Virus record (IMG/VR): IMGVR_UViG_3300031576_000001
Span: 258,634-322,633 of that record
Reading direction: 5' to 3' (one strand)
DNA: 64,000 nucleotides
Within the stretch, counting starts at the first letter, position 1. The number at the start of each line of letters is the position of its first letter. Below the pieces are notes generated by a model, which saw only the letters and a program-made list of their open reading frames with translations, made no database searches and was not told where the DNA came from. Shown here in pieces: positions 1 through 64,000 of this stretch. A program made the position numbers and the translations under genes.

Positions 1-13
1 GATCAGGGCGGAT

Positions 14-805
14 ATGTTCGACCCGGGGAGGGCTGGCAAGCTGTGGGGGCAGCTTAGCGAGCTTCCCTCCTACCTGGACCGCGCCACGCGGGACGTGGGT
101 AAGAGCCCCGGGCGCCAGACCTACGACATAACCTACCCGGAGTCCATGGATTACGAGCTAGTGGCTAGCGTTGACGCGCTCCCCACGTCCACCGTGCTCC
201 CCAAGGAAACCTGGCTCCTTGATACGGTCGAGAAAGAGCTAGCCGAAGGGCGTAACGTGATGGTCTTTGCCTGGCACGTTGACCTCTTGCCCCGGCTGCA
301 ACGGCTCTTGCAGGACAAGCTAGGCGAGGTTGTGCCTGTGCTCAACCCGGACAAGGTGACCACGGGCAAGCGCCAGGCGTGGATTGAGAAGGAAGTCACC
401 AAGAAGAACCGCAGGGTGCTCATCGTCAACCCCGTTGCGGTTCAGACGGGTCTCAATAGCCTCACGCATTTCTCGACCGTGGTTTGGTTTGAGAACCCCG
501 CTTGTAACCCCGTCGTCTACCGCCAGGCTAACGGGCGGATCGACCGTATCGGTCAAACCAAGGCTACCCGGGTTCTCTTCCCCGTGTACGACATGACCCT
601 TTGCAGCGCTCTCCACAAGCTCTTGCTTCACAAGGTGGCGGTCTCGCTGGCTACGGACGGCTTGGATAACGAGGCTACCCTGGCAGCGGCGGGTCTGGGC
701 GAGTCTACGGGGCTCACGGGTCTCTCGGTCGGTAAGCAGCTTTATGACATCATCACCAACAAGGTCAGGCTGCGCGGGCAGGACGAGAAATACGACTTGT
801 GCTAA
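14..805 (+). CDS. SNF2-family helicase, C-terminal (HELICc) part; 5' end probably outside the window
   Basis: NVMVF, VLIVNPVAVQTGLNSL (motif V) and YRQANGRIDRIGQTK (motif VI) of SF2/SNF2 helicases. Confidence 0.85.
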   Translation: MFDPGRAGKLWGQLSELPSYLDRATRDVGKSPGRQTYDITYPESMDYELVASVDALPTSTVLPKETWLLDTVEKELAEGRNVMVFAWHVDLLPRLQRLLQDKLGEVVPVLNPDKVTTGKRQAWIEKEVTKKNRRVLIVNPVAVQTGLNSLTHFSTVVWFENPACNPVVYRQANGRIDRIGQTKATRVLFPVYDMTLCSALHKLLLHKVAVSLATDGLDNEATLAAAGLGESTGLTGLSVGKQLYDIITNKVRLRGQDEKYDLC

Positions 806-844
806 GAGGGAGGGGCGGCAATCAATACCCAAGGCACAAGCACC

Positions 845-1231
845 ATGATAAAAACCGGTAGCCCCCTCTTCAACGCTGTAACTCAAAGGCTCTCCCCCGA
901 GGTTTGGGCTCGCAAGGTCGCCTGGCTCACTCAGGAAGAGATCACAGAGAGAGGACGCCTGGAGGGCGAAAGTTTGCTCGCCGCGGGGCGCCTCTTGCAA
1001 AGGGAAGAACGCCCCCTGGGCGAGTCCTCTTGGCACTTGAGCGGTACGCCCACCAACGTCACGGACCTTTGTGAGCGATTGGTTCAGTGGACCTGTCAAC
1101 CCCTCCCCAGTTTGCGTACAGAATACGCTGTCAAGTCTGCCAGCGCCGAGGACTTGACGTTAGCTCGTGCTGAGAAGCTGGTTCCCTCTCCCCTCTCAGG
1201 GGGTAACCAGCTTGCGCGGGCCTTGACCTGA
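845..1231 (+). CDS. hypothetical protein
   Basis: ATG ORF after the helicase; in-frame TTA at 1160 (proposed end 1162) removes the overlap with the convergent gene. Confidence 0.6.
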   Translation: MIKTGSPLFNAVTQRLSPEVWARKVAWLTQEEITERGRLEGESLLAAGRLLQREERPLGESSWHLSGTPTNVTDLCERLVQWTCQPLPSLRTEYAVKSASAEDLTLARAEKLVPSPLSGGNQLARALT

Positions 1232-2409
1232 GCATCTAGCCCACTGTCCGCGATGAACTTCAAACAAGCAAGGTGCGCGGCATGGTCTGCCCAGTCGCTT
1301 GACTGTGGACCGATGGGGTAGGAGGGTTGCCAGTGCATCCTTAGCCGGTGCAAGCTCTCCGTGAAAGCAGCGAACTCTCCCATGACCCGGATGTGACGCT
1401 TCTTGAACCTGCCCTTGTCATGTAGAAGCGAGAGGTGCTTCCCCACGCCCACCTGAAACGGCAGCGTGCGGACAAGGATCTCGCCTACCGCTGTGTTGCC
1501 CGACGTGTAGCTGAAGATGTCAAAGAAATCCAAAGGCTGGGGGCGCTCTTTGAGCATCTTGAAGTGCTGCTCGACCTCGGCGGCGTAGGTTTGGGCTTGC
1601 TCGTCCCAGTCTTTCAGGTGCGAGAGGTTCACCATGATACGCCACACGTCCTCACGGATCATGGCAGACTGAACCTGTAGCTTGCGTGACTTCCCTACGG
1701 GCGGTGTCGCGGCAGTGTCCTCTACGGTCGAGAAGACGCGCAGAACAGGGTGACCGTGGTTCTCTGCTTCGCCCGTGATGACACAGGGGTACCGCAGAGA
1801 GACCACCGGGGCGACACAAGCCAACTGTCGAGCAACCTCAGCTTGGTCATAAGAGACCCACCGGACCCGGCACTCGTTGGCGCCCGCGCGAGTCACGGCA
1901 AAGCCTGCCGCCTCACCCCCATTGTAAAGGGGGTACGTAGAGAGGAGTTTTTCGAGGCGGCGCCTTGTGACGACGCCGGGGGGGAGCTTATCTTTAGCGC
2001 CGGTAAGCTCCTGGGTGCGCTGGGCTAGCCTCTTGGCGGCACGCTCAAAGCCAGCGTCATGGACCCTTACGCGCCCTTCCCAGAGGGTTTCCATGAACTG
2101 CTCAAAGGTCCAGGTCTTCTTGGCGGGGGGGTCGTGGTACTTGTTTGGACCCCACCCCCTCTCAACCAGATCCAGCTTGAAGCCTTCAAGCCAGGTCTCG
2201 CAGACAATGGCATCCCCGGGGTGAATGTCCTCGATCCTCCCGTAACCGTTGTACTTTGCCTGGATAGGGGGGGTGCGAGGGAACCACAGCCCGTTAGCCT
2301 CACGGGGGCGTGCCCTGTAGGGGTTCTGGGTGAGAAGCAACACCATCACAGGGTCGCCTCCGTGGATGGGGAGCCCGCTGGCGGCGCACGGCATGGAGAA
2401 AGATCCCAT
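1096..2409 (-). CDS. hypothetical phage protein
   Basis: Long ORF; start MGSFSMPC (2409) lies 7 nt after a GGTGTAnnnT motif; in-frame TTA at 1204-1206. Confidence 0.75.
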   Translation of the reverse strand: MGSFSMPCAASGLPIHGGDPVMVLLLTQNPYRARPREANGLWFPRTPPIQAKYNGYGRIEDIHPGDAIVCETWLEGFKLDLVERGWGPNKYHDPPAKKTWTFEQFMETLWEGRVRVHDAGFERAAKRLAQRTQELTGAKDKLPPGVVTRRRLEKLLSTYPLYNGGEAAGFAVTRAGANECRVRWVSYDQAEVARQLACVAPVVSLRYPCVITGEAENHGHPVLRVFSTVEDTAATPPVGKSRKLQVQSAMIREDVWRIMVNLSHLKDWDEQAQTYAAEVEQHFKMLKERPQPLDFFDIFSYTSGNTAVGEILVRTLPFQVGVGKHLSLLHDKGRFKKRHIRVMGEFAAFTESLHRLRMHWQPSYPIGPQSSDWADHAAHLACLKFIADSGLDAQVKARASWLPPERGEGTSFSARANVKSSALADLTAYSVRKLGRG

Positions 2410-2435
2410 GGACGCAACAGTACACCAAGATTCTC

Positions 2436-2470
2436 GTGAACTCCAGAACCAGCACAACGTAAGAGGGGTT
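2436..2470 (+). promoter_or_regulatory. GTGAA-N17-CGTA promoter-like motif
   Basis: One of five copies with an identical 17-nt spacer; 9 nt before ATG 2471. Confidence 0.65.
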
Positions 2471-2680
2471 ATGAACACCACGATCTACGTTACGCACTAC
2501 CACAAGGAGTGCAGGGTGACTCGCAACAAGTGGTCCATCGACCCATACCGCTGGGTCGATGGACCACTTTGACCCCTACCAGACCGGGGGCACTTCGTGT
2601 TCACCCGCACGGCGGACGGGCGCCTGTGGTGCATGGTCACGGACAAGGAAACCCGGGACGCCGTGCTGGCGACCCGCTGA
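2471..2680 (+). pseudogene. disrupted paralogue of the 2760-2972 gene
   Basis: TRNKWS and FVFTRTADGRLW match TQTKWS and FTFTCTADGTVW; in-frame TGA at 2570; FDPYQTGG (cf. VNPYASGG) lies in a shifted frame. Confidence 0.65.
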
Positions 2681-2685
2681 GAGGG

Positions 2686-2720
2686 TTCCCTAGCCAGGGG
2701 GGCACACGCTGGCTAGGGAA
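2686..2720. terminator. hairpin, probable terminator
   Basis: Perfect 12-bp inverted repeat TTCCCTAGCCAG/CTGGCTAGGGAA between two genes. Confidence 0.55.
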
Positions 2721-2724
2721 AGTC

Positions 2725-2759
2725 GTGAATCCTGAGAGAGCCTCAGCGTAAGAGAGGTT
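2725..2759 (+). promoter_or_regulatory. GTGAA-N17-CGTA promoter-like motif
   Basis: GTGAATCCTGAG...AGCGTAAGAG directly before ATG 2760. Confidence 0.7.
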
Positions 2760-2972
2760 ATGAAACCCATCGAAACCACCTACGCCGGCAAGAAGTACCT
2801 CATCACCCAGACCAAGTGGTCTACGGACATTATGGTCTGGGTGGAGTCTGAGGTGAACCCCTACGCCTCGGGGGGCTCTTTCACGTTCACCTGTACCGCG
2901 GACGGTACGGTGTGGGTCAAGGTCTCCGACCCGGCGCTGTACGAAAAGGTCATGGCCCGCGCCGGCTTCTGA
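2760..2972 (+). CDS. small hypothetical protein
   Basis: Upstream promoter motif, GC3-rich codons, adjacent paralogue. Confidence 0.75.
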   Translation: MKPIETTYAGKKYLITQTKWSTDIMVWVESEVNPYASGGSFTFTCTADGTVWVKVSDPALYEKVMARAGF

Positions 2973-3733
2973 CGGACTAAGACCGGCTGACGGAGAACAC
3001 GGAGCACGCCTTGGTGTGAGATGAGCTTGGCTAGCTTAGGGTCTCTCAGCACGTCGTGAAGGTGCGTAGCCACGCCGTTGACCTCGCACCACAGGGAGAC
3101 GAGGATTACGGTCTGACTGTAATCTGTATGCTTGCGCCCGTGGCGGAAGCCTCTTCCTTGGATGAGCCGTAGGTACTGCTTGGTTTTCGGGTCTTTGACC
3201 AGGGAGGCAATCGCCTCACCCTTCATTCCGAGGTAGCTCAGCCCCTCAAAGTGCCAGCCGTAGTTTACAGCGTCCTCCGCAGAGCCTACTTTTAGCTCGT
3301 TGTCGATGAGCCAGTGCTTGCCCACGGTAGACACGATAGTGCCCAGAGGGAGGTCAGCGGGCAGCAAGGCGTCAATCTTGCGACTGTGCTCGATCATGGC
3401 CTCCGTGGACGAGGTTATGGCTCTGTTTCTGGGGGGGAGAGTGTAGCCCCGGTTGAGCCAGATAAGGTCTGCCAGCTTGGCGGTAAGCAGGGAGCACTCT
3501 AGCGCGTCGGCTATCCTCTGTTGCAGAGAGGCGCTGGCGTTGACCCGCACCCCGTTGACTTTCAGGGCGTCAGCGTAGACCCACACGGTAAGCTCGGTCC
3601 CTGTGTCCTTGTCTTGCACGTAGAGGGGGGCTAGGGTGGCTTCATACCTCCCGGCTCGTACCTCAGCCAGGATGTAATCCTCTCGTGCTTGCAGTGTACT
3701 TGGAAAACCCATGAGCCCAACAGAGTCAGTCAT
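2861..3733 (-). CDS. conserved hypothetical protein, possible cell-wall hydrolase
   Basis: LLTAKLADLIW, GKHW, NYGWH, LIQ...H...DYSQ resemble an uncharacterised family I recall fused to peptidoglycan-binding domains; in-frame TTA at 2978, 5 nt past the convergent gene's stop. Confidence 0.55.
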   Translation of the reverse strand: MTDSVGLMGFPSTLQAREDYILAEVRAGRYEATLAPLYVQDKDTGTELTVWVYADALKVNGVRVNASASLQQRIADALECSLLTAKLADLIWLNRGYTLPPRNRAITSSTEAMIEHSRKIDALLPADLPLGTIVSTVGKHWLIDNELKVGSAEDAVNYGWHFEGLSYLGMKGEAIASLVKDPKTKQYLRLIQGRGFRHGRKHTDYSQTVILVSLWCEVNGVATHLHDVLRDPKLAKLISHQGVLRVLRQPVLVRQKPARAMTFSYSAGSETLTHTVPSAVQVNVKEPPEA

Positions 3734-4184
3734 AAAGCACCCTACCAATAGGCAGGCAAAAGAGCTTCTTAGCGGGGCTACCGTCACCACGGTCAGCGGC
3801 ACGAACCCCCTCACCTTGACGCTATCGAGGGGAGGTCTGAGTTACAGTGTCACGGTAGGCAACCTGACCAACCTGAGCAAGCTGAAGAGTACGCCGGACC
3901 CAGAGAGGGTTTTTTATGCCTCTCTGGGCTTCTTGTTGACCAGTAGCAGCCTACACGCGGTTCTGACCGAGCCTGAGAGCGTGTTGGTCTTCGTGGTGTC
4001 TGCGACGCACTTTGGGTGGAAAGACAAGGCCAGCGGGCGAGCCTGGCTTATCAAGGCAGAAAGGTGTGGTCAGTGGTGGAAGCTGACCAGAACAGCCCCG
4101 GGGCGCAAGGTACTAAAGCAGGCGCTACGCCAGGGGGAGGGGTGGGAAGCCTTCTTGAAGGCGCACCAGCCTGAAAAGGTGTAA
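3711..4184 (+). CDS. hypothetical protein (start uncertain)
   Basis: ORF track; ends at the GGTGTA motif of the next gene. Confidence 0.5.
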   Translation: MSPTESVIKHPTNRQAKELLSGATVTTVSGTNPLTLTLSRGGLSYSVTVGNLTNLSKLKSTPDPERVFYASLGFLLTSSSLHAVLTEPESVLVFVVSATHFGWKDKASGRAWLIKAERCGQWWKLTRTAPGRKVLKQALRQGEGWEAFLKAHQPEKV

Positions 4185-4193
4185 GCTCTCTTG

Positions 4194-4728
4194 GTGACAC
4201 CAACTGAGCCCAATGTACTGACGAAGGAGCGCACGCTAACGCTGGGCAGGGACGTGACCACAGAGAGCACGTTCGAGATTGTTAGCGAAGAGGCACCCCT
4301 AGTGGGGGAGACGTACAAGGTGTTTGGTGACACTGTAATTGTCACCCACGTAGCAAAGGGCCCACCAGCGCTCAGGAACCCGCCCCCCTCCTTTCCCTGT
4401 GTGGCTTGTCCGTCTACGGGCACCCTACCGCGGGCTCCTGTTGACAGGGGCAGTGTTGGAAAAGATCCCGCCGAAGAGGTACGAGCACCTGGCAAGGGTT
4501 CTCTGTCAAAAGGGCAGCAAGCCCGCCGAAGAGCCTGACGTGGGTTCATGGTGGACCACGCCAGACACAAAGACCGCGGAGGGGTGTACCGTTACCTCCC
4601 TGGTGCTCACCCTTGTCAAGGTGTTTCCTCGCGAGGGGGGCAAGGATTACTGGGAAGTCATCGTCAGTAGTTCCTCCGCAGTACCGCCCCCGCGAGCGGG
4701 TTTCCTTGTCTCCCTGGCTCAGGGCTGA
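4194..4728 (+). pseudogene. probable frameshifted hypothetical gene (ORFs 4191-4538 and 4399-4728)
   Basis: Coding-like sequence changes frame near the C-rich run at about 4379-4398; GGTGTA motif at 4178. Confidence 0.4.
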
Positions 4729-4734
4729 AACCCT

Positions 4735-5295
4735 ATGGCTCTACTTTCCGTTGTGCTCCCCCCTGACGTTGCCAGGCTCCTTTCCACCCTAGACGTGCCC
4801 GGGGAACGTGCCTCGGATCATCACGTAACCTTGGTGTATCCGGGTAAGACATTGCCATTTGAGGCGAGCCTGGCTTACATAGGGGCAACCAACAAGGCGC
4901 TCTCCGGGCTGAAACCCTTCACGGTCACGGTGAACGCTGTAGGTACTTTTGCGGCCAAGGACGGCAAGGTGCCAGTGGTCGCCAAGGTCGAGGGCGAGGC
5001 TTTGCATGACCTGAGAGAGCGCCTGGTCAAGGCGCTAGACGAGGCTAGTGTGGAGTATGACACCACCTACAAGGACTATAGGCCCCACGTCACCCTGGCG
5101 TTTGCTGAGGCAAAGGACGTAGGATTCATGCAGACCCTACCCTCTCCGGTGACGTGGGGTGTATCCGAGGTAGCTTTCTGGGGAGGCAGTGAGGGCGCCA
5201 GCGGTATCCAGGTGACGTTTCCCTTGCTCTTGGCGAAGAGGGTGGCGTCTAACTACCTGCGCAGAGGGGCAAGGTATCCAGTACAACGCGGCTAG
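4735..5295 (+). CDS. 2H phosphoesterase (2'-5' RNA ligase/Acb1-like)
   Basis: Two HxT motifs, HHVTLVY and PHVTLAF, about 85 aa apart. Confidence 0.85.
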   Translation: MALLSVVLPPDVARLLSTLDVPGERASDHHVTLVYPGKTLPFEASLAYIGATNKALSGLKPFTVTVNAVGTFAAKDGKVPVVAKVEGEALHDLRERLVKALDEASVEYDTTYKDYRPHVTLAFAEAKDVGFMQTLPSPVTWGVSEVAFWGGSEGASGIQVTFPLLLAKRVASNYLRRGARYPVQRG

Positions 5296-5803
5296 GGGGG
5301 TTGCGCTTCTTGCTGAACGCTGCAGGGTCCACGGTCAGCGCACGCTTGCGAGATACCCTGTAGACCCCGGACTCGTCTGGCACGTTTATCCAGCCGTGCT
5401 CCAAGGCAAACGCTACGGCAGCGTCAAAACTCTCTCGGGTGTAATCGTTTCCACGGACCTTGTTCCACCACGCCTCACGGGGAAGAGGCAGGTAGATGAA
5501 CAGGTCAGAGACGTACTGCGACCATTCTTCACATTTCGGAGCTACCGCCTGCCAAGTCACCTCTTCGCTGAGCAAGGGTACCCACCCAATCTCCTTGCCT
5601 GCCGTGCCTACCAGCCTCATGTTTTCGAGCCAAGCCACGGTCTGACGGAAACCGTCATCGGTCAGGTGTGTCTGCCTCTGCGCTAGCGCCCACCATGGCT
5701 TGTACAGAAGAGGCACCATCGACTCCCGTAGAATGTCCAGCACGGGGAGTGCCTTGATAAGCCAGAACGGTGAGCCATCGGGGGGGTGCCTAGAGACTTC
5801 CAT
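5249..5803 (-). CDS. hypothetical protein
   Basis: GGTGTA motif (TACACC at 5815) just upstream of the ATG. Confidence 0.65.
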   Translation of the reverse strand: MEVSRHPPDGSPFWLIKALPVLDILRESMVPLLYKPWWALAQRQTHLTDDGFRQTVAWLENMRLVGTAGKEIGWVPLLSEEVTWQAVAPKCEEWSQYVSDLFIYLPLPREAWWNKVRGNDYTRESFDAAVAFALEHGWINVPDESGVYRVSRKRALTVDPAAFSKKRNPPSRVVLDTLPLCAGS

Positions 5804-6230
5804 GCCTCTCTTGGTACACCACCGAAGCCAGGGGAGAGGCTAAGTTGTAGTTCTTGGACTTGGAGTCGCTCTTGGGGGTCACCGTGACCCCCATCTTTTG
5901 GTGGTACGCCAGCGCCACGTCCGTAAAGTCGCGTTGGTTGTCTGGGTCTTGGTAACCCAAGAAACCATCAAGGAAGTCTGCCGGTACCAGGGAGTCCTCA
6001 AAGGGGATCATCCCTACCAGGCTCTCTTGCCAGCCTGCCTTACTGCCCAGGTAGACCTCAATATGCGCCCAGAGGGCGACAGGGTAGTTGGCGATCCCTA
6101 GCTCCCCCTCGACCACGGCGGTGAGAACGGCAGACCACCCTCTTGGCGCTGGCACCGTGGTTATCGTGCGTACCTCCCCCAGGCTTACCTTCGGTGCCTT
6201 CGGGGGCTTGTCCTTCTTCTTTTTACCCAT
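5790..6230 (-). CDS. hypothetical protein
   Basis: ATG overlaps the MazG TTA (TTATG); own in-frame TTA at 5841 precedes the next gene's promoter motif. Confidence 0.7.
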   Translation of the reverse strand: MGKKKKDKPPKAPKVSLGEVRTITTVPAPRGWSAVLTAVVEGELGIANYPVALWAHIEVYLGSKAGWQESLVGMIPFEDSLVPADFLDGFLGYQDPDNQRDFTDVALAYHQKMGVTVTPKSDSKSKNYNLASPLASVVYQERHGSL

Positions 6231-6598
6231 AACGCCAGCTTTCCGCCGTGCTTGAAAGCTCTCTTGCGGTTGACCTCGTGCTTGAGCCGGACAGCCCTGT
6301 CCATATCCACCCCGAGGGTCTTGGCCGTGTCCAGCGTGCGAATGAGAATATCCGCTAGCTCCTCCTCGGCGTTGGTTAGCTCAGGGTTCTTGTCGCAAGG
6401 CTCGTACAGCTTGCCCTTGCGCACTACTTCCCAAAGCTCCGAGACCTCGCCGGTCAGGTTGGTCAGGAAAATGGCCATCCTTTCCACAGAAGGCTTCGTC
6501 TGCAAAGCACTCTCGTGGTGAAACCCGTGCTCAAGGGCATTCTGAAACACCACGTCCGCTACAGCGTTGAAATTCGTCGGGGGTAGGGGCTCACTCAT
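6185..6598 (-). CDS. MazG-like nucleotide pyrophosphohydrolase
   Basis: GEVSELWE and EEELADILIRTLD motifs; C-terminal K...NR.R...HGGK followed two codons later by TTA (6230-6232). Confidence 0.85.
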   Translation of the reverse strand: MSEPLPPTNFNAVADVVFQNALEHGFHHESALQTKPSVERMAIFLTNLTGEVSELWEVVRKGKLYEPCDKNPELTNAEEELADILIRTLDTAKTLGVDMDRAVRLKHEVNRKRAFKHGGKLALWVKRRRTSPRRHRR

Positions 6599-6656
6599 GG
6601 CTACGCCTAGCTTACCCCTGCTAGACTTCTTTTGCCAGCGACAAGGGGCAGCACCC

Positions 6657-6932
6657 ATGACTTCACCCCCTCAAGGTAACGGCAACGGTAAGCACCCCCC
6701 AGTAGACACGGCACCCGATAGCCTACCCTCCCCTACTCCTTGGGGTGGCGACGTGGGGCTCATCCAGGCACACATCGAACGCCTGACCACCCGCGTAGAG
6801 GTCAATATTCACATGACCCAAAAGCTCGACCGAGACTTTGCCCACGCGGTAACCGAGCTAAGAGGCGACATTGCAGGGATGCAAGTCAAGCTGGCTAAGA
6901 TTCTTGCAATACTGGAAGCTGGGGCACCGTAA
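6657..6932 (+). CDS. hypothetical coiled-coil protein
   Basis: ATG 6657; heptad-like C-terminal half. Confidence 0.55.
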   Translation: MTSPPQGNGNGKHPPVDTAPDSLPSPTPWGGDVGLIQAHIERLTTRVEVNIHMTQKLDRDFAHAVTELRGDIAGMQVKLAKILAILEAGAP

Positions 6933-7698
6933 CCACGCCAGAGAGGAAGGCTTTGCCGTAGTCCGCCTCTCCGGTGTAGACGTTGAGGGTGGGCGACTCA
7001 CGGAAGACCCCTGGGGAGTGTGTGTGTCCGCAGTACACGTCAAAGGTGACCGTGGGGTTACGTTTGACCTGATCTCGGAGCATCTTACCCATGGCGGCAC
7101 AGGTCATCCAGGGTAGCCATTGTTCGTCTGACAGCTTACCTTGGTGCCATGTAGCCCCGGAGAAGGGGGCTACATGGGTGGCGAAGATGACCCTTGTAGC
7201 GCCTAGTGTGACTGCCTTGTCAATCTTGGCTTTGGCGCGGGCTACCTCGCGGTCTGCCACGCCCTGGATCTTGGCGGTTAGCTCGGCGCCGTGAAGGTAC
7301 CGAAACTCCCCAATGCGGTGCATGTCGGAGAGCAGGACGTGGCTGGCTCTGATGTTGCCGGCGCGGTTGTCGTAGAAACCATCTTGCCCGACGAGGTACG
7401 TACTCTCTCCGCAGTCTAGAGGGGGCAACGCTGAGAGGTAGCCCAGGGTTGAGACTCGCTTCTGAAAGCCGTCTACCGAGGGTGCGTTGTAGAAGTCGTG
7501 GTTGCCCAGCACGAAGAAGATGGCCCTGCCGGTGCGCCTGGTTAGCCCTTCCAAAGCCTCAGCGACAGACTCAGACTGTGCAATGTCCCCCGTGATGAGC
7601 ACCCCATCGTACTCTTGTAGTGCGCTGCAAAGAGCCGAGTAAGCGGGTGCTGAGAGAAAGGGGACGTGGGGGTCCGTAACCCAAGCAAGGCGTATCAT
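6895..7698 (-). CDS. calcineurin-like metallophosphoesterase (Icc/CpdA-like)
   Basis: TDPH, ITGD, GNHD, THVAP and GHTH motifs. Confidence 0.9.
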   Translation of the reverse strand: MIRLAWVTDPHVPFLSAPAYSALCSALQEYDGVLITGDIAQSESVAEALEGLTRRTGRAIFFVLGNHDFYNAPSVDGFQKRVSTLGYLSALPPLDCGESTYLVGQDGFYDNRAGNIRASHVLLSDMHRIGEFRYLHGAELTAKIQGVADREVARAKAKIDKAVTLGATRVIFATHVAPFSGATWHQGKLSDEQWLPWMTCAAMGKMLRDQVKRNPTVTFDVYCGHTHSPGVFRESPTLNVYTGEADYGKAFLSGVVTVPQLPVLQES

Positions 7699-7705
7699 GT
7701 CGCGG

Positions 7706-8053
7706 CTAGTTTACACCGCCTAACAAGGCGGGCAAATTAGCGTCGCGCTTTTCCGCTGTGACGAGGAGGGCGCAAGCAAGCACATGCTTGCACTTGTTAC
7801 CCCTGCGAAAGTCCTCGCAGGTACAGGTGGACGTGTTGCCTGTGACCTTGACCACGTAGGTTTGTTTCTCGCTGGGAACATTATACACCCCGTTCCCCTG
7901 TGGCTCGATGTCGCCCGTGAAAGCCAGTGCTTTATTGAGTCGCTCTTTCCACTTGGGGTTCTTTGCACCCCATGCGTCGGCTAGCGCCCTCATGGTCTGG
8001 TAGGTAGCGGCGGCTTGTTTACGGCGGACAATGCGGTCGTGTAGGTCAGACAT
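7706..8053 (-). CDS. SWIM zinc-finger protein
   Basis: CTCEDF...CKHVLA; in-frame TTA at 7721 just before the next gene's GGTGTA motif. Confidence 0.8.
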   Translation of the reverse strand: MSDLHDRIVRRKQAAATYQTMRALADAWGAKNPKWKERLNKALAFTGDIEPQGNGVYNVPSEKQTYVVKVTGNTSTCTCEDFRRGNKCKHVLACALLVTAEKRDANLPALLGGVN

Positions 8054-8062
8054 GCTCTCACA

Positions 8063-8278
8063 TTACCCCCTAGATAAGCGCATGTGTGTTGCGGTGTCAC
8101 TCGCGCTTACCCCGTGCATCCCCCTGAACATCCGGGCTACCTCGTCGGCTAGCCTGACACCTTCCGCCAAGGGGCGGTTCATTTCCTCTACGCTCAACCT
8201 CTCGTAGTGGCACTGGTGAGGGTGCTCGGTAGGGCGTAGCTCTGGGGCTCTCTTAAAGGAGGGGGGCGGGGTCGGCAT
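8063..8278 (-). CDS. small hypothetical protein
   Basis: ATG 8278; in-frame TTA at 8075. Confidence 0.45.
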   Translation of the reverse strand: MPTPPPSFKRAPELRPTEHPHQCHYERLSVEEMNRPLAEGVRLADEVARMFRGMHGVSASDTATHMRLSRG

Positions 8279-8372
8279 GTCGGTCTTTGTGGTGCAGAGC
8301 TTACAATAGCCCAAATTCGAGTGAACTGAGAGGACAACCGTGGGTAAGAGTAGTGTAGAGGTGAAAAGTACG

Positions 8373-8636
8373 ATGAACGCGAAAATGACCCCCACCGAGA
8401 GGGGACACTTGGCAATTTGCGGGTACAGGGTTGAACAAGCCCTGGGCTTGGTTGTACCCCCACTCCCCCTGCCTTCCTGCGAGGTGCCCCTTGTCCACCT
8501 TGGGCTGGCGGCGGCGTTGTGGGAGGGCGAGGTTGTCTTCAGTACTGAAGAGGGCATACCCGCCTATCGACCCTCCTCGGGGTTTCTTGACGCCCTGACC
8601 CTCTGTCTGGCACGTATCGCGAAGACGTGTCATTAA
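8373..8636 (+). CDS. hypothetical protein
   Basis: ORF ending 9 nt before the 8646 ATG. Confidence 0.5.
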   Translation: MNAKMTPTERGHLAICGYRVEQALGLVVPPLPLPSCEVPLVHLGLAAALWEGEVVFSTEEGIPAYRPSSGFLDALTLCLARIAKTCH

Positions 8637-8645
8637 GCACCGAGG

Positions 8646-11249
8646 ATGGCATCACCCCCAGTAAAAGGCTGGTCTATGTGGGAAACCGTGGGAACCCTGG
8701 ACCCCAACAAGGCTGTTTTGTTCCCAAAACAGAAAGCTACCCCCATGGTGCAACCGCTCGAAGGGGGCGCGCTCCCTATTTACGACCGTGACCCGGTAAC
8801 CGAGGTCAGGGAGTATCCTGTGGAAGGAGCTAGCGCGGGGACGGTTAGCTCCCACGGTGCGCTGCAAGCGCAGATCGCCGTGACCCGCGAGAAGCGTGCG
8901 ACGGCACAGAGCGAGGAGGGTGCTGCGCTCACGGAAGAGGGTGCCTTCAAGGCTTTTGACGACATGGTAAAGGAAGCGCTGGGCGACGACGCACCGTACC
9001 AAGAGGGGGTTGATTCTCTGTGTGATTCAAAGGACCAGGCTACCTTTGCTTCGTTGGACGAGCTAGAACGCCAAGTCACTATGCCCCCAGAGGCGACAGC
9101 GCAGATTCACGCCGAGGAGGACCGTAGGTTCCTTGACACCGTGAACCAAATGGCAAGCGGGGTTGAGGGTACACACGCTTCCCTCCCTGCGACCGACCTA
9201 CCTCTCAGCGCATTGCTGTCAAAGCGCTTGGTGGGTTTCATTGCTACTGCGACAGACACAAGCCCCGGTCTGCCGGCGTCAGGCGCTTGCACAGAGGCGC
9301 CCAGGACAGTGGCACTTTGGGCACAAACCCGAGAAAGAATGAAAATGTCGGAGACCGGAGACCCCACTGCACGCGCAGAAATGGAGGCTTTTGACACCCT
9401 GATAGCAGAGTCCTTGACTGGCCCGGACACAACCACGGTTACCGCGTCTGAGCCATTGTCAGAACAAGCACGGGCAGATAGACAACTTGCGTTTGAGCAA
9501 GCCAAAGCCAAGCTCTTGGAAGAACCCCCCACGGTAAGCCAGCGCACAGTTATTGAGGGAAAAAAGCGCAAAGAGCGCCTTGAGACTCAAATCCGCCAGC
9601 TACGAGCTGAGCTAAACAAGCTGCGCGAGAAGGCAGGGTTGCCCAGGATAGGGTTGTGGGGCTACACCACGGAACCGAGAGTGTATGACGACGAGACTAC
9701 CGTGCTCCCCAAAGTAGCCCAGCGTGAGGACGCTATGACTCTCCGCGCACAACAGTCGGATGACAAGCTGTCCGAGGAGCAAAAGCTAGACGAGATAACG
9801 GACATTCTGAACGGCACCAAGGCGCAACTACAGGTAAAAGAGGCAGTGGACCAGGACACCGTAGCCCCCTATGACCCGGACACCTTCGTACCCCGACAAG
9901 AGCTAGGCGGGGAGGGTGCGCCCCAAGAGGTACGCACTGCCTTGCAAACCCTCCTTCAAGCTCGGACCACCCAGGCTCTCCGTGCGCAAGGTGTGAGGTA
10001 CAACACCATAGAGGAGCGACAGGTTATGGCGGACGCCACGCTCAAGGTGTTGCAAGGCTTCGCAGCCCAGAACCCCGTGGAGTACGCCAACTACGCGCTA
10101 GCCCAACTCAAAGAGGGCACCGTGGTCGAGGGTACCCACAAGGACAGTGCTGTACACCCCACGGACAGTGCCCAAGAGGAAGCACTACAACCTCTAAGCG
10201 AAAGAGGTGCAATGGGGCAGTGGCAGAGGCAACCCCTACGTGTACCACAGAAACTCAGAGCCAGGCTGGTTTTCACAGAGACCATGCTGGACAGCATCCC
10301 TGTGACGCCGGACGCCCTGCGTCTCAGTGACAGTAGAGAGCTTGGGGCGATTGCGGGGGCGCTGGGGGTCAAGTGTGACTCATGGTCAGAGCTGTCCCTA
10401 TCCCTACGGAGAGGTATCGTGACCAAGGCACTACAAGACCGCGCAGGTAAGATGAGCCGGGACAAGGTAAGCATGGCGGTAGCCCCGGAGGCGATCCCGC
10501 CCGCGTTCTTGGAAAACCTACCGCCGACGAGCATCCTGATCTCGCTGAGCGACCCCCTCTTGGAGGCGTTGGCACGTAACTTTGGGGTGTGGGAGAGTTC
10601 ATCGTGGTCGATGATGAACAAGAAGGAGAAGGCTGCACTCATCGAATGGGCTGAGCTTTCTACAGAAATCGGTGAGGGTGAAGCCCCCCCCGAGGGGTCT
10701 TTGGGTGTAACAGATGAGCAGGACAGCCAAAAGGAGCGTAGCATCATGAGCGGTGTGGTTGACACGGTGAAGGCGGCAGGGGCGACCCTAGCCAAGGACA
10801 GCCAAGACGCCTCCTGGCGCGCGGCGGCAAAACAACTGACCAAGTTGGTCAGGGAGCCCCTTGTGGCGCTCCTGCACCGCAACCTCGGACCCAGCGACCC
10901 CTCTCTTCGGGTCAAGATTGCTGAGTTTCTGGATACCGAGATGGGCTCCATCGTGGTCACCAGCCTCCTTGCGACGGGGGCTACCCTGGTACCGATGCCG
11001 GCGCCCATGCAGGCTCAGGTTGTCCGGCTGGCGCAAGAGCTTCGTGTCAAGGCAATGGCAGACGGTATGGACCTCACGGCTGACGTGGTGATGGGTCCGT
11101 TGCGGGCTGTCATAAGCACCTACTTGCAAGGGATGCCCGCAGAGGCGGCTGAGCTAGAGACCGAGACAGCACCGGTCCAGATTCCCTCTGCCAGCATCAG
11201 TGACCACCAAGGCGTGGACAACCGTATCGGGGTCTCCGTCAAGGGTTAG
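8646..11249 (+). CDS. large acidic/coiled-coil hypothetical protein
   Basis: 867-aa ORF with GAGG SD; coiled-coil segments; no in-frame TTA. Confidence 0.8.
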   Translation: MASPPVKGWSMWETVGTLDPNKAVLFPKQKATPMVQPLEGGALPIYDRDPVTEVREYPVEGASAGTVSSHGALQAQIAVTREKRATAQSEEGAALTEEGAFKAFDDMVKEALGDDAPYQEGVDSLCDSKDQATFASLDELERQVTMPPEATAQIHAEEDRRFLDTVNQMASGVEGTHASLPATDLPLSALLSKRLVGFIATATDTSPGLPASGACTEAPRTVALWAQTRERMKMSETGDPTARAEMEAFDTLIAESLTGPDTTTVTASEPLSEQARADRQLAFEQAKAKLLEEPPTVSQRTVIEGKKRKERLETQIRQLRAELNKLREKAGLPRIGLWGYTTEPRVYDDETTVLPKVAQREDAMTLRAQQSDDKLSEEQKLDEITDILNGTKAQLQVKEAVDQDTVAPYDPDTFVPRQELGGEGAPQEVRTALQTLLQARTTQALRAQGVRYNTIEERQVMADATLKVLQGFAAQNPVEYANYALAQLKEGTVVEGTHKDSAVHPTDSAQEEALQPLSERGAMGQWQRQPLRVPQKLRARLVFTETMLDSIPVTPDALRLSDSRELGAIAGALGVKCDSWSELSLSLRRGIVTKALQDRAGKMSRDKVSMAVAPEAIPPAFLENLPPTSILISLSDPLLEALARNFGVWESSSWSMMNKKEKAALIEWAELSTEIGEGEAPPEGSLGVTDEQDSQKERSIMSGVVDTVKAAGATLAKDSQDASWRAAAKQLTKLVREPLVALLHRNLGPSDPSLRVKIAEFLDTEMGSIVVTSLLATGATLVPMPAPMQAQVVRLAQELRVKAMADGMDLTADVVMGPLRAVISTYLQGMPAEAAELETETAPVQIPSASISDHQGVDNRIGVSVKG

Positions 11250-11268
11250 CCCCTCTGAGGGAAGAGTC

Positions 11269-11317
11269 TGAAGGCTCGTTGCCCCCCTGAGAGGGGGTGA
11301 CGGGCTTTCATTCGTTT
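11269..11317 (+). terminator. intrinsic terminator-like hairpin
   Basis: TGAAGGCTCGTTGCCCCCCT/AGGGGGTGACGGGCTTTCA stem with G-U pairs, followed by TTCGTTT. Confidence 0.65.
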
Positions 11318-11349
11318 AAGGGCGTTGTTATCCCCGACGATAGGGGAGG

Positions 11350-11982
11350 ATGCCCGAGGTAGAGAGACACTCCAGGTGGGAACAGTACCCCAGGAAAGCG
11401 GATCTTATCCGTGACCTACGTACTTTCTTCAACCACCTGGAGGACTCGGTAGATCCCGCTCAGGACGCAAACGCCCTCCTGGCGATAGAATACGACACAC
11501 TACCCAACGCCACGTTGAAGAGCGTGGCGGGTCTGGGGCTCTACACGTTTGACAGCACGTCGGTAGCGGTACCTGACGGCTTGAACGTACTTGACACGGG
11601 GCTACCCACGGGACGTTGGGTCAAGGTAACCACCGGGGGTGGTCCGGCGTCTAGCTACACGCTGACGAGCCATGCCTTCTCGTTTGCCTCTGTACCCTTG
11701 GCTATCATGCTGCCGTTGCCCATGGGCACCCGAGTAGACGGAGTTACCGTAGAGGTCTCCACCGCCTTTGACGGCGTGGGCGCTAGCCTCTTGGTAGGTA
11801 CGCCCACGCTCCCGTCGCTCTACTTTGGAGTGGGCGCAAGTAAACTGAGCGTGGGTGGTGCTTTCTACCACAACGATAAGGTTTATACCGCCCCCCTCTC
11901 TGAGGCTCTCATCCTGACCCTGGCTACAGCGGGCTCCACCGCAGGTACAGGCGCGGTACACGTTCGCACACAAGGCCCGTGA
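11350..11982 (+). CDS. putative virion structural protein
   Basis: G/T/S-rich; C-terminal domain similar to that of 11992-12831; first gene of an operon. Confidence 0.65.
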   Translation: MPEVERHSRWEQYPRKADLIRDLRTFFNHLEDSVDPAQDANALLAIEYDTLPNATLKSVAGLGLYTFDSTSVAVPDGLNVLDTGLPTGRWVKVTTGGGPASSYTLTSHAFSFASVPLAIMLPLPMGTRVDGVTVEVSTAFDGVGASLLVGTPTLPSLYFGVGASKLSVGGAFYHNDKVYTAPLSEALILTLATAGSTAGTGAVHVRTQGP

Positions 11983-11991
11983 AAGAAAACA

Positions 11992-12831
11992 ATGGCTAGT
12001 TACGAAAACCTAGCAGGTACAACCGAGACCACATTTCAAATTGGTCTGGACCGTCCACAAGTAAAGAGTACGTCCACAGGCGAGCTAGAAGCTAGAGACG
12101 CTACAGACTCGACTTACGCCAGGTTTCGCGTAGGCGCCCCTGTAGGTCCAAACGACGCGATTACCCGGTCCTATGCAGACACGCTGAGCAAGCCGATCAT
12201 TGTTTCTGCTCAGTTTGACGGCAACAATGCGCTTCCTGCCAACACCGGAACCCCCAGCTACAAGGTAGTCACAACCACGGGTGCTTTTGCCAGCATTGGG
12301 GACGTGATCTACGATGACGGATCGGGAGTGGGCACTACCACGGTGCTTACGGCAATAGAGGGTCGTGTACTCGCTATTACGGACGCCCTCTCTGGTGGTA
12401 CGGTCAGCCTTGACCCGGACAGCATTTACATCTGGGACGCTGACGGTTCTGCCTATGTAAAGATCGGGGACATTGGCTCCGTAACAGGGGCAAACAGGGT
12501 CATCCGATACACCATTACCAACGCTGCGACGCAGGACAGCGTGACTACGATTCCAGCAAGCGCGATTGTGGGACGCTGTGAGGTGAAGATAACGACCCCC
12601 TATTCCGGGGGAGCGTCTATCTCGGTGGGGCGAGCTGGTTCTCTGGCACTCATTATGCCCCCCACGGGGAACACCCCACAGGGGGCTAGCGGTAACATCT
12701 ACCGTAGGTTCCAAGACACCGACTGGGGTGGCTCAGCTTTGGTGGTGCGGACTACGATCACAGGTGCTCCGGCTGCGGGTGCTGGCGTGATTATTGTCCA
12801 CTACATGACACCCAACGCTTTAGCGTGCTAG
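11992..12831 (+). CDS. putative virion structural/fibre protein
   Basis: N-terminus shared with 12843, C-terminus with 11350; in-frame TTA at 12820. Confidence 0.7.
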   Translation: MASYENLAGTTETTFQIGLDRPQVKSTSTGELEARDATDSTYARFRVGAPVGPNDAITRSYADTLSKPIIVSAQFDGNNALPANTGTPSYKVVTTTGAFASIGDVIYDDGSGVGTTTVLTAIEGRVLAITDALSGGTVSLDPDSIYIWDADGSAYVKIGDIGSVTGANRVIRYTITNAATQDSVTTIPASAIVGRCEVKITTPYSGGASISVGRAGSLALIMPPTGNTPQGASGNIYRRFQDTDWGGSALVVRTTITGAPAAGAGVIIVHYMTPNALAC

Positions 12832-12842
12832 TGTGACCCCCC

Positions 12843-13292
12843 GTGGCTGATTTTGATAACCTCTCCGGCACCAGCGAGTCCAGCTTTCAAGTAGGGCTAG
12901 ACGGACCTCTTTTGAAGAGGAACGGCACTGCTTTGGAGGTTAGGGATGCTGCGGACACCGTGTTTGCAACGTTTCGAGTTGCTGACGGCTCAGGGGCGAG
13001 TGACGCTTTGTCACGGGGGGCACACGAAGCGTTGGACTCCCTGGTTCATGAGCTAGCAGAAACGAGCTACGAAGAGGTGACTCGACTAGGAGGGCTGGTT
13101 ACTGACGTGATTGTGTGGACGGACTCTGGAAAAACCATCAAGGTACGAGAAATGAACCTCACTCGTGCTAGCGGTAGGGTCTCGGTCATTGTCAGAAAGC
13201 AATACAATGCAGGCGTGCTGGTACAAACGATGACTTCAACGATAACCCGGTCGGGCGGTCATGTCGCTTCGATTGACCATGTGGAGACCTGA
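12843..13292 (+). CDS. putative virion structural protein
   Basis: NLSGTSESSFQVGLD N-terminus paralogous to 11992. Confidence 0.7.
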   Translation: MADFDNLSGTSESSFQVGLDGPLLKRNGTALEVRDAADTVFATFRVADGSGASDALSRGAHEALDSLVHELAETSYEEVTRLGGLVTDVIVWTDSGKTIKVREMNLTRASGRVSVIVRKQYNAGVLVQTMTSTITRSGGHVASIDHVET

Positions 13293-13297
13293 AGACA

Positions 13298-14386
13298 ATG
13301 AGTGAGTTTGTAGTTGTCGAGGGTGAGCTAGTACCGATTGACACAGCGGGGAACCCTTTGCCTATTGCCAACGGAGGCACGATAGGCTCAACCCCCGGGC
13401 TCATGGTAGCTGGCAAAGAGGGGACAGCGGCCAGGTTCCTTGAAATGTCTACGGTGTCGGGCGCCAAGGCGCTCAAGGTAGACGTTGTGCAGTCGGTAGC
13501 AGTGGATGTTGGAATCGACGACTGGCTAGGCAGCACCGCGCCCACCGTAGGCCAGAAGACCATGGCAGATTCTTTGCCGGTCACGTTGGCTTCTAACCAA
13601 CCTGCCATTCTCATCACAGGTACAATAACCGCCCTCCCCCCTTCGTCGTCAGCCGCACTGGCTACCATTGCTGTGGGCACCGTGGGTACTTCTGGCAGTG
13701 CGCCCGCTTCAACAGTAACAACAGGCACCCTGGTCTACAAAACAGATTACGTGGAGCCTACCTCAGCAGCGCAAAGGTCGATAAGATCTGACAATGCTGC
13801 CGACACTTCGGCGGGCACAGGGGCGCGCACCGTGAGGGTTACCTACTACGACAACACTACGGCGGGACCATTTACAGAAACGGTGACTCTGGCAGGCACC
13901 ACTTGGGTGAACACTGTAGCCACAAACATTCGCTACGTGGAAAAGATAGAGGTTTTGACCACGGGCACCGATGGGTGGAATGTAGGTATCATTACCCTGC
14001 GTACTGGTACGGGTGGGGGTGGTACAGACATTGGAACAATTGCCGCGAATGATAATCAAACCTTCTGGTGCCACCACTACGTGCCCACGGGGATGACGTG
14101 CTTTGTCACGTCCGCCACGGTGGGTAACAATGCCACGTCAGCTACCAATGGTGGGTTCTTCTTCATCAAGTCGCGCATTCTACCCCCCACCGCGACACTG
14201 GTGACCAAAGGTGTTGTCGCCAGTGACATCATTCGCGCCTACGGTCAGACCAGTACAATTCAGCGTGTTTATGACAGCTCTATCCGGGTCACGGGGCCTG
14301 CTCAGCTAGTCATGCACGTTGTCCACGAAGCCGCCTCCGCGGTACAGCACAGAGCCAGCTTTGACTTTTACGAGGAGGCATCATGA
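13298..14386 (+). CDS. putative virion structural protein
   Basis: DTSAGTGARTVRVTYYD...TETVTLAGTT domain, paralogous to 14383; ATGA coupling to the next gene. Confidence 0.75.
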   Translation: MSEFVVVEGELVPIDTAGNPLPIANGGTIGSTPGLMVAGKEGTAARFLEMSTVSGAKALKVDVVQSVAVDVGIDDWLGSTAPTVGQKTMADSLPVTLASNQPAILITGTITALPPSSSAALATIAVGTVGTSGSAPASTVTTGTLVYKTDYVEPTSAAQRSIRSDNAADTSAGTGARTVRVTYYDNTTAGPFTETVTLAGTTWVNTVATNIRYVEKIEVLTTGTDGWNVGIITLRTGTGGGGTDIGTIAANDNQTFWCHHYVPTGMTCFVTSATVGNNATSATNGGFFFIKSRILPPTATLVTKGVVASDIIRAYGQTSTIQRVYDSSIRVTGPAQLVMHVVHEAASAVQHRASFDFYEEAS

Positions 14387-15327
14387 CCATTCAGATTTCC
14401 CCGCAACACACTCAGGTGATTTACGACTGGTCGGGTTTCAAGACCAAGGCAACATCTTTTGGTTTGCGTCTGCGATACCACCAAGAGGTTAGTACGGTCA
14501 CGGTTTACTTCTACGACCCGCCCGAGGTTCATTTGTGTTGCCTGGCTCGTGGTGGTGCGGAGGAGGCTGAGTTTCTGGCGTCTTACTTGCCCCTGATTCA
14601 GGATAGCCCTCTCTCAGAGGCTATCCTGACTGCGGTTGTGTCTGGCGAGCTACCTACAGCGGCTACCGCGCAAGCTGCCGTGCGAAAGACAGCTTACGTT
14701 GAGCGTACCTCAGAGGCGCGTAGATCCATCAAGTCTACCTCAGCTCTAGACACCAATGGTGGTACAGGAGCACGACAGGTTCAGCTCACCTACTATGATG
14801 ATGCAGGTGACGGCCCATTCACGGAGGTTGTTCTCCTCAACGGGCTCACCGCGGTTGACACTACAGCTACAAACATTCGCTACCTGGCAAGAATGGAAGT
14901 CACGTCCGTAGGCTCCACGGGCACCAACCAGGGCACGATAGAGGTATACAATGGCACGGGGGGTGGTGCTACGGGCTCTGGCTTTGGGAGCATTGCTGTG
15001 GGGGATAATCAAACCCTATGGGCACACCATTACGTGGCAGCGAACCGTGTGTGTTACGTCAATACCGTAGCGGTCAACTCCTCTTCCGCTACAGCAGCTA
15101 ACGCCTCAGTCTTTACGCTCAAAGTGAAGACCTTGAACAGTACTTCCCCGGAGGTAGCGTTGGGTGACCGTATCCGCCTCATTGGTGCCACTTCACACTT
15201 GCAACGTGTGTACGGTAAGACACTGAGGATTCGTGGCCCTGCAAGAATACAAGCCTACGTTCAGCCTGAAACAATTTCTGCCGTGACCCAACGTGTGAGC
15301 TTTGATCTCTATGAGGTAGCGCCATGA
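14383..15327 (+). CDS. putative virion structural protein
   Basis: C-terminal domain paralogous to 13298, N-terminal domain to 15324. Confidence 0.75.
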   Translation: MTIQISPQHTQVIYDWSGFKTKATSFGLRLRYHQEVSTVTVYFYDPPEVHLCCLARGGAEEAEFLASYLPLIQDSPLSEAILTAVVSGELPTAATAQAAVRKTAYVERTSEARRSIKSTSALDTNGGTGARQVQLTYYDDAGDGPFTEVVLLNGLTAVDTTATNIRYLARMEVTSVGSTGTNQGTIEVYNGTGGGATGSGFGSIAVGDNQTLWAHHYVAANRVCYVNTVAVNSSSATAANASVFTLKVKTLNSTSPEVALGDRIRLIGATSHLQRVYGKTLRIRGPARIQAYVQPETISAVTQRVSFDLYEVAP

Positions 15328-16730
15328 GCCCCCCTCTCGCAGCACACCTGACACAAATTTACCACACCTGGGACGACTTCAAAGCTAATCTCACCTCTTG
15401 CACGGGGGTACTACGGCGTCACGAAACCAGTATTCTTATCACGGCTTACTTCTATGATACCCCCGAGGTGCATATCTGCCAACTCTGGAAGGGGGACGTG
15501 CCAGATGGGGTGGACGCAGGTGCAAATACGTCAGCCCTAGCGGACTTTGAGGCTAACTTTCGCACACTGGCAGAGCAACGCAGAGCCCTTGACCTCACCG
15601 ACGACCTAGGTCGCAAGGCCGTCGTAGCCGAGCCCAGGACGGGAACCGAGGTCATCTACTCCTCTGGGAATTTCTGCGATCCCTCGACGTGGTTTGGTGG
15701 CAGCGTGCGAGTCACGGAGCAAAGCCTCACGGACAGTGGTAACGGTCTCACCTGGACCTCGCCAGACACACAATGGGTTGACCTTATCTCGGGTCGAGTA
15801 CAGGACGACGACGGGCTTGTTGAGGAGCAACAGTTTACCACGCCAGGAAACCCTCACGGTTATCAGGTCTCCGTATGGGTGGATGACGTTCTCGTCACCA
15901 TGCGCGAGCCGTTTGAAGCCTCGGGGGGGGATTACGAGGTTCTGTGGACGGAAGGACAGGTGCGATTCTTCACGTCGCAAGCTGGCAAGGCTGTAAAAGC
16001 CTCCTACTCCAAGGCGAACGAGAGTACGTTTTACCTACGCCCCCTCCGGGGTAAAGCCTTGAGCATTGAAGCGGCAGAGTCCGACTTCAGCGAGGACTGC
16101 ATCCCCACTGACACCATCATTTACGCAGTGTTTGGTTGGGTAGAAGCCTTTGCCCCTCAGTATGCTTACACTCCTGGTGTGGGTACAGCGTCATTCACTA
16201 ATGGTAATACCGCAGTCACCGGAGCCGGAACCAGCTTTCTCTCAGAGGTTACTCCTGGTAACTACGTGCGCCTAGAGGCTCACGGACCAGAGAACTACAT
16301 GGTTGTAGCCTCTGTGGAAAGCAACACTGCGTTGACGCTGGCAGCGCCCTACACAGGGGCTACAGGCACCGGGAGCATGGCTATCTCTATGCTCCCTACG
16401 GGGGTGTACCCCTACGGGACCAAGATTGAGCTAAAGCGCGGGCAGTACAAGCGGATCACTCAGATATTTAATGAGGCTATCGGGTCGTACCCCCAGGTCA
16501 CGATCCTGGCTTCCACAGCGGCAGACCGCGCTAACCTGAGCGTTGCGGAGTTCCGCCGCACTTGCCGGGGGCTACGTAGCCCTATACAGAGCACTCCGTT
16601 CAGGTACGCCACCACGCGAGACTTGCGGGCGGATATGGGCATGGAGCTAAGGGTCTGGCTAAAGCACCACCGAGCGTTTGACGGTTTCTTCTCCTCCATG
16701 ACGCTCTATTGCACGTCCAGGTCGCTGTGA
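15324..16730 (+). CDS. putative virion structural protein
   Basis: GTASFTNGNTAVTGAGTSF tail-fibre-like segment; ATGA/GTGA coupling. Confidence 0.7.
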   Translation: MSPPLAAHLTQIYHTWDDFKANLTSCTGVLRRHETSILITAYFYDTPEVHICQLWKGDVPDGVDAGANTSALADFEANFRTLAEQRRALDLTDDLGRKAVVAEPRTGTEVIYSSGNFCDPSTWFGGSVRVTEQSLTDSGNGLTWTSPDTQWVDLISGRVQDDDGLVEEQQFTTPGNPHGYQVSVWVDDVLVTMREPFEASGGDYEVLWTEGQVRFFTSQAGKAVKASYSKANESTFYLRPLRGKALSIEAAESDFSEDCIPTDTIIYAVFGWVEAFAPQYAYTPGVGTASFTNGNTAVTGAGTSFLSEVTPGNYVRLEAHGPENYMVVASVESNTALTLAAPYTGATGTGSMAISMLPTGVYPYGTKIELKRGQYKRITQIFNEAIGSYPQVTILASTAADRANLSVAEFRRTCRGLRSPIQSTPFRYATTRDLRADMGMELRVWLKHHRAFDGFFSSMTLYCTSRSL

Positions 16731-17629
16731 AGGCTCTGGTTCTCTCCGGTGGTGGTAGTAAAGGCTCCTGGCAAGCGGGCGTATTGACTCGTCTCCTTGG
16801 CGAAGAGGGTCAGTACTACGAGGTAATCTGTGGTGTCAGCGTGGGAGCCCTCAACGGGGCCTTCCTGGCTCAGTACCCTCTGGGTAGAGAACGTGAGGCC
16901 AGCTTCGATCTTGGTAATCTCTGGCGTGCTGTAGAAACAAGCAAAATATACAAGCGCTGGTTCCCCTTTGGGCGACTACACGCCCTCTGGCGCGGTTCTG
17001 CTTACAACAGTGAACCCTTGGCGGATTGGGTGTCCACTGCACTCGACACCAAGAGAATCCAAACGTCCGGGCGTAAGCTCAGGGTGGGTGCAGTTTCCTT
17101 GACAACAGGGGAGTACCGCCTCTTTGGTGAGGACTACCCAGAGCTAACCCAAGCTGTTCTTGCGTCAGCTAGTTTTCCAGCCGCACTTTGCCCTGTATCG
17201 ATGGAGGGTGAGCTTTGGTCCGATGGTGGGATCAAAGAGATTACCCCCCTGCAAGGAGCCATCGCTCTTGGTGCTTCGCACGTTGACGTGGTTTTGTGCT
17301 CCCCCAAGAGTACCACGACCCCCTTCCCTGCGGACGCTAACGCAATCAGCGTAGCTATGCGAACGATTGACCTCATGAGCGATGAGATCCTCAACGACGA
17401 CCTAGCTAAGACCGCCATGGTCAATCAGCTTGTCGAGGCGGGGGCGTGCAACGACAAGCGCCTGGTTACCATACGGGTTTTCCGCCCTGAGAAGAACCTG
17501 ATCGAGTCGAGCCTGGACTTCTCTAACGACAAGATGCGTGCCTTGCTTGACCAAGGGTACGCGGCAGCTTCTCGGTGGGAGAGCCTGTTAGCCCCGAGGT
17601 TAGTCCCCCTCTTAGGTGAGCCTGGCTAA
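16727..17629 (+). CDS. patatin-like phospholipase
   Basis: GGGSKG, GVSVG (GxSxG), ASASFP and DGG motifs; first in-frame TTA at 17588. Confidence 0.92.
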   Translation: MKALVLSGGGSKGSWQAGVLTRLLGEEGQYYEVICGVSVGALNGAFLAQYPLGREREASFDLGNLWRAVETSKIYKRWFPFGRLHALWRGSAYNSEPLADWVSTALDTKRIQTSGRKLRVGAVSLTTGEYRLFGEDYPELTQAVLASASFPAALCPVSMEGELWSDGGIKEITPLQGAIALGASHVDVVLCSPKSTTTPFPADANAISVAMRTIDLMSDEILNDDLAKTAMVNQLVEAGACNDKRLVTIRVFRPEKNLIESSLDFSNDKMRALLDQGYAAASRWESLLAPRLVPLLGEPG

Positions 17630-18487
17630 GAGGTCGTGCTTTAGCCACGCCTGGGGGTTGTCATCGCGTCTACGCCAGAGGCAGCTAGCCCGCTGGGTGG
17701 GGTTGACTGCACCCAAAGCCCCCTCTGCGCAACTCCACCAAGAGGTAAGGCTGACGCCCTCCTCGGCGTGAAGGAGATACCCCGTGATGCGCCACCCCGA
17801 GGCGGTACGGTAGCTGTAGGTCTCGGGGTACTTCCCACGCAGGACCATGGGTAGCCCGTCCAGGTTCTTGCCCCTGTCCAAGAGCCATTCTCCCTTGCCG
17901 GCGATGTTGACCCTGCTGCCCAAGAAGTGCCTGGACTTCTCCTGACCTCGGGGACCGTCAAAGAACATCCCGTCCAGCGCTACGAGGTACGTACCCATAG
18001 GCACCCCGTAGCGCTGGCTCTGCCCGTCGTAGACGTGAACCACCGGACAGGGTACCGGCCAGGGTGCCCGTGGACTCGTTTCCAGCTTGCCCCCCAAGTA
18101 GTCCCCCAGGTAGTCCTCCAAGAGGCTGTGCTTGTCGAAGAACCCCTCTTCTTCGAGCTTGTCCAGCTTGTGCAACACTTCCTCTTGCTCGGGGCTAAGC
18201 AAGCTGTCGCTGGTGTGCGCCAGAGCTTCTGAGATGGGCACGGGCACCTTGACAGGGGAGGGCTCCGAAGGCTTGGGTTTGCGAGGCGCTGGGTCGAGAA
18301 GAGGTGCCGCGCCGCACAGAACCTCCATGACCAGGGCACGGGTCATCTTCCCACGGATCACGCGCCCAGCTTTGATGTCATCCTCCACCCGGGCGATAAG
18401 CGCCAGCTTCGTCTCGGGCGTCGTGAGGTCGCGAACGTGTTCAAGGAGCAGCCGGTAAGCCCCGCTGCGTGAGTCGAGCGTTGTCAT
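17612..18487 (-). CDS. hypothetical protein
   Basis: GGTGTA motif at 18501; in-frame TTA at 17627. Confidence 0.7.
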   Translation of the reverse strand: MTTLDSRSGAYRLLLEHVRDLTTPETKLALIARVEDDIKAGRVIRGKMTRALVMEVLCGAAPLLDPAPRKPKPSEPSPVKVPVPISEALAHTSDSLLSPEQEEVLHKLDKLEEEGFFDKHSLLEDYLGDYLGGKLETSPRAPWPVPCPVVHVYDGQSQRYGVPMGTYLVALDGMFFDGPRGQEKSRHFLGSRVNIAGKGEWLLDRGKNLDGLPMVLRGKYPETYSYRTASGWRITGYLLHAEEGVSLTSWWSCAEGALGAVNPTQRASCLWRRRDDNPQAWLKHDLLARLT

Positions 18488-18527
18488 GTCCCCTCTAAGC
18501 TACACCCCAGAGAGGTTCCGGGTAGGC

Positions 18528-18821
18528 TCAGGGTATGTCCGCCCCGTGGCACCTACAGAAGCCTACACGGCAGACTGAGGGCGCACGTTTGCACCGTGGG
18601 CAGAAATCGTCGCCCCAGAAGGACACGGTAACAAACCACCCCGCGTCCCGAGCCTCTTGGCACGCTAGTCGCCGGGCTTCTACCTCTGCCAGGCTTTCTG
18701 CACCTTGCTCCGTGGCAAATCCGGTGAGGGTCTCCTTGCACCCTCTACAGGTCAGGGTGGTTTTTGCGACCCAGTAACCGAGTCGCGTAGGGGAGCGCGT
18801 TGTCTGCGTGCAGCGTGCCAT
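18528..18821 (-). CDS. small Cys-rich (zinc-binding) protein
   Basis: CRGC, CPRC and CRVGFCRC. Confidence 0.5.
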   Translation of the reverse strand: MARCTQTTRSPTRLGYWVAKTTLTCRGCKETLTGFATEQGAESLAEVEARRLACQEARDAGWFVTVSFWGDDFCPRCKRAPSVCRVGFCRCHGADIP

Positions 18822-18893
18822 GTTAAAGGAGAGACTACCCCGGAGAGGCTAATTGAGGGGCTCAAAGTTGAGGCATGGTGTAAACTAGGGGTC

Positions 18894-19742
18894 ATGTGCA
18901 TCACAGCCAACGCAGCCAACCTCTCTGAGACTCGGATTTACGCCGGGGAAGCACGCGACCCCGTAGGGGAGGTGGTTCACGTCCTGGGCTACCAGAACAC
19001 AGCGGAGAACCTGGATACCAGCGGGGGCAACATGATGATCCTCCCCCTACCTGCGGCACGAGAGGTACGCCCGGACGATGTGCGCGTAGCCACGGGTCTT
19101 GACGCAACGGTGCTCGAAGCCATGGCGCTGAGAGTCGAGCGCGTTACACGGAGCCTTGGGACGAAGGACTATAACAGCCTCGACTACGTTTTCGACGTGG
19201 GCTCCTACACAGTGGTCCTCTCTCCTACCCCAGAGGGGGTCAAGGCTGCCATGACTAAGGTGCCCCTACCGCGCCAGCCCAAGAGGCTGGGTTTCGACGT
19301 GGCGTCGTTTTACAGCAAGCACTACAGGGGGCACACCCTGGCACTGTGCTTTTGGGACAGGGCTATCGCAGCGGAGCCCATTTTCTTCACGTACCACCCC
19401 ACTACGCCCACCCTCCTCTTCGCCCCGTGTCTCGACGCTCACGGGGAGGCGCCCCGTCCTGGCAAGGTCAAGACGGACCACACTTTGCTTTGGGGTACAA
19501 CGCTGAGGAAGCTGCAACCTAAGAAGTGGGTACAGCCCGCGCCCATCGTGTTCGACCCCGTGCTCCGGGGACTCATCGGTCAGTACGTGGGGGCGCCGTT
19601 GCCCGCTGTCTTGCAGAACGGGGACTGCTTTTTTTCTGTGTCGGAGTTTGACGCGATGAGCCGGCCAAGCCGGTTCAACATACCGTGTCACCAGCGTAAA
19701 GCGCCGTGGGACCAAACGTACACGGAGATCGGGTTCTTTTAG
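18894..19742 (+). CDS. conserved hypothetical protein
   Basis: MCI...HVLGYQNTAENL...NMMILPLP and FDVGSYTVV recall an uncharacterised family; GGTGTAAACT 7 nt upstream. Confidence 0.7.
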   Translation: MCITANAANLSETRIYAGEARDPVGEVVHVLGYQNTAENLDTSGGNMMILPLPAAREVRPDDVRVATGLDATVLEAMALRVERVTRSLGTKDYNSLDYVFDVGSYTVVLSPTPEGVKAAMTKVPLPRQPKRLGFDVASFYSKHYRGHTLALCFWDRAIAAEPIFFTYHPTTPTLLFAPCLDAHGEAPRPGKVKTDHTLLWGTTLRKLQPKKWVQPAPIVFDPVLRGLIGQYVGAPLPAVLQNGDCFFSVSEFDAMSRPSRFNIPCHQRKAPWDQTYTEIGFF

Positions 19743-19744
19743 CC

Positions 19745-19963
19745 ATGCCACGCGAAGATCACATTGAGCTAGAGGGCGTAGTCACGGACGCTCTGGGGGG
19801 CGGGCAGTATTCTGTCAAAACCTCTTCAGGGCAAAGTGTAAGGGCTCAGTTGTCCGGCAGAATGAAGCGCAACAAGATCCGGGTTCTTCCTGGGGACGCG
19901 GTTCGCGTTGCCGTTTCACCCTACGACCCCACCCACGGACTCATCAATTACCGAGGAAAGTAG
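19745..19963 (+). CDS. infA: translation initiation factor IF-1
   Basis: EDHIELEGVVTDAL...AQLSGRMKRNKIRVLPGDAVRVAVSPYD...GLINYR; 72 aa. Confidence 0.95.
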   Translation: MPREDHIELEGVVTDALGGGQYSVKTSSGQSVRAQLSGRMKRNKIRVLPGDAVRVAVSPYDPTHGLINYRGK

Positions 19964-19968
19964 AGCAC

Positions 19969-20193
19969 ATGACCAAGCGCCGTAACCCAGTGGTCCGCAG
20001 CCCCGAAGCACAAGCCGAGATTACCGAGAGGAAGCTGGGCAGAAAGCACCGCTTTCGCTTGCTCAAACGTGCCTCAGCCTCGCCACCCAACACCACACCG
20101 CCCGGAGGCGGGGGCAACGAGAGCCCAACCAGCGAGCCTAGCGAGCCTAGCGAGCACAGCGAGCACAGCGAGGCTTCCGTTGCAGCACCCTGA
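19969..20193 (+). CDS. small basic protein with a low-complexity tail
   Basis: ATG 5 nt after IF-1; 9-bp tandem repeat encoding SEPSEPSEHSEHSE. Confidence 0.5.
   Translation: MTKRRNPVVRSPEAQAEITERKLGRKHRFRLLKRASASPPNTTPPGGGGNESPTSEPSEPSEHSEHSEASVAAP
20131..20173 (+). repeat. 9-bp tandem repeat (AGCGAGCCT/AGCGAGCAC), about 4.7 copies
   Basis: Seen directly. Confidence 0.8.
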
Positions 20194-20421
20194 CACTCCG
20201 GGGCGCACCCTCATTCTCTACGCTTACACGGGCGGCGAGCAGTTCATTTACGAGGTGGACAGCCTGACCCGAAGGACGCGGCGTGTCCTAGAGGGCAGGT
20301 ACCAAGAGGGAGCGCACTACCTTGCCTGCGTAGAGGTTACCTTGTGGGCAGAGACCCCCGAGGTACGGGAAGATGCGCTACGGGCGCTCAAGGATGCCGC
20401 GGGGTGGGTCGAAAAAAAGAC

Positions 20422-20456
20422 GTGAATCCTGAGTCGAGTTGAGCGTAAGAGGGGTT
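20422..20456 (+). promoter_or_regulatory. GTGAA-N17-CGTA promoter-like motif
   Basis: GTGAATCCTGAG...GAGCGTAAGAG before ATG 20457. Confidence 0.7.
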
Positions 20457-21116
20457 ATGCAAACCCCCGATTCCGTCCTCTCCAAGATCGCCGCGTACAT
20501 CCTCGCCAACCCCTTGCGCCCGCTGGTAGAGCACCAGACCTCCTACCTGGAGAGCAAGACCCGCGCCGAAGGTGCCAAGGACTACCTCAACGTGGACTTC
20601 GGCTCGTGCGGTACGGAGGCGCACCTTTCGGTCCACACCGAGCCGTTGGGTTCCCCGGAGGACAGCGATGGGAACACCGTGCTCCGCACCAAGCTGTTCT
20701 TCAGCTTCAACCACCCCACCCACGGCAGCACGGACCTGAGCACCACCATCCAGCGCCTCACCTTCCTCCGCGAGGCTGCCTCGTACTTCGCGGAAATTGA
20801 GAACCGCTTTGGGTACGACTTCTCCGGGGGCGCGGCTAACGGTACGCCCATCGTCTTCACCAAGGTGGTCCAGACCAAGGCTGAACGCGAGGCGCGGGAG
20901 GTAGCTAACCAGATCCAGTACAGGCTTTTTAGCCTGTACGCTGCCACCACCAACGTGCGCAAGGGAATGCGCGTGGGTAACACGCGCCCCTACGACGGCG
21001 CCAGCGCTTGCGCAATCCTCGGCTCCGACACGGTGGGGCTCACTGCGGCTGACGGCAAGGTCTTCAACGTGAGCCCTACCCACATCACCCGCATCGCCTT
21101 AGCTCTCAGGCGGTGA
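20457..21116 (+). CDS. hypothetical protein
   Basis: GC3-rich ORF after the motif; in-frame TTA at 21099. Confidence 0.75.
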   Translation: MQTPDSVLSKIAAYILANPLRPLVEHQTSYLESKTRAEGAKDYLNVDFGSCGTEAHLSVHTEPLGSPEDSDGNTVLRTKLFFSFNHPTHGSTDLSTTIQRLTFLREAASYFAEIENRFGYDFSGGAANGTPIVFTKVVQTKAEREAREVANQIQYRLFSLYAATTNVRKGMRVGNTRPYDGASACAILGSDTVGLTAADGKVFNVSPTHITRIALALRR

Positions 21117-21144
21117 CAAGCAAGGGAACCACACCCTAACCCTC

Positions 21145-24100
21145 TCAGGAGTCGATAAACATAGAGACCAACCCGGCGCCAGGGTCTCTAACTACCCTGT
21201 ACGTGTGGAAGGCGCCGCCCAGGTAGTCAAACGGGACCGAGGAGAGCAGGTTCCCGTTGTTGACGTCCTTGAGCAAAACCAGCCGCTCCCCGAGAGGCGT
21301 GGTAACCAAGGCGAACGCCACGGTAAAGCCGGGAGCTGAGAGACCAAACCGGATCTGAGTATCCCCCGTGCCAGCCGTGCTGTCGTTGAGCACCTTGAGC
21401 TTGAAGTTAATCTCGGTTCGCAAAGAGGGGGCGTCAGGGAAGGGGGTATCGTTCTTGTAAATTGTCTTGGTACCCACGCCCCCCGTGCTGTACGTCAGAA
21501 CCCCAGAGAACGCTGACGTGCTTACCTGAGCCGGCACGTCGGACGCCAGAACCCACGGAGTCTGAGCGCTGGTATCATTCTCCGGTAGGACCGAGCCATC
21601 ATAAACAAGGCATACCTCTTTGGTATAGTTTATGCCAGAGATTGCAGAGAAGGTGTCACAAGCTGGGGAGAGCAAGTCTAGCTCGCCAGACGTTTTCTCG
21701 ACCACTTTGAGGCAGTTATATAGCACGTCCTCAGCCACCTTGACGATGACCTTCTTGGTGGCGTCATTGAGCGTGAAATCAGGGTCGCTATTGAGAACGT
21801 CTTCCGGGCTATTCAGCACAGAGACAAACTGAGTGATAACCTGAGAGCCGCGGACGTTCTTGCTCTGCGTAGAGGGTACAAGGGGGGTGCCCTCAAACAA
21901 GACCGTGTAGGCTTGCAGCGTGGGGCTCGCCAGAAAATCAGGGGTCGTGGTGGGCACAATGCCCGTGGACGACGACGAAAACTGGGTGTGCGTGTGAGGC
22001 AGGCTGGTAAAAAGGTGCTCCGGTGACTGCATCACGTTGCGCTGATTGAGAACCATGTGGTGAGGCACAATCCGTGTCTCCGACAAGGCCCTGGTAACCC
22101 CATAGCGTACATAGTCCCACGCTGATTGTGACAGGTTAACGGGGCTCATTGCGCCCCATACAAAGCCTGGCAGACCGCCTAGAATGAGGTCAACGGGGGA
22201 GCCCAGTACAGGGGGCAACTCCTCTGGGTATCTCGCTTGCAGTAGAGGTACGGGTTGCGAGTCGAGAAACAAGCTAACGTGGTCAGCGCTACGAAAGAGC
22301 CTGTACTTGTGCTGAATCGTCCAATCTTGCTCAGAGGGTACCCTGTACTGGATGTCTTCCAAAAGGACCGCCAGTGACAAGGTAAGCGTGGTGGGCGTAG
22401 GTACGGCGGTAATCTCGTACACACCACGCAAACCCTCGGGGGCGTCAAGAACAAAGGCGTCCCCCGCAATGACACCCGCCCCGAAGAAGTTAGCCCCTGG
22501 GTCGGTTAGCGTGTTTCCGCTCAGGGTGGCTTTCCCGCTAGCCTTCAACGGTAGGTGATACCCAGTCAAGTCCTCTGCGTGGCCCCTGTCTTTCCAGACG
22601 CCCACGTACTTCTTGGCTAGCGAGGAGGGAGCCCGCCACGCATTGACGTAAGCCCATTCCACGGTGGACAGCGCTGCTACGCTCACAGCCGTAGACGAGC
22701 CAAAGCTCAAAGCGCCGTTACCCAGCGAGGCAGAGAAGAGGGAGTACGCCGCGCTACCCAGGAAAACACCGTCAACGAAGAGGCTAATCAGGTCGCCCGC
22801 GGTGCTCTTTGCCAGCCTGTACGTGTGAAAGGCGCCGTCAAACCAATCGAAGGCAAAAGTAGCCACGACAGGGAAGACCCCTTGGGAGTGCAACGCGACA
22901 TAACGCATTGCGCCAACCTCCACGAGAAGGAGCCCGTAGCTTCTCCCCGGGGTGAGGGGCTCACCGTCGAAGGCATCCACGGTCACACCTGCAAAGCCGT
23001 CACTATCCACCGTGTATGCCTCGACCCGTAGCCTGGCCTCTACGTAAGCGTCTACGGCAGGGGAGAAGACCCTGGCACTCGTGGTGGGGGCTCCTGGGTC
23101 GTCGAGCACAAAGACTACCCCGTCATTGATCGTGGTGTCCGTGACAAGGAGGGTTCTGCCCCGTAGCTCGACCTTGAGCTGAGAGGGGTCTATTGTGCCC
23201 CCCAGCCTGACCCAGGGGGAAGGCTGAGCCTCCTCTGGCAAACTTCGCCCAGGGTAGCTCATCGTCGGGTAGGCTTCCGAGGAGAGCATGGTTAGCTGAA
23301 TGAGCCGTGAGCCATCACTGTACGCCGCAAAGACCCCATGAGGGGTGACCCCGTGGGTCCAGGTACGAAGAGACACGCCCACGTCGAAAACGAGGTCCGT
23401 TGAGGCTGACGCCAGGGGCTCTATTCTAGCGTAGGCTCGGAAGTCACCCCCGACGAGACCCACGCCCGAGGCGGTACTGGCGCTGGTGCTGTCGAGTAGA
23501 AGCAAGTTGTTACCCAGCACGGTCCCTGTACCGTGATAGCCCACGGGGGTCCAGGGCAGGGGGGCATCCTCGGGGAGGGTGTTGCCCTCGTAGCTCACAA
23601 AAGCTGAGGGTGCCGTCTGGTAGGGGTTCGTGGGCAGAACAAGGTGTTTTACGAAGTCCCACGACGACGTAGACTGAGCCGGGCGAGACAACGAGCCAAA
23701 GACAACGCCTTGCAAGGTGTTGAGGGGGTCGTTTAGCTCATAGAGGTAGGGTCTCTCTGAGGCAAGGAGTGTCAACGTGGGTAGAACGTCCCCGTCGAGG
23801 TAGAAGCTAACGGAGCCATCCTTGGCTTGAAAGAGCCGGTAAGACCGAAGGGTGGTCCAATCGAGGTCCGCGGTACGCCAAGAGGCTATGCCCCCCTGAC
23901 CCTCGGTGGCAGAGCCCCCGAGCAAAAAGCCCATCTTTTTGACCCCGCCGTCATCAAGGAAGCCAATCAGAGTAAGGCGGGAGCCGTCACTCCAACCCGC
24001 GGATACGCCGGTCCACACCCCCTCTAGGCTGGGCGCATCAGCCACATAACCCCGCCATGAGAGCGCCATGACGTGAGGGAAGGAGAGGTCTAGCTGCCGG

Positions 24101-25035
24101 CGCCAAAAGAGGGGCTGTCCTACGGGGAAGTCCCCCGTGGTAGTATCCATCACCAAGAGGGAGCCAAAGGCAATGGACGTGACCCCCGTACCAATGCGTT
24201 CCCAGGGGTTGTCCGGGTCGTTCTCGGGGAGGGTCAGCGCCTCGTACCGTATGAAGGACTCGGACAGGGTACGCTGTAGGGGAGGGTAAGCGATCCGGTT
24301 CCTGGGTGTGTTGAGCACCAAGAGGTTGGGGTCGTTTAGTGCCACGCTGTAGGCACGCTCGTAAGCCCGGTAGCCTAGCTGGCGCTGTCTCGGTTGAGCT
24401 TGCTTGGCGAGTAGCGAGCTTGCCTGGTAGTTCTTGGGGTTGGTGAGGACCGCCTTGTAGTTGTAGGTGCGATATGACCCCAGAGACCTCCGGGGAGGGC
24501 GCCCTCTGTTAAGAGTGAAGGCGCGGCGGTTCAGACCCCGTAGCTCGACGTGGGGGTGAGCGAGCCACCGGTAGGACACCCTTACCGTGTCGGCTGGCAG
24601 CGGGGCTGAGAGGAGGACAACTTGACCGAGAAGCCCGGAGACCTCTTCCACCCCCACTGGAATCCCGTTGACCTTGACGGTCACGTCGGAGGGGGTGTCA
24701 GCTATCTCGCCTCTACGTAGGTTGACCAGCGACCAAGAGAGGGGGTTAGGTTCTGGGGTGTGGAAGTTAGCCCGTAGCTTGGCTTTGGTAGGGGAGAGCA
24801 CGGTCTCGATGAGAAACTCCCCGTCATTGTTGTTGCCGCTCCCCGTGAGGCGGATAACCAAGCCAACGTGAGCCTGGGTGAGCAACGCCCCGGTGAGGGT
24901 GGCTTGACTGGGGGTGAGCGCAACGCCTACCCCCGATTGGAGGGTGAGGGGGGGCTTGACGATGGGGCCACGGTTGGTAAAAACCGAGCGCTGTACCACG
25001 GAGGGGCTTTGGAAGTACGCGAGCGAGGGGGGCAT
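21145..25035 (-). CDS. large virion (baseplate/tail-associated) protein with repeated beta-sandwich-like domains
   Basis: 1296 aa; recurring Y.G..LPE....PW and DW...H.YRL units; no in-frame TTA. Confidence 0.7.
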   Translation of the reverse strand: MPPSLAYFQSPSVVQRSVFTNRGPIVKPPLTLQSGVGVALTPSQATLTGALLTQAHVGLVIRLTGSGNNNDGEFLIETVLSPTKAKLRANFHTPEPNPLSWSLVNLRRGEIADTPSDVTVKVNGIPVGVEEVSGLLGQVVLLSAPLPADTVRVSYRWLAHPHVELRGLNRRAFTLNRGRPPRRSLGSYRTYNYKAVLTNPKNYQASSLLAKQAQPRQRQLGYRAYERAYSVALNDPNLLVLNTPRNRIAYPPLQRTLSESFIRYEALTLPENDPDNPWERIGTGVTSIAFGSLLVMDTTTGDFPVGQPLFWRRQLDLSFPHVMALSWRGYVADAPSLEGVWTGVSAGWSDGSRLTLIGFLDDGGVKKMGFLLGGSATEGQGGIASWRTADLDWTTLRSYRLFQAKDGSVSFYLDGDVLPTLTLLASERPYLYELNDPLNTLQGVVFGSLSRPAQSTSSWDFVKHLVLPTNPYQTAPSAFVSYEGNTLPEDAPLPWTPVGYHGTGTVLGNNLLLLDSTSASTASGVGLVGGDFRAYARIEPLASASTDLVFDVGVSLRTWTHGVTPHGVFAAYSDGSRLIQLTMLSSEAYPTMSYPGRSLPEEAQPSPWVRLGGTIDPSQLKVELRGRTLLVTDTTINDGVVFVLDDPGAPTTSARVFSPAVDAYVEARLRVEAYTVDSDGFAGVTVDAFDGEPLTPGRSYGLLLVEVGAMRYVALHSQGVFPVVATFAFDWFDGAFHTYRLAKSTAGDLISLFVDGVFLGSAAYSLFSASLGNGALSFGSSTAVSVAALSTVEWAYVNAWRAPSSLAKKYVGVWKDRGHAEDLTGYHLPLKASGKATLSGNTLTDPGANFFGAGVIAGDAFVLDAPEGLRGVYEITAVPTPTTLTLSLAVLLEDIQYRVPSEQDWTIQHKYRLFRSADHVSLFLDSQPVPLLQARYPEELPPVLGSPVDLILGGLPGFVWGAMSPVNLSQSAWDYVRYGVTRALSETRIVPHHMVLNQRNVMQSPEHLFTSLPHTHTQFSSSSTGIVPTTTPDFLASPTLQAYTVLFEGTPLVPSTQSKNVRGSQVITQFVSVLNSPEDVLNSDPDFTLNDATKKVIVKVAEDVLYNCLKVVEKTSGELDLLSPACDTFSAISGINYTKEVCLVYDGSVLPENDTSAQTPWVLASDVPAQVSTSAFSGVLTYSTGGVGTKTIYKNDTPFPDAPSLRTEINFKLKVLNDSTAGTGDTQIRFGLSAPGFTVAFALVTTPLGERLVLLKDVNNGNLLSSVPFDYLGGAFHTYRVVRDPGAGLVSMFIDS

Positions 25036-25102
25036 TTCTTACCTAGAGGCTTGTGTAGCAAAGCGTAGCCCTCTTGGGTCGGTGAGGTGTACCGAGGGAA
25101 AC

Positions 25103-25618
25103 ATGACCGAGGATCAAACCAACCTGAAGCTGAAAGCCATCCAAGAGGCTCGTGCGCGTATCCTGAACCAGAACATCCTACCCACCGTGGCGGTCTACCT
25201 CACAAACCAAGACGTTACGAAGTGTGAGGCTTGCGCCGTGGGTAGCCTCTTCGTGGGGCTGTCTCGCGTGAAGGGTTTGCAAGATTCGTGGTCGGAGAGT
25301 GTGAAACCTATGGTACCTGTGGCCGAGATCCACGAAGTCCTCGGGGAAGTGTTTGACCCCACCACCGTGATCCTCTTCGAGGTCGCCTACATGGGCTACC
25401 TTCCCCCGGTCAGCACAGGGACAGCGCTTTACAAGGACTTCCGTGCGGCGCACAGCCCGGAAGATCGACACGATATGCTGCAAAAAGCACGCCAGTGGCG
25501 TGCTTTTTGTGGTTTGGACCACGAAGGGCGCTTGTTGCTCCTCCTTGACTACCTGGAGGCTGGCAAAGGGGTACTCACGGTGTTCCTGCCTGGTAAGACC
25601 CTCAGCGAAAACCCGTGA
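25103..25618 (+). CDS. hypothetical protein, paralogue of 25650
   Basis: CEACAVGSLFVG vs CKVCALGALFVG; GGTGTA motif at 25086. Confidence 0.75.
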   Translation: MTEDQTNLKLKAIQEARARILNQNILPTVAVYLTNQDVTKCEACAVGSLFVGLSRVKGLQDSWSESVKPMVPVAEIHEVLGEVFDPTTVILFEVAYMGYLPPVSTGTALYKDFRAAHSPEDRHDMLQKARQWRAFCGLDHEGRLLLLLDYLEAGKGVLTVFLPGKTLSENP

Positions 25619-25649
25619 ATCCCGAAGCTAGGCGAGCGTAGGAGACAGC
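25615..25649 (+). promoter_or_regulatory. GTGAA-N17-CGTA promoter-like motif
   Basis: GTGAATCCCGAAG...GAGCGTAGGAG before ATG 25650. Confidence 0.7.
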
Positions 25650-26159
25650 ATGACAACGACAGACGACAAAGACCGCGAGCAAAGGCTCGCCATCATCCGT
25701 GATGCGCGGGAGCTGGTCCTGGGGGGCACTGTTCTCCCCCACCCGGACTACTACGTCTACCCCTACGTGGACGAGAAAGGCACGCTCGTTAAAGGGATGT
25801 GCAAAGTTTGCGCGCTGGGGGCTCTCTTCGTGGGGTGGACACAGCAACGTGAACTTGACGGGGGTGCCCGGGAACAGTCCAACGCGCTGTACCGCAGGCT
25901 GAGCAAGGTCTTCTCCGTAGAGACCCTGATCTTGACCGAGGTGGCTTTTGAGGGCGTGGTGCCTGACAGCACCCGGGCGCAGGCGTGGTACACCAACTGG
26001 TGCGACGCTGACCCGAAGGCGGCTGACGCTATGGTCCAGCACGCGAAGGACTGGCACGACGCGGCGTGGGGCAATCCCACCGAGAGGCTGCTCGTCATTC
26101 TGGCCCTCTTGGAGGAACACGGTGGAGCACTTGCTGTGTTCGCCGCAGAGGGGAAGTGA
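25650..26159 (+). CDS. hypothetical protein, paralogue of 25103
   Basis: Shared CxxC, EVA[YF].G and RLL motifs. Confidence 0.75.
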   Translation: MTTTDDKDREQRLAIIRDARELVLGGTVLPHPDYYVYPYVDEKGTLVKGMCKVCALGALFVGWTQQRELDGGAREQSNALYRRLSKVFSVETLILTEVAFEGVVPDSTRAQAWYTNWCDADPKAADAMVQHAKDWHDAAWGNPTERLLVILALLEEHGGALAVFAAEGK

Positions 26160-26161
26160 CC

Positions 26162-26428
26162 ATGCCTCTCCGGGGTGACCAGTGCTTTATCCTGGCCCTT
26201 CTCGGGCTCGCCATTCTCTGTAACTTGAAAGCTACACGGGATGGGGCGCTAGCTGAGGCTGTCCGGCTATGGTTGGTGCCACCAACCATAGCGGAAACGC
26301 GGGTGGTTACGCACCCACCGTGCCGCAACGCGGTGCTGTCCTACGTGGTGACCGATGGCAGACGAGCTATCACGGTGTGCTGTGAGTTGTCCTCTCTCTG
26401 TACATCGGTAACCCTCGGTAACCCTTGA
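26162..26428 (+). CDS. small membrane or secreted protein
   Basis: Hydrophobic N-terminus FILALLGLAIL. Confidence 0.45.
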   Translation: MPLRGDQCFILALLGLAILCNLKATRDGALAEAVRLWLVPPTIAETRVVTHPPCRNAVLSYVVTDGRRAITVCCELSSLCTSVTLGNP

Positions 26429-26657
26429 TAGCTTGCCCGACGTGGGGTAGTCTTTACCCTCACGATGACCGACAAGCAAAAGGGTATCCTGAGAGGCGTA
26501 GCGTGGGGCGTGCTGTGCTGGGGGGTTGTCTTCCTGGCAATGTACCTAGCCAGGCAACACGGACCTGTTCGCGAACACATTCAACCGTTGCCTCCCGTGG
26601 AGTACCAGCCCTCACCTTAGCCTTGACTTGTCCCTGAGCTGAGGTGAGGTACCTGTG

Positions 26658-27164
26658 ATGGACGACCTGACGCTGCCCGACTGGATTCAGAGGCGTATCA
26701 ACGAGATTCTCAGCGTTGGAGGTGTGCTCCCGCTCATGCCTTTTCAGCCCGAAGTCACGGTGGGCGTAGGGAAGAAGATGGGTCATGTGTGTCTGACCGC
26801 CAAGGTCACCATTGACGGCAAGCCAGGAGAGGGTGCGTGGGAGGGTCCAGCTAGCAAGCTGGCAGGTAGTGAGATCGCTGAGGTTGTGCGTGGCATCCTT
26901 GAAACCTCAATCCGCCAGAGCTTTGCACCACCCAAGAAGCTCATCTTGACCAATCTGTTCACTGTACCGCCCCAGGTAGATGACGAGGTTTCCGACTGGC
27001 GTAGTTACGTCACGGACGCCTGGAAAGTCACACTGGGCGACGTGATCGACCTGACGCGCCCCATCAACCTGTCTGACCTTCAACTGATGTTAGAACGGCA
27101 AACCTCGCCCTTCAGGGCGGGGATGGTTTATGTTAGCGCGTGGAGCCTCGTCGGGGTACACTGA
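26658..27164 (+). CDS. hypothetical protein
   Basis: GAGG SD; in-frame TTA at 27090. Confidence 0.65.
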   Translation: MDDLTLPDWIQRRINEILSVGGVLPLMPFQPEVTVGVGKKMGHVCLTAKVTIDGKPGEGAWEGPASKLAGSEIAEVVRGILETSIRQSFAPPKKLILTNLFTVPPQVDDEVSDWRSYVTDAWKVTLGDVIDLTRPINLSDLQLMLERQTSPFRAGMVYVSAWSLVGVH

Positions 27165-27171
27165 CGAGGCG

Positions 27172-27792
27172 ATGGCGTTCAGAAAAACACCGTGCAAGGG
27201 GGAGCACACACCAAGGGTCGTCACCTACTCCCTATGTGGGGGTAGGGCGACGGTGCGCCTGGGGTGCCGTCATTGCCCTGTGACGTGGGATGACGATGAG
27301 CTACCCGAAGAGGTCAACGCCTTGCTAAGGGCGAGCTTTGACGCTCCGCGCGAACCTACGGTGGACCAGGAGTTTTTCGAGGAGTTCTGCCCCGAGTTCA
27401 ACCGGGTAGGCTCGCCTGCGTGGAAGTTTGAGGGGTACAACCTCATGCAAAATGCGCGCAAGTGGGCTGAGGGCAAAGAGGGTGTCACGGTGGTCAAGAT
27501 TGACGACGACCGTTTCATGTCGGGCGACCTCCTTCTCTTGGAGAGCTACGACGGGGAGGCAGAATGGTTTGGGGTATGCGTGGTGGTACTCACCCAGTAC
27601 AGCACGGAGCCCACGGTGTTTTGGCTACGTACCCCGCAGGCTGATCTGATAGATACCCTGCGAGGCTACCAGAAGCACTCCATGCTGGCTCAGAAGGCGT
27701 CTGACCTGAAAGACCTGTCGGCCAAAGTTAGGCTCATGGACATTTACAAACCACCCCAACCCAAGGGGAGCATAACGTGCCCCTATCGCTAA
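27172..27792 (+). CDS. hypothetical protein
   Basis: ORF track; TACACT element upstream. Confidence 0.65.
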   Translation: MAFRKTPCKGEHTPRVVTYSLCGGRATVRLGCRHCPVTWDDDELPEEVNALLRASFDAPREPTVDQEFFEEFCPEFNRVGSPAWKFEGYNLMQNARKWAEGKEGVTVVKIDDDRFMSGDLLLLESYDGEAEWFGVCVVVLTQYSTEPTVFWLRTPQADLIDTLRGYQKHSMLAQKASDLKDLSAKVRLMDIYKPPQPKGSITCPYR

Positions 27793-28052
27793 AAGACGCT
27801 GCGCTAGCTTTTCGTGAGGCTGCGCTAGCCTCCCTCCCACCGTGCCCCCTCTCAGCCAAGGACTCCTGTGGTCCTGTCACGCACTCCGTAGCGGAGGGCT
27901 ACGGGGTTACCCTTTACTGTAGAGCGTGCGTTGCAACGCACGAGATAAAGGGCGCTGTAGAGCTACCGTGGGTTCAAGCTGAGTGCGACTTGCAGAGGGC
28001 GCTAACGAAGCAGACCGGTCTCGCCTCTTGGTTGAGGGACGCAGACGAATAA
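27777..28052 (+). CDS. small Cys-containing hypothetical protein
   Basis: Its TAA stop (28050) pairs with the convergent gene's TTA. Confidence 0.55.
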   Translation: MPLSLKDAALAFREAALASLPPCPLSAKDSCGPVTHSVAEGYGVTLYCRACVATHEIKGAVELPWVQAECDLQRALTKQTGLASWLRDADE

Positions 28053-28853
28053 GAAATCAGCGTCATGGTTCTCTTCAGTGACCACGTTCACGTCTTTGTG
28101 CCCTTTGATGTCCCGGTCGAGGATACCATCGCAATAGCGGCGCACATCTTCGTAATGGTAGACAGCCATACGCCAACGCATAGCGTCAAGCACACCAGCG
28201 CCGTCGTTGGGGTTGTAGGTGTCCTTGAAGAGCACCCGGAACCGGAAGAGGGTGTGAGCGGGTCTCAGCACGTCAATAAGCTGGCGCAATGCTGCGTCAA
28301 GGTTGAAGAAGTCCGGCGGAAAGCTGTTGTCGTCCAGGGTGATCGTAAAACCCCACTGGTCTGAAATGTCCAGACCGGACGCCCCCCCTCTTAGCAGCAA
28401 GAAGTTCTCGGCTATGGTTACCGTCTCTGCAAAGAGAAGCTGGCTAGCCGATAGCATGGTGGACGGTATGCTGCCCGAGAAGTAAAGCCGGAGGACAGAC
28501 AGGAAAAACCTGCGAAACTCCTCTGAGTCAAAGCCCACCTTGGGCAACTTACCGTTGAGAAAGAGCAAGTAGCCGATTACCTGATAGAGAAACTCTGGGC
28601 GTGCAGTAAGTGCTGAGCGGTCCCTGTCCACGTCCTCCAGGGCTAGCTCTAGCCTGGCTATCTCGGTGGCGATGGCCTTCAAATCCAGCGTATAATTGCT
28701 CCCCTCCACCGATGAAATGTACGACGATGGAAGCAGATTCAAGAGCGTAGAAAAGATGGAGCTACCCCGTTGAACAAGACGTAGCTGAAATTCCTTGCCC
28801 TTCTGCGGGACCGAGAAGTTTTGCCTGAGAGGGTCTGTTTCAAATCTGGCCAT
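28002..28853 (-). CDS. putative baseplate wedge protein (tail protein I-like)
   Basis: LLNLLPSSY N-terminus and LIDVLRPAHT motif typical of baseplate wedge subunits; in-frame TTA at 28050. Confidence 0.65.
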   Translation of the reverse strand: MARFETDPLRQNFSVPQKGKEFQLRLVQRGSSIFSTLLNLLPSSYISSVEGSNYTLDLKAIATEIARLELALEDVDRDRSALTARPEFLYQVIGYLLFLNGKLPKVGFDSEEFRRFFLSVLRLYFSGSIPSTMLSASQLLFAETVTIAENFLLLRGGASGLDISDQWGFTITLDDNSFPPDFFNLDAALRQLIDVLRPAHTLFRFRVLFKDTYNPNDGAGVLDAMRWRMAVYHYEDVRRYCDGILDRDIKGHKDVNVVTEENHDADFLFVCVPQPRGETGLLR

Positions 28854-28895
28854 ACTTAGCGTTCCTCGGGGAGTGAAAGGGTGTACTGTAGACTC

Positions 28896-29393
28896 ATGAC
28901 CCCTGACGCTGCCCTTGTCGAAGAGGCACGGACCACGACGGATGAGAAGCGCATCCGTGAGCTAGCCCTGGGATACGCGCTCTGCGTCCTTGCCCTCGCA
29001 GAGAACCCGGCGACGCCCAAAGACCTCTTGGGTGATTTTCTCCAGAATTGGCAGGGCTACTTCCACCAGGGTCACCTAGAGAGGGCGCTAGCCAAGAACC
29101 CCAACCTACCGGAGGACACGCTGTACGCCCTTCTCGTTCTGGGGTGGGTGGACACCCACAACCCCCTCTGGGCACTCTTGTTCTTGCTAGACCCCTCACT
29201 GGCGCGTTTTCACGAAAAGTTGCACTGGGCTCTCGGTACGAAAAGCATGGCAGACGCCCCCGAGGGCTTTGCCTACGCTGTCCTTGCTTCGCTGCCGGCG
29301 GGGCGCGTCCTGCGTATCTTGCGCCCAGCCTACTTGCGCTGGCGCGCTCGCCCTGACCTGGACGTGGCTCGTCGGTTTCCAGCGCTCACCTGA
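28896..29393 (+). CDS. leucine-rich variant (LRV)-like repeat protein
   Basis: LAENPATP and LAKNPNLP repeats; GGTGTACTGT 6 nt upstream. Confidence 0.65.
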   Translation: MTPDAALVEEARTTTDEKRIRELALGYALCVLALAENPATPKDLLGDFLQNWQGYFHQGHLERALAKNPNLPEDTLYALLVLGWVDTHNPLWALLFLLDPSLARFHEKLHWALGTKSMADAPEGFAYAVLASLPAGRVLRILRPAYLRWRARPDLDVARRFPALT

Positions 29394-29613
29394 ACCAGAG
29401 CACGGACGCCAAGAAGAAGCTAGCGAAGACCCACGAGAACAAGACGACGTACATAATGAACGCCAGCGCCAAAAGGTACCTGTTGAACGTATGCCAAGGG
29501 TGACGGCGCCACCAAAGACGAGCCAGTGTGCCTCTCAGTACCCCCCTACAAAGCCTCCCAAGAGGCGTAGGGTGTGCCTTGGTTTGTCTGGGTCCACGGT
29601 AGGCTTCGTGCAT
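29386..29613 (-). CDS. small membrane protein
   Basis: Hydrophobic C-terminal helix. Confidence 0.4.
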   Translation of the reverse strand: MHEAYRGPRQTKAHPTPLGRLCRGVLRGTLARLWWRRHPWHTFNRYLLALAFIMYVVLFSWVFASFFLASVLWFR

Positions 29614-29662
29614 GGTGCTCCTGGTACTGTAGGAAAAGCTCTGCTACCTTGAGTGTAACTGA

Positions 29663-30151
29663 ATGTTCACACCCAATCCTCAACAAGCTGCATTTTTCTC
29701 TGACCCTGACTGTCACGCTAGCCTTCGGTGGTTGCATAACGAAGAGGTGAGTAACCGCGGGACAGGACGCACCACGGCGTTGGCGCACCTCTACTTCCGG
29801 CAAGCCTTTCTCGCTCCCGGCGTCTCGGTCAAGGTCTATGACCACCACGACACAGAGAGGCACCACAAGGGCCTAGCAAGGTTTATCCTTGATTTCGTCA
29901 AGGGTAGAGACTTCGCGGGCTACTGGATAGCCGTTGACCTACACGCGCACACCCTCGCCGCACTAGTGTCCAGCGTGACGAAACCAATGACTGCACCTAG
30001 AGAGGCGACGACTTACATACACACGACTCCAGCGACGTACAGCTCCACAGGTGTAGTTACCGTAGGAGCAACGATAAGCTACGGGGCTACCCACACGTTT
30101 ACAACCATCCCCGTGAGCACTAACTTCGTACCGTTCACAATTACGCATTTA
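29663..30151 (+). CDS. hypothetical protein (ends at TTA; fused to the radical SAM ORF under table 11)
   Basis: RGTGRTT P-loop-like motif; the only in-frame TTA of the 562-aa ORF is at 30149, followed by a GGTGTA motif and a new ATG. Confidence 0.6.
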
Positions 30152-30181
30152 CGCTCGGTGTGGCGGTGTACCCTAGCAGTC

Positions 30182-31351
30182 ATGCGAAGCCTGACCTTGC
30201 AGCATGAGGGTTACACTGTGTACTCCTCTCAGTTTGACGAGAAGACGGGCGCCCTGGTTAGAGCCACGCGCGGTATCCCTCAGTCTTGGAAGCACGAGCG
30301 CGGCAAACTCGACCCCAAGGCTACCGAGGAGCACAAACTCTTCGCGAAGAGGTTCTCTACCCGGTTCTACGGGGGTCCGTGGTCCCCTGTCCCTGAGAGC
30401 GTAGACGTAAAGCTAACCTCGAAATGCAACTTCGGGGGGGAGGACGGGCCATGTGGGGAATACTGCTACATGCAGTCAGAAAAGCGCGGCACACACGCAC
30501 CCAAGGAGCTTATCGAGCAAGTCATCCTCGGCTTTGACCAGCCTCCTTACAGCCTAGCCTACGGAGGAGGTGAGCCAACGCACCATCCTGACTTCCCTTG
30601 GATACTCAGGAGAACCAAAGAGCTTGGCAGTGTGCCTAACTACACGACCAATGGCTCCTACCTCCCCCCTGGCGTGATTGAGGCTACCAATGAGGTTGTG
30701 GGGGGCGTCAGCATGACGTATCACCCCAAGACCGGGCGGGGTTGGTTTGAGAAGCGGTACGACGAGCTAAACAAAGCCCTCTCACCTCGCGTGCAACTCA
30801 ATATCCAGGTCATCGTGGACAAGGACATTGAGCAAACACTATCCGACGTGAAACGTCTTGACCCCTTCGGGACGCGCAAGCTACCGGACAACCGAAGGAG
30901 CCTGGTTCTCCTGGCTTATTACCCCGACGTGGGGCGAGCCAGCCTGGAGAGGCTTATCTTGCGGCAAACGTACCAGCGCCGGCTGCCAGCCATTCTCCAA
31001 GACCTGAGAGGTAACGGGTGGCGCGTAGCCTTCTCCGAGGGTCTCTTGCCTTACTTCCTCTCCCGCCCTGAGATCGGGGTGGATACCCGCATGGCCAGGC
31101 GAATGGAGGGCTTCTTCACCTGTTACGTGGACGACGCAGGCAGAATGAGCAAATCGTCGTTTGCCCCTCCCCAGGAAGACGCACCCACCGTGTACGATAC
31201 CATGGCACAAGACCTCTGGGATGGTCTGCACGCCTGGGGGACTACGCCTGACGGGGAGGCTTGCGAGTCGTGCCCTCACCAGAACCGATGCAGCACGCCC
31301 ACCACGTATAACTACAGCCTTTGTAGTTATGCCCCCCACAATCGGACCTGA
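30182..31351 (+). CDS. radical SAM protein with a C-terminal SPASM-like Cys cluster
   Basis: PESVDVKLTSKC-x8-C-x3-C, GGGEPT, NYTTNG, CESCPHQNRC. Confidence 0.88.
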   Translation: MRSLTLQHEGYTVYSSQFDEKTGALVRATRGIPQSWKHERGKLDPKATEEHKLFAKRFSTRFYGGPWSPVPESVDVKLTSKCNFGGEDGPCGEYCYMQSEKRGTHAPKELIEQVILGFDQPPYSLAYGGGEPTHHPDFPWILRRTKELGSVPNYTTNGSYLPPGVIEATNEVVGGVSMTYHPKTGRGWFEKRYDELNKALSPRVQLNIQVIVDKDIEQTLSDVKRLDPFGTRKLPDNRRSLVLLAYYPDVGRASLERLILRQTYQRRLPAILQDLRGNGWRVAFSEGLLPYFLSRPEIGVDTRMARRMEGFFTCYVDDAGRMSKSSFAPPQEDAPTVYDTMAQDLWDGLHAWGTTPDGEACESCPHQNRCSTPTTYNYSLCSYAPHNRT

Positions 31352-31357
31352 AGCCAG

Positions 31358-31765
31358 ATGACCCACGCAGAAGAACCCTTTGAACTGAGCGGAAACCTGG
31401 GTTTCATCACCAACTCCTCCTCGGTCATCTTTCACTTCCCTCTGAGCCTCTTGCAGCACCCCGACGTGGTAGCCGTGCTGACTGCCTTTGGCGTCACCGG
31501 GGGCGTGGTAGGTGACAACCTGTGGTCCAGAGACCACTGCGCCTCCCTCTTGGTCACACCCGAGCAGAAAGCAAAGGCCCTGGACGAGCTTCTCGGCAAC
31601 GAGTACAGCAAGCCCGAGGGCACTGAGGCGCTCCTCAACCAAGAGGGCGTGGTGCTCGTTTACGGGGATGAGTACGACTCTTTGCCCAGACTGCTCTGTA
31701 CTATGATGCGCGACCTTGCCGAGACCCTTGGCGTGCCCCTGATGGAAAGCGTAGGCTTCAACTGA
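31358..31765 (+). CDS. TNSSS-motif protein (radical SAM-associated)
   Basis: GFITNSSSVIF near the N-terminus; starts 6 nt after the radical SAM gene. Confidence 0.7.
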   Translation: MTHAEEPFELSGNLGFITNSSSVIFHFPLSLLQHPDVVAVLTAFGVTGGVVGDNLWSRDHCASLLVTPEQKAKALDELLGNEYSKPEGTEALLNQEGVVLVYGDEYDSLPRLLCTMMRDLAETLGVPLMESVGFN

Positions 31766-31767
31766 CG

Positions 31768-32070
31768 ATGACCACGCCCCCTCTCCTCGACTACGCCCAG
31801 CGCACAATACGGTGGTTGCGGGGTCACCCCTCCCCCAGCCAAGAGATTATCCTACGGGCGCTCTCAGGGGTCACGTCGGTTCAAGTGTCCGCCCTGGTCA
31901 AGCTGGTTGACTCTCAACTCTCCCCCGCTACCGTCCACCGCGAGCTTGACGGTTTGGAGCGCCTGGGGTGGGTCTCCGTTGACCGTAGCGGACTCCGAGC
32001 CGTGCTACGTGAACAAGGGATGCTCACTATAACCCCTCTGGGCAGATCCGCGCTAGCACTGAGAGGGTAG
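31768..32070 (+). CDS. winged-helix DNA-binding protein
   Basis: LSPATVHRELDGLERLGWV...ITPLGR. Confidence 0.65.
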   Translation: MTTPPLLDYAQRTIRWLRGHPSPSQEIILRALSGVTSVQVSALVKLVDSQLSPATVHRELDGLERLGWVSVDRSGLRAVLREQGMLTITPLGRSALALRG

Positions 32071-32087
32071 CGGTGTATGATGGGCTC

Positions 32088-33695
32088 ATGCCATCGTGGT
32101 TTAGCGAGAACACGTCAGACAAGCAGCACTACAATCCAGGGCAAGTTTACTCCAACTTGCAGACCCTCTTTGAGAAGGACTGCCTGCGAAACGGTCGCAC
32201 CTTCTCCGCTTGGGATCTGTCGGGTATACTCAGGGACGGAAGCTCCTTCGCTGCGTGGGAGAAGAAAATAAAGTCCCTGGGTTTTGGCCGAGCTAGCTTT
32301 TACCGCTCGGACTGGGCTGAACTCACACCGGAACCGGAGAGCGAAACCGTGGTCACCGTGGTCTACCTCGGGGACCACGGGGTGGTGCAATACCAGGGTC
32401 CGCTGACCGGCACCCTTCGAGCCGTCAACGTGATCGCTAACGTGAGCGCTACCGTGAGCCAAGACAAGACGCGCGAAGAGATGCTCACGTTTCTCAGGGC
32501 TAACCTGCAAGAGCGACCTTCCAAAGAGACGGGGGCGCCCTTCCTGGCGACGACCGACTCACGCGGGGGGTTGACCTTCGAGCAAAACCTGACCAGCGTG
32601 GGCTCTCCCTGGGTACCCACTAACTACAGCAAAGAGGTTCGGGCAGCTTACAGCGCCATGCTACCTGCCTTCGCCTCTAAGAACCCCTCGGGCAAGCTGG
32701 TCATCCTCAACGGAGCGCCTGGCACTGGCAAGTCCTTCCTGCTTCAGGCATTGCTGTACGACACCCGGGATCGGTTTTGCCATATCATCATGCCGCCCTA
32801 CATGATGCACAACATCACCGGACCCCAAACCATGTCCGCCCTGCTTCAGCACCGGAACGAAAACACGCGCAAGCGTACCGTCTTCTTCCTAGAGGACGCC
32901 GAGGACGCTCTCTTGGTACGTCAGGGCGATAACCACAGCGCGGTGAGCAACATCCTCAACCTGAGCGACGGTATGATGGGGAAGATCCTCGACATACGGA
33001 TCGTTGCCACCACCAACCGCAAGAAGGTTGAGCTAGACCCCGCCCTAATCCGTGATGAGCGCCTCTTGGCTCATATCTCCGTGGACCCCCTCTCCCCAGA
33101 GGAAGCCCGGGAAGCCTTTGATCACGTCTACCCAGAGAAGGCGGGTCAGTACACCCCGCACTACCCAACCAGCCTGGCTACCGTCTACAAGACAGCCAAG
33201 TCAATGGGGTGGACAGCACCAGAGCCCGCCGATAAGCCCGCTTCTCGCGGTGTGGTGACCCAGCGCCAGATCGACCGAGACGAGGCTAAGGTCCGGGGAC
33301 AATCCAAGGTAGGCGTTAGGGCACAACCGCGCAAACCCCACCTGGCAAGCGCCCCCAAGTTACCCCAGGCTAGGCGTCTCTTCGACAACGCAGCGGACCA
33401 CGCCCCACTCTATGCACCGGAGAAGGTAAAGGGCGATAACCGCCTCAGTGGGGTAGGAAGGCCAGAGGGTTCCCTCGTCGTCGGTCGCCCACCAGTTTGT
33501 GGTGTCGCTGCGTATGTCCGCCAGGATCTCCTCAAGCGTCTGCGGACTCTCGCTACTTACCCAGTGAAAGATGCCCCCCGTCTCTCGCTCAAACCGTTTG
33601 TGCTCAGCCGGGTCTGCAACGCGCAAGAAGGCGCCAGCAAGGACACGTTGAAATCGGGCACGCACAACGGGCGTCATCGGGTATCCCCTGGGTAG
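32088..33695 (+). CDS. AAA+ ATPase
   Basis: Walker A GAPGTGKS, Walker B FFLEDAE, TTN and LDPALIR; in-frame TTA at 33360 (proposed end 33362). Confidence 0.9.
   Translation: MPSWFSENTSDKQHYNPGQVYSNLQTLFEKDCLRNGRTFSAWDLSGILRDGSSFAAWEKKIKSLGFGRASFYRSDWAELTPEPESETVVTVVYLGDHGVVQYQGPLTGTLRAVNVIANVSATVSQDKTREEMLTFLRANLQERPSKETGAPFLATTDSRGGLTFEQNLTSVGSPWVPTNYSKEVRAAYSAMLPAFASKNPSGKLVILNGAPGTGKSFLLQALLYDTRDRFCHIIMPPYMMHNITGPQTMSALLQHRNENTRKRTVFFLEDAEDALLVRQGDNHSAVSNILNLSDGMMGKILDIRIVATTNRKKVELDPALIRDERLLAHISVDPLSPEEAREAFDHVYPEKAGQYTPHYPTSLATVYKTAKSMGWTAPEPADKPASRGVVTQRQIDRDEAKVRGQSKVGVRAQPRKPHLASAPKLPQARRLFDNAADHAPLYAPEKVKGDNRLSGVGRPEGSLVVGRPPVCGVAAYVRQDLLKRLRTLATYPVKDAPRLSLKPFVLSRVCNAQEGASKDTLKSGTHNGRHRVSPG
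33360..33677 (-). CDS. hypothetical protein
   Basis: ATGA-coupled to 33674-33895; its TAA pairs with the AAA gene's TTA. Confidence 0.65.
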   Translation of the reverse strand: MTPVVRARFQRVLAGAFLRVADPAEHKRFERETGGIFHWVSSESPQTLEEILADIRSDTTNWWATDDEGTLWPSYPTEAVIALYLLRCIEWGVVRCVVEETPSLG

Positions 33696-33895
33696 GTCGG
33701 GGGGCGTGCGCCATCGTTTACGTCAAGAGCCAGGTCGTCTAGAGCCTCATTGATGTAACCCTTGACCGTGGTAATCAAGGCAGACTCACCGATGCAGCCC
33801 GTGTACAGCTTGCTATTCATAATAGCCTCAGCTAGCCGCAGACGTTCTGCTTTAAGAGCCCGGTCAATGAGGGTCTGTACTTCTGCCTCGGTCAC
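33674..33895 (-). CDS. small hypothetical protein
   Basis: Coupled within the minus-strand operon. Confidence 0.55.
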   Translation of the reverse strand: MTEAEVQTLIDRALKAERLRLAEAIMNSKLYTGCIGESALITTVKGYINEALDDLALDVNDGARPPTYPGDTR

Positions 33896-34338
33896 TATAG
33901 CGCTCCACTCCTGGGTTTGGTTTTGCGCTCCCCCGTCAAGTAATCAAGAAGCGCGGTGCTCACCCTGTACCCCATAAGACAAGTAGCGGGCACCCTGAGA
34001 GCCCCTGAGAGGTTGTAGGCTGCGTGCCTGTGGTGCCCGTTCTCTAGAACCACGTCCAAGCGCCCGCCCAGGTAGGACACAAAAGTCACCTCGATAGGGT
34101 CCAGCACGACACCCTGACGCAGTTGGTCAAGGAAGAACCGTATGCGCCCGTGATGCCAGGCTCTCTCTGCCTCGGTCTGGTAGTCAGGGCGAAAAGCCTC
34201 TGGCTTGTATCGCTTGACCGGTATAGCGCCCTCAATCTGAGCCAAGGTTACGCCCCCAAAAGCGCAGAAGTTGCGCTTCGGTAGGCGAGTCGCAATGAGG
34301 TTGTGAACGAGGGCGCCTTTAGCTTTGAGGCGTAGCAC
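33895..34338 (-). CDS. ParB/Srx-like domain protein
   Basis: LDPIEV...LENGHHRHAAY. Confidence 0.65.
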   Translation of the reverse strand: MLRLKAKGALVHNLIATRLPKRNFCAFGGVTLAQIEGAIPVKRYKPEAFRPDYQTEAERAWHHGRIRFFLDQLRQGVVLDPIEVTFVSYLGGRLDVVLENGHHRHAAYNLSGALRVPATCLMGYRVSTALLDYLTGERKTKPRSGAL

Positions 34339-34344
34339 TCTGCC

Positions 34345-34788
34345 TCACTCCCCTCTCAGGTAACGCTCCAACCAAGCCCCCCGAAAGAGGTTCAGCGAGG
34401 CGCAAACCTGCAAACCCATGACTTCGGAGGGGAAAAACCACCCCGACCCCATGCTGGCGGTCAGATTCAGTTTCACAAACGGGGTGAGTCCTGTAACCCC
34501 GTAGTGCCGTATCCGGCAAGCCCGCCCAACGGTCGGTGGCACGAGATTGTGCTCCAAGAGGGGCTTTGGGTTGACTCCACCGTCCAGGGGGGACCAACCT
34601 AGCTCCTCAGTCAACTCACGCTTTAGTGCGGTGTAGTCGTCCTCACCGGGCTCAACCTTGCCGCCAGGGCACTCCCACTTACCCCCCAGTCGGTCGTCGG
34701 AGGGTCGCCTCTGCGTCAAGAAGATACGACCCCCCCAGGAGAGGATGGCACACACCACGTTGATGACCGGTCGGTTCGTCACTGGCAA
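34345..34788 (-). CDS. Nudix hydrolase (MutT-like)
   Basis: Nudix box GGKVEPGEDDYTALKRELTEELG. Confidence 0.92.
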   Translation of the reverse strand: MPVTNRPVINVVCAILSWGGRIFLTQRRPSDDRLGGKWECPGGKVEPGEDDYTALKRELTEELGWSPLDGGVNPKPLLEHNLVPPTVGRACRIRHYGVTGLTPFVKLNLTASMGSGWFFPSEVMGLQVCASLNLFRGAWLERYLRGE

Positions 34789-35378
34789 AACCTCTCAGCA
34801 GAGAGACTGGCGTAGGTCTGCCACGTAGAGCCCTCTTTTAGCTTTGGGCGGTGCTCACACCAGCCGAAAATCTCGAAACGGGCGCAGTCCTCGCTCATAC
34901 CGCAAGGGGGGTAGTACCAGCACACATCGCAAATCCTTGCACCCGCAGGCTCGGCTAGCTCGTGCGAATAATGGTGCAGGTTAGGGTGCGTCACTACCCC
35001 TGAGCACTCCTCACAAGGGCAAAAACAGCACGGCGAAGAGGGGGGTGCGTCCAGTAGCTCCCTCACGGGGGTGCGCAGTCGCCAAGCTGGCGTCTGTCCA
35101 GGGGGCTTGGGTACAAGGTAAGAGACCTCCCCGCTAAGCAAAGCCTCGCTTAGTTGCCTCGCGTCCGGCAAAGTGCTCGTGTAACCCGTGATTTCAAAGA
35201 GGCGCTCGTCGAAAGAGACCTCCCCGAGGTAGCGCGTCAAGCGTGAACCGTTGTCTTCAATCTCCGCGACTTCCTCCAGGGCTACCCTACCTTCGCCCAG
35301 GAAGTGAGCCACACGTCCCGTAGCCACAACCACGGAGAACCACCGCCCTTGGTAGTCTGCTAGCGTGCAGTCGGTCAC
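34779..35378 (-). CDS. Cys-rich hypothetical protein
   Basis: GTGA overlap with the upstream gene; CCFCPC and CDVC. Confidence 0.55.
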   Translation of the reverse strand: MTDCTLADYQGRWFSVVVATGRVAHFLGEGRVALEEVAEIEDNGSRLTRYLGEVSFDERLFEITGYTSTLPDARQLSEALLSGEVSYLVPKPPGQTPAWRLRTPVRELLDAPPSSPCCFCPCEECSGVVTHPNLHHYSHELAEPAGARICDVCWYYPPCGMSEDCARFEIFGWCEHRPKLKEGSTWQTYASLSAERFCQ

Positions 35379-37108
35379 GTTGCTTTCCCTTGCGGAGCCA
35401 AGAGATACCATTGACGGTGGTCGGTACGGTACCGGGCCACTTGCACAACACAGCGAGGTACGGATGGGTCCGTGTACACATCCCGTAGCCCCTTGTAGGT
35501 CTGGCGGTCAACGATCACCGAGCCCTCGTACCAAGTGTCACCTTGGTAGTGCTCCCTCGGAGGAGCCTTACGGATCGACAACAAGGGCAGGTTGCTGGGG
35601 TGTACGAAGAGGCAAAAGTGCCCCTCTAGGGCGAGAATCTCTTCCATTGTGTGTGCTGTACGCAACCCCATCAGGGACGAGCCATCAGGGACGAGCAGAC
35701 TTACAGCCCGATTAAGACCAGCACGGAGCGAACCCAGCGCCTCTTGCGCCACAGAAGCACGCTCGATGACCTCCTCTGCCGTGAGCGAGTCAAGGTCAGC
35801 GTACCACACAACCTCCCCAAGAGGGCTTTGCTCAGGCGCCTCCTCACTGTTGAAGGCTTTCTCTACAGCCTCGGTTACCAGAATAACCTCAGCGGGCTCT
35901 GTTTCGGTGACGGGGGGAGGGGGAACCGTACTGTCAATCTCAAGAGCCGCTGCTGGCGGTACCCACGGCTTCGTGCGATTCAGGAAGGCCGAGCGAAGAA
36001 CCGTGGTCTCCCCAAGGAAACGCTCACCCTCGTCAAAGAAGGAAAGCCTGAGCCTGGGGAGCCGCTTGGTACCTGCATAGCCCAGAACCTTGAACTTGAG
36101 CGCCGGACTGGACCAGCTTGACACACCCCCCACTGCGGGCAGCTTGGAGCCAGGCAGTAGGACGTGACGGGAGCCCACCTCGGGCTGAACCCCCTCAGCC
36201 GGCGCACCTCCCAAGAGGCGAGCACGGTGGATCTTCGCGGGTTGAACCCTCTCCGTGGACTTCAGGAATTCCTTCAAGGCCCAGGTGTCTTTCGCGGGCC
36301 TATGTTCGCCCGGCTTACCCCAGGTGACCGTACCCTCAACGTGCTTGTCGTTCACGACCCGTACCTTGATCCGAGGGCTCCCATAATCATCCCACGTTCC
36401 ACCGTCCACACAAGCCAGCTTGCGACCGGGCTTGAGCCGGTACACCGCACCCACCACAGGAGTGTCGGCGCCCTTGGGCTCGGGCTTTGCTTTGACAGAC
36501 ACGGCTGGTGCCTCTACCGGAGCGCTCTTGTCTTGGGTTGGGGTGCTGGGCAAAGCCTCTGGCTTGGCAGGCGCAGCCACAACACGCTCGGTCGTCTTCA
36601 AGAACTCGTCCAGGGTGATGCAGTCAATCCGGTCAGGACGGTCTACGCTCACCTTGACGAGGGGCGTTCCGTCCTTGAAGGTCTCCACCGCTAGCACGGT
36701 AAACTGGCTTAGGTAGCTCCAGTGCCCCGAGTAGTACCCTGACGCGGCGTGCGACCAACACTTATTCTCCCTCACAGCGTACTTCGCTCCCACTACCACC
36801 CCGTGCGTGTCCACTGGGTCAGCCTGCGCCTGCGGGGGAGAGGGAGAGGGTTTCTCAACCATGGTAGCCAGGAAGTTCTTGAGGGACACCCTGTCCATTT
36901 GAGTTACCATATCCTCTCCGGTAACTTCAACAGTGAGCACCGTCTCACCCACCGAGAGAACACGGAACCGTCGCCCGGTGTCAGACCACCACCCCCCGTC
37001 CAGCATCCTCAACTGGCAACCCTGCTCAATAGCCCACACAGAGCCTACCGAAGGTACCGCGGGCGTCCCCGTTGCCTGAGAAACCCCTTCACTCTCTTGC
37101 TTCTTCAT
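35375..37108 (-). CDS. repeat-domain protein (four ~70-aa units plus a C-terminal domain)
   Basis: Units VG..Y/W...F.VL.V...FL..T; paralogous to 37144. Confidence 0.75.
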   Translation of the reverse strand: MKKQESEGVSQATGTPAVPSVGSVWAIEQGCQLRMLDGGWWSDTGRRFRVLSVGETVLTVEVTGEDMVTQMDRVSLKNFLATMVEKPSPSPPQAQADPVDTHGVVVGAKYAVRENKCWSHAASGYYSGHWSYLSQFTVLAVETFKDGTPLVKVSVDRPDRIDCITLDEFLKTTERVVAAPAKPEALPSTPTQDKSAPVEAPAVSVKAKPEPKGADTPVVGAVYRLKPGRKLACVDGGTWDDYGSPRIKVRVVNDKHVEGTVTWGKPGEHRPAKDTWALKEFLKSTERVQPAKIHRARLLGGAPAEGVQPEVGSRHVLLPGSKLPAVGGVSSWSSPALKFKVLGYAGTKRLPRLRLSFFDEGERFLGETTVLRSAFLNRTKPWVPPAAALEIDSTVPPPPVTETEPAEVILVTEAVEKAFNSEEAPEQSPLGEVVWYADLDSLTAEEVIERASVAQEALGSLRAGLNRAVSLLVPDGSSLMGLRTAHTMEEILALEGHFCLFVHPSNLPLLSIRKAPPREHYQGDTWYEGSVIVDRQTYKGLRDVYTDPSVPRCVVQVARYRTDHRQWYLLAPQGKAT

Positions 37109-37143
37109 CGTATGACTCCTGGCGATAAACTACACCGTGACAC

Positions 37144-38469
37144 TCAACCTACCACAAAGAGACACCACCGACCACCCTGGTACTGCTCCGTAAACGTGTG
37201 CGTGACACCTACCACGGCTATCCTGGGGGGCAATCGCGCGTCCGTATGAACGTACACCCAAGAGCGCATTCCCTTGAGCCGATGCCTGCCCACAGACTTC
37301 CACTCCCGGGCTGCACCCGCAACCACCCCCCCCTGCTTCTCAAAACTGGGCGCCAAAGCCGTCCAGTCCACAGGGTTGAAGACTACATGACCCCCAGCAG
37401 CCCCCGTCAAGTTGATAACCTCAGAGACCGTATGCGTCCGCGTCATCAGGTCCAGCCCCCCTGACGTGGGTGACAAGAGACCCACAGCCTCTCGGTACGA
37501 CGCCTCAAGAGACTGCAAAGCCTCTCGGGCTACGCCGGCTTGCTGTACAACCTCCTCCCGCGTCATGAGCCCCACGTCGCGCCACCACGGACGAGGAGCA
37601 TCCACGCTAGGCGCCACACCCAGCGAAACCCAGCCCCTAGAGACCCCACAGGCCAGGGAGGTAGGCTCAGCTTTGACTACGGAACACTCAGAAGTCGGCT
37701 CAGCGTGAGGCACACCCTTGAGGAGGTCCATGTGGCGGCGCAAGTCCTCGACCAAAAACACGTCCTCATCTTGCCCACCCCTGCAGATTGACGGACCCAG
37801 GACCGTAACACGGACCAAAGGCGTGCCGTCTCGGTACACACCAAGACAAACCACCCGAAAACCATCGGGAATATCCCCGTCCCGCCACATACCCGAAAAC
37901 GTCTCGGATGATGAGTGTGACTGCACACCACACCCCTCCCTCACCACGTAAACCTCCCCAACACGAGGAAAAAGAAGCACCGTCTCACGCAAGAAGTGCT
38001 CCCCCTCGAAAAACACGGCGGTCGCCGCCCCACCCACCAGCACCATCACGCCAAGCAGACCCCCTCCCTCCGCAACCTCAAGAGCCATCACCACCCCCCC
38101 GGGGTACGGCTTCGTCCTACGTAGCACGCCCACCGTCGCAAGAAGCCTCTCCCGCAAAGAGACAACCTCCTCTTTCGGGCTGCCTTGCATAGGCTCATCG
38201 CCCACAGGGACCGTCAGGTGCAAAAAGTCCTCCCGCAACACAACGTCGTACTCCTCATCACCGCCAATCCTGCAGACCCGGAGATGCACCACGTCCACCC
38301 CCGTTTTGAGAGTGCCCACCCCCGCCACCGTGAACCGAGTAGACTCAGACCCCCACGAGCACTGCCTAGGAGTCTCAGGGGCGCTCCTCAACACGCCCAC
38401 AACTACCCCGTCAGCACCTAGCCTCAACCGGTACACGCCGCCTAGCACCACCTTAGCCTTCTCGCTCAT
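37144..38469 (-). CDS. repeat-domain protein, paralogue of 35375
   Basis: Shared units; WWRDVGLMTREEVVQQAGVAREAL vs WYADLDSLTAEEVIERASVAQEAL; GGTGTAAGGT 7 nt upstream. Confidence 0.7.
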   Translation of the reverse strand: MSEKAKVVLGGVYRLRLGADGVVVGVLRSAPETPRQCSWGSESTRFTVAGVGTLKTGVDVVHLRVCRIGGDEEYDVVLREDFLHLTVPVGDEPMQGSPKEEVVSLRERLLATVGVLRRTKPYPGGVVMALEVAEGGGLLGVMVLVGGAATAVFFEGEHFLRETVLLFPRVGEVYVVREGCGVQSHSSSETFSGMWRDGDIPDGFRVVCLGVYRDGTPLVRVTVLGPSICRGGQDEDVFLVEDLRRHMDLLKGVPHAEPTSECSVVKAEPTSLACGVSRGWVSLGVAPSVDAPRPWWRDVGLMTREEVVQQAGVAREALQSLEASYREAVGLLSPTSGGLDLMTRTHTVSEVINLTGAAGGHVVFNPVDWTALAPSFEKQGGVVAGAAREWKSVGRHRLKGMRSWVYVHTDARLPPRIAVVGVTHTFTEQYQGGRWCLFVVG

Positions 38470-38533
38470 ACCCCCCACCTTACACCAAGACCGAGAAGCC
38501 CCACGCCCCCGTAAGCACAAAGAAGCCTACCCC

Positions 38534-39301
38534 CTACGGAGAGGAGACCCCCAACAGCCACCGGGGCGTCCCTTCACCCAGCAACCTGGAGTCCCTTAGC
38601 TCACCCCTGGCAAGCTCAAGATACCGCGGAGACACTACGCCAGCAAGCGTAGCACGCTCACTCAAACATGGCGTGACACTCTCTCGGGTACCCTTCAAGA
38701 GAAAGTGCTCAAGTTGGGAGCGAGCCGAAGACACCTCACTCATCGAACGAAACCACGTACCACGTACACGCTCTACCCGATGTTTCCTCTCCGCACACGC
38801 CTTCTGGTACCGACTCACCGCCCACCCACACGCACCTACACCACCCACCAAGAACACAAGAGACAACCACCACACCGAAACCCACCACCCCACCAATGGC
38901 GCAACCCCCACCCCAAACAAGCCCGCCACGAACACCAACCACGAAAGCCCACCAAACCCCACAGGAGACGCCTCCAAGTCAGCCAACTCTAGCTCACACG
39001 CCCTCCCCACCAATGCCAACGCTACGCACTCCCTCTCTACGTGCAAAACAACCCGGGTAGACTCCCCCTCCGTCAGCACCGAAGCCTGTAGCCCACGCGC
39101 AAACTCGACTCGGAGACCCCTCTCCTCTCGCTTACGCCACTCCTCATGCTTCTTCGCAATAACCTCCTCACCCCTCTCCAGAAGCCACCTCTTCCACAAC
39201 CGCCTCCTCAAAGAAGCATACCCCTCCAGGCTCAACCCGTAACCCCTCGCCTCCCTCCGCTCCTTGACCGTCAACGCTGACACCTTCAACTTGACCGACA
39301 T
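38534..39301 (-). CDS. membrane protein (two TM helices)
   Basis: Hydrophobic LSWLVFVAGLFG and WWLSLVFLVGG segments; GGTGTA motif at 39313. Confidence 0.6.
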   Translation of the reverse strand: MSVKLKVSALTVKERREARGYGLSLEGYASLRRRLWKRWLLERGEEVIAKKHEEWRKREERGLRVEFARGLQASVLTEGESTRVVLHVERECVALALVGRACELELADLEASPVGFGGLSWLVFVAGLFGVGVAPLVGWWVSVWWLSLVFLVGGVGACGWAVSRYQKACAERKHRVERVRGTWFRSMSEVSSARSQLEHFLLKGTRESVTPCLSERATLAGVVSPRYLELARGELRDSRLLGEGTPRWLLGVSSP

Positions 39302-39417
39302 AACCAGCCCCTTACACCCTCCCCCCAAGAGAAAAGGCTGAGCCAAAAAAGCACCCTCCCTAACCTACGCCTCACCTCAGCCCCAGCCCCCAGCCTAAAG
39401 GGTGTATACCCACACCC

Positions 39418-40032
39418 GTGACACCAAGAGCCCTCCTCGACTGCGACGGAGTAGTCGCCAACTTCACCCACCACGTCGGGCACAGAGCCCACCAACTCGC
39501 TGGTCTGCCTACACCCACAGAGACACCTCCCTTCAAGAACTACAAATTCCTCCCCGAAGTCGCCGCCCTCACCGGTATACCCGAAGAGGAGGTCACCAAG
39601 GCGATCAGCTCCCCAGGCTTCTGCGAAACCATACCCCCCTTCCCAGGCGCTAGCGCCTTCGTTGACAACCTCAGCCAAACCCACGAAGTCATCATACTTA
39701 CCTCTCCCTGGTACTCACCCACATGGGTCAGCGAACGCTACGCCTGGCTCGCTAACCACCTCAATATACCCAGAAAAAATGTCATCTTCGCCCAACGAAA
39801 AGAACTCGTTCAGGGGGATATACTGATCGATGACCGCCTGATACACCTGACCCGATGGGTTTCAACTCAGTTGGCAGCCAATTCGCGAAAAGATTTCGCA
39901 GGGGTCTTGTATAACCCCACCCCCGCGGGAGTACCCCTCCCCACTCTGAAGGGTCTCTCCCTCTGTGCTACTTACAACGACATCTTGTCTGTAGCCAGGG
40001 CACAGGCAGGGGGGAGGGATTGGAACCTCTAA
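39418..40032 (+). CDS. HAD-family 5'(3')-deoxyribonucleotidase (NT5C-like)
   Basis: LLDCDGVVANF, ILTSP, K and GDILIDD motifs. Confidence 0.88.
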   Translation: MTPRALLDCDGVVANFTHHVGHRAHQLAGLPTPTETPPFKNYKFLPEVAALTGIPEEEVTKAISSPGFCETIPPFPGASAFVDNLSQTHEVIILTSPWYSPTWVSERYAWLANHLNIPRKNVIFAQRKELVQGDILIDDRLIHLTRWVSTQLAANSRKDFAGVLYNPTPAGVPLPTLKGLSLCATYNDILSVARAQAGGRDWNL

Positions 40033-40079
40033 ACCTAGCCTGACCCAATTGGGTGTGGAGTTAGGCTCTTCAACCCACC

Positions 40080-41114
40080 TCAGAGCTTCTTGCAGCCTGC
40101 GACGTACCACTGGCGAGCCGCGTCGGATACGGCTTTCTGAGCCGTTTTCGCGTCTAGCCCGGAACAAGCTAGCTCAGCGTTGCACTCCTTGAGCACGTCC
40201 GCCGTCAACCAAGCCAGAAAGACACCGGTTTTCTTGGGGTCGAAGCTACCCCCACAGACCACAGAAAGCCCCTGCTCCAGGCGGGCGCCCGTGACGACCA
40301 AAGAGGCGAAATCGGCGGCGTTTCGGGTTACCGTGGCGCTGGCTTGGGCTGGCGCCGTCCTGGTGACCGCGCAAGCGTGGTGCTTCTCGCCCTTGGCTTT
40401 GAAGCAGAGGTTGGAAAAGCGCTTATAATCGCTGCCCAGAGAGGGCTCGTCAGCCTCAGCCCCCGAGGGCACGGGGTAGAAGACCAGCCCTTCGCCCGTG
40501 CCCTCTACGCCAAAGGTGTTGCGTACCCAGGGGTCGCACTCCTCGACAGCGAGGACGTGCTGGTTGATCCGGTCTAGCGTGGGCTGTAGAGCTTCGTCGG
40601 AAGCCGCCCAGTTCACCATGTAGGCTTCGCCGTCCTGGTACCAGGGGAGCACGTAGCAGCCGGGGATGACCTGGGTCAGCCGGGAGAGGGTCTCTGGATC
40701 GTCGAGGAAGTCGATAACCCCAGGGTGGTCAACGAGGCGGGCAGCAAAGACGGCAAAGACCTTCGCTTTGAGGAGGTTGACGGCGACGCCCTTCTGAATG
40801 CCGGGTCCACACCACTCCCCGAAGAGGACCAGGGCGCCCGCCAGAGGAGCCAGCTTGGCTATCGTTGCCTGGCGCTCGTAGACCCACCTAGCAAAGCCCG
40901 CATTGTCCGAGTCCAGGGAGAGCACGCTGGTGCGGGACAGGGCAGTTACCCCCTCTTGGCTGATCTTTATGCCGGCGTTGGTGCCATGGAGCTTCACCTT
41001 GGCGCGGTAGCTCACGGTTGACGCCCCCTGGTCAAGAAGCTCCGGGTAGAGGGTCAGCTTGCGCCTGGCATTGTGAAAGTTGTCAATCTCGGTCCACTTG
41101 ACGTGCTCTGTCAT
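40080..41114 (-). CDS. RNA ligase, Rnl2 family
   Basis: KLHGTN (motif I), FGEWCGPGIQKG, GEGLVF, FKAKGEKH. Confidence 0.85.
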   Translation of the reverse strand: MTEHVKWTEIDNFHNARRKLTLYPELLDQGASTVSYRAKVKLHGTNAGIKISQEGVTALSRTSVLSLDSDNAGFARWVYERQATIAKLAPLAGALVLFGEWCGPGIQKGVAVNLLKAKVFAVFAARLVDHPGVIDFLDDPETLSRLTQVIPGCYVLPWYQDGEAYMVNWAASDEALQPTLDRINQHVLAVEECDPWVRNTFGVEGTGEGLVFYPVPSGAEADEPSLGSDYKRFSNLCFKAKGEKHHACAVTRTAPAQASATVTRNAADFASLVVTGARLEQGLSVVCGGSFDPKKTGVFLAWLTADVLKECNAELACSGLDAKTAQKAVSDAARQWYVAGCKKL

Positions 41115-41173
41115 GCCCGAGAGGGTACACCGCCCGGCGCTCAACCTCTCAGGGGGACCACCACCCCCTTTCA

Positions 41174-41216
41174 AAAACCCTCACGCTGATACGGCAAACC
41201 CAAAGAAATTGAAAGC
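41174..41216. repeat. 43-bp inverted repeat, left arm
   Basis: Reverse complement of 42113-42155 with 1 mismatch. Confidence 0.9.
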
Positions 41217-41870
41217 CAGGAGACCCTCTCGTCCGTGACGCGATGTGTCATGATGACCTCGGGGCACTCGGTACACAAAAGGCACGTTTGGGGTCGTGTT
41301 TTGTGCCTCGTGCCACCCCCCGGATTTACCGATGTTTTTGTGGTCCAGCCCCTAGGGGGAGACTCCATGCGGAGAGGGGTCCAAATTATGGAACCTCCAT
41401 ACACTTGATCGGCCTTTTTGCCAGGGGTCAGGAGTGACACCCCCTCTCTGCTCAATCGTGCTACGCCTAAGTGTGCTCAACTGGAGTCCTCGCCGGGGTC
41501 CAATTCGGATGTATTTCAAGAAACCCCGATCAATAGAGGGGTGTCATGTTTGACCTGAGAGGCGTGTCTAGGTAGCACGCATGACCCCCTACGCGCACAA
41601 TCGTGCCACGGTATGCCCTACGTGTAGGGTCATGTGTGGTCACGGTTGGCAGGGGGGGTGCGTCAATTTCTGAAGCTAGGAGGGGCTCATGCTGTGTGTG
41701 GAAGCTCCCACCTTGGGGGGCTTCTCTGCGCCTACGCTGGCGAGCCCCCTACCCCCTTGTGATTTGCGAATGCAGGAGGCGCCTCTTTGAGGCAAGGCGT
41801 AGCCCCAATTCATTTGGAAATTCGCGCCATTACCCTAGCCGGGTCTGCCCAGGGGCGGGAAGGGGTGAGT

Positions 41871-42049
41871 TCAGTACACACACAAATGAGGATCGGCTAG
41901 GAGCACCGGTATAGGATTTGAATTTTTTACCCGGTGCCCTGTCTCAGTACACACACAAATGAGGATCGGCTAGGAGCACCGGTATAGGATTTGAATTTTT
42001 TACCCGGTGCCCTGTCTCAGTACACACACAAATGAGGATCGGCTAGGAG
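41871..42049. repeat. 73-bp perfect tandem repeat (about 2.45 copies)
   Basis: Units start at 41871, 41944 and 42017. Confidence 0.95.
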
Positions 42050-42112
42050 GGTGGGGTGTGTTTTGAATTTTGGGTTGGAGGCTGTTTTCGATTACAGTGT
42101 GGCTGTAGCTGC

Positions 42113-42155
42113 GCTTTCAATTTCTTTGGGTTTGCCGTATCAGTGTGAGGGTTTT
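42113..42155. repeat. 43-bp inverted repeat, right arm
   Basis: Reverse complement of 41174-41216. Confidence 0.9.
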
Positions 42156-42305
42156 CGTGAGGGGGTTTCGGGTGAGACGGGGGGTCTCTATTTTCTACCC
42201 CGTTTTCTTTTTGGGTGGGTGTGGGGGTGGCTTCCTGAATTTTGGGTGGCAGAGAACGTAGCCTCGGGTGTTTTTTCTGCGAGGAGTGGTGTACCTAGTG
42301 TGCCC

Positions 42306-43133
42306 ATGGGATGTTTTCCTCTAGCGGGTCAAGACGAGTCCTTGAGCGGTCCTTACGTACCGTGTGTGTACGTGGCTTCCAGGCTACAGTACGCTTCCAT
42401 GTGGCGATCTTACCGAGAGGGTTGGGCTACGTCGGTAAGGGTGACCTCACGGTGGCTCGACGTAGTGGGCGAGGTGTCTGACAAGGGTGGGTTGTGGCAG
42501 GGCCTTATGGCGGACATAGTGAGGTCGGACGTTTTGCTAGCCTACGGGGAGGCTGGCGAGGTGTGGCAGGGTGCTCTTGTCGAGGTGGGCGCCGCCCTGG
42601 CTCTAGGTAAGCCAGTGCTTGTTGTGGGTGCAGGGGTGAACAGCTTTTGGAGTCACCCGTTGGTTACGCGCTTCGATACGGTAGAGGCTGCCATGGCTTC
42701 GCTTGGGGTACAGCGTCCCCTCTCACCTGCGCCTATTACGGAGTCTGTGAGGGTGATGGTGATGTCCGAGGTACGGCACGTTGGCATGTGGAGGGAGTGC
42801 GTAGCTTCTCAGCCTCCAGGGGTGAGCATAGTCTCTAGGTGGCTGGATGATGTGGCGGTGGGGGACACGGTACGGATGTGGCTTGAGTACCTGGAGGACA
42901 CGAAGCGCGCTCAAGCGGTCATTCTCTATGGTGGCTTTGATGATGACGCGCTATGGGAGCGCCAGCTAGTCAGGGTAGCGGTTCACGTAGCGCTGCTAGC
43001 CAAGAAGCCTGTCTACGTGGTGGGTTCTGGCTCGGGCTCAGAAAATCTAGGCATAGGGGCTTCGCCTCTTGTGCGTCTGTGTGCTTCGGTCGAGGAGGCT
43101 TTTCGGTTGGCTGCCGTTCTGTCTTCCCCTTAA
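42306..43133 (+). CDS. tandem nucleoside 2-deoxyribosyltransferase-like protein
   Basis: VYVAS...TSRW...DIVRSDVLL...GALVEVGAALALGKPV, followed by a degenerate second copy. Confidence 0.75.
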   Translation: MGCFPLAGQDESLSGPYVPCVYVASRLQYASMWRSYREGWATSVRVTSRWLDVVGEVSDKGGLWQGLMADIVRSDVLLAYGEAGEVWQGALVEVGAALALGKPVLVVGAGVNSFWSHPLVTRFDTVEAAMASLGVQRPLSPAPITESVRVMVMSEVRHVGMWRECVASQPPGVSIVSRWLDDVAVGDTVRMWLEYLEDTKRAQAVILYGGFDDDALWERQLVRVAVHVALLAKKPVYVVGSGSGSENLGIGASPLVRLCASVEEAFRLAAVLSSP

Positions 43134-43828
43134 AAGGAAGAACCCCGTAGCCCTTGGGGGTGCCTACGGGGCGCTCGATACCTCTTTGCGTAGAGGCTTG
43201 GTAAGCGAACGATGCTCCGAGAGCGGGGTCTCGTGGGTGTGGTCAGGGTGTATTTGTCACCGCCGCCTGTGGGGGGGCGGGGTGCGTTAGTATTGGTAGC
43301 CCTGTTGATGAGCGCCTGTAGAGCCGCTGTCGAGAGCACGTTACTTTTGGAGACGGGGCTGAGTGTGGTAGGCGTAGCCTTGTATAGGTCGGGGTTATTG
43401 AGGAACCCGTGACCGTCGAGGTCGCCGTCGAGACCAAAGAGGAAGTTGAGTGCAGTCGCCGCGAGAGATCCGCTACCCGTGAGGTTATTGCCGGTACCGA
43501 ACGTGCTCACCAAATTCAGTGGGCTCGTTAGCGTACCGCTCCCTGTTGTGGACCCTGTGTAAGCTAGGGCAAGATTAAGCCCTGTACCGTTGGCGAAGAG
43601 GGTGCCTATACCCGTGGCCGCGCCATTTGCGACGGCGACTAGGTTTAGGTTGACCGCTGTAACTGTGCCCACGCCGGTCGTATTGCCTATGTAGGCGAGG
43701 GCAAGGTTAAGGGGGGCTGACAGAGAACCAGCGCCCGTGGTGCTACCGGCGTAGGTAAGGTCTAGGTTCAAGAAAGCAGAGAGGTCACCATTACCATCTA
43801 GATTACCGTCAAGAAGTTGGTCAGCCAT
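43130..43828 (-). CDS. virion structural protein with G/T/N-rich repeats
   Basis: ~20-aa repeats NLALAY.G.TTG.G.L; CTTATCC motif upstream; in-frame TTA at 43202. Confidence 0.65.
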   Translation of the reverse strand: MADQLLDGNLDGNGDLSAFLNLDLTYAGSTTGAGSLSAPLNLALAYIGNTTGVGTVTAVNLNLVAVANGAATGIGTLFANGTGLNLALAYTGSTTGSGTLTSPLNLVSTFGTGNNLTGSGSLAATALNFLFGLDGDLDGHGFLNNPDLYKATPTTLSPVSKSNVLSTAALQALINRATNTNAPRPPTGGGDKYTLTTPTRPRSRSIVRLPSLYAKRYRAPRRHPQGLRGSSF

Positions 43829-43927
43829 GGGTCAGTACCGTGCGTGCCTCTCAGTGGGTAGCGTAGGGGATAAGAGGCAACCCTCAAAAGGGTTGCTCTG
43901 CTCTGCTCTGCGGTGTAAGGGGAAAGG

Positions 43928-44242
43928 GTGACAACCAAGAAGACGAAAACCACGGAAGCTCAGCGCACCCACGAAGAGGGGGAGTTTGGTACGATTGAAT
44001 GGCGTGCGCAGTTGGAGGGTTCTGCGTTGCACCACAATTGGCACGATCCCTTCGAGGTGATGCTACGCAGGTTGAATCAAGCCACCTCGACCCCCGCTTA
44101 CATCAAGGACTCTGCGATACACGTCCACGATACGCTTCTGCTCGCTCAGTCCATAGCCGTCTCCCTTTTCGGGTGGGACTGGAAAGAACACGTCATGGAC
44201 GTGTACGACCGTATCCAGAAGCACCTCTACCAAAGGGAGTAA
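43928..44242 (+). CDS. hypothetical protein
   Basis: GGTGTA motif at 43912; followed by a hairpin. Confidence 0.6.
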   Translation: MTTKKTKTTEAQRTHEEGEFGTIEWRAQLEGSALHHNWHDPFEVMLRRLNQATSTPAYIKDSAIHVHDTLLLAQSIAVSLFGWDWKEHVMDVYDRIQKHLYQRE

Positions 44243-44726
44243 CCCCTTGTAAGGGTACCCATGAAGAAAGCCCAGGAAGACTGTCTTCCTGGGCTTCTTC
44301 GCGCTTGGCTTGAAGAGGGGCTTCTCTTGGTAAGGTTTCCGAGGCGGTCAAGCTACTTGTCAAGAATTTGGCTACGTCACCGGAGAGCACGGTGCGGGGT
44401 GTGCCCAGCGAGGCGTAGTACAGAAGGTCTCCAGCTACAGCGGCGTTGTACACACCGAAGCCGTTCACGGTGCCCCAGTTGGCGGTTGCGGCGGGGAACG
44501 TCACGTCGGACACCGACGCAGAGCTTCCGGAGACGGGAGTGCCAAAGGTTGTGGACACGTCAACGCGAGCGTAGCTCCCACCAGAGACCTCGACACCACC
44601 CACGCCGCCAGCGCCCGGTGTGGTGGTAAAGAGTGCCATATGCACGCTGGTGGGCTGGGTGATTACGGAGCCTGGGATGAGCCAGAACTTGAGGGTATCG
44701 TTATCGGTAGCGTAGCTCTTGGGCAT
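44193..44726 (-). CDS. phage tail-fibre-associated structural protein
   Basis: ALFTTTP...EVSGGSYAR...FPAATANWGTV..FGVYNA..GDLL; from recall this family ends near LTASET, which is followed by TTA at 44331. Confidence 0.8.
   Translation of the reverse strand: MPKSYATDNDTLKFWLIPGSVITQPTSVHMALFTTTPGAGGVGGVEVSGGSYARVDVSTTFGTPVSGSSASVSDVTFPAATANWGTVNGFGVYNAAVAGDLLYYASLGTPRTVLSGDVAKFLTSSLTASETLPREAPLQAKREEAQEDSLPGLSSWVPLQGVTPFGRGASGYGRTRP
44263..44300. terminator. hairpin between convergent genes
   Basis: AAGCCCAGGAAGAC/GTCTTCCTGGGCTT perfect inverted repeat. Confidence 0.75.
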
Positions 44727-44820
44727 GGTGGTCTCTCGGTGTCCTCTAAGGTAGTGAGTGTGGGTCGGTCTCGGTAGGTGTGGGTAGGATAAGAGCCTGC
44801 GTAGGTTACTGAAGATTTCT

Positions 44821-44858
44821 GTGAATCCTGAGATGGGTTGAGCGTAAGAGGAGGCAAC
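44821..44858 (+). promoter_or_regulatory. GTGAA-N17-CGTA promoter-like motif
   Basis: GTGAATCCTGAG...GAGCGTAAGAG before ATG 44859. Confidence 0.7.
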
Positions 44859-45014
44859 ATGACGCACAAGACCAAGACCGGGGGCAAGCTGCCCTTCAAC
44901 AGCAAGCACTACCGGAGCCACCGCGAGGTTCTTCGTGGGTGGGACCGGTGGGGCGCACTGCGTGCGGCTCGTCGAGTCCTCAAGAACAACAGTCTCGCCC
45001 TCTCTCCGCGTTGA
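44859..45014 (+). CDS. small basic protein (51 aa, absent from the ORF track)
   Basis: GGAGG SD and promoter motif; MTHKTKTGGKLPFNSKHY... Confidence 0.6.
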   Translation: MTHKTKTGGKLPFNSKHYRSHREVLRGWDRWGALRAARRVLKNNSLALSPR

Positions 45015-45026
45015 CAGAAGGAAAAC

Positions 45027-45368
45027 ATGCCTACATTTCTCAAACCCACGTCCGTGCCATCGCTCTACAAGCAGGGCTTCTCAGCGATCCAGATCGCCAC
45101 CCAGGTCAACCTGCCCTCGGATGAGGTCTACCGTTTGCTCTGGGAGAGCGGGGCGCGCATGAAGTCTCGCGGGCGGTACTCTGGGGTGTCAGTCTCCACC
45201 CCACCCTTCACCAAGAAGGAGCGTGCCCTGGTGAAGAGGCTCTACCTCTCGGGACAGTCGATGCACGAGGTGGCGCTTCACTTCCGGTGCAGCTTCTACA
45301 AGGTGCGCTCTACGTTGCGGAAGATGAGCGTCCCGGCTCGTCCCGGAGGCTCCCGCCGGGTGAGCTAG
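45027..45368 (+). CDS. double helix-turn-helix protein
   Basis: LYKQGFSAIQIA and LYLSGQSMHEVA. Confidence 0.75.
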   Translation: MPTFLKPTSVPSLYKQGFSAIQIATQVNLPSDEVYRLLWESGARMKSRGRYSGVSVSTPPFTKKERALVKRLYLSGQSMHEVALHFRCSFYKVRSTLRKMSVPARPGGSRRVS

Positions 45369-45407
45369 GGCGCCTGGTTACCACGGCAGGGGTGTACCTT
45401 ACTGAGC

Positions 45408-45812
45408 ATGGCCAGTACCGACAAGGAACCCCTCTCCGTGATGCAGTAAGCCCACCTCCAACGGATCAAAGGGAGGCGTCTCTCGGAGCGCACCCGACAC
45501 GGCAAGCAAGAGCGTAGTTTGCTCACCCGCAAGATGATCACGGTCGAGGGGGCGCTAGCCTCTGGGGTAAAGCTGACCCCTCTTGGTGAAGAGGCATTGC
45601 GTGAGCGTGAGGCTATCGAGGCGGGTAAGCTCCGGGTCCAGGGCACCACGTACCGTTACTTAGGTTTCACCACGCCTGACACTTCCACACAGAAAGGTTT
45701 GCAAGATGAAAGAGATCGCAATTTCCCTGTCGCGCGCCGAGCTACTCGCCGCGAAAGCCTGCTCGGCGGGCATGACGTGGTTCGATACGTGGCCCCGCCT
45801 CTACGACGGTGA
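45408..45812 (+). pseudogene. hypothetical gene with a premature TAA
   Basis: GGTGTACCTT 7 nt before ATG 45408; TAA at 45447 in frame with ORF 45519; TTA at 45660. Confidence 0.55.
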
Positions 45813-46119
45813 CCAAGAGATTGTCGTGCTGTGGTCGCCCCTGGCGATGGTGTGGTCCTTGGCGAACCCGAATAGCAACCAGCGCAGCATGGCCCGTTGG
45901 CTTATCGACAACGGGCTACTGCCCATGTGGTCGCTGAGCGGAGCCTACTTGAGCGGAGCCTACTTGAGCGGAGCCTACTTGAGCGGAGCCGACTTGAGCG
46001 GAGCCTACTTGAGCAGAGCCGACTTGAGCAGAGCCGACTTGAGCGGAGCCTACTACCCCGGGGGCGCCTTGCCGGGGGGGTGGGTGCGCAATAAGGACGG
46101 TTTCCTTGTTAGGGGCTAG
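45706..46119 (+). CDS. pentapeptide repeat protein
   Basis: About 8 near-perfect 15-bp repeats encoding LSGAY/LSGAD/LSRAD. Confidence 0.85.
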   Translation: MKEIAISLSRAELLAAKACSAGMTWFDTWPRLYDGDQEIVVLWSPLAMVWSLANPNSNQRSMARWLIDNGLLPMWSLSGAYLSGAYLSGAYLSGADLSGAYLSRADLSRADLSGAYYPGGALPGGWVRNKDGFLVRG

Positions 46120-46143
46120 GTGCTTGGTGAAAGGGAGTGAGTT

Positions 46144-46566
46144 ATGCTGAAGACACTTGACGAGCTAGACAAAGAGGCTACAGAGGCGGGCGTGTCTGTC
46201 CCTGTGTGGATGCGTAACGCGGTAGCCAAGAACCCAGAGTATGTTTTCTGGGGTCCAGACCAGGATTATATGTGGAAAGCGGGCACCGGGTGGGAGGCTC
46301 CGCTAGCCTTTGCCTCTTGGGGTGACTGCAACCTCGTGCTTGATGACTTGAACGAGGTTGTACACTTCTACTTCGGGGTCAACGGCGATGACCCGGAGAG
46401 GGTGACCTTGACGTTGACCTTCTGGCTACTACACCCCCGCCAGAGCGCCTCTCGGGGGGTCCGTATTCACCGGGTAGCTCAGGCTGACTTGAGAAATGTC
46501 TACCGGTTCCTTCGTCGTGCTGCCACGCGCAACGCTCAGAGGTTTGCCAAGGTGCCTCGTCGGTGA
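46144..46566 (+). CDS. hypothetical protein
   Basis: GGAG SD; GTGA coupling to the next gene. Confidence 0.7.
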   Translation: MLKTLDELDKEATEAGVSVPVWMRNAVAKNPEYVFWGPDQDYMWKAGTGWEAPLAFASWGDCNLVLDDLNEVVHFYFGVNGDDPERVTLTLTFWLLHPRQSASRGVRIHRVAQADLRNVYRFLRRAATRNAQRFAKVPRR

Positions 46567-46952
46567 TTGTTCTCGACGATGCTGAGCCTGCGGTATTGGG
46601 TGAGCCTGTCCAGGCTTACAGGAATCTCTCTGTGCGAGAGGGGCGGCTCTACTCGGTACGGCTCAGGGGACGGTTAATCGCCAGGGTACAAGACCTTTGG
46701 TTGTACGATGTTACTTTTCGTGTGCGACCTGGGGGTCGCAGGCGTGCTTTGCGAGAGGGTGTGCGCAACGTACACGCCTTTGTCTCTGGCACAGCGGTCT
46801 CTCTCATGCCTAGAGGGCTACTGTGGCAGAGAGCCAGCTACAACCCCTTTCTCACTGACCGGGCTGGCTTTTTTCTGGTGGAGTCGGGTCAGGAGGTGTC
46901 TGCGGCACGCTATGCGCGTTTGGACCAGGAGGGGTGCTTTGTGGTGCTGTAG
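46563..46952 (+). CDS. conserved phage hypothetical protein
   Basis: YRNL...YSVR...FRV..GGRRRALREGVRNVHAFV.G...YNP; carries an internal TTA at 46674. Confidence 0.7.
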   Translation: MIVLDDAEPAVLGEPVQAYRNLSVREGRLYSVRLRGRLIARVQDLWLYDVTFRVRPGGRRRALREGVRNVHAFVSGTAVSLMPRGLLWQRASYNPFLTDRAGFFLVESGQEVSAARYARLDQEGCFVVL

Positions 46953-47310
46953 CTTTGCGCTTGTGGGTGGGGCAGTTTGGGTGATAGTGCCCCACCTGTC
47001 CGCAGCTACGGCACTCTTTCTTGCGGGCAGAGCCACCAGCTAGCAACGTGTTGACAGCTTCTTCGCTCCACAGGGAAGTCACCTTACGCCTAGAGTCAGC
47101 GTTGAACAACTTGAGGTAGGCAACGACCAGCTTAACCGTGTCAAGCCAGTAAGGGTCTTCTGCCCTCAAAGCCCGCACAGCGTCGTCAATCTCGCCCAGG
47201 GGGAGCGTCGTCCAGGCTTCGGTGGCTATAGGCTGGTTGTAACGACTGAGGAGGAGGATCGCGGTAAGCCGCTCAGAGAGGGTGGGAGGGGTGGTACTCG
47301 TGTTGGGCAT
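46852..47310 (-). CDS. protein with a C-terminal CCHC zinc knuckle
   Basis: CRSCGQVGHYHPNC. Confidence 0.65.
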   Translation of the reverse strand: MPNTSTTPPTLSERLTAILLLSRYNQPIATEAWTTLPLGEIDDAVRALRAEDPYWLDTVKLVVAYLKLFNADSRRKVTSLWSEEAVNTLLAGGSARKKECRSCGQVGHYHPNCPTHKRKATAPQSTPPGPNAHSVPQTPPDPTPPEKSQPGQ

Positions 47311-47600
47311 GGGGCTAGGCGTAGGTGTCTAAGCTCCTTGACACGGCTGTCAAAGACCAGAGCCGTCAACTGGTTACCCAGGTCGGGCTCGCAGAAGTTA
47401 GCGGTCGCCTTGGGGAGCAGCGCGTAGAGCGCCCCTTCGTTGTCCACCTAGAGGAAGACCAGCGTGTTGCCACCCTCGTACCAAAGGCGAGCTTTCTCCG
47501 GGTTACGCATGACAAACTCTACCAGGGCGTGCATCCCCTGGACAGCCTGAGCGCCAGGGGAGAGGTCGCTACGTGTCACGATGTAAAGTTTCTGTGTCAT
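47226..47600 (-). pseudogene. PTH2-like peptidyl-tRNA hydrolase with an in-frame TAG
   Basis: MTQKLYIVTRSDLSPGAQAVQGMHA...NTLVFL*VDNE...FCEPDLGNQLTA; TAG at 47448-47450. Confidence 0.75.
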
Positions 47601-47811
47601 GGTTTTCTTGGTCTCCTATCACCCCGAGTGGGGTACTACACAGGACACCCACGTCTCCCAAGGCTTTCTTTGCCTTGTCTGCTACCTCGGGCACCCACGT
47701 TGCGAAGATGAGGTAGCCCTCGTTGTCGTTGGACTCTACCCACACGGTTCTGTGCCCAGCACGGATAGCGCGTGTAATTGCCTCGCGGGCTACTTCTTGG
47801 ATGGTTGGCAT
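47569..47811 (-). CDS. small hypothetical protein
   Basis: AGGA SD; part of the operon. Confidence 0.5.
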   Translation of the reverse strand: MPTIQEVAREAITRAIRAGHRTVWVESNDNEGYLIFATWVPEVADKAKKALGDVGVLCSTPLGVIGDQENHDTETLHRDT

Positions 47812-47821
47812 GGTTTCCTTG

Positions 47822-49030
47822 TTAGAAGCGAATGCGCCAGCTTACGGTGATGCTTCGTATCGTGCGCTGCCAGGTGTGTTCCCGGGTTACACGTCGCGTG
47901 TAAAAGGAGTCCTCTGACACCCCTGTAGCCCTCGCGTGACTCTCTATGAAAGCCAACTCACCCACGGTCATGTCGTCTACGTCCTTGTTGAAGTAGGTGC
48001 AGTGCTCCGTGGTGGTGCCAACACTGGCGGTGCTGTCCGGGTTCCACCCAAGGAACTCCTCGTCGGTACGGTCCGGTTGCCCTGGCCGAGGGAAGGGCTT
48101 GACCAGGCTGTAGAACACGGTTTCCAGAGGGAGCCCCCAGTGCGCGCCCGTGACCGCCAGTGTCAACTTGTCCGGGGAGACGTGTAGTTCATGCCAGCGA
48201 AAAGCAGTGCTCTCTTCGCTACCCTGGAAAGAAAAGTCCGCCCGCCGCCCCGTGTCAAGCTCGATGACGGTGCAACCCTGGGTGCGCTCTGCGCAGAGTA
48301 GGTAGTCGTGCCCGTTGGGGTGCGCTATCACCCATGCGAAGGGGAAGTCAGTGTGTTGCCTCCTGACCTCGCACCAAAGCCCTTCAACCTGACCGTGACG
48401 GTAGCAGGGGGTTTTGCTGTCTGCGTCGAGCACCTTGGTAATGGTCAGCGTGTAGGTGCGCCCGTCAGCTCGCGGGGGACTAACGTGCCTCTCTACCTCC
48501 CCGTGGTTCTCTTTGGCAAAGAGGGTGTCAGCATGAAACCCTTCCAAAGCCTTCTGTACTTGCGTGTCCAGCTTGGCTACAGCTTGTCTACGCAAGCCAG
48601 GCGAGAGGCTACGTAGCTCCGGGTAGAGCCTCTTGGCTTCGCCGTAGGGAGTCTTGTTGCGGTGCTGAGTCAGGACTCGCCAGGGCTCATCCGACGTGGG
48701 GTCGAGAGCCTTCTCCAACCCAGGGATACACAAGCTGCGTAGCACGTCGATCTGGCTTACAGAGAGGTTTCGTCCGTGCTGATACTTCGGCTCTTGCCGC
48801 CAGAGGGGGCGCCCACGAAGGATGCTATAGGCTACCAATAGCGCCCTTGTCTGTACCCCGAGGTACTTGCGCTGGGCTTGTAGCTTGCACCGCTCTTGTC
48901 CGGTAGCTGCCCCACCCTCTTTGAGCTTCTGTATCTCAGCGGAGAGGGCTCTACTCCTAGCTTCCCTGACCTTGATCTGCTCTTTGATAAGAGCCCGCAA
49001 GGCGAGCTTGTCTGCGTCGTGGTCTTCCAT
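47822..49030 (-). CDS. hypothetical protein
   Basis: 402-aa ORF; GGTGTA motif at 49070. Confidence 0.75.
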   Translation of the reverse strand: MEDHDADKLALRALIKEQIKVREARSRALSAEIQKLKEGGAATGQERCKLQAQRKYLGVQTRALLVAYSILRGRPLWRQEPKYQHGRNLSVSQIDVLRSLCIPGLEKALDPTSDEPWRVLTQHRNKTPYGEAKRLYPELRSLSPGLRRQAVAKLDTQVQKALEGFHADTLFAKENHGEVERHVSPPRADGRTYTLTITKVLDADSKTPCYRHGQVEGLWCEVRRQHTDFPFAWVIAHPNGHDYLLCAERTQGCTVIELDTGRRADFSFQGSEESTAFRWHELHVSPDKLTLAVTGAHWGLPLETVFYSLVKPFPRPGQPDRTDEEFLGWNPDSTASVGTTTEHCTYFNKDVDDMTVGELAFIESHARATGVSEDSFYTRRVTREHTWQRTIRSITVSWRIRF

Positions 49031-49290
49031 GGTAACAATCTCTCGTGTTTGGGTGCCTGGCGGAAGGGGTACACCGAGAGAGCCACGGGGAGGACCACGC
49101 TTGCGGGGGAGCTAGAAGAAGGCTTTCATGGTGAGCGTAGGGTAACCAGGGTTAGAGGTTGGTACAAGGGGTGCGCCCTGCGGGAGTTGAACCCGCGCAA
49201 AAGAACTTTAGAGGCTCTGTACTCTACCTTTGAGTTAAAGGCGCGTTGTGTGGGCTTCTGCTCGATCTCACGAGGTAGCCCGTTGTGAAG

Positions 49291-49734
49291 TCAGTCTTCC
49301 GAGAGGCGGTCAGGGCGCCTGTGGTCCTGGCGAGCCTTCCCGCCGCCCCCGCTGCGCTTACCCTTCCCACCACCGCCGCCTCCACGGTCACCGCCGCCCC
49401 CGCCGCCAAAGTCACGGCGAGGGGGTGGGCGAGGGTTGGCAGCGCGGCGGGCGGTCTCGGTCTCGGAGATCCACTGGTCCGCCTGGGTGATGAGGTCGGC
49501 GGCGCGGTAGAGGTCCGTCCTGACGATGCCATCCTCGAAGAAGGCGCGCACGTTGAGGTAGGGGGCACCGGTACCGTCCTTGCGTGTCCGACCGACCGAG
49601 ACGGAGTACAGAACCCCCCTGTCCGTGGTGGCCGTCTTGACGGTACAGATGACCTCACCATCGGTAAAGGTCTGGGCTACCTCCCAAACGAGGGGAGGGC
49701 GGGAGGGATCGGCAGAAGAGGCGTAGTCGCTCAT
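49291..49734 (-). CDS. hypothetical protein with an R/G-rich tail (possible nucleic-acid binding)
   Basis: GGGGGGDRGGGGGGKGKR tail; GGTGTA motif at 49768. Confidence 0.6.
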   Translation of the reverse strand: MSDYASSADPSRPPLVWEVAQTFTDGEVICTVKTATTDRGVLYSVSVGRTRKDGTGAPYLNVRAFFEDGIVRTDLYRAADLITQADQWISETETARRAANPRPPPRRDFGGGGGGDRGGGGGGKGKRSGGGGKARQDHRRPDRLSED

Positions 49735-49754
49735 GGCTTTGTCTTGGTTCTCTC

Positions 49755-50696
49755 TCAAAAGGCGTTATACACCGGCAAGGGTAAGCTGTCGGCAAGCGTA
49801 AGCAGTTGGTGGTTCAAGGCGATCAAGGCGTCGCGGTCTTCTAGAGGCTCCAAGAGGGTGCTGTCTACGCCCTCCAAGCCGTAGAACGCCCCGAGGAGAG
49901 CCCCGACCATGCTAGCAATGGTGTCAGTATCACCCCCTCTACGGATGGCTAGCTCGATACCCTCCTTAAAGGAGGTAGCTACCGCGGCCAGCGCAAAGAC
50001 AACCGCCACGTCTGCTGTGACCCCTCTAGGTGGGAGAGCCTTGAGGTACCCCGCCAGGGAGTGCCTGGGCAAGGGCTGAGGGAAGTTCTCAAAAATGTCG
50101 TGTAGTTTCCCGGCTGGCAGCATGGTAGCCACCTTCTTAGCCAGGTAGGTAGGTGTGGTTACCTGTAGGGCTAGTAGACCCACCCCAAGAGCGATAGCCA
50201 TGCTGCCGTGCCTTGCCTCGGGGGACTGGTGGGTCAACGAAGCGTCCACGTCGGCGTATCGCGCGGCTAGGTCCAGGTCATGCCGGAAAGCCAGCCCGAT
50301 GGGCGATACCCTCATGGCGGTACCGTTGCCCTGTGAGCCAGCGACCCCACAGGTTGTCGGGCTCTTGGTGCGTAGGTACTTCAAGATAGCCTCACGCACG
50401 GTGTTCCCCATCCCCCTGCACGAACCGGACTGAAACCACTTGTAGTAGCTCTCCATGACGGCGCTGGGGTTGAACGTCTTCTCTTGGACGAGGGACTTGG
50501 CAAGCGCCACGGTCATCTGGGTGTCGTCCGTGACCTGACCTGGCTCAATCATGAGCCAATTGTTGCGCGTGGGTAGGTAGGAGTGCCCATCCCAGTCAAG
50601 CAAGAGGGGGCTGAGGCTCATCCTCCCCTCGAAAGGTGCGCCCAGTGCGTCCCCTACGGCAACCCCGACGAGCGGGGCAGGCGTGCGGTCTTTCAC
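49755..50696 (-). CDS. ADP-ribosylglycohydrolase (DraG/ARH family)
   Basis: GDALGAPFE, TDDTQM, GNGTAMR, SLTH and GGDTDT; in-frame TTA at 49782. Confidence 0.93.
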   Translation of the reverse strand: MKDRTPAPLVGVAVGDALGAPFEGRMSLSPLLLDWDGHSYLPTRNNWLMIEPGQVTDDTQMTVALAKSLVQEKTFNPSAVMESYYKWFQSGSCRGMGNTVREAILKYLRTKSPTTCGVAGSQGNGTAMRVSPIGLAFRHDLDLAARYADVDASLTHQSPEARHGSMAIALGVGLLALQVTTPTYLAKKVATMLPAGKLHDIFENFPQPLPRHSLAGYLKALPPRGVTADVAVVFALAAVATSFKEGIELAIRRGGDTDTIASMVGALLGAFYGLEGVDSTLLEPLEDRDALIALNHQLLTLADSLPLPVYNAF

Positions 50697-50926
50697 AGGT
50701 CCATTCCTTCCGCTAGTCGGGCTTGCTCAGGGTTGAGCGTCCCGCGGTCCCTGGCAACTTTGACAAGCTGCAAAAACTCCCTGGTTAGATGGTCCTCCGT
50801 GAGCGCCGCGAGGATAGCGTCCAAGTCGCCAGTCGCAAAACCAGAAACCAGCCCGTCGAGGTAATCTCTTCGGAGAATGTAACCCTCTCGGTACAGCTTT
50901 ACCCAGCGGTCCACTTGAAGCGTCAT
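50693..50926 (-). CDS. small hypothetical protein
   Basis: GTGA-coupled to the ADP-ribosylglycohydrolase gene. Confidence 0.55.
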   Translation of the reverse strand: MTLQVDRWVKLYREGYILRRDYLDGLVSGFATGDLDAILAALTEDHLTREFLQLVKVARDRGTLNPEQARLAEGMDL

Positions 50927-51089
50927 TGTACAATCCAGGCTTTCTCGGCGGTCCAGTCGTGAAGCCAGTCCCCCCAGCGCGTGGGAAGCACTTCCATGAG
51001 GGGGTGTGCTACGCAGTTATGTAGGACGCGCCAGACACGCTTTTCCAGGTGGAGCATTACACCTATCATAGAGGGTATAATAGCACACC

Positions 51090-51719
51090 ATGACAGATTG
51101 GAGCAAGTTCCTTGAAAATCTGCTCCCGGGCATCATTACAGGAGCCGGATCGGCGGTTACGACCGTCTACACGTTCGTCCAGGGCTTGCGAAAACAAGTC
51201 ACGGAGCTTGAAGTCAAGGTTGCCGCCCTGGACACGGCTTTGAAAGCCCTGGATGGTAGGGTGGGTGTGTACGACCCCGTTTCTGGGAGTCGCTCTGGTT
51301 TGTTCAAGGGACTCTCAGACCTCTCTGGTACCGTGGTGACCATTGATGCTCGCGTGGGGCACTTCGACTCCAACACGGGGGCGCGCACGGGAATGCTTGG
51401 CGTTCTTGACGCCCTCTCGGACAAGCTGGAGCGCGAAGCCAACCAAGCCCAGAGAGGGTCTATCGACACCCAGGCTATTGAGGAGCGTATTGAGCGTAGG
51501 GTCCAGGTCAGGCTAGACCTCTTGGAGAGGCGCCTTGCGGAGCTAACGGAAATTGTGAACCAATGTGTGACCTACGAAAACTACGAAGTGACGAGCCAGC
51601 GCCGAGCGGAGGAACTGGTCAAGATCAGGGAGAGTGTAGCCTCCCTGGCGGGGATGCTCTCCGTGGTCAAGGGCTACCTGGACCCCACGCCAGCCCCGAA
51701 GAAGGGGGTGCCAAGGTGA
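51090..51719 (+). CDS. membrane-anchored coiled-coil protein
   Basis: Hydrophobic N-terminus, heptads, internal duplication LDGRVGVYD/IDARVGHFD. Confidence 0.65.
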   Translation: MTDWSKFLENLLPGIITGAGSAVTTVYTFVQGLRKQVTELEVKVAALDTALKALDGRVGVYDPVSGSRSGLFKGLSDLSGTVVTIDARVGHFDSNTGARTGMLGVLDALSDKLEREANQAQRGSIDTQAIEERIERRVQVRLDLLERRLAELTEIVNQCVTYENYEVTSQRRAEELVKIRESVASLAGMLSVVKGYLDPTPAPKKGVPR

Positions 51720-51886
51720 AGTCTGTACCCCCCGTGTCTGCCCGCGAGCAAGAGCTTATCGAGGCGTTGACCCAGATCACGCAAGACCTGGAGGAAGAGG
51801 TAGCGGAATGTGTTACGCTAGCCAAGAGACGTAGTGGTCAGTGGCCCGCCCCTCCCAAGCGTGAACGTCGTGACACCCTCCCTTGA
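51716..51886 (+). CDS. small hypothetical protein
   Basis: GTGA overlap with the upstream gene. Confidence 0.45.
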   Translation: MKSVPPVSAREQELIEALTQITQDLEEEVAECVTLAKRRSGQWPAPPKRERRDTLP

Positions 51887-52307
51887 CGTGTCCGTGATAC
51901 TGCCCCCCTTTCTCTGGCAAGGGGGTTGCCCACCCCCAGGGGACACGTTGGCACGCCAGGGTTGGAAGTCTCTGGTTCTCTGCGCGGAGGAATGGACCAA
52001 TGCCGGGCTGTACCAGGACATCGAGGTACTCTGCGCGCCTAACCAGGACAACGGGCTTCTCACTCAGAAACAATGGGAACGTGCTCGGTCAGCGGCGCGC
52101 TGGGTAGCCAGGCGTATCGAGCAAAACCAGAAGGTACTGGTGACGTGCATGGCAGGGCTAAACCGCTCTGGGCTAGTCACGGCGCTGGTTCTGCATGAGC
52201 GTATGGGCTGGTGCGGCGCTCGTTGTGTGAGTCACGTAAAGCAGGCGCGCGATGAGTTTGCCTTGACCAACCCTGCCTTTGTCAACGCCCTTCTTAGCTT
52301 GAAGTGA
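51870..52307 (+). CDS. dual-specificity/tyrosine phosphatase-like protein (start uncertain)
   Basis: KVLVTCMAGLNRSG (Cx5R) and NPAF. Confidence 0.85.
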   Translation: MTPSLDVSVILPPFLWQGGCPPPGDTLARQGWKSLVLCAEEWTNAGLYQDIEVLCAPNQDNGLLTQKQWERARSAARWVARRIEQNQKVLVTCMAGLNRSGLVTALVLHERMGWCGARCVSHVKQARDEFALTNPAFVNALLSLK

Positions 52308-52372
52308 GGTCGGGCACTGACCCGGCTACTCCGTTCAGCTTGGGGGGGCGAGCCACGGGTTTAGTAAGAGAC

Positions 52373-52798
52373 TCAGCTTGGGGTCAGCCCACCCGAAGAG
52401 GGTGGGGTGGACGCTGGGGGCGGGGCAGGGGGAGGGGGAGCTTGCGGTGTGACCTTACGGATGGTGAGGGTAGCAAAGTCAAGCTGCCACTGACCTGAGC
52501 CGTTCACCAAGTCGATCCCCTTGGCTGTCATCATTTCCCTGGTTTTCTGGGTAAATGCCTCTTCGTGTTGGCGGTAGAGGGTGGCGTACCGGTCTACCTT
52601 GTCTTCTGCGATCTTGAGGGCGCCCTTGTAAGCTGCGGATTCGAGGGCAGCCGTAGCTAGCCCGTCCCGTGTGGCGGTGAGGATGCTAACTTGCTGACGT
52701 ACCGCTACCTTCTCCTCTTCCGTGAGGTTGTACTCAAGCTGGGGCAGGACGTTAGAAGGGTCTGAGGCTTCCGTCTGAGGCTTCCGGTGTTTTGCCAT
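52373..52798 (-). CDS. coiled-coil protein downstream of the fibre gene (possible chaperone)
   Basis: Position and composition only. Confidence 0.6.
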   Translation of the reverse strand: MAKHRKPQTEASDPSNVLPQLEYNLTEEEKVAVRQQVSILTATRDGLATAALESAAYKGALKIAEDKVDRYATLYRQHEEAFTQKTREMMTAKGIDLVNGSGQWQLDFATLTIRKVTPQAPPPPAPPPASTPPSSGGLTPS

Positions 52799-52837
52799 GG
52801 TGCCGCGACAAGTTAGCCTGAGACGCCATGGAAAGCA

Positions 52838-52883
52838 ACAACCCCTGGTAGCCCTCGCTGAGAGGCACCCTACCAGGGGTTGT
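52838..52883. terminator. hairpin after the fibre gene
   Basis: 14-bp perfect inverted repeat ACAACCCCTGGTAG/CTACCAGGGGTTGT. Confidence 0.65.
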
Positions 52884-52885
52884 GG

Positions 52886-55800
52886 TCAGGAGTCAGCTAA
52901 GGCTAAGGTGAGGAGAACGGCGTCACCGATCTGGATGAGCACCTTGACCAAGCCGGCACCACCTCGGGTAACTATGCCCACCTTGAGGACATAGTTTGTG
53001 GCGGTCGTGGGCGCCGTGAGTGTCCAGAAGCCAGCGGAGACACCCGTTCCGGTCGCTGAGAGGAACGCGCGTTGACCCACGTTAGCGTCCGTAGGTACGC
53101 TGTCCCACACTGCGTCAGGCACAGAGACTTCACCGGCAACGATGACCGAGATGCTAGCGTTTGCGGCGGCGATGGCGGCAGCAACACCGATTACGTTGGC
53201 GTCAAGTTCGCTGGTTGTGTTGGCGTCAGCGTGGAAGATACGGTTGTCGTTAGCTCCGTCATCCTTGACACAGACCAGCTTGAAAGCCCCCAGTGCGTAG
53301 GTGCCGTTGACGGTCCCCGTCATGGTGACGGCGTTGGCACCTACCCCGCTGTGAGTGTGCAGAGCGTCCGCGTTGGACCCATTGGTCAGCGTGGTAAGGT
53401 TGGCACCGGTAACGGAAGAGGAAGTAGTGCTACCATTGATGGTGAGCTGTACCCCGGAAGCCAGCGCAAACGAGGTTGCAGAAGCTACCGTGGCAACCGC
53501 TGCCCCTGCAAACTGCTGAATGACGCCTGCGGTACCATTGAGGGTAAGCGCGCCAGCCGAAGTGCTCCACGTCGAAGCTGCTGCGGCAGTGATGGTCAAC
53601 GCGCCTGCCGTGGTGCTCCACGTAGAGGCTGCCGCTCCGGTAAGGGTCAAACCACCGGCACTTGTCGTGAAACTAGACGCTGCGTTAGCCGAAAGGTTGA
53701 CGGAGCCTGTTAGTTGACCAAGGTTGCCTGTGATCGTGGTGGTGACACCCGAAGCGCCCATGTTGATGGCGCTGGTGTTCGTAGCGCCAATGTTGACTGC
53801 ACCGTCTGTACCGCCTGTGCTATCACCGCCGCGAATCGTGACGGAACCGCCAGCACCCGCGCCCGTAACTGCACCACCAGCGACGGTTACCGAACCACCA
53901 GCAACAGTCGTAGCAGCACCCGCTGTAATGCTGACGTTACCGCCGACACCATTGGTGCCACCCGCTGTAGTACCACCAGTACCAGCCGTTAGAGTGATGC
54001 TACCACCGGCACCACCTGTGCCTGTAGTGGTATCGTTACCACCGGCACCAGCAATGCCAGAGAAACCACCACCGGCACCCGCGATACCACCACCTACAGT
54101 AGCACCACCAACGGCTGCCGTCAGCTCGATGCCACCACCGGCACCACCTGTACCAGCCCCAGCGGTAGCACCGCCAGCACCAGCGTTTATGACTGAGGCG
54201 CCACCAAGACCACCGATACCTGTAGAACCAGCAGCACCACCGGCACCGAGGTTGGCCAGGATGCCAGCACCAGCACCACCGGTACCAATCCCTGTCGCGG
54301 CACCACCTGCTCCAAGGTTGAACTGAACCTTGCCAGGCGAACCACCTGTAGCTGTAGCCGTAGTTCCACCGTTGCCGGTTTCTACTCTGAACCCACCAGT
54401 ATTGCCACCGTTAACAGCTCCAGCGTTGTTAGAGCCTGTGCCCGTTACAAGGTAGATGTACCCCGTAACCGCTAGCGCACCTGTTCCTGCGGTACCTGTG
54501 GTTAGCGTGATGTTGCCGCTCTCAGCGGAGGGTCCATTGCCCGCACCCGTGGTCAGATTGATGTTGCCACTGAAGCCACCAGTGCCTGCGCCAATCGTTG
54601 TACCACCAGCACCAGAAGTCAGGCTAATAGCACCACCGGTGCCAGCTACTCCGGTAGTATTATCATCACCACCAGCACCGGCGGTTGCACTGATAGCACC
54701 ACCATTGCCACCAGTTCCACCGCCGGTGGTAACATCGCCACCATTAGACCCTTGGAGCGTAAAAGCTCCACCAGCTCCAGCTACACCTGTAGCCGTAGCC
54801 CCACCGGCACCCGTTGTCCAGCTAATGGCACCACCGATACCGCCGGCATCGGCCGCAGCACCAGCGCCACCGTTACCAGCAAGCCCAGTGATATCACCAC
54901 CATCACCACCACCGGTAGCACCACCTGTTAGGGTAGCACCACCACCACCAGATGTGATGCTTATAGTGCCACCGTCACCCGCATCAGCAACATCGGATGA
55001 GCCACCCAAACCGGTTGATAGAACAAATCCACCACCGGCACCACCATCACCTGTGCCCGAGTTGGCGCCACCGTCACCACAAAATACGGAGGTGATACCA
55101 CCGGAGCCTGCATTAGTAGCTCCAGTGCTCGCTGAACCGGTACCTGTGGAAGTAACTATCTGTCCACCACCAGCATCGCCATCACCAATGGCAGAACCGG
55201 AGGTAATAGTAACCTCACCACCAGATCCGAAAGTGCTGGCCGAAGAAGTGTTGCCCCCTGTAAGGTTGATCGAACCACCACTAAAGTTCCCAGTAGACGT
55301 AGTATTCGCACCGACGAGGCTAACGTCACCAGCATCGTCACCAATTGCTGAACCACTCGTTAGAGTAATGGCGCCGCCAGCGCCAGTAGCTCCACCGGCA
55401 CCTGCGCTAGCGCTAATAGCACCACCATTACCAGTGCCAATGCCAGCGCCAGCCGTTGCAGACACCGCGCCACCAACAGCGTTACCCGCGGTAGCTGCAC
55501 CCGCTGTGAGCGTCAGGGCACCGCCAGCGTTGTTTGCACCGCCACCCGCACCCGAAGAGAGTGCCAGGATACCACCCACGCCCGCGGTAGAAGCCTCTAC
55601 GGAGAGGGCTCGCGTGCTCGTGGTCTGGTTGAAGGTTATGTCACTGTCTACCTGAGAGCTGAAGACGGTAAGGTCAACCGCCGTGTTGTCTCCGAGGGTG
55701 ACGTTTCCGTTGAGGGTGGTAGCCCCGTCAACATCCAGCGTGCTGTTGAGAGTTGTGGCTTGGTCTACATCCAGAGAACCATCCACGTTGGTCGGTATAC

Positions 55801-56476
55801 CGGATGCACCCAACGTGACGCTGGCCGTGTTGGTAGCTCCGATGACCACCGCACCGTTTGCAGCACCACCATTACCGTTACCCGCACGGAGGGTAAGCGC
55901 GCCGCCTGTCCCTGTAGAGGAGGCACCACCAGCGACCGTTACCGCGCCGCCCGTACCGGCGCCAGGAGCCGCACCTGCCGTTACAGTGAGAGCACCACCC
56001 GCAGCCGTCGTGGTGCCTGCGGCACTTGAAATCGCCAGCGCAAGACCCGTTGTTGCTGCCGCGGTAGGCGCGACAATCGTGACGTTGTGCCCGCCCGCAG
56101 GAGCGTCACCGTAAAAGGTAATGTCAGGGTAGGAGCCCGCCGAGTCGCCCACGTAAGCCCGGAAGGCTACCGTGTCCGTACCAGAACCATCACCGAAGAC
56201 CACGGTGGAGTTGAAGACCGTGGCACCTACAACGGTCTCCGTACCGTCAATCTGCAAGTTACCGAGGACGGTGGTGAGAACACCGCTCTTGCCGATAGAC
56301 ATAGAGGTGATGGCAGAGCCCGCACCGCCTACCACGATGGAGGTAGCGGTGCTGCCTCCTAGCGTAAGGGCACCACCTGTGCGACGGTCAAGTCCGATCC
56401 CTGTTTCCAGGGTGTCCGCAGAGGTAATCTGCTTGTGTACACCAGCGTCAAGTACGAGTGCGGGGAAGTTAGACAT
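52886..56476 (-). CDS. glycine-rich long fibre protein
   Basis: Many GG.i.l..G.GG repeats; C-terminal domain shared with 57818; in-frame TTAs only at 52904 and 52898. Confidence 0.85.
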   Translation of the reverse strand: MSNFPALVLDAGVHKQITSADTLETGIGLDRRTGGALTLGGSTATSIVVGGAGSAITSMSIGKSGVLTTVLGNLQIDGTETVVGATVFNSTVVFGDGSGTDTVAFRAYVGDSAGSYPDITFYGDAPAGGHNVTIVAPTAAATTGLALAISSAAGTTTAAGGALTVTAGAAPGAGTGGAVTVAGGASSTGTGGALTLRAGNGNGGAANGAVVIGATNTASVTLGASGIPTNVDGSLDVDQATTLNSTLDVDGATTLNGNVTLGDNTAVDLTVFSSQVDSDITFNQTTSTRALSVEASTAGVGGILALSSGAGGGANNAGGALTLTAGAATAGNAVGGAVSATAGAGIGTGNGGAISASAGAGGATGAGGAITLTSGSAIGDDAGDVSLVGANTTSTGNFSGGSINLTGGNTSSASTFGSGGEVTITSGSAIGDGDAGGGQIVTSTGTGSASTGATNAGSGGITSVFCGDGGANSGTGDGGAGGGFVLSTGLGGSSDVADAGDGGTISITSGGGGATLTGGATGGGDGGDITGLAGNGGAGAAADAGGIGGAISWTTGAGGATATGVAGAGGAFTLQGSNGGDVTTGGGTGGNGGAISATAGAGGDDNTTGVAGTGGAISLTSGAGGTTIGAGTGGFSGNINLTTGAGNGPSAESGNITLTTGTAGTGALAVTGYIYLVTGTGSNNAGAVNGGNTGGFRVETGNGGTTATATGGSPGKVQFNLGAGGAATGIGTGGAGAGILANLGAGGAAGSTGIGGLGGASVINAGAGGATAGAGTGGAGGGIELTAAVGGATVGGGIAGAGGGFSGIAGAGGNDTTTGTGGAGGSITLTAGTGGTTAGGTNGVGGNVSITAGAATTVAGGSVTVAGGAVTGAGAGGSVTIRGGDSTGGTDGAVNIGATNTSAINMGASGVTTTITGNLGQLTGSVNLSANAASSFTTSAGGLTLTGAAASTWSTTAGALTITAAAASTWSTSAGALTLNGTAGVIQQFAGAAVATVASATSFALASGVQLTINGSTTSSSVTGANLTTLTNGSNADALHTHSGVGANAVTMTGTVNGTYALGAFKLVCVKDDGANDNRIFHADANTTSELDANVIGVAAAIAAANASISVIVAGEVSVPDAVWDSVPTDANVGQRAFLSATGTGVSAGFWTLTAPTTATNYVLKVGIVTRGGAGLVKVLIQIGDAVLLTLALADS

Positions 56477-57522
56477 GGTTGCTCTTTAGTCTCTCTAAGG
56501 TTGGTCAGGATAAGTAGTAAGATTCCCAAGAATACAAGTTTGCCTGCGGACCCTGCTGAGCCCGCTGTAGCGGAGCCTCCACCTGGGGCACCACCGGCAC
56601 CCCCGTTAGCGGTAGGCGCAGTCCCAGAGAAAAAGCGGTAGAGGACAATGCAATAGCCTCCTCCCCCTCCCCCTCCTCCAGCACCGTACTTGTTGTCCAC
56701 GGCGTTACCCCCACCATTGCCTCCGGCAGAGCCGTCAGCGTTGATGGTGCCACTGTTGACAACATTGTAGGCTACAAGGACAAGGACGCCGCCACAGGCA
56801 CCACCCCCACCGCCAAAGGTTGCGTTCTGTTCTGCTGTAAAGGAGCCACCGTAGCCCCCACCACCGCCGCCACTACCGCCACAAAGCGCCGTGGGGGTTC
56901 CAGGGGGACCACTGGCCAGACTTTGAAAGGTCGCGTGAACTAGCTCTGTTAGGGAGTAGCCTGGTTGGTGAGTAGGGGCGGTAACATTTCCTGCCGAGCC
57001 TCCTACCCCAGACCCCGAACCCACGCCTGTCCCTCCCGCCCCGCCCTTACCTCCCACGGAGTTTACACTGGACGCGCCAGAACCCCCGTTCGCCCCGCTG
57101 TGCGAGCCGCCCACCCCGCCGGCAGCCGTAACACCCATGACGGTTCCACTGTTGGTGGTAGCGCCGCCTTGTGGGATATTTGAGGCTGTGGACGCTTGGG
57201 TGGAGTCCCCCTTGCCGGCTGGGGTTGCAATAGCCCCATCTGTCGTACCGCCGCGAGCGTCTACCGTACCCCCAGAGGCGACCGTGAGGGTATTCTTGAC
57301 AAACACCCGGTAGCCCGCGACAGACAACCTACCCGTAGAGGTCACGGTCAGGTTGTTGTAGTACATATCCCGCGCAAGGACGACCGTAACAATCACGGTC
57401 ACGTCACCATCGCTTCCGTCCCCGAAGTACGCCATGATAGCGTTGCGTATCACGAGGGTATCCGTGGACGGAATCACCGTGAGCGTACCATTAATCATGG
57501 CGAGGGGAGAACAGTCAGGCAC
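56359..57522 (-). CDS. glycine-rich fibre/structural protein
   Basis: FGDGSDGDVT...YYNNLTV and GGGGGG runs; in-frame TTA at 56518 (proposed end). Confidence 0.75.
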   Translation of the reverse strand: MPDCSPLAMINGTLTVIPSTDTLVIRNAIMAYFGDGSDGDVTVIVTVVLARDMYYNNLTVTSTGRLSVAGYRVFVKNTLTVASGGTVDARGGTTDGAIATPAGKGDSTQASTASNIPQGGATTNSGTVMGVTAAGGVGGSHSGANGGSGASSVNSVGGKGGAGGTGVGSGSGVGGSAGNVTAPTHQPGYSLTELVHATFQSLASGPPGTPTALCGGSGGGGGGYGGSFTAEQNATFGGGGGACGGVLVLVAYNVVNSGTINADGSAGGNGGGNAVDNKYGAGGGGGGGGYCIVLYRFFSGTAPTANGGAGGAPGGGSATAGSAGSAGKLVFLGILLLILTNLRETKEQPCLTSPHSYLTLVYTSRLPLRTPWKQGSDLTVAQVVPLR

Positions 57523-57763
57523 CTGGAAGGGCCTCTAAGCTAGTGCGTAGAAAGCGAGGGTCCGCTTCCATGTGCCGTATGCACCGTGGGTCCGTAATGT
57601 CCGTACCAATGGGGGCACCCGCCACAAATGCAGTGAGCGGGGGCACCGGTAGGATCTCGATCACGCCGCCCGTGCTGGGGTGCAGTCGGATCTTGGTCAT
57701 GGGTCCGAGGCTGGTGCTCGGGTTGAAAACAGGAGAGGGACCGAGGTAAGTAAAATGTGCCAT
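57515..57763 (-). CDS. small structural-operon protein
   Basis: CTTATCC motif and AGGA upstream; in-frame TTA at 57536. Confidence 0.55.
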   Translation of the reverse strand: MAHFTYLGPSPVFNPSTSLGPMTKIRLHPSTGGVIEILPVPPLTAFVAGAPIGTDITDPRCIRHMEADPRFLRTSLEALPGA

Positions 57764-57817
57764 CCTGTCAACTTAGAGGGGGATAAGATGGCTCTCTTGA
57801 CGGAGTTACGGATCGGC

Positions 57818-58384
57818 TTAGAGGAGGATATATTCTCGCGTGGTCATCACAACCAGCGTGGTCGCGCTTGACGCTACGCCCACGGCTTGACGCACTTCAC
57901 CTGTCCCCGTGGGCGCCGTGAGCGTCAACACTCCAGCTACAAGGCTGAGGTAGTACGTGGCGTTCGTCGTTAGCCCGACCCAACCTGCGGTCACCCCGTA
58001 GTGCATGACCTCGGCTGTTACCGCCGTTGGCTTGGCTATCACCACACCCACACAGATCGTGAGGCTCGTTGTGGCGTCCGCCTTGTCTACCGTTCCAGGC
58101 GCCGAGAAGTACACCGCGTCAAGTACACTCACAGTCGCCGGGCAAGCGTAGGTCTCCTTAACGGAGGCGCCCGCGCTGGCGCCTGGGGTAAGGTAGGCTA
58201 GCGAACCTGAGCCCACCGTGCTCGTCACCGTGAGCACCTTGGAGAGGTCCGCCCCGGTCACGGGGGGCACCAGGGCTCCTTGCAAAGCAGACACCGTGGG
58301 GAACGGATAAAAATGAGAGAGGTCACCCCGCGCCGGTCCCGCGGGTAGTTGCAACAAGTACCTCTTAGGGTTAGCTACAGGCAC
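57818..58384 (-). CDS. virion structural protein (cement/fibre-tip-like domain)
   Basis: DKADA...VGVV...YYLS...LTAPT...AVG. Confidence 0.7.
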   Translation of the reverse strand: MPVANPKRYLLQLPAGPARGDLSHFYPFPTVSALQGALVPPVTGADLSKVLTVTSTVGSGSLAYLTPGASAGASVKETYACPATVSVLDAVYFSAPGTVDKADATTSLTICVGVVIAKPTAVTAEVMHYGVTAGWVGLTTNATYYLSLVAGVLTLTAPTGTGEVRQAVGVASSATTLVVMTTREYILL

Positions 58385-58387
58385 AGC

Positions 58388-59455
58388 TCACCCCCCTTGC
58401 CGGCTAGCCCAAGCATAGGCTTGCAGTCTCGGTCCAAAAGGCCACGTACCCCCTGAAACCAGCGTGGTATCGACTTGCTGAAACGCTGGCACGATACGGA
58501 GCTGAGTCATCCCAGGGGGCGGTTTCAGGCTTAGCTGGTAGTTGAACCAAGTATCTAGAATAGGCTCGCCCGAGTAGAACCCAGGATCGATGATGTACTG
58601 AAGGGGGTACGTCGCGGGGCGCAGTAGGAAGTTGGATGCCCCCTCTAGGGGATACAAGCCAAAGCTGTCTTTCAAGGGGATAAGCTCTAGCTCCCCGATA
58701 CCGTAATCGTAGATGGACTTGATACCAGACAAGCCTGTCGCGGTATTGGGATTGAGGCTACCCACCGATCCGTCAAATGGAGAAAGACCATCCGACCATA
58801 GTGCAAAGATACCCGATGTTACGCCAATTTGCGGACTGATTCGCACCAAGAGGGACACGCTGTCCGCCCCAAGAGGGACCGTGTACACGTCGCTAACGTC
58901 GCCTACCATGGCCAGGTTAGGTAGGACGTTCATCATTTGAAAGACGGTCTGAGGTGCCGCCGTAGTCCGCTCCCCCCAGAGAAACCCCGTGAAGTCTCGC
59001 GCCGCTAGAGCCGCCGCGGTACTGGTCAGACTTAGCCGGACTTGAATAGAGGCCCCTCCTCCGGTGTCTTGATCTACGAGAACAATTCGATTGTCTGTAG
59101 GTGCGAGGCGCTGAAAGAAGGCAAAGTCAGGGCCCGGGGGGTTGAAAACAGCATTTATGTCTGCAATGATGGTAGCAATGCTGTAGGTGCCTGCGACCCA
59201 GCTAACGGTTTGCAGATTACTGTCAGAGCCCCTACGCAGGGTCAACGAGACAGGCGCTAGTGTAGTCACTAGATCCGTGGTGTTGACGAAGCTACGCCCC
59301 CCTACGACCACGCCTGGACCTGTAAGCACTGGGGGGGTGGGGTAAGGGTCCGGTAGTGTGAATACCCCTACTTCAGGGTGTGTGTCCGTCCAGGTAAACT
59401 GGTGCCTTGCCCCTATTTGAGGGCGCACAGGGGTTGGTATCAGTGTGCCGCTCAT
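58388..59455 (-). CDS. putative virion structural protein
   Basis: IATIIADINA motif; ATGA coupling. Confidence 0.65.
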   Translation of the reverse strand: MSGTLIPTPVRPQIGARHQFTWTDTHPEVGVFTLPDPYPTPPVLTGPGVVVGGRSFVNTTDLVTTLAPVSLTLRRGSDSNLQTVSWVAGTYSIATIIADINAVFNPPGPDFAFFQRLAPTDNRIVLVDQDTGGGASIQVRLSLTSTAAALAARDFTGFLWGERTTAAPQTVFQMMNVLPNLAMVGDVSDVYTVPLGADSVSLLVRISPQIGVTSGIFALWSDGLSPFDGSVGSLNPNTATGLSGIKSIYDYGIGELELIPLKDSFGLYPLEGASNFLLRPATYPLQYIIDPGFYSGEPILDTWFNYQLSLKPPPGMTQLRIVPAFQQVDTTLVSGGTWPFGPRLQAYAWASRQGG

Positions 59456-60372
59456 GTCATCTCCACGATCATGCTAAGCCCCTCGGGGCCATCCTCTTGG
59501 GGCGTCGGTCCCGCGCTATAGCTCTCGGTTTCTACCAGCAAAAACTCAATCCGGTCACCAGAGACCACAGGCACAGAGAGAACTTTGGCGTTGTAAGCGT
59601 AGTCCCCCATACCCGCCGTGACCTGGGGCATCGTTGGGGGTAGCCCAAAGAGGGACACCCCATTGAGCCACACGTCCACCCTCGTTGTGCCCGCTGTCCC
59701 GGCATATCTGCGAAACACACTGGCCTTTACCAAGGTGCCCGCGGTCGTTACCCTCTGAGGCGCATCCACGAACCCAGGGGTTACCGCCCCGTCGTACACC
59801 CCGAAGAGGGTGCGCTCTAGAGGAGCCTTCCCACCTGACCCCGTGCCCACCAAGAGCTTCAGGGCGTCTATAGCCCCTTGAGCATGGTTGCTGCCCAGGG
59901 AGGGCACCGGGACTACCGTGTCGTCGTAATAGACCTTGGCAGCACCTTCCCTGAGAAGCGGGTTGAGGTGCGTAGCCCACCCGTAGTAAGCCGAGCCCTC
60001 AACCCGCTCGCCCGCCGCCGGTATCCTCTTGGCAAAAGCGGAGAGAATGTAGACCGCAAACCGGTCGGTAGAGAACACCACCCCCACTTGAATGAGGGAC
60101 TCGACGACAACGGTACGCCCTACGCCAGCCGGCATCACAAAGGACACCGTGTCGGTTGGCAAAGGCACCACCCCGGTTACAGGGTGCGCCCCCACAAGCA
60201 CAGGGGGCGCCGTCAACTCGTCTGACCCAATGACCCTCACGGTCCACTGCGTCACCCCCACAGGGTCATTGAGCTTGAAGTCTATCGCTGCTGAGGAGGG
60301 TGTGTTTGTACCCCCGGAGGTCGGGTTATACCCCCCAGCGTTGACTTGGATGAGACAGGCGGGCGAAGCCAT
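59452..60372 (-). CDS. putative virion structural/fibre protein
   Basis: HAQGAIDAL fibre-like motif; operon context. Confidence 0.65.
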   Translation of the reverse strand: MASPACLIQVNAGGYNPTSGGTNTPSSAAIDFKLNDPVGVTQWTVRVIGSDELTAPPVLVGAHPVTGVVPLPTDTVSFVMPAGVGRTVVVESLIQVGVVFSTDRFAVYILSAFAKRIPAAGERVEGSAYYGWATHLNPLLREGAAKVYYDDTVVPVPSLGSNHAQGAIDALKLLVGTGSGGKAPLERTLFGVYDGAVTPGFVDAPQRVTTAGTLVKASVFRRYAGTAGTTRVDVWLNGVSLFGLPPTMPQVTAGMGDYAYNAKVLSVPVVSGDRIEFLLVETESYSAGPTPQEDGPEGLSMIVEMT

Positions 60373-60717
60373 TCACTTTGACTCACGGGGACAGGTTTTC
60401 TGTCGAGCCTGTTCAACCTCGGGGCACCCCTTGGTTACCGAAGTCACCTTGAGGATACAGGTAGGGTTGACATAGACCCCCCTCTTCTGTGTTTTCTCGC
60501 AGAAGGCTTGGCAAGAGAGGTTGGGTACGCCCCGTGGACCGGGCTCGTCGCTGTCATAGACCGGCGAGCCCTCTTCGCAGTGAAGGTTAGCCAGGTGCGC
60601 ACAGACAGCCCCGCAAAGGTCGGTATCCGGGGGTACAGGAGGCTGAGGGGTTGGAGGGTCTTTGCTGGGCGAGCACGCCAGGAGGAGTGCAAGCGCGAAG
60701 GGTATGGCGCGGTTCAT
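60373..60717 (-). CDS. Cys-rich lipoprotein
   Basis: Signal peptide with lipobox LLLAC; 8 further Cys. Confidence 0.75.
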   Translation of the reverse strand: MNRAIPFALALLLACSPSKDPPTPQPPVPPDTDLCGAVCAHLANLHCEEGSPVYDSDEPGPRGVPNLSCQAFCEKTQKRGVYVNPTCILKVTSVTKGCPEVEQARQKTCPRESK

Positions 60718-60763
60718 GGTTCTCCCGGGGGGATAGGTCCAATTTATCCCAAGGGGAGTCAGT

Positions 60764-61564
60764 ATGCAAAAGTTTGGCTACCTCTACGAGGACAGCGCAC
60801 CCCCTGGGAGAGATTTCACGAGCGAGCTACGCCCTATGTTGGTCTCTGGCGCGGACGGGACCATCTTGGACTTGCGCCGCTACTGTACGCCTAGTAACCA
60901 GCTTGGCTTGTCGAGCTGTTCGGGTAATGCCTGCGCGGATAGTGTGGAAATCGTAGAGGCTGTCGAGGAGGAAACCCTAGCGATCCTCGAAAACCGTCAA
61001 CCTCGGCCGGTGACCCAACTCTCTCGGTTGTTTGTGTACACGCTAGCTCGAAACCTACGCCAGAAGATAGCCGAGGACGGCGGTAGCTACATCCGTGACA
61101 ACTTCGAGGTGCTGTCACGCTACGGCATTTGCAGCGAAGCTGCGTGGCCCTACCTCGAAGAGAAAGTGTACGTAGCCCCTTCCCTCTTGGCGATGAGAGA
61201 AGCGGCAGGGCATAGAATTCACGAGTACTACCAGATCCGAGAGACCGGAGAGGACCGTGTAGTGGCTATTCTGGCGGCGCTACGCGGCAAACACCCGGTA
61301 GTTTTTGGCACAGACATCATTCAAGCCTTCCTTGACAACGTAAAGAGCCTGGCGCCGGTCCCTCGCCCTGTAGGTACGCCCGTAGGCGGGCACGCTATGA
61401 TCATTGTCGGGCACTTCCCAGGTCAAGGCTTCCTGGTACGTAACTCTTGGGGTGTAGGCTGGGGTGACAATGGCTACTGCGTCCTCTCAGAGGACTACAT
61501 CACCTGGGATGGTACACGAGACCTCTGGGTTCCCACACTAGGCGCTCGGTTCCTCAGCGACTAA
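60764..61564 (+). CDS. papain-family (C1A) cysteine peptidase
   Basis: NQLGLSSC, LSRLFVY, GGHA, RNSWG..WGDNGY. Confidence 0.92.
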   Translation: MQKFGYLYEDSAPPGRDFTSELRPMLVSGADGTILDLRRYCTPSNQLGLSSCSGNACADSVEIVEAVEEETLAILENRQPRPVTQLSRLFVYTLARNLRQKIAEDGGSYIRDNFEVLSRYGICSEAAWPYLEEKVYVAPSLLAMREAAGHRIHEYYQIRETGEDRVVAILAALRGKHPVVFGTDIIQAFLDNVKSLAPVPRPVGTPVGGHAMIIVGHFPGQGFLVRNSWGVGWGDNGYCVLSEDYITWDGTRDLWVPTLGARFLSD

Positions 61565-61778
61565 TGTCGCGGGTGACCCTTAGAGGGTGCAAGGTTTCAC
61601 GGGCATCTGACACAACTGCCTTAATAACAAGGAGCCAGGTTGTTACAGCATCGGTCCATCGAACGGGAAAAAGAGAGACAATTCAAGCAAGAATTCCTCA
61701 ATTCTACCCCTCCTAGTGAAGCACACATCCTGTTTTTCAGGGGTTTCTCGCACCACAGAGGGTCAAGCATCAGGGCTT

Positions 61779-62309
61779 TTACACGCCCCTGGACGGCGTA
61801 GCCCCAAGCTGACCCTGGTAGCGCCCCGTGTCCGCGTAAGACAGCTTGTCACCCACCGTCTTGTACCACGCGATCTGAGCAATCCTCATGCCAGGGTAGA
61901 TCCGGGTAGCGTACAAGCAGGACAACTCCAACGTGATTTGCCCGTTGAAGCCAGAATCAACAAAGCCTGCTGTGCTGTGGACCGAGAGGAAGATCCTACC
62001 CAAGCTAGACTTACCGTTGACCACCCCGACGTAGGAGGCTGTAGGGTCACCCACGGTCTCTACGGTGTGCGCCAGGTAACCCCTCCCCGGTAGAAGCTCA
62101 AAGCCGTAGGAGTCAAGGGGCATAGCGTAACCCCATCCTGGTACGTTGTACCGCAGATCCAGAACCGTGTCGGGGTGCAAACCAAACTCTCGGATCTCGT
62201 GACCCAGCGTGAGGTCATACGAGGCAGGGTTGCACTGGCTTTCGTTGAAGGGGGTAACGCACAACTCCCCTGTTCCGATGAGGCGCTTTATTTCTGGACC
62301 TGTGAGCAT
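61779..62309 (-). CDS. dcd: dCTP deaminase
   Basis: NPASYDLTL, GKSSLGR, TAGFVDSGFNGQITLEL, YPGMRIAQ, GRYQGQ. Confidence 0.95.
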   Translation of the reverse strand: MLTGPEIKRLIGTGELCVTPFNESQCNPASYDLTLGHEIREFGLHPDTVLDLRYNVPGWGYAMPLDSYGFELLPGRGYLAHTVETVGDPTASYVGVVNGKSSLGRIFLSVHSTAGFVDSGFNGQITLELSCLYATRIYPGMRIAQIAWYKTVGDKLSYADTGRYQGQLGATPSRGV

Positions 62310-62339
62310 GAGGGGGGGTCTCTTAGCATTCCTGACGGA

Positions 62340-62606
62340 CTACAACCACCCCAGGCGAGCCAAGACCCGTAGGCTGTCATGTGCCAAGAGACTGTAGAAG
62401 GAGGACAGCCCAGGGTGCGCCTCAGCCAAGAGGCGAGAGTCTACCAGGGTGAGGACAAGCGTGATAAAACACCGCTCACGGTCGCTCATTTCCCTGTCGA
62501 GCCATGCACGCCACAGGTCTTCTCGGATAGCCGCGAGGTTGCTTTGGTCCTCGCAGTTTGCCGCGCGCCAGAGGAAGCCGTCAAGGTGGGTACTAAGAGA
62601 TTCCAC
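62340..62606 (-). CDS. small hypothetical protein
   Basis: Operon position. Confidence 0.45.
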   Translation of the reverse strand: MESLSTHLDGFLWRAANCEDQSNLAAIREDLWRAWLDREMSDRERCFITLVLTLVDSRLLAEAHPGLSSFYSLLAHDSLRVLARLGWL

Positions 62607-62643
62607 CCCCTAGCCTTGGGTATAGGCTAGGCTTCGGGGGTAC

Positions 62644-62988
62644 CTACACTCGCCAGGCGATCTGTAGGTTGTCCGCCCACCCCAACCACGCCTGACGCGA
62701 ACCCTCCAGGTTTACCTTGAAGTCTACGCCCGCGTGGTAGTCTGGCGCCTCGCCCGTGATCTTGGACAGAGCGTGAAACCACGGCTCACTGGGGTTCGCA
62801 GCCCACCGATTGAGAATCCAAGGTACCGCGTCCCACCCCATCGCCAGAGCCTCACGGTAGCAAGCGTGCTTGAACTTCTTGGCGTAGAGGGTCCAGTTTT
62901 GCGTTTCCGCCTGCCAAGCGTCCGCCATCACCTTGAAGAACGCCCGGCGCTGGTTTTGCTCATTCTCGTACACGTCGAGGTGGGTCAT
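62644..62988 (-). CDS. conserved hypothetical protein
   Basis: W.AET...H..Y....AMG..AVPWIL...WFHAL..ITGE.P...AWL.W pattern of a small family I recall as widespread. Confidence 0.7.
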   Translation of the reverse strand: MTHLDVYENEQNQRRAFFKVMADAWQAETQNWTLYAKKFKHACYREALAMGWDAVPWILNRWAANPSEPWFHALSKITGEAPDYHAGVDFKVNLEGSRQAWLGWADNLQIAWRV

Positions 62989-62992
62989 GTTC

Positions 62993-63622
62993 TTACACTG
63001 GCAGCTTGTGTACCCCAAAGACTTCCACCCTGTCGCGGGGGAGGGGTTCAAGGCTGCTTCCTTCTGATCCTTCCCATACACCCCCGGACCTAGTATCTGA
63101 CAAACTAGCTGCGTCACGGGCATCCTGCTCCGACTTCGCCGTCACGATGACTTGGTTGGCAGAGCCTACCGTGGGCCACTTGCGCGTCAAAACCCAGGTG
63201 GACAGCACGTTTACCTTTCGGGGTGCATTGTACCTCGTAGTCAAAGGCCATGGGGGGTACTTCTCGCCCTGGTCTCGGTAAACCCGGACTTGACTTTGCA
63301 AGCGCTCCACGGCTTGCTCTATACCGAGCCCTTTCTCTTGGTTAGGGGTCTCACGGGGTAGATGTGCCACACTCACCGGCTGGCTCACCAAGAGACCGGG
63401 CTGAACAAGCCAGCTTTCCAGGTACAAGTCATTGACCCCCTGCCACTGAGCGACCTTGAGAATCAAGATGTTGTCCGTGAAGGTGCGCCGAAGTACGACA
63501 GCAAAGCCCCTCTCGTGCCCAGCTAGCCAAGGGTCCACCCGACTGTCTACAAACCCCTCCCATGGGAACGAGGACAGCAAGGCAAAGGCTGCCTCTGCTA
63601 GGGGGTTTATCTTTACCCACAC
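62993..63622 (-). CDS. hypothetical protein
   Basis: ORF track; operon spacing. Confidence 0.6.
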   Translation of the reverse strand: MWVKINPLAEAAFALLSSFPWEGFVDSRVDPWLAGHERGFAVVLRRTFTDNILILKVAQWQGVNDLYLESWLVQPGLLVSQPVSVAHLPRETPNQEKGLGIEQAVERLQSQVRVYRDQGEKYPPWPLTTRYNAPRKVNVLSTWVLTRKWPTVGSANQVIVTAKSEQDARDAASLSDTRSGGVWEGSEGSSLEPLPRDRVEVFGVHKLPV

Positions 63623-63624
63623 GC

Positions 63625-63846
63625 TCAGCCCATCCCCAAGAAGCCAATCACCTTGCCCTGGGTAACGCTCACGTTGACCCGGTTAGGTTGCCAGTCGCAG
63701 GTACCAAAGAGACTCTCGCCGTCTTCTTCGGTGACCCGGACAGAGAAGCCTACAGGGAGCCTCTTGGCAAAGGCTTCCACGGAGAGTGCGTCCGTAAGGG
63801 CTTGGAGGATGAGGGGGACGGCGTTGATGTTTGCGGTGTCGGTCAT
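63625..63846 (-). CDS. small protein resembling I78/potato-inhibitor-I protease inhibitors
   Basis: TCDWQPNRVNVSVTQGKV...G matches the T.D.RP.R.N pattern; GGAG SD. Confidence 0.55.
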   Translation of the reverse strand: MTDTANINAVPLILQALTDALSVEAFAKRLPVGFSVRVTEEDGESLFGTCDWQPNRVNVSVTQGKVIGFLGMG

Positions 63847-63914
63847 GTGCTCCTAACTTACCCCGGACAGGCAAGTTTGTCTGATTCATTTTCTCCCCCG
63901 GACCAAGGCAAACA

Positions 63915-64000
63915 TGACCCCCCTCTCCGTTCGCGTCACCCAGCGCTACAGGCTAGCCAACGAGGCTACGCCCCTCTCAGCGATGGACAAGGTGCTTTCT
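63915..64000 (+). CDS. hypothetical protein, 5' fragment
   Basis: ATG 63915, open to the window end. Confidence 0.45.

What the first reader, a model, noticed from the sequence alone, without database searches (positions are those of the whole stretch)
37100..43300. Strong local strand skew that flips across the repeat element
By eye, the plus strand is very C/A-rich at about 37100-39850 and G/T-rich at about 42050-43300. The left skew covers both minus-strand genes and the plus-strand 39418 gene, so it is not a coding-strand effect. It is strong enough to enrich V/G/W in 37144 and 38534, and it fades within a few kb. The RNA ligase gene (40080-41114) lacks it, suggesting later insertion. Inference: prolonged single-strandedness or strand-specific selection near an origin or terminus.
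Basis: partly seen in the sequence, partly recalled or inferred. Interest (0 to 1): 0.6.

Follow-up and report, generated by a model that had tools for sequence, protein, structure and literature searches.

The report
Mirrored local strand skew, huge phage
In an uncultivated huge-phage genome, two roughly 3-kb stretches on either side of a 2.2-kb neutral spacer have each lost about half the cytosines from opposite DNA strands, whatever the gene direction; this is the footprint expected when one strand is repeatedly left single-stranded, as at a replication start zone, but the cause could not be proven here.

Summary
The left domain (36760-39830) is C/A-rich on the plus strand (keto skew -0.30, against -0.007 +/- 0.037 for 3-kb windows elsewhere). 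The right domain starts abruptly at 42050, the end of the 73-nt repeat array, and is G/T-rich.

The skew is strongest at four-fold and third codon positions and follows the DNA strand, not the coding strand. The plus-strand NT5C gene is skewed the same way as its minus-strand neighbours. It also shifts amino-acid composition.

Both edges of the left domain lie inside genes. The skew therefore ends about 200 nt before the NT5C stop, not at the RNA ligase, so "RNA ligase inserted later" is not needed.

The polarity is origin-type, or outward-transcription-type, not terminus-type or break-resection-type. I found no polar oligomer, no G4 excess, no deaminase or reverse transcriptase gene, no genome-wide replication skew and no relatives.

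Best reading (about 0.4): a long-acting, strand-specific mutation bias from recurrent outward single-strand exposure (R-loop or D-loop) launched from the spacer edges. Transcription alone, import or inversion of a skewed tract, and selection remain open. Read-level tests were unavailable.

The parts
36760..39830 (.). Left skew domain: plus strand C/A-rich (A .249 C .401 G .197 T .152). The minus strand, which runs 5'->3' away from the spacer, is G/T-rich. The skew strengthens towards the inner edge.
38790..39830 (.). Peak of the left domain: plus-strand third-position GC skew -0.63 to -0.78 across a divergent gene pair and their intergenic region.
35375..37108 (-). g35375, 577 aa, four SH3-like repeats plus a C-terminal domain. 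Only its 5' 345 nt (36764-37106) are skewed, so the outer edge of the left domain lies inside this gene.
   Evidence: (Fisher p=0.01)
37144..38469 (-). g37144, 441 aa, a distant tandem paralogue of g35375. It is V/G-rich and has no relatives in the 5.8-billion-protein word-index search (search for homologous proteins).
38534..39301 (-). g38534, about 255 aa, coiled-coil plus a W/V/G-rich membrane-like segment. It is the most skewed gene of the record (third-position keto +0.65 on its coding strand).
39302..39417 (.). Divergent intergenic region, keto -0.50 on the plus strand. This is non-coding DNA and it carries the skew at full strength.
39418..40032 (+). NT5C-type 5'(3')-deoxyribonucleotidase gene on the opposite strand. 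Its first two thirds carry the left-domain skew at third positions (GC skew -0.63, -0.71); its last third does not (-0.14).
39831..42049 (.). Neutral spacer (keto +0.01): 3' third of NT5C, palindromic convergent terminator, RNA ligase gene, and about 935 nt of non-coding DNA.
40080..41114 (-). RNA ligase gene (Pfam RNA_ligase), unskewed. Homologues at about 50% identity occur in many large IMG/VR phage contigs.
41115..42049 (.). Central non-coding region. The two ORFs called here score as non-coding. It is rich in palindromes (fold z about -3.4 on both strands). It is one of the two longest non-coding stretches of the record, and the longest if extended to 42305.
41163..41216 (-). Left arm of a 54-nt inverted repeat (93% complementary), facing outward, 49 nt upstream of the RNA ligase ATG.
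41320..41410 (-). Leftward copy of a promoter-like intergenic element family (AAGTGTATGGA ... GGAGTC..CCCC..GGGGCT ... AAAAACATCG), with 7 other copies in the genome.
41871..42049 (+). 73-nt tandem repeat, 2.45 identical copies, unique in the genome. The right skew domain begins at the base after its last copy.
42050..42305 (+). Extremely G/T-rich leader (A .109 C .148 G .371 T .371, keto +0.48) with G clusters. Whether it codes is ambiguous.
42113..42166 (+). Right arm of the 54-nt inverted repeat, facing outward.
42306..43133 (+). g42306, 275 aa, two nucleoside 2-deoxyribosyltransferase-like domains, V/W-rich and G/T-rich at synonymous sites.
42050..43360 (.). Core of the right skew domain: plus strand G/T-rich (GC skew +0.28, AT skew -0.31).
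43130..44921 (-). Minus-strand fibre-like genes (g43130, a repeat protein; g43832; g44193, Pfam Gp80). They carry a weaker tail with GC skew only: plus-strand third-position GC skew +0.35 to +0.59, and A-ending two-fold codons enriched in g44193 (z -3.5).

Best explanation
The two domains are the footprint of a long-acting, strand-specific mutation pressure that works in place.

On each side of the neutral spacer, the strand that runs 5'->3' away from the spacer has lost about half of its cytosines and some adenines, and gained G and T. The minus strand is affected on the left and the plus strand on the right.

The most likely cause is that this strand is repeatedly left single-stranded for long periods. 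Synthesis would be launched outward from the two spacer edges (about 39830 and 42050) and displace it over up to about 3 kb. This could be an R-loop made by outward transcription, a D-loop or strand-displacement tract of DNA synthesis, or the first priming the second, as at R-loop-primed origins.

The origin-proximal part would stay exposed longest. That gives a sharp inner edge and a fading outer edge. Purifying selection keeps the genes open and NT5C's catalytic motifs intact, while synonymous sites, non-coding DNA and tolerant amino-acid positions drift.

Shown: the skew, its strand (not gene) dependence, its synonymous-site location, its edges and its polarity.

Inferred: single-strandedness, the launch sites, and any origin function.
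For: 1. Mutational rather than protein- or codon-driven. The skew is largest at four-fold sites and in non-coding DNA, smaller at codon positions 1 and 2. An opposite-strand gene with intact NT5C motifs shows the mirror codon bias.
2. C is about halved in every 5' and 3' context, which points to a general chemical-type process.
3. Two-fold sites show both transition channels biased several-fold. T/(T+C) is 0.40-0.66 against 0.24 +/- 0.08. G/(G+A) is 0.91-0.96 against 0.73 +/- 0.10. Opposite-strand genes have G/(G+A) of 0.38-0.57.
4. The skew is keto type (G with T), the same polarity as leading-strand and mitochondrial H-strand asymmetry. This rests on established knowledge; reviews are listed (PMC3269012, PMC4182315).
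5. Both left-domain edges fall inside genes. The operon continues leftward unskewed, so the effect is limited by distance, not bounded by genes or operons.
6. The right domain has a sharp inner edge, exactly at the end of a unique repeat array.
7. The two strongest islands of the genome lie 2.2 kb apart with opposite polarity, around a unique palindrome-rich non-coding region bounded by outward-facing 54-nt inverted repeats.
8. R-loop-primed origins exist in phage T4 and ColE1 (PMC12599619, read).
Against: - There is no genome-wide replication-type skew and no V-shaped cumulative skew beyond the local notch. An origin here would have to imprint only its first about 3 kb.
- No recognised origin motif, initiator gene or AT-rich unwinding element was identified. 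The spacer is 56-59% GC.
- The RNA ligase lies between the presumed leftward promoter and the left domain, yet it is unskewed.
- The four-fold spectrum includes a net pyrimidine-to-purine shift of +0.07 to +0.13 (C replaced by G). Simple C->T plus A->G deamination does not give this in one step.
- The right-hand tail is weak and shows GC skew only.
- There are no relatives or reads to polarise substitutions.
- The record is only about 68% complete.
Confidence: 0.4

Rival explanations
1. Transcription only. Two very strong divergent promoters at the spacer edges expose the non-template strand, with or without R-loops but without any role in replication, and cause transcription-associated mutation.
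For: - The polarity is the same as observed.
- The right inner edge is sharp, directly after a tandem repeat array that could hold promoters.
- Outward-facing 54-nt repeats act as shared leaders.
- G clusters follow 42050.
- G+T excess on the sense strand is the known transcription-associated asymmetry in mammals (established knowledge).
Against: - NT5C must itself be transcribed, yet its sense strand is C/A-rich.
- The minus-strand operon runs on for 3.4 kb beyond 36760 without skew.
- The RNA ligase, downstream of the leftward element, is unskewed.
- Genes elsewhere have C>G on the sense strand at four-fold sites (-0.093). Transcription in this phage therefore does not generally make sense strands G-rich.
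- No promoter could be defined at about 39830.
Confidence: 0.2
2. Imported or rearranged tract. One or two segments came from a donor replicon with extreme strand asymmetry. Alternatively, a single about 6-kb skewed tract was split by an inversion and a 2.2-kb insertion. The mirror image is then historical, not functional.
For: - Phage genomes are mosaic.
- An unrelated actinophage-like prophage (L037/L039) shows patches of genes with third-position keto skew up to 0.72 next to normal genes. Strongly skewed gene pools therefore exist.
- The arm genes are orphans.
- The skew jump lies near a convergent gene junction.
Against: - GC content of the domains equals that of the genome (0.60 against 0.59).
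- Both left edges lie inside genes, one inside a gene whose tandem paralogue is next door.
- The skew grades with distance on the left.
- There is no other island in the record. The apparent second one was an ORF-calling artefact.
- This reading still does not explain how the donor tract became skewed irrespective of gene orientation.
Confidence: 0.15
3. Selection for a strand-specific function of the G/T-rich strand. Candidates are polar motifs (Chi- or KOPS-like), preferred recombinase loading on GT-rich ssDNA, G-quadruplexes, or stable R-loops.
For: - The polarity matches Chi-type orientation protecting the centre.
- RecA-type recombinases prefer GT-rich ssDNA (established knowledge).
- G3+ runs are twice as dense on the G-rich strands (36-40 per kb against 18.6 +/- 5.6).
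Against: - No oligomer of 5-8 nt stands out on the G/T-rich strands beyond composition.
- G4 motifs are not enriched (one in each of two places).
- Selection for hybrid stability would favour purines (G+A), not G+T.
- The skew is spread evenly over synonymous sites in all contexts.
Confidence: 0.08
4. Episodic enzymatic hypermutation of exposed single-stranded DNA by a host or phage deaminase (kataegis-like).
For: Strand-coordinated loss of C, with both C->T-like and C->G-like outcomes. This resembles deamination followed by abasic-site bypass.
Against: - There is no sequence-context preference.
- The polarity is opposite to 3'-tail exposure at a break in the centre (inference from geometry).
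- No dCMP/cytidine, MafB19-type or DddA-like deaminase gene is in the record (the DddA control was uninformative).
- The genes remain open and functional-looking.
Confidence: 0.07
5. Assembly or sequencing artefact.
For: The record is a single uncultivated metagenomic contig and the reads could not be inspected.
Against: - Long open reading frames carry Pfam domains in both orientations.
- Paralogy is preserved.
- The codon-position dependence of the skew is smooth, which no known error mode produces.
Confidence: 0.02

Closest known systems
Replication-origin skew switch in bacterial and viral chromosomes (leading strand G>C, T>A)
   Same: Sign change from C/A-rich to G/T-rich along one strand. 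Keto type. Visible at synonymous sites and independent of gene orientation.
   Different: Here it is confined to about 3 kb on each side instead of whole replichores. It is several-fold stronger (third-position GC skew to -0.78). A 2.2-kb neutral spacer separates the two sides. The rest of the genome shows no replication skew.
Vertebrate mitochondrial H/L-strand asymmetry with a gradient set by time spent single-stranded (strand-displacement replication, D-loop)
   Same: Comparable magnitude. G+T-rich against A+C-rich strands at four-fold sites. Strongest near the start of displacement and declining with distance, clearly so on the left. It reshapes amino-acid composition.
   Different: Two short divergent tracts in a 322-kb double-stranded DNA phage. 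The spectrum includes a net C-to-G component. The replication mode is unknown.
R-loop-primed origins (phage T4 oriF/oriG, ColE1, mitochondrial OH) and GC-skewed R-loop zones downstream of promoters
   Same: G-rich non-template strand beginning just after a putative promoter and repeat region. G clusters at the start. Divergent arrangement. Displaced strand single-stranded.
   Different: No promoter, RNA-DNA hybrid or origin activity is shown. The known examples span tens to hundreds of bases, not 3 kb. T is enriched together with G, which hybrid stability would not select.
Transcription-associated strand asymmetry (G+T excess on the sense strand of mammalian genes)
   Same: Same base pairing of the excess (G with T) on the strand that would be non-template for outward transcription.
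   Different: An expressed gene (NT5C) lies antisense to it, and the co-oriented operon beyond 36760 lacks it.
Kataegis / APOBEC-type strand-coordinated clusters
   Same: Strand-coordinated loss of cytosine, with both T and G as replacements.
   Different: No context preference. Polarity opposite to resection at a central break. The composition looks fixed and long-term rather than a burst.

Membership tests
Origin-associated strand compositional asymmetry | Skew changes sign from C-rich to G-rich (5'->3') at the site | tested here: met
   the orientation-corrected CUSUM is V-shaped with its minimum at about 40.0-40.3 kb
Origin-associated strand compositional asymmetry | Skew present at synonymous sites irrespective of gene orientation | tested here: met
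   NT5C(+) four-fold GC skew z -2.8 and R-ending G fraction z -2.6. g44193(-) R-ending z -3.5. Evidence on the right side is weaker.
Origin-associated strand compositional asymmetry | Asymmetry extends along the replichores (genome-wide) | tested here: not met
   15-kb bins show no orientation-corrected trend outside the locus. The cumulative skew has only a local notch. The record is about 68% complete.
Origin-associated strand compositional asymmetry | Origin elements (iterons, initiator boxes, AT-rich unwinding element) or mapped initiation | tested here: inconclusive
   The region is unique and non-coding, with a 73-nt x2.45 repeat, a 54-nt inverted repeat and many palindromes. It has no recognised motif and 56% GC. 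Initiation cannot be mapped with these tools.
Mitochondrial-type strand-displacement asymmetry | G+T-rich against A+C-rich strands at four-fold sites | tested here: met
Mitochondrial-type strand-displacement asymmetry | Gradient with distance from the start of displacement | tested here: inconclusive
   Clear on the left: -0.78 near 39300, falling to -0.4 at 37000 and about 0 at 36500. Plateau-like on the right.
Mitochondrial-type strand-displacement asymmetry | Spectrum explained by C->T and A->G on the exposed strand | tested here: inconclusive
   Both transition channels are biased at two-fold sites. Four-fold sites also show a net purine gain of +0.07 to +0.13. Equilibrium effects cannot be excluded.
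R-loop-forming GC-skewed zone / R-loop-primed origin | G-rich non-template strand with G clusters directly downstream of a promoter | tested here: inconclusive
   Composition and G clusters are met (40% and 37% G; G3+ runs 30-40 per kb). Promoters are not demonstrated.
R-loop-forming GC-skewed zone / R-loop-primed origin | RNA-DNA hybrid and displaced strand detected | not testable with these tools
Kataegis / enzymatic ssDNA deamination | Sequence-context preference of the lost cytosines | tested here: not met
   C ratio is 0.46-0.71 in all 5' and 3' contexts.
Kataegis / enzymatic ssDNA deamination | Deaminase encoded or polarity of 3' tails at a break | tested here: not met
   No PF00383 or PF14437 hit. 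The PF14428 search was uninformative. The polarity is opposite to resection at the centre (geometry).
Diversity-generating retroelement | Reverse transcriptase, template/variable repeat pair, adenine-specific changes | tested here: not met
   No RVT_1 hit. No TR/VR-like repeat. C, not A, is the main base lost.
Horizontally acquired island | Atypical GC content and boundaries at gene or module borders | tested here: not met
   GC is 0.599 against 0.592. Both left edges lie inside genes.
Polar motif array (Chi/KOPS-like) | A specific over-represented oriented oligomer | tested here: not met
   No 5-8-mer stands out beyond composition.

The most novel reading that the evidence does not exclude
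A huge phage may start replication from a zone that keeps two divergent, about 3-kb displaced strands single-stranded for long periods, like a two-sided mitochondrial D-loop. This zone would act as a built-in local mutator. It would have stripped half the cytosines from the exposed strands and driven the flanking accessory genes (SH3-repeat paralogues, a membrane protein, nucleotide-salvage enzymes) into orphan sequence space.
Probability: 0.2. Interest if true: 0.7.

Novelty: new variant of a known kind. Interest (0 to 1): 0.5.

Why it matters
Origins and replication modes of huge phages are almost entirely unknown, and they usually cannot be read from cumulative skew because transcription dominates it. 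A local footprint of mitochondrial strength that is independent of gene orientation would give a sequence-only marker for an initiation or R-loop zone. It would also show that a phage can carry a region with a several-fold higher, strand-specific mutation rate that speeds the evolution of neighbouring accessory genes. If it instead reflects an imported tract, it points to donor replicons with extreme strand asymmetry that have not been described for double-stranded DNA phages.

Tried and rejected
- Relatives to polarise substitutions: none. The phages DNA search was empty. Viral-contig searches with g37144 and g42051 found nothing. The DNA polymerase has a best hit of 41%. g37144 matches only itself in the 5.8-billion-protein word-index search (search for homologous proteins). 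NT5C has a best hit of 36-39%.
- Flanks of the RNA ligase in 57 other viral loci: no comparable skew except in L037/L039, which are unrelated.
- A 'second island' at 56505-57543: rejected as an artefact of wrong ORF calls over a Gly-rich fibre gene.
- Polar oligomers and G-quadruplex motifs: not enriched.
- Trinucleotide asymmetry: confounded by the skew of flanking bases. It was replaced by a context analysis at four-fold sites.
- GGTGTAT as a promoter at the left inner edge: rejected. It occurs at about the expected frequency and is mostly RBS or start context.
- Sigma-70 scan: no promoter-like sites.
- Rfam: no RNA family in 36-45 kb.
- Reverse transcriptase, deaminase and RNase H genes: none found in the held 68% of the genome.
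- Third repeat copy as a mutated full copy: residual similarity is only marginal (p about 0.035-0.056).
- Genome-wide origin signal: none.
- Direct repeats near the domain edges (D5 and D12): judged compatible with chance.


Full report
WHAT THE SEQUENCE IS

The window is the last 64 kb of a single-contig IMG/VR virus record of 322,633 bp. The record is classed linear and CheckV estimates it at about 68% complete. It has 59% GC. It carries a family-A-type DNA polymerase, a helicase with an intein-like insert, and DNA methyltransferase domains.

It has no close relatives:
- The DNA polymerase's best viral hit is 41% identical.
- The region has no DNA match among 50,697 phage records.
- g37144 matches only itself in the word-index search of 5.8 billion proteins (search for homologous proteins).
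- NT5C's best hit is 36-39% identical.

Yes.

In 500-nt windows, GC skew reaches -0.56 and AT skew +0.45 at 38.5-39.25 kb. The signs are reversed at 41.75-43.5 kb (+0.31 and -0.36).

These are the most extreme 1-kb windows of the whole record (z -6.3 and +4.4). The 3071-nt left domain has (G+T-A-C)/N = -0.30. For 1227 equally long windows elsewhere the value is -0.007 +/- 0.037, with a minimum of -0.152.

Other windows above |z| 2.4 show only one skew component (GC or AT, not both) and lie in large genes: 73-81 kb of the record, and the Gly-rich fibre gene at window 52886-56476.

IS IT A CODING-STRAND EFFECT?

No.

Among 356 ORFs, g38534(-), g42051(+) and g37144(-) rank 1-3 for G+T excess on the coding strand. 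The plus-strand NT5C gene inside the left domain ranks second from the bottom.

After correcting for orientation and for codon family, the G/T-rich strand changes at four-fold sites as follows:
- C falls by 0.13-0.20.
- G rises by 0.05-0.17.
- T rises by 0.05-0.07.
- A falls by 0-0.07.

NT5C shows the mirror image on its sense strand (C +0.17, G -0.16).

Two-fold sites separate the transition channels:
- Same-strand genes: T/(T+C) is 0.38-0.66 against 0.24 +/- 0.08.
- Same-strand genes: G/(G+A) is 0.91-0.96 against 0.73 +/- 0.10.
- Opposite-strand genes: G/(G+A) is 0.47 (NT5C), 0.57 (g43130) and 0.38 (g44193).

Non-coding DNA carries the skew at full strength: 39302-39417 has keto -0.50 and 42050-42305 has +0.48.

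Codon positions 1 and 2 are shifted less than position 3. The proteins are still affected:
- V+G+W+F+C: z 2.3-3.4 in g37144, g38534 and g42306.
- P+T+H+Q+N+K: z -2.3 to -4.1 in those three genes, and +1.4 to +1.5 in the opposite-strand genes.

The genes are real:
- NT5C matches Pfam at E = 9e-14 and keeps its DxDxV and DD motifs.
- g42306 is a tandem nucleoside-2-deoxyribosyltransferase-like protein.
- g37144 is a distant tandem paralogue of g35375.
- g44193 matches a podophage fibre family.

ANATOMY

Plus-strand third-position GC skew runs as follows:
- About 0 up to 36760.
- -0.40 in the 5' 345 nt of g35375.
- -0.22 to -0.51 in g37144.
- -0.49, then -0.77 and -0.78, in g38534.
- -0.63 and -0.71 in the first two thirds of NT5C.
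- -0.14 in the last third of NT5C.

Both edges of the left domain therefore lie inside genes (Fisher p = 0.01 and 0.002). The co-oriented, tightly packed minus-strand genes further left (33674-36760) are unskewed.

The spacer, 39831-42049, obeys strand parity (keto +0.01). It contains:
- The end of NT5C.
- A palindromic convergent terminator.
- The RNA ligase gene.
- About 935 nt of non-coding DNA. The two ORFs called there have non-coding scores.

The non-coding stretch is one of the two longest in the record. It folds better than shuffles on both strands, which indicates DNA palindromes (z about -3.4). It is bounded by outward-facing 54-nt inverted repeats that are 93% complementary. It ends in 2.45 identical copies of a 73-nt unit. 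All of these are unique in the genome.

It also holds a leftward copy of a promoter-like element family found at seven other intergenic sites. The spacer therefore looks native to this phage.

The right domain begins within a few bases of 42050, the end of the repeat array. In 150-nt windows, keto jumps from 0.03 to 0.51. Both GC and AT skew persist to about 43360. A weaker excess, GC skew only, continues through the minus-strand fibre genes to about 44920.

An orientation-corrected CUSUM is V-shaped with its vertex at 40.0-40.3 kb.

WHAT KIND OF PROCESS?

C on the G/T-rich strand is reduced about two-fold in every 5' and 3' context. This argues for a general process, not a motif-specific enzyme or methylation-linked deamination.

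No 5-8-mer is over-represented on the G/T-rich strands beyond composition. G-quadruplex motifs are not enriched. Selection for a polar motif or for G4 is therefore unsupported.

T rises together with G. This is what deamination of an exposed strand produces (C->T, A->G). It is not what selection for stable RNA:DNA hybrids would produce, since that favours purines.

The implied change in the ratio of transition rates is 3-6-fold for C->T. That is comparable to mitochondrial strand asymmetry.

One feature is not explained by simple deamination. At four-fold sites there is a net pyrimidine-to-purine shift of +0.07 to +0.13 (C replaced by G). Abasic-site bypass or equilibrium effects could account for it, but this is inference.

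POLARITY

On both sides, the strand running 5'->3' away from the spacer is G/T-rich. That is the polarity expected in three cases:
- (a) The lagging-strand template of forks leaving the centre.
- (b) A strand displaced by outward strand-displacement or D-loop synthesis.
- (c) The non-template strand of outward transcription or R-loops.

It is the opposite of a terminus. It is also the opposite of 3'-tail exposure after resection of a break in the centre.

Several observations argue against plain transcription level as the cause and for a distance-limited exposure anchored at the inner edges:
- The effect is distance-limited, not bounded by genes or operons.
- It covers an expressed antisense gene.
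- Sense strands elsewhere in this genome are C-rich rather than G-rich at four-fold sites (-0.093).

There is no genome-wide replication asymmetry, so ordinary fork passage does not imprint this genome. Only something special about these 3-kb tracts does.

R-loop-primed origins are established for T4 and ColE1 (PMC12599619). GC skew downstream of promoters is linked to R-loops (PMC3787257). Mitochondrial asymmetry follows time spent single-stranded (PMC3269012 and PMC4182315; listed).

The observation and most of its descriptive claims are confirmed.

A strand-specific mutational footprint of origin-type polarity is the best reading, at about 0.4 for in-place single-strand exposure. I cannot separate a replicative variant from a purely transcriptional R-loop variant (rival, 0.2).

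'Terminus' is excluded by polarity. 'Selection' has no support.

The argument that the RNA ligase was inserted later is not needed. The skew ends inside NT5C, before the ligase, and the whole spacer is neutral and native-looking. A recombinational replacement of the whole spacer cannot be excluded.

Import or inversion of a pre-skewed tract remains possible (0.15). It fits poorly with the edges inside genes, the unchanged GC content and the gradient.

LIMITS

- This is one uncultivated, incomplete genome without relatives.
- No read, RNA or population data are available.
- Evidence from opposite-strand genes rests on one strong case on the left (NT5C) and two weaker ones on the right.
- No promoter, origin element or initiator was identified.

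Noticed in passing
window 49170-49244 (-): A tRNA gene with anticodon CTA. ARAGORN labels it tRNA-Pyl, and it would read the amber codon TAG. I did not test whether TAG is recoded in this phage. Gene density under the standard code looks normal (about 92% of the sequence covered by called ORFs).
   Followed up: no
window 41163-41216 and 42113-42166: A 54-nt inverted repeat (93% complementary) brackets an 896-nt non-coding segment. Each arm faces outward as a shared upstream leader, one of the RNA ligase and one of g42306. The geometry would also allow inversion of the segment between the arms, which holds the repeat array and a promoter-like element. No recombinase was looked for.
   Followed up: partly
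genome positions 2182(-), 23770(-), 126150(+), 145977(+), 163054(+), 182801(-), 245067(-); window 41405(-): A family of intergenic elements sharing AAGTGTATGGA. They also share a GGAGTC/GACTCC hairpin-like motif and a roughly 27-nt AT-rich box (GGGGCTCAGTGATAAAAACATCGTAAA), which occurs in either orientation. Most lie 5-111 nt upstream of gene starts. They are probably phage promoter or regulatory modules.
   Followed up: partly
L037 and L039 (IMGVR_UViG_2927234461_000003/4), e.g. L039:6456-7769 and 15497-16045: An unrelated, actinophage-like prophage (about 57% GC, all genes on one strand) has patches of genes with third-position G+T excess of 0.4-0.72 next to genes at -0.2 to -0.39. Against the DnaB of Gordonia phage Goib, synonymous third positions changed C->T 35 times, C->G 14 times and G->T 27 times, and hardly ever to A. 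Patchy G/T-ending skew therefore exists elsewhere. The cause is unknown, and strand versus gene dependence cannot be tested there.
   Followed up: partly
window 35375-38520 (-): g35375 and g37144 are tandem paralogues (about 40% identity over two segments). They are built from about 70-aa SH3-like repeats plus a shared C-terminal domain. The copy nearer the spacer is the more skewed and has no detectable relatives.
   Followed up: partly
window 52886-56476 (-) and 56359-57522 (-): Two overlapping or adjacent very Gly/Ala/Thr-rich fibre-like genes (1196 and 387 aa). Out-of-frame ORFs over the second one mimic an orientation-independent skew island, which is a trap for automated analyses.
   Followed up: yes
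window 34345-43133: A cluster of nucleotide-handling accessory genes around the skew locus: NUDIX hydrolase (34345-34788), NT5C deoxynucleotidase, RNA ligase, and a tandem nucleoside deoxyribosyltransferase-like protein.
   Followed up: partly

What the first reader, a model, noticed from the sequence alone, without database searches (positions are those of the whole stretch)
41174..42155. ~1-kb non-coding element with 43-bp inverted repeats and 73-bp tandem repeats: candidate origin or packaging locus
The inverted-repeat arms are 41174-41216 and 42113-42155 (1 mismatch). Inside are 2.45 perfect 73-bp units, each full unit holding an AT-rich core (TAGGATTTGAATTTTT) flanked by GCACCGGTA/TACCCGGTGC. 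Divergent GGTGTA promoters flank the element, and the skew switches here. Alternatives are an invertible segment or a non-autonomous mobile element.
Basis: partly seen in the sequence, partly recalled or inferred. Interest (0 to 1): 0.65.

Follow-up and report, generated by a model that had tools for sequence, protein, structure and literature searches.

The report
Huge-phage non-coding replication/packaging control region
A unique 1.2-kb gene-free stretch in an uncultivated cave phage of more than 320 kb, bounded by 54-bp inverted repeats and holding perfect 73-bp repeats, lies where the genome's strand composition flips most sharply and is about 1.7-fold over-represented in the sample, so it is most likely where DNA synthesis (or genome-end formation) starts, though no read-level, comparative or experimental evidence confirms this.

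Summary
The inverted-repeat arms are 41163-41216 and 42113-42166 (50 of 54 nt; 31 nt perfect). A 73-bp unit is repeated 2.45 times at 100% identity, and GGTGTA motifs precede both divergent flanking genes. The gene-free gap is 41115-42305 and is closed under every single-stop reassignment. The window is the end of a 322.6-kb IMG/VR phage record from a cave metagenome. The element is single-copy, has no relative in any collection searched and matches no Rfam family.

Two new results point to DNA metabolism. First, the two most extreme strand-composition domains of the genome flank the locus. The bias shows at third codon positions, does not depend on gene orientation, decays with distance, and has origin-like polarity. 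Second, k-mer depth between the arms is 21-24, against 12.6-14.2 in the flanks.

Transposition and site-specific inversion have little support: no target duplication, no other copy, and no recombinase in 322 kb.

Best reading (0.4) is a replication-start control region with twin outward-facing modules. The main rival (0.25) is a collapsed direct terminal repeat, that is, the packaging ends. Mapping the raw reads would decide between the two.

The parts
41115..42305 (.). Whole gene-free gap between the divergent RNA-ligase and NDT-like genes (1191 nt)
   Evidence: Start codons at 41114 (minus) and 42306 (plus) each follow GGTGTA by 17-18 nt. All six frames are closed under any single stop reassignment. 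Internal ORFs have negative or zero codon-usage scores. No Rfam match.
41163..41216 (-). Left inverted-repeat arm; read outward (towards the ligase) it matches the right arm
   Evidence: 50/54 identity, perfect 31-mer at 41186-41216. Unique in the genome.
42113..42166 (+). Right inverted-repeat arm, read outward towards the NDT-like gene
   Evidence: The shared 31-mer has k-mer depth 43.
41217..41870 (.). Unique interior, non-coding, about 58% GC, no iterons
   Evidence: No repeated word of 10 nt or more on either strand. Depth 24 against 12.6-14.2 in the flanks.
41574..41640 (.). Imperfect 12-bp-stem hairpin; the only structured spot of the interior
   Evidence: Sliding-window z about -2.7 to -3.4; DNA fold -16.6 kcal/mol, z -1.7.
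41871..42089 (+). 73-bp tandem array: two perfect units plus 33 nt (to 42049), then a degenerate remainder
   Evidence: Lowest-GC part of the element (0.44-0.47, lowest 0.5-0.7% of genome windows). Depths 32.2 (two-copy k-mers) and 53.3 (three-copy k-mers).
41903..41937 (.). Unit hairpin 1 (about 10-bp stem with one bulge, AT-rich loop)
   Evidence: dG -8.4 kcal/mol, z -1.25, not significant on its own.
41976..42010 (.). Unit hairpin 2, identical to hairpin 1
42064..42249 (+). Same-orientation array of T-tract+GGGT sites (42064, 42119 in the arm, 42204, 42236), with one inverted copy in the left arm at 41198
   Evidence: TGAATTTT occurs 4 times on the + strand of the 322-kb record, all in the element (41919, 41992, 42064, 42236). 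The 12-mer TGAATTTTGGGT occurs twice.
42119..42268 (+). G-run cluster just outward of the right arm (10 runs of at least 3 G in 150 nt)
   Evidence: Second highest in the genome, top 0.13% of windows.
41126..41131 (-). GGTGTA start-proximal motif of the RNA-ligase gene
42288..42293 (+). GGTGTA start-proximal motif of the NDT-like gene
40080..41114 (-). RNA ligase gene (Pfam RNA_ligase, E 2.7e-12); compositionally neutral, probably a later insertion between the element and the left skew domain
   Evidence: It is 41-54% identical to ligases of phages that share only 9-15 of 313 proteins with this one.
35375..40032 (.). Left skew domain: + strand C/A-rich whatever the gene orientation
   Evidence: + strand GC3 deviations -0.19, -0.42, -0.75, -0.45. 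1.5-kb window z = -6.5.
42063..44726 (.). Right skew domain: + strand G/T-rich whatever the gene orientation
   Evidence: + strand GC3 deviations +0.43, +0.40, +0.36. 1.5-kb window z = +4.6.

Best explanation
The gap is a cis-acting DNA-replication control region of the phage, where DNA synthesis starts and moves outward in both directions.

Inferred mechanism. The two arms are outward-facing copies of one roughly 50-bp module, either a binding or nicking site or a primer promoter. Each arm is followed on its outward strand by G-run-rich DNA, which favours a stable RNA:DNA or displaced-strand structure. Synthesis primed there displaces the parental strand of the same sense. That strand stays single-stranded longest close to the element, loses C and A, and so becomes G+T-rich. 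The 73-bp hairpin units and the element-specific T-tract+GGGT sites would be auxiliary protein-binding or easily opened DNA.

What is shown: the anatomy, its uniqueness in the genome, the strand-asymmetry switch with its polarity and decay, and the excess depth. What is inferred: that replication causes the asymmetry, and what each part does.
For: (1) The strongest strand-composition step in the record is here: 0.43, against 0.18 for the next largest.
(2) Among 261 genes of at least 100 aa, the three highest coding-strand GC3 skews are genes transcribed away from the element. The three lowest are genes transcribed towards it. All six lie within 4 kb of it. So on the + strand the bias is negative for every gene at 35.4-40.0 kb and positive at 42.06-44.7 kb, whatever the orientation, and it decays with distance.
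(3) Elsewhere, neighbouring genes of opposite orientation show no such correlation (r = 0.01, n = 64).
(4) Polarity: the G+T-rich strand runs 5'->3' away from the element on both sides. This is the sign seen at bidirectional origins and in strand-displacement replication (established knowledge).
(5) The gap is non-coding and lies between divergent genes. It holds the best tandem repeat and the only long inverted repeat of the genome, an 8-mer found nowhere else on that strand, the second densest G-run cluster just outward of the right arm, and a locally low GC.
(6) Inter-arm k-mer depth is 21-24 against 12.6 and 14.2 in the flanks, and the shared 31-mer is at 43. Extra strands or copies made at a start site would fit this.
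Against: There is no genome-wide V-shaped cumulative skew; the global minimum is near 180 kb.

The asymmetric domains are only about 3-5 kb long, and the RNA-ligase gene between the left domain and the element is neutral. That has to be explained as a late insertion.

There are no classical iterons in the interior. No initiator, helicase or primase was recognised among the neighbouring genes scanned, which are mostly ORFans. No sigma-70-like promoter was found. The unit hairpin is not significantly stable.

A sharp 1-kb depth bump is not what a theta-type origin predicts. Depth comes from contig means of a single sample.

Another divergent gap (genome 4387-6265) holds the lowest-GC spot and an inverted-repeat-bounded short-repeat block, so it is a competing origin candidate.

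No relatives exist to test conservation.
Confidence: 0.4

Rival explanations
1. Collapsed direct terminal repeat. The roughly 1-kb arm-to-arm segment would be present at both ends of the packaged linear genome and assembled as one copy. The inverted arms would be two copies of an asymmetric terminase or nickase site that place staggered nicks on opposite strands. Fill-in synthesis between the nicks would duplicate the segment. The outward skew would come from recombination-primed synthesis starting at the repeats.
For: Depth between the arms is 1.6-1.8 times that of both flanks, and the shared 31-mer at 43 is close to 24 + 21. PhageTerm states that the region between DTR termini shows twice the average coverage, that assemblers output a single copy, and that DTRs arise by extension from staggered nicks (PMC5557969). 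The region is non-coding, repeat-rich, and has genes diverging from it, as at the ends of phage N4 (own knowledge). The element-specific motif array could be terminase-binding sites.
Against: No read-start data are available, and depth is one figure per contig, so the edges of the bump are unknown. No terminase was recognised in the record. As far as I know, known jumbo-phage terminal repeats are several kb to tens of kb long and coding, and many huge phages package by headful. Exposure of the 3'-ended strand at resected or unreplicated ends predicts the opposite skew polarity. Inverted repeats at DTR edges are not a known feature.
Confidence: 0.25
2. Only a regulatory spacer. It would be a long divergent-promoter region whose arms are duplicated operators or promoters, with no role in DNA replication or packaging. 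The skew would come from heavy outward read-through transcription, and the depth excess from noise or strain mixture.
For: Both flanking genes carry the genome-wide GGTGTA start-proximal motif. The arms face outward. G-rich non-template strands lie just outward of the arms. Transcription-associated deamination enriches G+T on the non-template strand (established knowledge).
Against: Genes transcribed towards the element carry the same + strand bias as their neighbours. The genome shows no general transcription-linked skew: mean coding-strand GC3 skew is -0.05. The ligase, the first gene of the leftward unit, is neutral. The 270-aa gene and the nucleotidase gene have their own GGTGTA sites at 39318 and 39401. 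This reading does not explain the 1.7-fold depth.
Confidence: 0.15
3. Non-autonomous mobile element (MITE-like) with 54-bp terminal inverted repeats, inserted between two genes.
For: Terminal inverted repeats around about 900 bp of non-coding DNA. The excess depth could mean copies elsewhere in the community.
Against: There is no target-site duplication at either plausible boundary (direct reading). There is no second copy in the 322-kb record, in IMG/VR, in JGI metagenome contigs including the source assembly, or in 185,579 species genomes. No transposase or recombinase was found. It does not explain the flanking skew domains.
Confidence: 0.06
4. Invertible DNA segment (phase-variable switch) that flips between the arms.
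For: An inverted repeat flanking about 900 bp between divergent genes. The 31-bp perfect core could allow homologous flip-flop.
Against: No Resolvase or Phage_integrase family gene in 322 kb. Both flanking genes have their own start-proximal motif outside the arms. No promoter-like site was found inside. Inversion changes no k=31 word, so can neither show it nor explain the depth.
Confidence: 0.04
5. Gene for a large non-coding RNA whose ends pair through the arms (a long closing stem, as in rRNA precursors cut by RNase III).
For: The minimum-free-energy fold pairs the arms. There are two locally structured spots.
Against: No Rfam family at E <= 10 apart from one chance-level snoRNA hit. Most windows have ordinary z-scores. 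No promoter motif is placed to transcribe across the arms. There are no homologues to test covariation.
Confidence: 0.05
6. Assembly artefact: a mis-joined or mis-counted repeat.
For: The unit number cannot be spanned by short reads. Depths imply about 1.4-1.5 full units.
Against: An independent k=31 assembly reproduces every base of 39300-44300 with no other letters, joints or loose ends. The perfect core of the arms is only 31 nt, which 150-nt reads span easily.
Confidence: 0.03

Closest known systems
Promoter-primed phage origins (T4 oriF/oriG R-loop origins; T7 primary origin with phi1.1A/B promoters)
   Same: A short non-coding or promoter-linked region where a transcript or opened duplex primes leading-strand synthesis, with G-rich or easily opened DNA downstream. 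Origin-like polarity of strand bias.
   Different: Here two identical modules face outward about 950 bp apart. No promoter is demonstrated in the arms. No homology exists. The T4 and T7 origins are not bounded by inverted repeats (own knowledge).
Vertebrate mitochondrial control region (D-loop)
   Same: About 1 kb non-coding with divergent transcription. G-run blocks next to the start. Tandem repeats with variable copy number in many species. A persistent extra strand that raises local depth. Strong strand asymmetry at third codon positions that grades with time spent single-stranded (established knowledge). All of these have counterparts here.
   Different: This is an analogy of mechanism only. 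The replicon and enzymes are unrelated, the asymmetry here is local (3-5 kb) and two-sided, and no third strand is shown.
Direct terminal repeats of T7-, N4- and T5-type phages
   Same: Expected two-fold read depth of a single assembled copy. Short T7- and N4-type repeats are non-coding. The repeat lies between the two genome ends.
   Different: No termini are mapped and no terminase was found. Inverted repeats at the edges are not a known feature.
Iteron-type origins (lambda ori, P1 oriR, P4 ori/crr)
   Same: Repeated protein-binding-like motifs plus a lower-GC stretch. P4 crr has long (about 120-bp) direct repeats carrying short sites (own knowledge).
   Different: There is no array of 17-22-bp iterons, no adjacent initiator gene, and only 2-3 long units.
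MITEs and invertons (fimS-type or Hin/Gin-type switches)
   Same: An inverted repeat bounding a short non-coding segment.
   Different: No target duplication, no other copies, no recombinase.

Membership tests
Iteron-type replication origin | Array of at least 3-4 direct repeats of about 17-22 bp | tested here: not met
   No repeated word of 10 nt or more in 41217-41870. There are only two and a half 73-bp units and a loose array of 4-5 T-tract+GGGT sites.
Iteron-type replication origin | Adjacent AT-rich unwinding element | tested here: inconclusive
   The tandem region has GC 0.44-0.47, in the lowest 0.5-0.7% of windows, but at least 12 places in the genome are lower.
Iteron-type replication origin | Initiator gene in cis | tested here: not met
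   The neighbours are an RNA ligase, an NDT-like gene, NT5C, NUDIX and ORFans.
Replication origin (any type) | Strand-composition polarity switch with the G+T-rich strand running outward | tested here: met
   Largest step in the genome, orientation-independent, visible at third codon positions. It is local, not genome-wide.
Replication origin (any type) | Initiation mapped physically (marker frequency, bubble arcs, autonomous replication) | not testable with these tools
   Only contig-level depth from one sample is available.
Direct terminal repeat / fixed packaging ends | Two-fold read depth over the repeat | tested here: inconclusive
   Depth is 1.6-1.8 times the flanks, but these are contig means, so the edges are unknown.
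Direct terminal repeat / fixed packaging ends | Read-start peaks, forward at the left edge and reverse at the right edge | not testable with these tools
   The runs are kept as contigs only, and no starts or ends are listed.
Direct terminal repeat / fixed packaging ends | Terminase gene of a DTR-type clade | tested here: inconclusive
   No match to Terminase_6N, TerL_ATPase, Terminase_6C or Terminase_3. The record is about 68% complete.
MITE / TIR transposon | Terminal inverted repeats | tested here: met
   54-nt arms, 93% complementary.
MITE / TIR transposon | Target-site duplication | tested here: not met
   The flanks outside 41163/42166 and outside 41174/42155 share no direct repeat.
MITE / TIR transposon | Multiple dispersed copies | tested here: not met
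   only the source contig holds the arm.
Inverton / invertible segment | Site-specific recombinase encoded nearby | tested here: not met
   No Resolvase or Phage_integrase match in 322 kb.
Inverton / invertible segment | Both orientations present in reads | not testable with these tools
   Inversion within a 31-nt perfect core creates no new 31-mer.
Known structured RNA families (Rfam 15) | Covariance-model match | tested here: not met
   Nothing at gathering score. At E <= 10 there is only one 14.7-bit snoRNA hit.

The most novel reading that the evidence does not exclude
A phage 'control region' that works like the mitochondrial D-loop. Twin inverted promoter or R-loop modules would prime outward strand-displacement synthesis. 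That would leave a persistent extra strand, seen as the roughly 1.7-fold depth. It would also expose the displaced strands for a few kb on each side long enough to imprint the most extreme, orientation-independent mutational asymmetry of the genome.
Probability: 0.15. Interest if true: 0.75.

Novelty: new variant of a known kind. Interest (0 to 1): 0.5.

Why it matters
Replication origins and genome ends of huge phages are almost entirely unmapped, and they are usually guessed from genome-wide GC skew, which about 40% of such genomes lack (PMC7162821). This case shows that a short-range strand asymmetry, independent of gene orientation and read at third codon positions, can point to a candidate start site where the genome-wide curve is flat. 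Local depth gives a second line of evidence. If confirmed, the twin inverted modules, G-run zones and hairpin repeats would define a new origin or end architecture. They would also give a sequence-only way to find such sites in other uncultivated phages.

Tried and rejected
- Rfam, at gathering and permissive thresholds, found nothing.
- blastn of the element against 50,697 phage records gave no match.
- Exact-pattern scans with the hairpin and with arm words returned only the source contig. These covered IMG/VR, JGI metagenome contigs and GTDB species genomes.
- Loci around 31 RNA-ligase relatives are not syntenic and share no similarity with the element by blastn or nhmmer.
- The NDT-like protein and a 402-aa neighbour have no relatives in IMG/VR.
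- Three 'relative' genomes were fetched whole. They share only 9-15 of 313 proteins, so they are useless for conservation of the element.
- Alternative genetic codes: no frame opens, and TAG is an ordinary stop despite a CUA-anticodon tRNA.
- Internal ORFs of 94 and 103 aa have codon scores of about zero or below, and I did not pursue a 33-aa ORF behind an AGGAGG.
- Larger hidden inverted duplication of the flanks: none by tblastx or blastn.
- Sigma-70-type promoters: none.
- Unit and arm hairpins are not more stable than shuffles.
- A paralogue comparison (577-aa against 441-aa genes) to polarise the substitution bias was too diverged to be informative.
- The look-up of encoding contigs for the ligase returned nothing on record.
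- Read laying was given 5,001 letters.

Full report
Context. The window is the last 64 kb of a 322,633-bp IMG/VR virus record (Ga0247727_10000022). The record is classed 'linear' with a CheckV completeness of 68%. Its reads come from a cave metagenome. It is a tailed phage: Gp80-like fibre and tail-fibre PHROG hits. GC is 59%. It carries 38 tRNA genes at 21-31 kb plus one CUA-anticodon tRNA in the window. Most neighbouring genes are ORFans.

Observation. All stated features are present.
- The arms extend to 54 nt (41163-41216 / 42113-42166, 50/54). The perfect core is 31 nt. Shuffles reach at most 17 nt.
- The 73-bp unit is repeated 2.45 times at 100% identity (41871-42049). This is the best tandem repeat of the whole record, and a degenerate third unit runs to 42089.
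- Each full unit holds a hairpin with a roughly 10-bp stem and an AT-rich loop (41903-41937, 41976-42010). Its stability is not above that of shuffles.
- The gene-free gap is 41115-42305. The RNA-ligase gene starts at 41114 on the minus strand. The NDT-like gene starts at 42306, not at the upstream GTG. Evidence for that start: GGTGTA lies 18 nt upstream, and the upstream extension has GC3 of 0.45 against 0.63 in the gene body.
- No frame opens under any single-stop reassignment, and TAG is a normal stop.

GGTGTA. The hexamer, often followed by nnnT, lies 15-20 nt (mostly 16-19) before the ATG of 53 ORFs. There is no Shine-Dalgarno sequence between it and the ATG, and no upstream -35-like conservation. 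Other genes have GGAG/GAGG at -8 to -12. That reading is an inference.

Uniqueness. Neither the arms nor the unit recur in the genome. The element has no match in 50,697 phage records, in IMG/VR, in JGI metagenome contigs other than its own, or in 185,579 species genomes. Phages sharing the ligase (41-54% identity) are not syntenic. They share only 9-15 of 313 proteins with this phage. Conservation and covariation therefore cannot be tested.

Strand asymmetry.
- Genome-wide cumulative GC skew is noisy, with its minimum near 180 kb.
- Locally, the two most extreme 1.5-kb windows of the record flank this locus: G+T excess z = -6.5 at about 37.9-39.4 kb and z = +4.6 at about 41.9-43.4 kb. The largest step (0.43, next 0.18) lies at about 40.3 kb.
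- At third codon positions, the 261 genes of at least 100 aa have a coding-strand GC skew of -0.05 +/- 0.14.
- The three highest values are 38534-39346(-) at +0.70, the NDT-like gene(+) at +0.38 and 37144-38469(-) at +0.37. All three are transcribed away from the element.
- The three lowest are 39418-40032(+) at -0.50, 43130-43828(-) at -0.45 and 44193-44726(-) at -0.41. All three are transcribed towards it.
- Expressed on the + strand, the deviation is therefore negative for every gene from 35.4 to 40.0 kb and positive from 42.06 to 44.7 kb, and it decays with distance.
- Outside the locus, neighbouring genes of opposite orientation show no such correlation (r = 0.01, n = 64).

This is a position-dependent mutational bias, not a coding-strand effect. 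The G+T-rich strand runs 5'->3' away from the element, as leading or displaced strands do at an origin (established knowledge). The ligase gene between the left domain and the element is neutral. It is also the one gene here that is widely shared among otherwise unrelated huge phages. A late insertion would fit both facts, but that is an inference.

Depth. Only Logan contigs exist for the two runs, which come from one sample that is probably the source. The contigs reproduce 39300-44300 exactly and break, as expected, at the shared 31-mer and at the array.

| Piece | Mean k-mer depth |
|---|---|
| Left flank (49-kb contig) | 12.6 |
| Right flank (3.9-kb contig) | 14.2 |
| Interior, 41187-41900 | 24 |
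| Interior, 42020-42142 | 21 |
| Shared 31-mer | 43 |
| k-mers present twice in the assembly | 32.2 |
| k-mers present three times | 53.3 |

The inter-arm DNA is thus about 1.6-1.8 times as abundant as its flanks, and the mean number of full units is nearer 1.4-1.5 than 2. Depth is one figure per contig, so the edges of the bump are unknown. Inversion cannot be seen at k = 31. GC bias cannot explain the 58%-GC interior.

Other anatomy.
- There are no iterons in the interior.
- TGAATTTT occurs four times on the + strand of the whole record, and all four lie in the element. A 12-mer extension occurs twice. Related T-tract+GGGT sites lie in both arms and at 42204.
- The 150 nt starting in the right arm hold 10 G-runs, the second highest count in the genome.
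- The tandem region is in the lowest 0.5-0.7% of windows for GC, but it is not the lowest.
- No sigma-70-like promoter was found. There is no Rfam family, and overall RNA structure is ordinary.

Interpretation. A mobile element is unlikely: no target duplication and no other copy. So is a site-specific inverton: no recombinase in 322 kb, and both flanking genes keep their own start signals outside the arms. A purely regulatory spacer explains neither the bias of the inward-transcribed genes nor the depth.

Two DNA-metabolic readings remain.
(a) An origin-type start region with twin outward modules (0.4). It explains the polarity, the decay, the G-run zones and the motif array. It needs an extra assumption for the sharp depth bump, such as persistent or abortive nascent strands as at the mitochondrial D-loop.
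(b) A collapsed direct terminal repeat (0.25). It predicts about two-fold depth and a single assembled copy. Inverted copies of an asymmetric nicking site would explain the arms. It needs recombination-primed synthesis from the repeats to give the observed polarity, and it has no terminase or terminus data behind it.

A second divergent gap at genome 4387-6265 holds the lowest-GC spot and an A-rich short-repeat block bounded by a 31-nt inverted repeat. It shows only a weak skew step. It could be another origin-like site or a small gene, and it tempers any claim that this element is 'the' origin.

Comparison with known systems. Functionally the nearest are promoter-primed phage origins (T4 oriF/oriG, T7) and, by analogy, the mitochondrial control region. 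The alternative is the terminal repeats of T7- and N4-type phages. Membership in iteron-type origins, MITEs, invertons or any Rfam family fails at one or more defining features (see the membership table).

Verdict. I class the element as a new variant of a known kind (a phage replication or packaging control region). Interest is moderate (0.5), because the decisive test, mapping of raw reads, was not available here.

Noticed in passing
genome-wide; in the window e.g. 2426(-), 5820(-), 7717(-), 18506(-), 18877(+), 25086(+), 28880(+), 30165(+), 39318(-), 39401(+), 43912(+): GGTGTA(nnnT) lies 15-20 nt (mostly 16-19) before the start codon of 53 ORFs, with no Shine-Dalgarno sequence and no -35-like element. 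It is probably a compact phage promoter or leaderless-type start signal. The remaining genes use GGAG/GAGG at -8 to -12.
   Followed up: partly
window 49170-49244 (-); genome 21209-31256: A tRNA with a CUA (amber-reading) anticodon, called tRNA-Pyl by ARAGORN, lies in the window, and 38 ordinary tRNA genes cluster at 21-31 kb. TAG still ends 71 of 313 predicted genes, so there is no sign of recoding.
   Followed up: partly
genome 4387-6265 (L037 588-2466), outside the window: A second long divergent gap contains the lowest-GC spot of the genome. It holds an A-rich block of short repeats about 21 nt apart, bounded by a 31-nt inverted repeat (L037 1137-1167 / 1464-1494). This could be another origin-like site, or a small hydrophobic or low-complexity gene without a clear start. 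No Rfam hit.
   Followed up: partly
genome 2149-2317, 126022-126170, 145857-146028, 163025-163190, 182724-182883, 244931-245096: A dispersed repeat family of about 70-170 nt with six copies in both orientations, 82-98% identical. Its nature is unknown.
   Followed up: no
window 35375-37108 and 37144-38469 (both -): The adjacent 577-aa and 441-aa ORFan genes are paralogues (two blocks, 40-42% identity). The copy nearer the element is much more G/T-skewed.
   Followed up: partly
window 45935-46054, inside ORF 45706-46119: A 15-nt unit repeated 8 times (94%) encodes SGAYL-type pentapeptide repeats. The Logan contig to the right of the element ends here.
   Followed up: no
window 40080-41114 (-): The RNA ligase is 41-54% identical to ligases in huge-phage contigs that otherwise share only 9-15 of 313 proteins with this phage. 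The gene appears to move horizontally among huge phages.
   Followed up: partly
window 44263-44300: A 38-nt near-perfect palindrome (92%) lies in the overlap of ORFs 43928-44242 / 44193-44726.
   Followed up: no
genome 167994-170096 (L038) and window 56477-57817: Two further stretches of 1.3-2.1 kb were not called as coding by my codon-usage gene finder. L038 has no Rfam hit and no notable repeats. The window stretch contains a 387-aa ORF with a poor codon score.
   Followed up: no

What the first reader, a model, noticed from the sequence alone, without database searches (positions are those of the whole stretch)
45408..47600. Local cluster of premature stops, including the only internal TTA found
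Within about 2 kb there is a TAA at 45447, a TAG at 47448 and an internal TTA at 46674 (GR-L-IA). I recall Val at that position in homologues, so GTA>TTA is possible. Either this island is decaying and the TTA is a nonsense mutation, or TTA is context-dependent. This one is followed by A, whereas the 22 terminal TTAs are followed by G (12), C (7) or T (3).
Basis: partly seen in the sequence, partly recalled or inferred. Interest (0 to 1): 0.6.

Follow-up and report, generated by a model that had tools for sequence, protein, structure and literature searches.

The report
In-frame TAG and TTA in a TTA-terminating phage
In a 322-kb phage where the leucine codon TTA behaves like a fourth stop codon, two neighbouring accessory genes each carry one in-frame terminator: a TAG that a nearby phage suppressor tRNA could read, and the genome's one clearly internal TTA; the third reported stop (TAA) is not premature.

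Summary
All three codons are at the stated coordinates and in the stated frames.

**TAG (47450-47448, minus strand).** It splits an otherwise intact PTH2-family peptidyl-tRNA-hydrolase-like gene. An amber-suppressor tRNA (anticodon CUA) lies 1.6 kb upstream on the same strand.

**TTA (46674).** It is codon 38 of a Phage_L5_gp82-family gene that is homologous on both sides of the codon.

**TAA (45447).** It ends a 13-codon mini-ORF in a spacer. Nothing shows it is premature.

In-frame TTA is almost absent from gene bodies (5, against 222 CTA). It piles up in the last codons of ORFs (21 of 29; p about 8e-11). The pattern replicates in 50 genes outside the window (p about 8e-8). TTA also sits where homologues end or where a conserved gene begins. 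TTA most likely terminates translation here, a change I know only from organelles.

**The +4-base argument fails.** TTAA is rare genome-wide, and two terminal TTA-A occur outside the window.

**Open point.** Whether the gp82-like gene is dead or leaky cannot be decided. Both in-frame codons are identical in a second assembly.

The parts
45408..45449 (+). 13-codon mini-ORF (ATG 45408) ending in TAA at 45447-45449; lies in the spacer after the HTH gene 45027-45368
   Evidence: The sequence after the TAA (45450-45518) scores -0.05 per codon. No family hits. In-frame TTAs at 45378 and 45399 precede it (read directly).
45534..45662 (+). Small ORF (42 codons from ATG 45534, or 47 from TTG 45519) closed by an in-frame TTA at 45660-45662, 43 nt before the pentapeptide-repeat gene (ATG 45706)
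   Evidence: Coding score is 0.37-0.39 per codon up to the TTA and -0.095 after it. TTA is codon 85 of the 45408 frame.
46563..46952 (+). Phage_L5_gp82-family gene (129 codons under the standard code)
   Evidence: PF25735 E 1.1e-22, residues 13-127. phrog_586. tblastn hits in phages GBK1, Mx1 and f2b1 span residues 12-126. Alignment A2.
46674..46676 (+). In-frame TTA, codon 38 of the gp82-like gene; the one clearly internal TTA in the window; followed by A
   Evidence: It aligns with Val in 3 of 3 homologues. Identical in the second assembly.
47226..47600 (-). PTH2-family (peptidyl-tRNA hydrolase 2-like) gene. N piece 47451-47600, C piece 47229-47447
   Evidence: phrog_1866 E 1e-9 for the N piece. 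251 homologues. Both pieces align to one family. The family profile hits PDB 2zv3 Pth2 at E 1e-11, and 37 of 40 members hit PF01981.
47448..47450 (-). In-frame TAG (amber), codon 51 of the PTH2-like gene
   Evidence: The alignment column is mostly A/S/T, sometimes E, V, K or R. Identical in the second assembly.
47265..47267 (-). In-frame TTA, codon 112 of the PTH2-like ORF; probable real terminator, giving a 111-residue product
   Evidence: Full-length family members run from about 100 to 150 residues, many of them 103-125. The last 28 codons of the ORF, within which the TTA lies, score about -0.4 per codon in this frame and overlap the next gene (my arithmetic).
49170..49244 (-). tRNA gene with anticodon CUA (amber suppressor), same strand as and upstream of the PTH2-like gene
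   Evidence: ARAGORN. Rfam tRNA 55.5 bits, full length. Short variable loop and A73 (read). Isotype unresolved.
47584..47586 (-). Terminal TTA (codon 76 of 80) of the gene just upstream of the PTH2-like gene
6230..6232 (-). Reference case of a terminating TTA. Gene 6185-6658 ends '...HGGKLA' + TTA, and the TTA overlaps the next gene's ATG (TTATG)
   Evidence: The homologue in relative L009 ends '...HGGKLA' + TAG at exactly this position.
30149..30151 (+). Reference case. TTA separates a 162-codon ORF from a radical-SAM gene that starts 10 codons later at ATG 30183
   Evidence: More than 100 homologues of 365-405 aa cover only the C-terminal 69% of the ORF and start with the same 'MRS' N-terminus.
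33360..33362 (+). Reference case. TTA at codon 430 of the 540-codon AAA-ATPase ORF; the same three bases are the TAA stop of a converging minus-strand ORF
   Evidence: The closest homologues listed are about 340-480 aa and end about there. The 110-codon tail scores 0.036 against 0.251 for the body, and is antisense to ORF 33360-33677, which scores 0.168.

Best explanation
The window is the last 64 kb of a complete, about 322.6-kb phage genome. In this phage TTA is not used as a leucine codon. It behaves as a fourth terminator, alongside TGA, TAG and TAA.

Against that background, the 2-kb stretch holds two genuine in-frame terminators in two adjacent, converging accessory genes.

(1) TAG at codon 51 of a PTH2-like gene. 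The codon sits at a variable, tolerant position, and the rest of the gene is intact. I infer that the phage's own tRNA-CUA, 1.6 kb upstream on the same strand, reads it. The 111-residue protein would then be made only when that suppressor is expressed and charged, and it would end at the in-frame TTA at 47267.

(2) TTA at codon 38 of a gp82-like gene, probably derived from GTA (Val). If TTA terminates as it does elsewhere, this is a recent nonsense change. It would truncate the product to 37 residues unless some read-through occurs.

The TAA at 45447 is the ordinary end of a 13-codon mini-ORF in a spacer. It is not part of the phenomenon.

Shown:
- the positions and frames of the three codons;
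- the family membership of both genes;
- the suppressor tRNA gene;
- the stop-like statistics of TTA and its placement relative to homologues.

Inferred:
- that TTA actually releases the peptide;
- the mechanism of release. By analogy with organelles, this would be a class-I release factor with changed codon reading plus no tRNA-Leu(UAA) activity;
- that tRNA-CUA suppresses the TAG;
- the fate of the gp82-like product.
For: **TTA as terminator**
- Window gene bodies hold 5 in-frame TTA against 136 and 84 in the other two frames. A/T-ending codons are otherwise used freely: CTA 222, ATA 71, AAA 109.
- 21 of 29 in-frame TTAs lie in the last 45 codons of their ORFs, against a 17% baseline (p 8e-11). 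No other codon exceeds 30%. Only frame 0 shows this.
- The pattern replicates in 50 database-called genes outside the window: 11 of 15 TTAs in the last 25 codons (p 8e-8).
- The homologue's stop aligns exactly with a TTA, at '...HGGKLA'.
- A TTA sits 10 codons before the conserved start of a radical-SAM gene.
- The AAA-ATPase family ends at about the TTA, and the tail is antisense to a better-scoring ORF.
- The coding score drops from 0.22 to 0.00 per codon after terminal TTAs.
- The +4 base is G in 12 of 21 terminal TTAs, against 24% genome-wide. Canonical TAA and TAG stops show a similar G preference.
- Relatives use TTA at conserved Leu columns, so the change is lineage-specific.

**TAG in the PTH2-like gene**
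- establish the internal stop and the family.
- The suppressor tRNA is supported.
- PTH2-like genes of relatives sit in or next to tRNA arrays. Two of them lie directly beside a suppressor tRNA: CUA in L004 and UUA in L038.

**gp82-like gene:**

**Not an assembly error:** a second, differently permuted assembly is identical at both codons.
Against: - No protein-level data exist, so termination at TTA is inferred from sequence statistics and homologue ends only.
- No release-factor gene and no statement about tRNA-Leu(UAA) can be made for the roughly 210 kb of the genome that I did not read. The host is unknown.
- One tail after a terminal TTA (2864-2977, minus strand) keeps a high coding score and GC3 of 0.87.
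- The gp82-like gene is well conserved after its TTA, which also fits TTA being read as Leu there.
- TAG still ends about 12 genes in the window, with no excess of back-up stops after it. A strong constitutive suppressor would therefore be costly.
- The PTH2-like genes of the four fetched viral relatives are intact, so the TAG is a young, lineage-specific change. It could simply be a nonsense mutation.
- The second assembly may come from the same sample.
Confidence: 0.6

Rival explanations
1. Decaying island. Both the TAG and the TTA are plain inactivating nonsense mutations in dispensable accessory genes, and the suppressor tRNA has nothing to do with the PTH2-like gene.
For: The two lie 774 bp apart in a stretch of small accessory genes: HTH, pentapeptide repeat, gp80-like and gp82-like. 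The PTH2-like genes of four relatives are intact, so the TAG is young. The copy in L004 has its two halves in different frames, so the family does break. TAG is still a common terminator in the window.
Against: Each gene has a single lesion, no frameshift and all family motifs downstream. The segment after the TAG has the highest coding score of the region, 0.40 per codon. A cognate suppressor tRNA lies on the same strand 1.6 kb away. PTH2-like genes sit next to suppressor tRNAs in two other phages. Both codons are fixed in two assemblies.
Confidence: 0.25
2. TTA is context-dependent. It terminates when followed by G, C or T and is read as Leu when followed by A, so the gp82-like protein is made full length.
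For: The TTA at 46674 is the only in-frame TTA-A in window genes. The aligned position is hydrophobic (Val) in homologues, so Leu would fit. A stable hairpin starts about 18 nt downstream (z -2.2).
Against: TTAA is only 6% of TTAN in the window, so its absence among 22 terminal sites is expected. Two terminal TTA-A sites exist outside the window. The hairpin is one of five folds tested and is weak after correction.
Confidence: 0.08
3. TTA is an ordinary but extremely rare Leu codon. The C-terminal clustering reflects tolerated slow decoding near gene ends, and all ORFs run to their canonical stops.
For: TTA is Leu in relatives. The post-TTA coding score (about 0) lies above the out-of-frame baseline of -0.17 to -0.20. 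One tail looks coding.
Against: This reading would require three unusual products: a 110-residue extension encoded antisense to another ORF, a fusion of an unrelated 162-residue ORF to a radical-SAM enzyme, and the fused 299-residue ORF in locus L027. In each case a TTA sits exactly at the junction. The exact match to a homologue's stop also argues against it. Other rare or A/T-rich codons show no such clustering.
Confidence: 0.05
4. Sequencing or assembly artefact at the three codons.
For: The sequence is a metagenome assembly, and no reads were inspected.
Against: The window is identical to the public contig. An independent MEGAHIT assembly with a different break point agrees at TTA 46674, TAG 47448 and the tRNA anticodon. 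A third sample carries the same 50-residue product, and a contig of similar size carries the same 129-residue product.
Confidence: 0.02

Closest known systems
Leu(UUA)-to-stop reassignment in organelles: labyrinthulean/thraustochytrid mitochondria (NCBI table 23), peDinoflagellate plastids, and Marsupiomonadales and Pseudoscourfieldia mitochondria (PMC12574857)
   Same: UUA is absent from conserved internal positions and sits where homologues have a stop codon. It ends a large share of genes, about 20 of 70 here. No cognate tRNA was seen in the sequence examined. That paper used the same kind of evidence.
   Different: Those cases are organelle genomes with identified changes in RF2 or RF1a. 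Here the genome is a huge phage, no altered release factor has been found, the host is unknown, and close relatives still read TTA as Leu.
Stop-codon-recoded phages with suppressor tRNAs: TAG to Gln (code 15) and TGA to Trp (code 4) (bioRxiv 10.1101/2021.08.26.457843; PMC9523058)
   Same: A phage-encoded suppressor tRNA with anticodon CUA, and an in-frame TAG in a phage gene.
   Different: Recoded phages carry many in-frame TAGs, typically in late genes. Here there is one in 64 kb, and TAG still ends about 12 genes. The direction of the larger change here is sense-to-stop, not stop-to-sense.
PTH2 peptidyl-tRNA hydrolases (Pfam PF01981; PDB 2zv3, 1rzw, 1q7s)
   Same: The family profile matches over about 100 of 114 positions. 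37 of 40 family members match PF01981.
   Different: This is a divergent phage subfamily associated with tRNA arrays. The catalytic residues were not checked, and the window copy is interrupted by TAG.
bldA-dependent TTA codons in Streptomyces (my own knowledge, not tested here)
   Same: A very rare TTA codon whose decoding depends on one tRNA and can gate expression of particular genes.
   Different: In Streptomyces, TTA codons are sense codons found anywhere in regulated genes. Here they sit at gene ends, where homologues stop.
Mycobacteriophage L5 gp82 family (PF25735)
   Same: The family match runs nearly full length, residues 13-127 of 129.
   Different: The family has no known function. 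The window copy carries a TTA where homologues have Val.

Membership tests
Genetic code with UUA as terminator (as in NCBI table 23) | UUA absent from conserved internal positions of genes | tested here: met
   5 in-frame body TTAs against 136 and 84 out of frame. None in the 1282-codon marker ORF. Replicated outside the window. The single exception is 46674.
Genetic code with UUA as terminator (as in NCBI table 23) | UUA occurs where homologues have their stop codon or where the next gene begins | tested here: met
   Exact for gene 6185-6658 against L009. Approximate for the AAA ATPase. Junction before the radical-SAM start. Junction in L027.
Genetic code with UUA as terminator (as in NCBI table 23) | No tRNA able to read UUA (anticodon UAA) | tested here: inconclusive
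   The only tRNA in about 110 kb of this genome is tRNA-CUA. About 210 kb and the host were not examined. Relative L035 does encode tRNA-Leu(UAA).
Genetic code with UUA as terminator (as in NCBI table 23) | Class-I release factor with altered codon-reading motif | not tested
   No RF-1 or PCRF Pfam hit among genes called across the scanned ~110 kb (window plus about 46 kb outside it). The rest of the genome and the host were not available.
Genetic code with UUA as terminator (as in NCBI table 23) | Peptide release at UUA shown at protein level | not testable with these tools
   Needs proteomics or in vitro translation.
PTH2 peptidyl-tRNA hydrolase family (PF01981) | Sequence or profile match over the domain | tested here: met
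   Profile of A3 against PDB 2zv3 at E 1.1e-11, positions 5-104 of 114. 37 of 40 members hit PF01981. The N piece alone gives only E 0.027.
PTH2 peptidyl-tRNA hydrolase family (PF01981) | Catalytic residues and hydrolase activity | not tested
   Residue-by-residue mapping to solved Pth2 structures was not done.
Amber suppressor tRNA | Complete cloverleaf with anticodon CUA | tested here: met
   ARAGORN. Rfam RF00005 at 55.5 bits, model positions 1-71 of 71.
Amber suppressor tRNA | Expressed, aminoacylated and active in suppression; identity of the amino acid | not testable with these tools
   Nearest relatives' tRNAs are Lys-CUU and Glu-CUC at 70% identity, which does not decide the isotype.
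Stop-codon-recoded phage (code 15, TAG as sense) | Many in-frame TAGs across genes, and TAG not used as terminator | tested here: not met
   One convincing in-frame TAG in 64 kb. TAG ends about 12 genes.
Phage_L5_gp82 family (PF25735) | Near-full-length profile match above the curated cut-off | tested here: met
   80.6 bits against a cut-off of 27; residues 13-127 matching profile positions 5-119 of 120.
Pseudogene (decayed gene) | Several lesions: frameshifts, multiple stops, loss of conserved motifs | tested here: not met
   One in-frame terminator per gene, frame kept, motifs kept, coding score kept. A very recent inactivation cannot be excluded.

The most novel reading that the evidence does not exclude
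This phage runs a four-terminator code in which TTA has been captured as a stop. That would be the first sense-to-stop reassignment I know of outside organelles. In this reading, the lone in-frame TAG and the lone in-frame TTA in the adjacent PTH2-like and gp82-like genes are not damage. They are switches: each protein is made only when a matching tRNA is active (the phage tRNA-CUA for TAG, a residual tRNA-Leu(UAA) for TTA). The tRNA-handling PTH2-like enzyme would then be tied to the decoding state of the infected cell.
Probability: 0.2. Interest if true: 0.92.

Novelty: new variant of a known kind. Interest (0 to 1): 0.8.

Why it matters
The known code changes in phages turn stop codons into sense codons. 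A sense codon turned into a terminator is known to me only from mitochondria and plastids, and two full-text searches found no report of one for a phage.

If TTA really terminates here, three things follow.
- Standard gene callers mis-annotate this genome. They fuse genes and add false tails, for example the 562-aa, 540-aa and 299-aa database products.
- Code evolution by codon loss and capture could be studied in a clade where relatives still read TTA as Leu.
- There must be a factor, phage or host, that releases peptides at UUA, and it can be looked for.

The amber-interrupted PTH2-like gene beside an amber suppressor gives a simple, testable case of suppressor-dependent expression. PTH2-like genes lying beside suppressor tRNAs in other huge phages add to that case.

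Tried and rejected
**DNA and protein searches that gave little**
- DNA searches of 45000-49400 against 50,697 phage records, near and distant modes, found no match.
- A homologue search with the 73-residue C piece of the PTH2-like gene found nothing. The N piece worked.
- Single-protein scans of the viral collection with the 402-aa, 562-aa and 1196-aa proteins found only the contig itself. Alignment A3 was too diverse for a scan.
- The metagenome scan for the gp82 TTA site returned only the same contig.

**Search for tRNAs and release factors**
- I walked about 46 kb outside the window looking for a tRNA array, a tRNA-Leu(UAA) or a release factor. None turned up.

**Inconclusive or rejected ideas**
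- Isotype of the tRNA-CUA by similarity to relatives' tRNAs: inconclusive.
- The +4-base rule for TTA: rejected.
- Back-up stops after TAG as a sign of adaptation to a suppressor: no difference from TGA or TAA.
- Downstream RNA structure as a read-through signal: nothing at the TAG (z +0.45), weak at the TTA (z -2.2).
- Paralogues of either gene in the 110 kb held: none.
- The minus-strand ORF 45365-45649 as an alternative gene under the TAA region: rejected, score -0.06 per codon.
- The idea that terminal TTAs are only the reverse complements of opposite-strand TAA stops. That holds at 17612/17629 and 33360 but not for most sites.
Full report
**What the window is.** The window equals, base for base, the last 64 kb of IMG/VR contig IMGVR_UViG_3300031576_000001 (JGI Ga0247727_10000022, 322,633 bp). 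A second assembly of the same phage exists: ENA ERZ27247320 k141_3047311, 322,662 bp. It is broken at a different place, so the genome is complete and circular or circularly permuted. The G+C content is about 59%. DNA searches against 50,697 phage records find nothing. Protein relatives are uncultured huge phages of 78-529 kb. The host is unknown.

**The TAG.** On the minus strand, ORF 47600-47226 carries TAG as codon 51 (47450-47448).
- Among all stops in all six frames of the window, this one has the strongest coding potential on both sides.
- The 50-residue N piece hits phrog_1866 and 251 proteins in the representative library.
- In an alignment with 38 of those proteins, the N piece and the C piece fit one family, with exactly one column between them. 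The downstream motifs 'F.EPD....LTA' and 'L.LA' are kept.
- A profile of that alignment hits solved Pth2 peptidyl-tRNA hydrolases (2zv3, E 1e-11), and 37 of 40 members hit PF01981.
- The column at the TAG is variable: mostly A, S or T; S in the closest homologues; E, V, K or R in others.
- The segment after the TAG has the highest coding score of the neighbourhood, 0.40 per codon.

**The suppressor tRNA.** The only tRNA in the window has anticodon CUA (49244-49170). It lies on the same strand, 1.6 kb upstream of the PTH2-like gene. It has a short variable loop and A73. Its amino-acid identity could not be assigned.

In relatives, PTH2-like genes lie inside or beside tRNA arrays: 19 tRNAs in L002 and 26 in L035. 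Two lie directly beside a suppressor tRNA, CUA in L004 and UUA in L038. Those relatives' genes have no in-frame stop at this position, so the TAG is lineage-specific.

**The TTA at 46674.** ORF 46563-46952 matches Pfam Phage_L5_gp82 over residues 13-127 (E 1e-22). Three phage homologues (Geobacillus GBK1, Myxococcus Mx1, phage f2b1) align across the codon. Conserved residues lie on both sides, and the coding score is the same before and after the codon (0.16 and 0.17).

**The TAA at 45447.** It ends a 13-codon ORF in the 338-nt spacer after the HTH gene. The 23 codons after it score as non-coding. Coding signal starts near 45519/45534 and runs at 0.37-0.39 per codon to an in-frame TTA at 45660, then drops to -0.095. 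There are no family hits. I see no evidence that this TAA interrupts a gene.

- *Position in ORFs.* With a self-trained gene set of 70 ORFs, 21 of 29 in-frame TTAs fall in the last 45 codons, against a 17% baseline (p 8e-11). The next most skewed codon reaches 30%.
- *Frame specificity.* TTA counts in body/tail are 8/21 in frame 0, 142/21 in frame 1 and 89/16 in frame 2.
- *Not a general A/T avoidance.* Gene bodies use CTA 222 times, ATA 71 and AAA 109, but TTA only 5 times.
- *Coding score.* After terminal TTAs it falls from 0.22 to 0.00 per codon.
- *Tail lengths.* They average about 19 codons, near the roughly 22 expected from the out-of-frame stop density. Both figures are my arithmetic.
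- *Next base.* Terminal TTAs are followed by G in 12 of 21 cases against 24% genome-wide. Canonical TAA and TAG stops show a similar G preference.

**Homologue evidence for termination at TTA.**
- Gene 6185-6658 ends '...HGGKLA' + TTA, followed by a 14-codon tail. Its homologue in relative L009 ends '...HGGKLA' + TAG. The TTA also overlaps the next gene's ATG.
- The 562-codon ORF 29663-31351 is really two genes. More than 100 radical-SAM homologues of 365-405 aa start with the same 'MRS' N-terminus at ATG 30183. The TTA lies 10 codons upstream, and no canonical stop lies between.
- The closest homologues of the AAA ATPase are about 340-480 aa and end about where the TTA at codon 430 lies. The 110-codon tail is antisense to a better-scoring ORF, whose TAA stop is the reverse complement of that same TTA.

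**Replication outside the window.** I used 50 genes as called by JGI or ENA in about 46 kb of the same genome. Of 15 in-frame TTAs, 11 lie in the last 25 codons, against 12.3% expected (p 8e-8). Frame counts are 4/11, 70/4 and 50/9. One 299-residue database product there is a gene, then TTA, then two codons, then an ATG-started small gene that itself ends in TTA.

**Relatives.** In relatives, TTA codons of the large marker protein sit in conserved Leu columns, so they read TTA as Leu. The window phage has none in 1282 codons. One relative with 47.6% G+C (L023) has 1 body TTA against 182 TTG, 78 CTA and 66 ATA.

**Re-examining the other 'internal' TTAs.** The remaining in-frame body TTAs are explained as follows:
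- 8347, 38514 and 44792 lie upstream of better-supported start codons. 27133 is codon 2 of the start that both I and the JGI annotation call; I did not check for a start further downstream.
- 30149 lies at a gene junction.
- 33360 and 44333 lie at likely true gene ends.

**The context idea.** TTAA is strongly under-represented in the window: 44 observed against 222 expected, and only 6% of TTAN. None among 22 terminal TTAs is therefore unremarkable. Outside the window, two terminal TTAs are followed by A. A hairpin starts about 18 nt after 46674 (z -2.2), but it is one of five folds tested and is weak evidence.

**Interpretation.** TTA most likely ends translation in this phage. By my count it closes about 20 of 70 window genes, second only to TGA. 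The nearest precedent is UUA-to-stop in organelles, where changed RF2 or RF1a proteins are held responsible (PMC12574857). Two full-text searches found no report of a sense-to-stop change in a phage. I found no release-factor gene, and no tRNA other than tRNA-CUA, in the roughly 110 kb examined. The mechanism therefore remains inferred.

Under this reading the PTH2-like ORF would give a 111-residue product: TAG read through, TTA at 47267 as terminator. That fits its family. The gp82-like gene carries a terminator at codon 38.

For the TAG, a suppressor-dependent gene is the better explanation, because a cognate tRNA is present and the gene is intact. For the TTA, a recent Val-to-terminator change is the simplest reading. 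Whether the product is lost or made at a low level cannot be told from sequence.

Both codons are identical in the second assembly. The only difference across 45823-51600 is one 15-bp unit of the pentapeptide repeat.

**Verdict.** The underlying phenomenon deserves attention well beyond this 2-kb stretch.

Noticed in passing
window 45935-45949 (within repeat 45940-46040): The pentapeptide-repeat gene contains a 15-bp tandem repeat. The second assembly has one unit fewer and breaks its contig nearby at window 45823.
   Followed up: partly
L004:923-1334: In this relative the two halves of the PTH2-like gene are in different frames. The switch lies at the sequence CTTTTAG, which holds an in-frame TTA in one frame and a TAG in the other. 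A tRNA-CUA follows 120 nt downstream. It could be a frameshift, a pseudogene or an assembly error.
   Followed up: partly
L038:3001-3639: An intact PTH2-like gene in a 324-kb, 42% G+C phage contig is followed about 420 nt downstream by a tRNA with anticodon UUA, an ochre suppressor.
   Followed up: no
L023 (IMGVR_UViG_3300015610_000633), whole 20.7-kb locus: This relative has 47.6% G+C but almost no in-frame TTA: 1 in 5116 body codons, against TTG 182, CTA 78 and ATA 66. TTA is common out of frame (55 and 49). This may be a TTA-unassigned stage.
   Followed up: partly
window 33360-33362 and 17612-17629: Converging genes share terminators. The plus-strand TTA is the reverse complement of the minus-strand TAA, so one triplet would stop both strands.
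   Followed up: partly
window 29663-31351, 32073-33695; L027:10001-10900: Public gene calls give 562-aa, 540-aa and 299-aa products that are probably fusions or carry false tails, because TTA is read as Leu.
   Followed up: yes
window 44193-44726 and 46563-46952: A gene hitting Pfam Gp80 (PF23140) lies 1.8 kb from the gp82-like gene. The family names suggest neighbouring genes of mycobacteriophage L5; that link rests on my own knowledge and was not tested.
   Followed up: no
window about 19745-19963: In the near-identical strain from SRR8536157, a 72-residue gene at the equivalent place hits the eIF-1a/IF-1 fold (PF01176). This suggests a phage translation-initiation-factor-like protein. My gene set has a gap there.
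   Followed up: no
window 40080-41174, 4735-5295, 49755-50696: The window also holds RNA-repair and modification genes: an RNA ligase (phrog_548, PF09414), a 2',5' RNA ligase/LigT-like protein and an ADP-ribosylglycohydrolase. They may relate to tRNA damage and repair.
   Followed up: no
window 38001-40000 and 42001-44000: Strong local GC skew, -0.39 and +0.24, against about 0 elsewhere. Unexplained.
   Followed up: no
window 803-1231: After the TAA that ends the large marker gene (803-805), the same frame scores as coding again from ATG 845. It is probably a separate gene in the same frame, but this was not checked.
   Followed up: no
window 2864-2977 (minus strand): The 38-codon tail after the terminal TTA of gene 2861-3814 keeps a high coding score (0.23) and GC3 of 0.87, unlike other tails. 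An in-frame ATG lies 9 codons after the TTA. It may be a small separate ORF.
   Followed up: no
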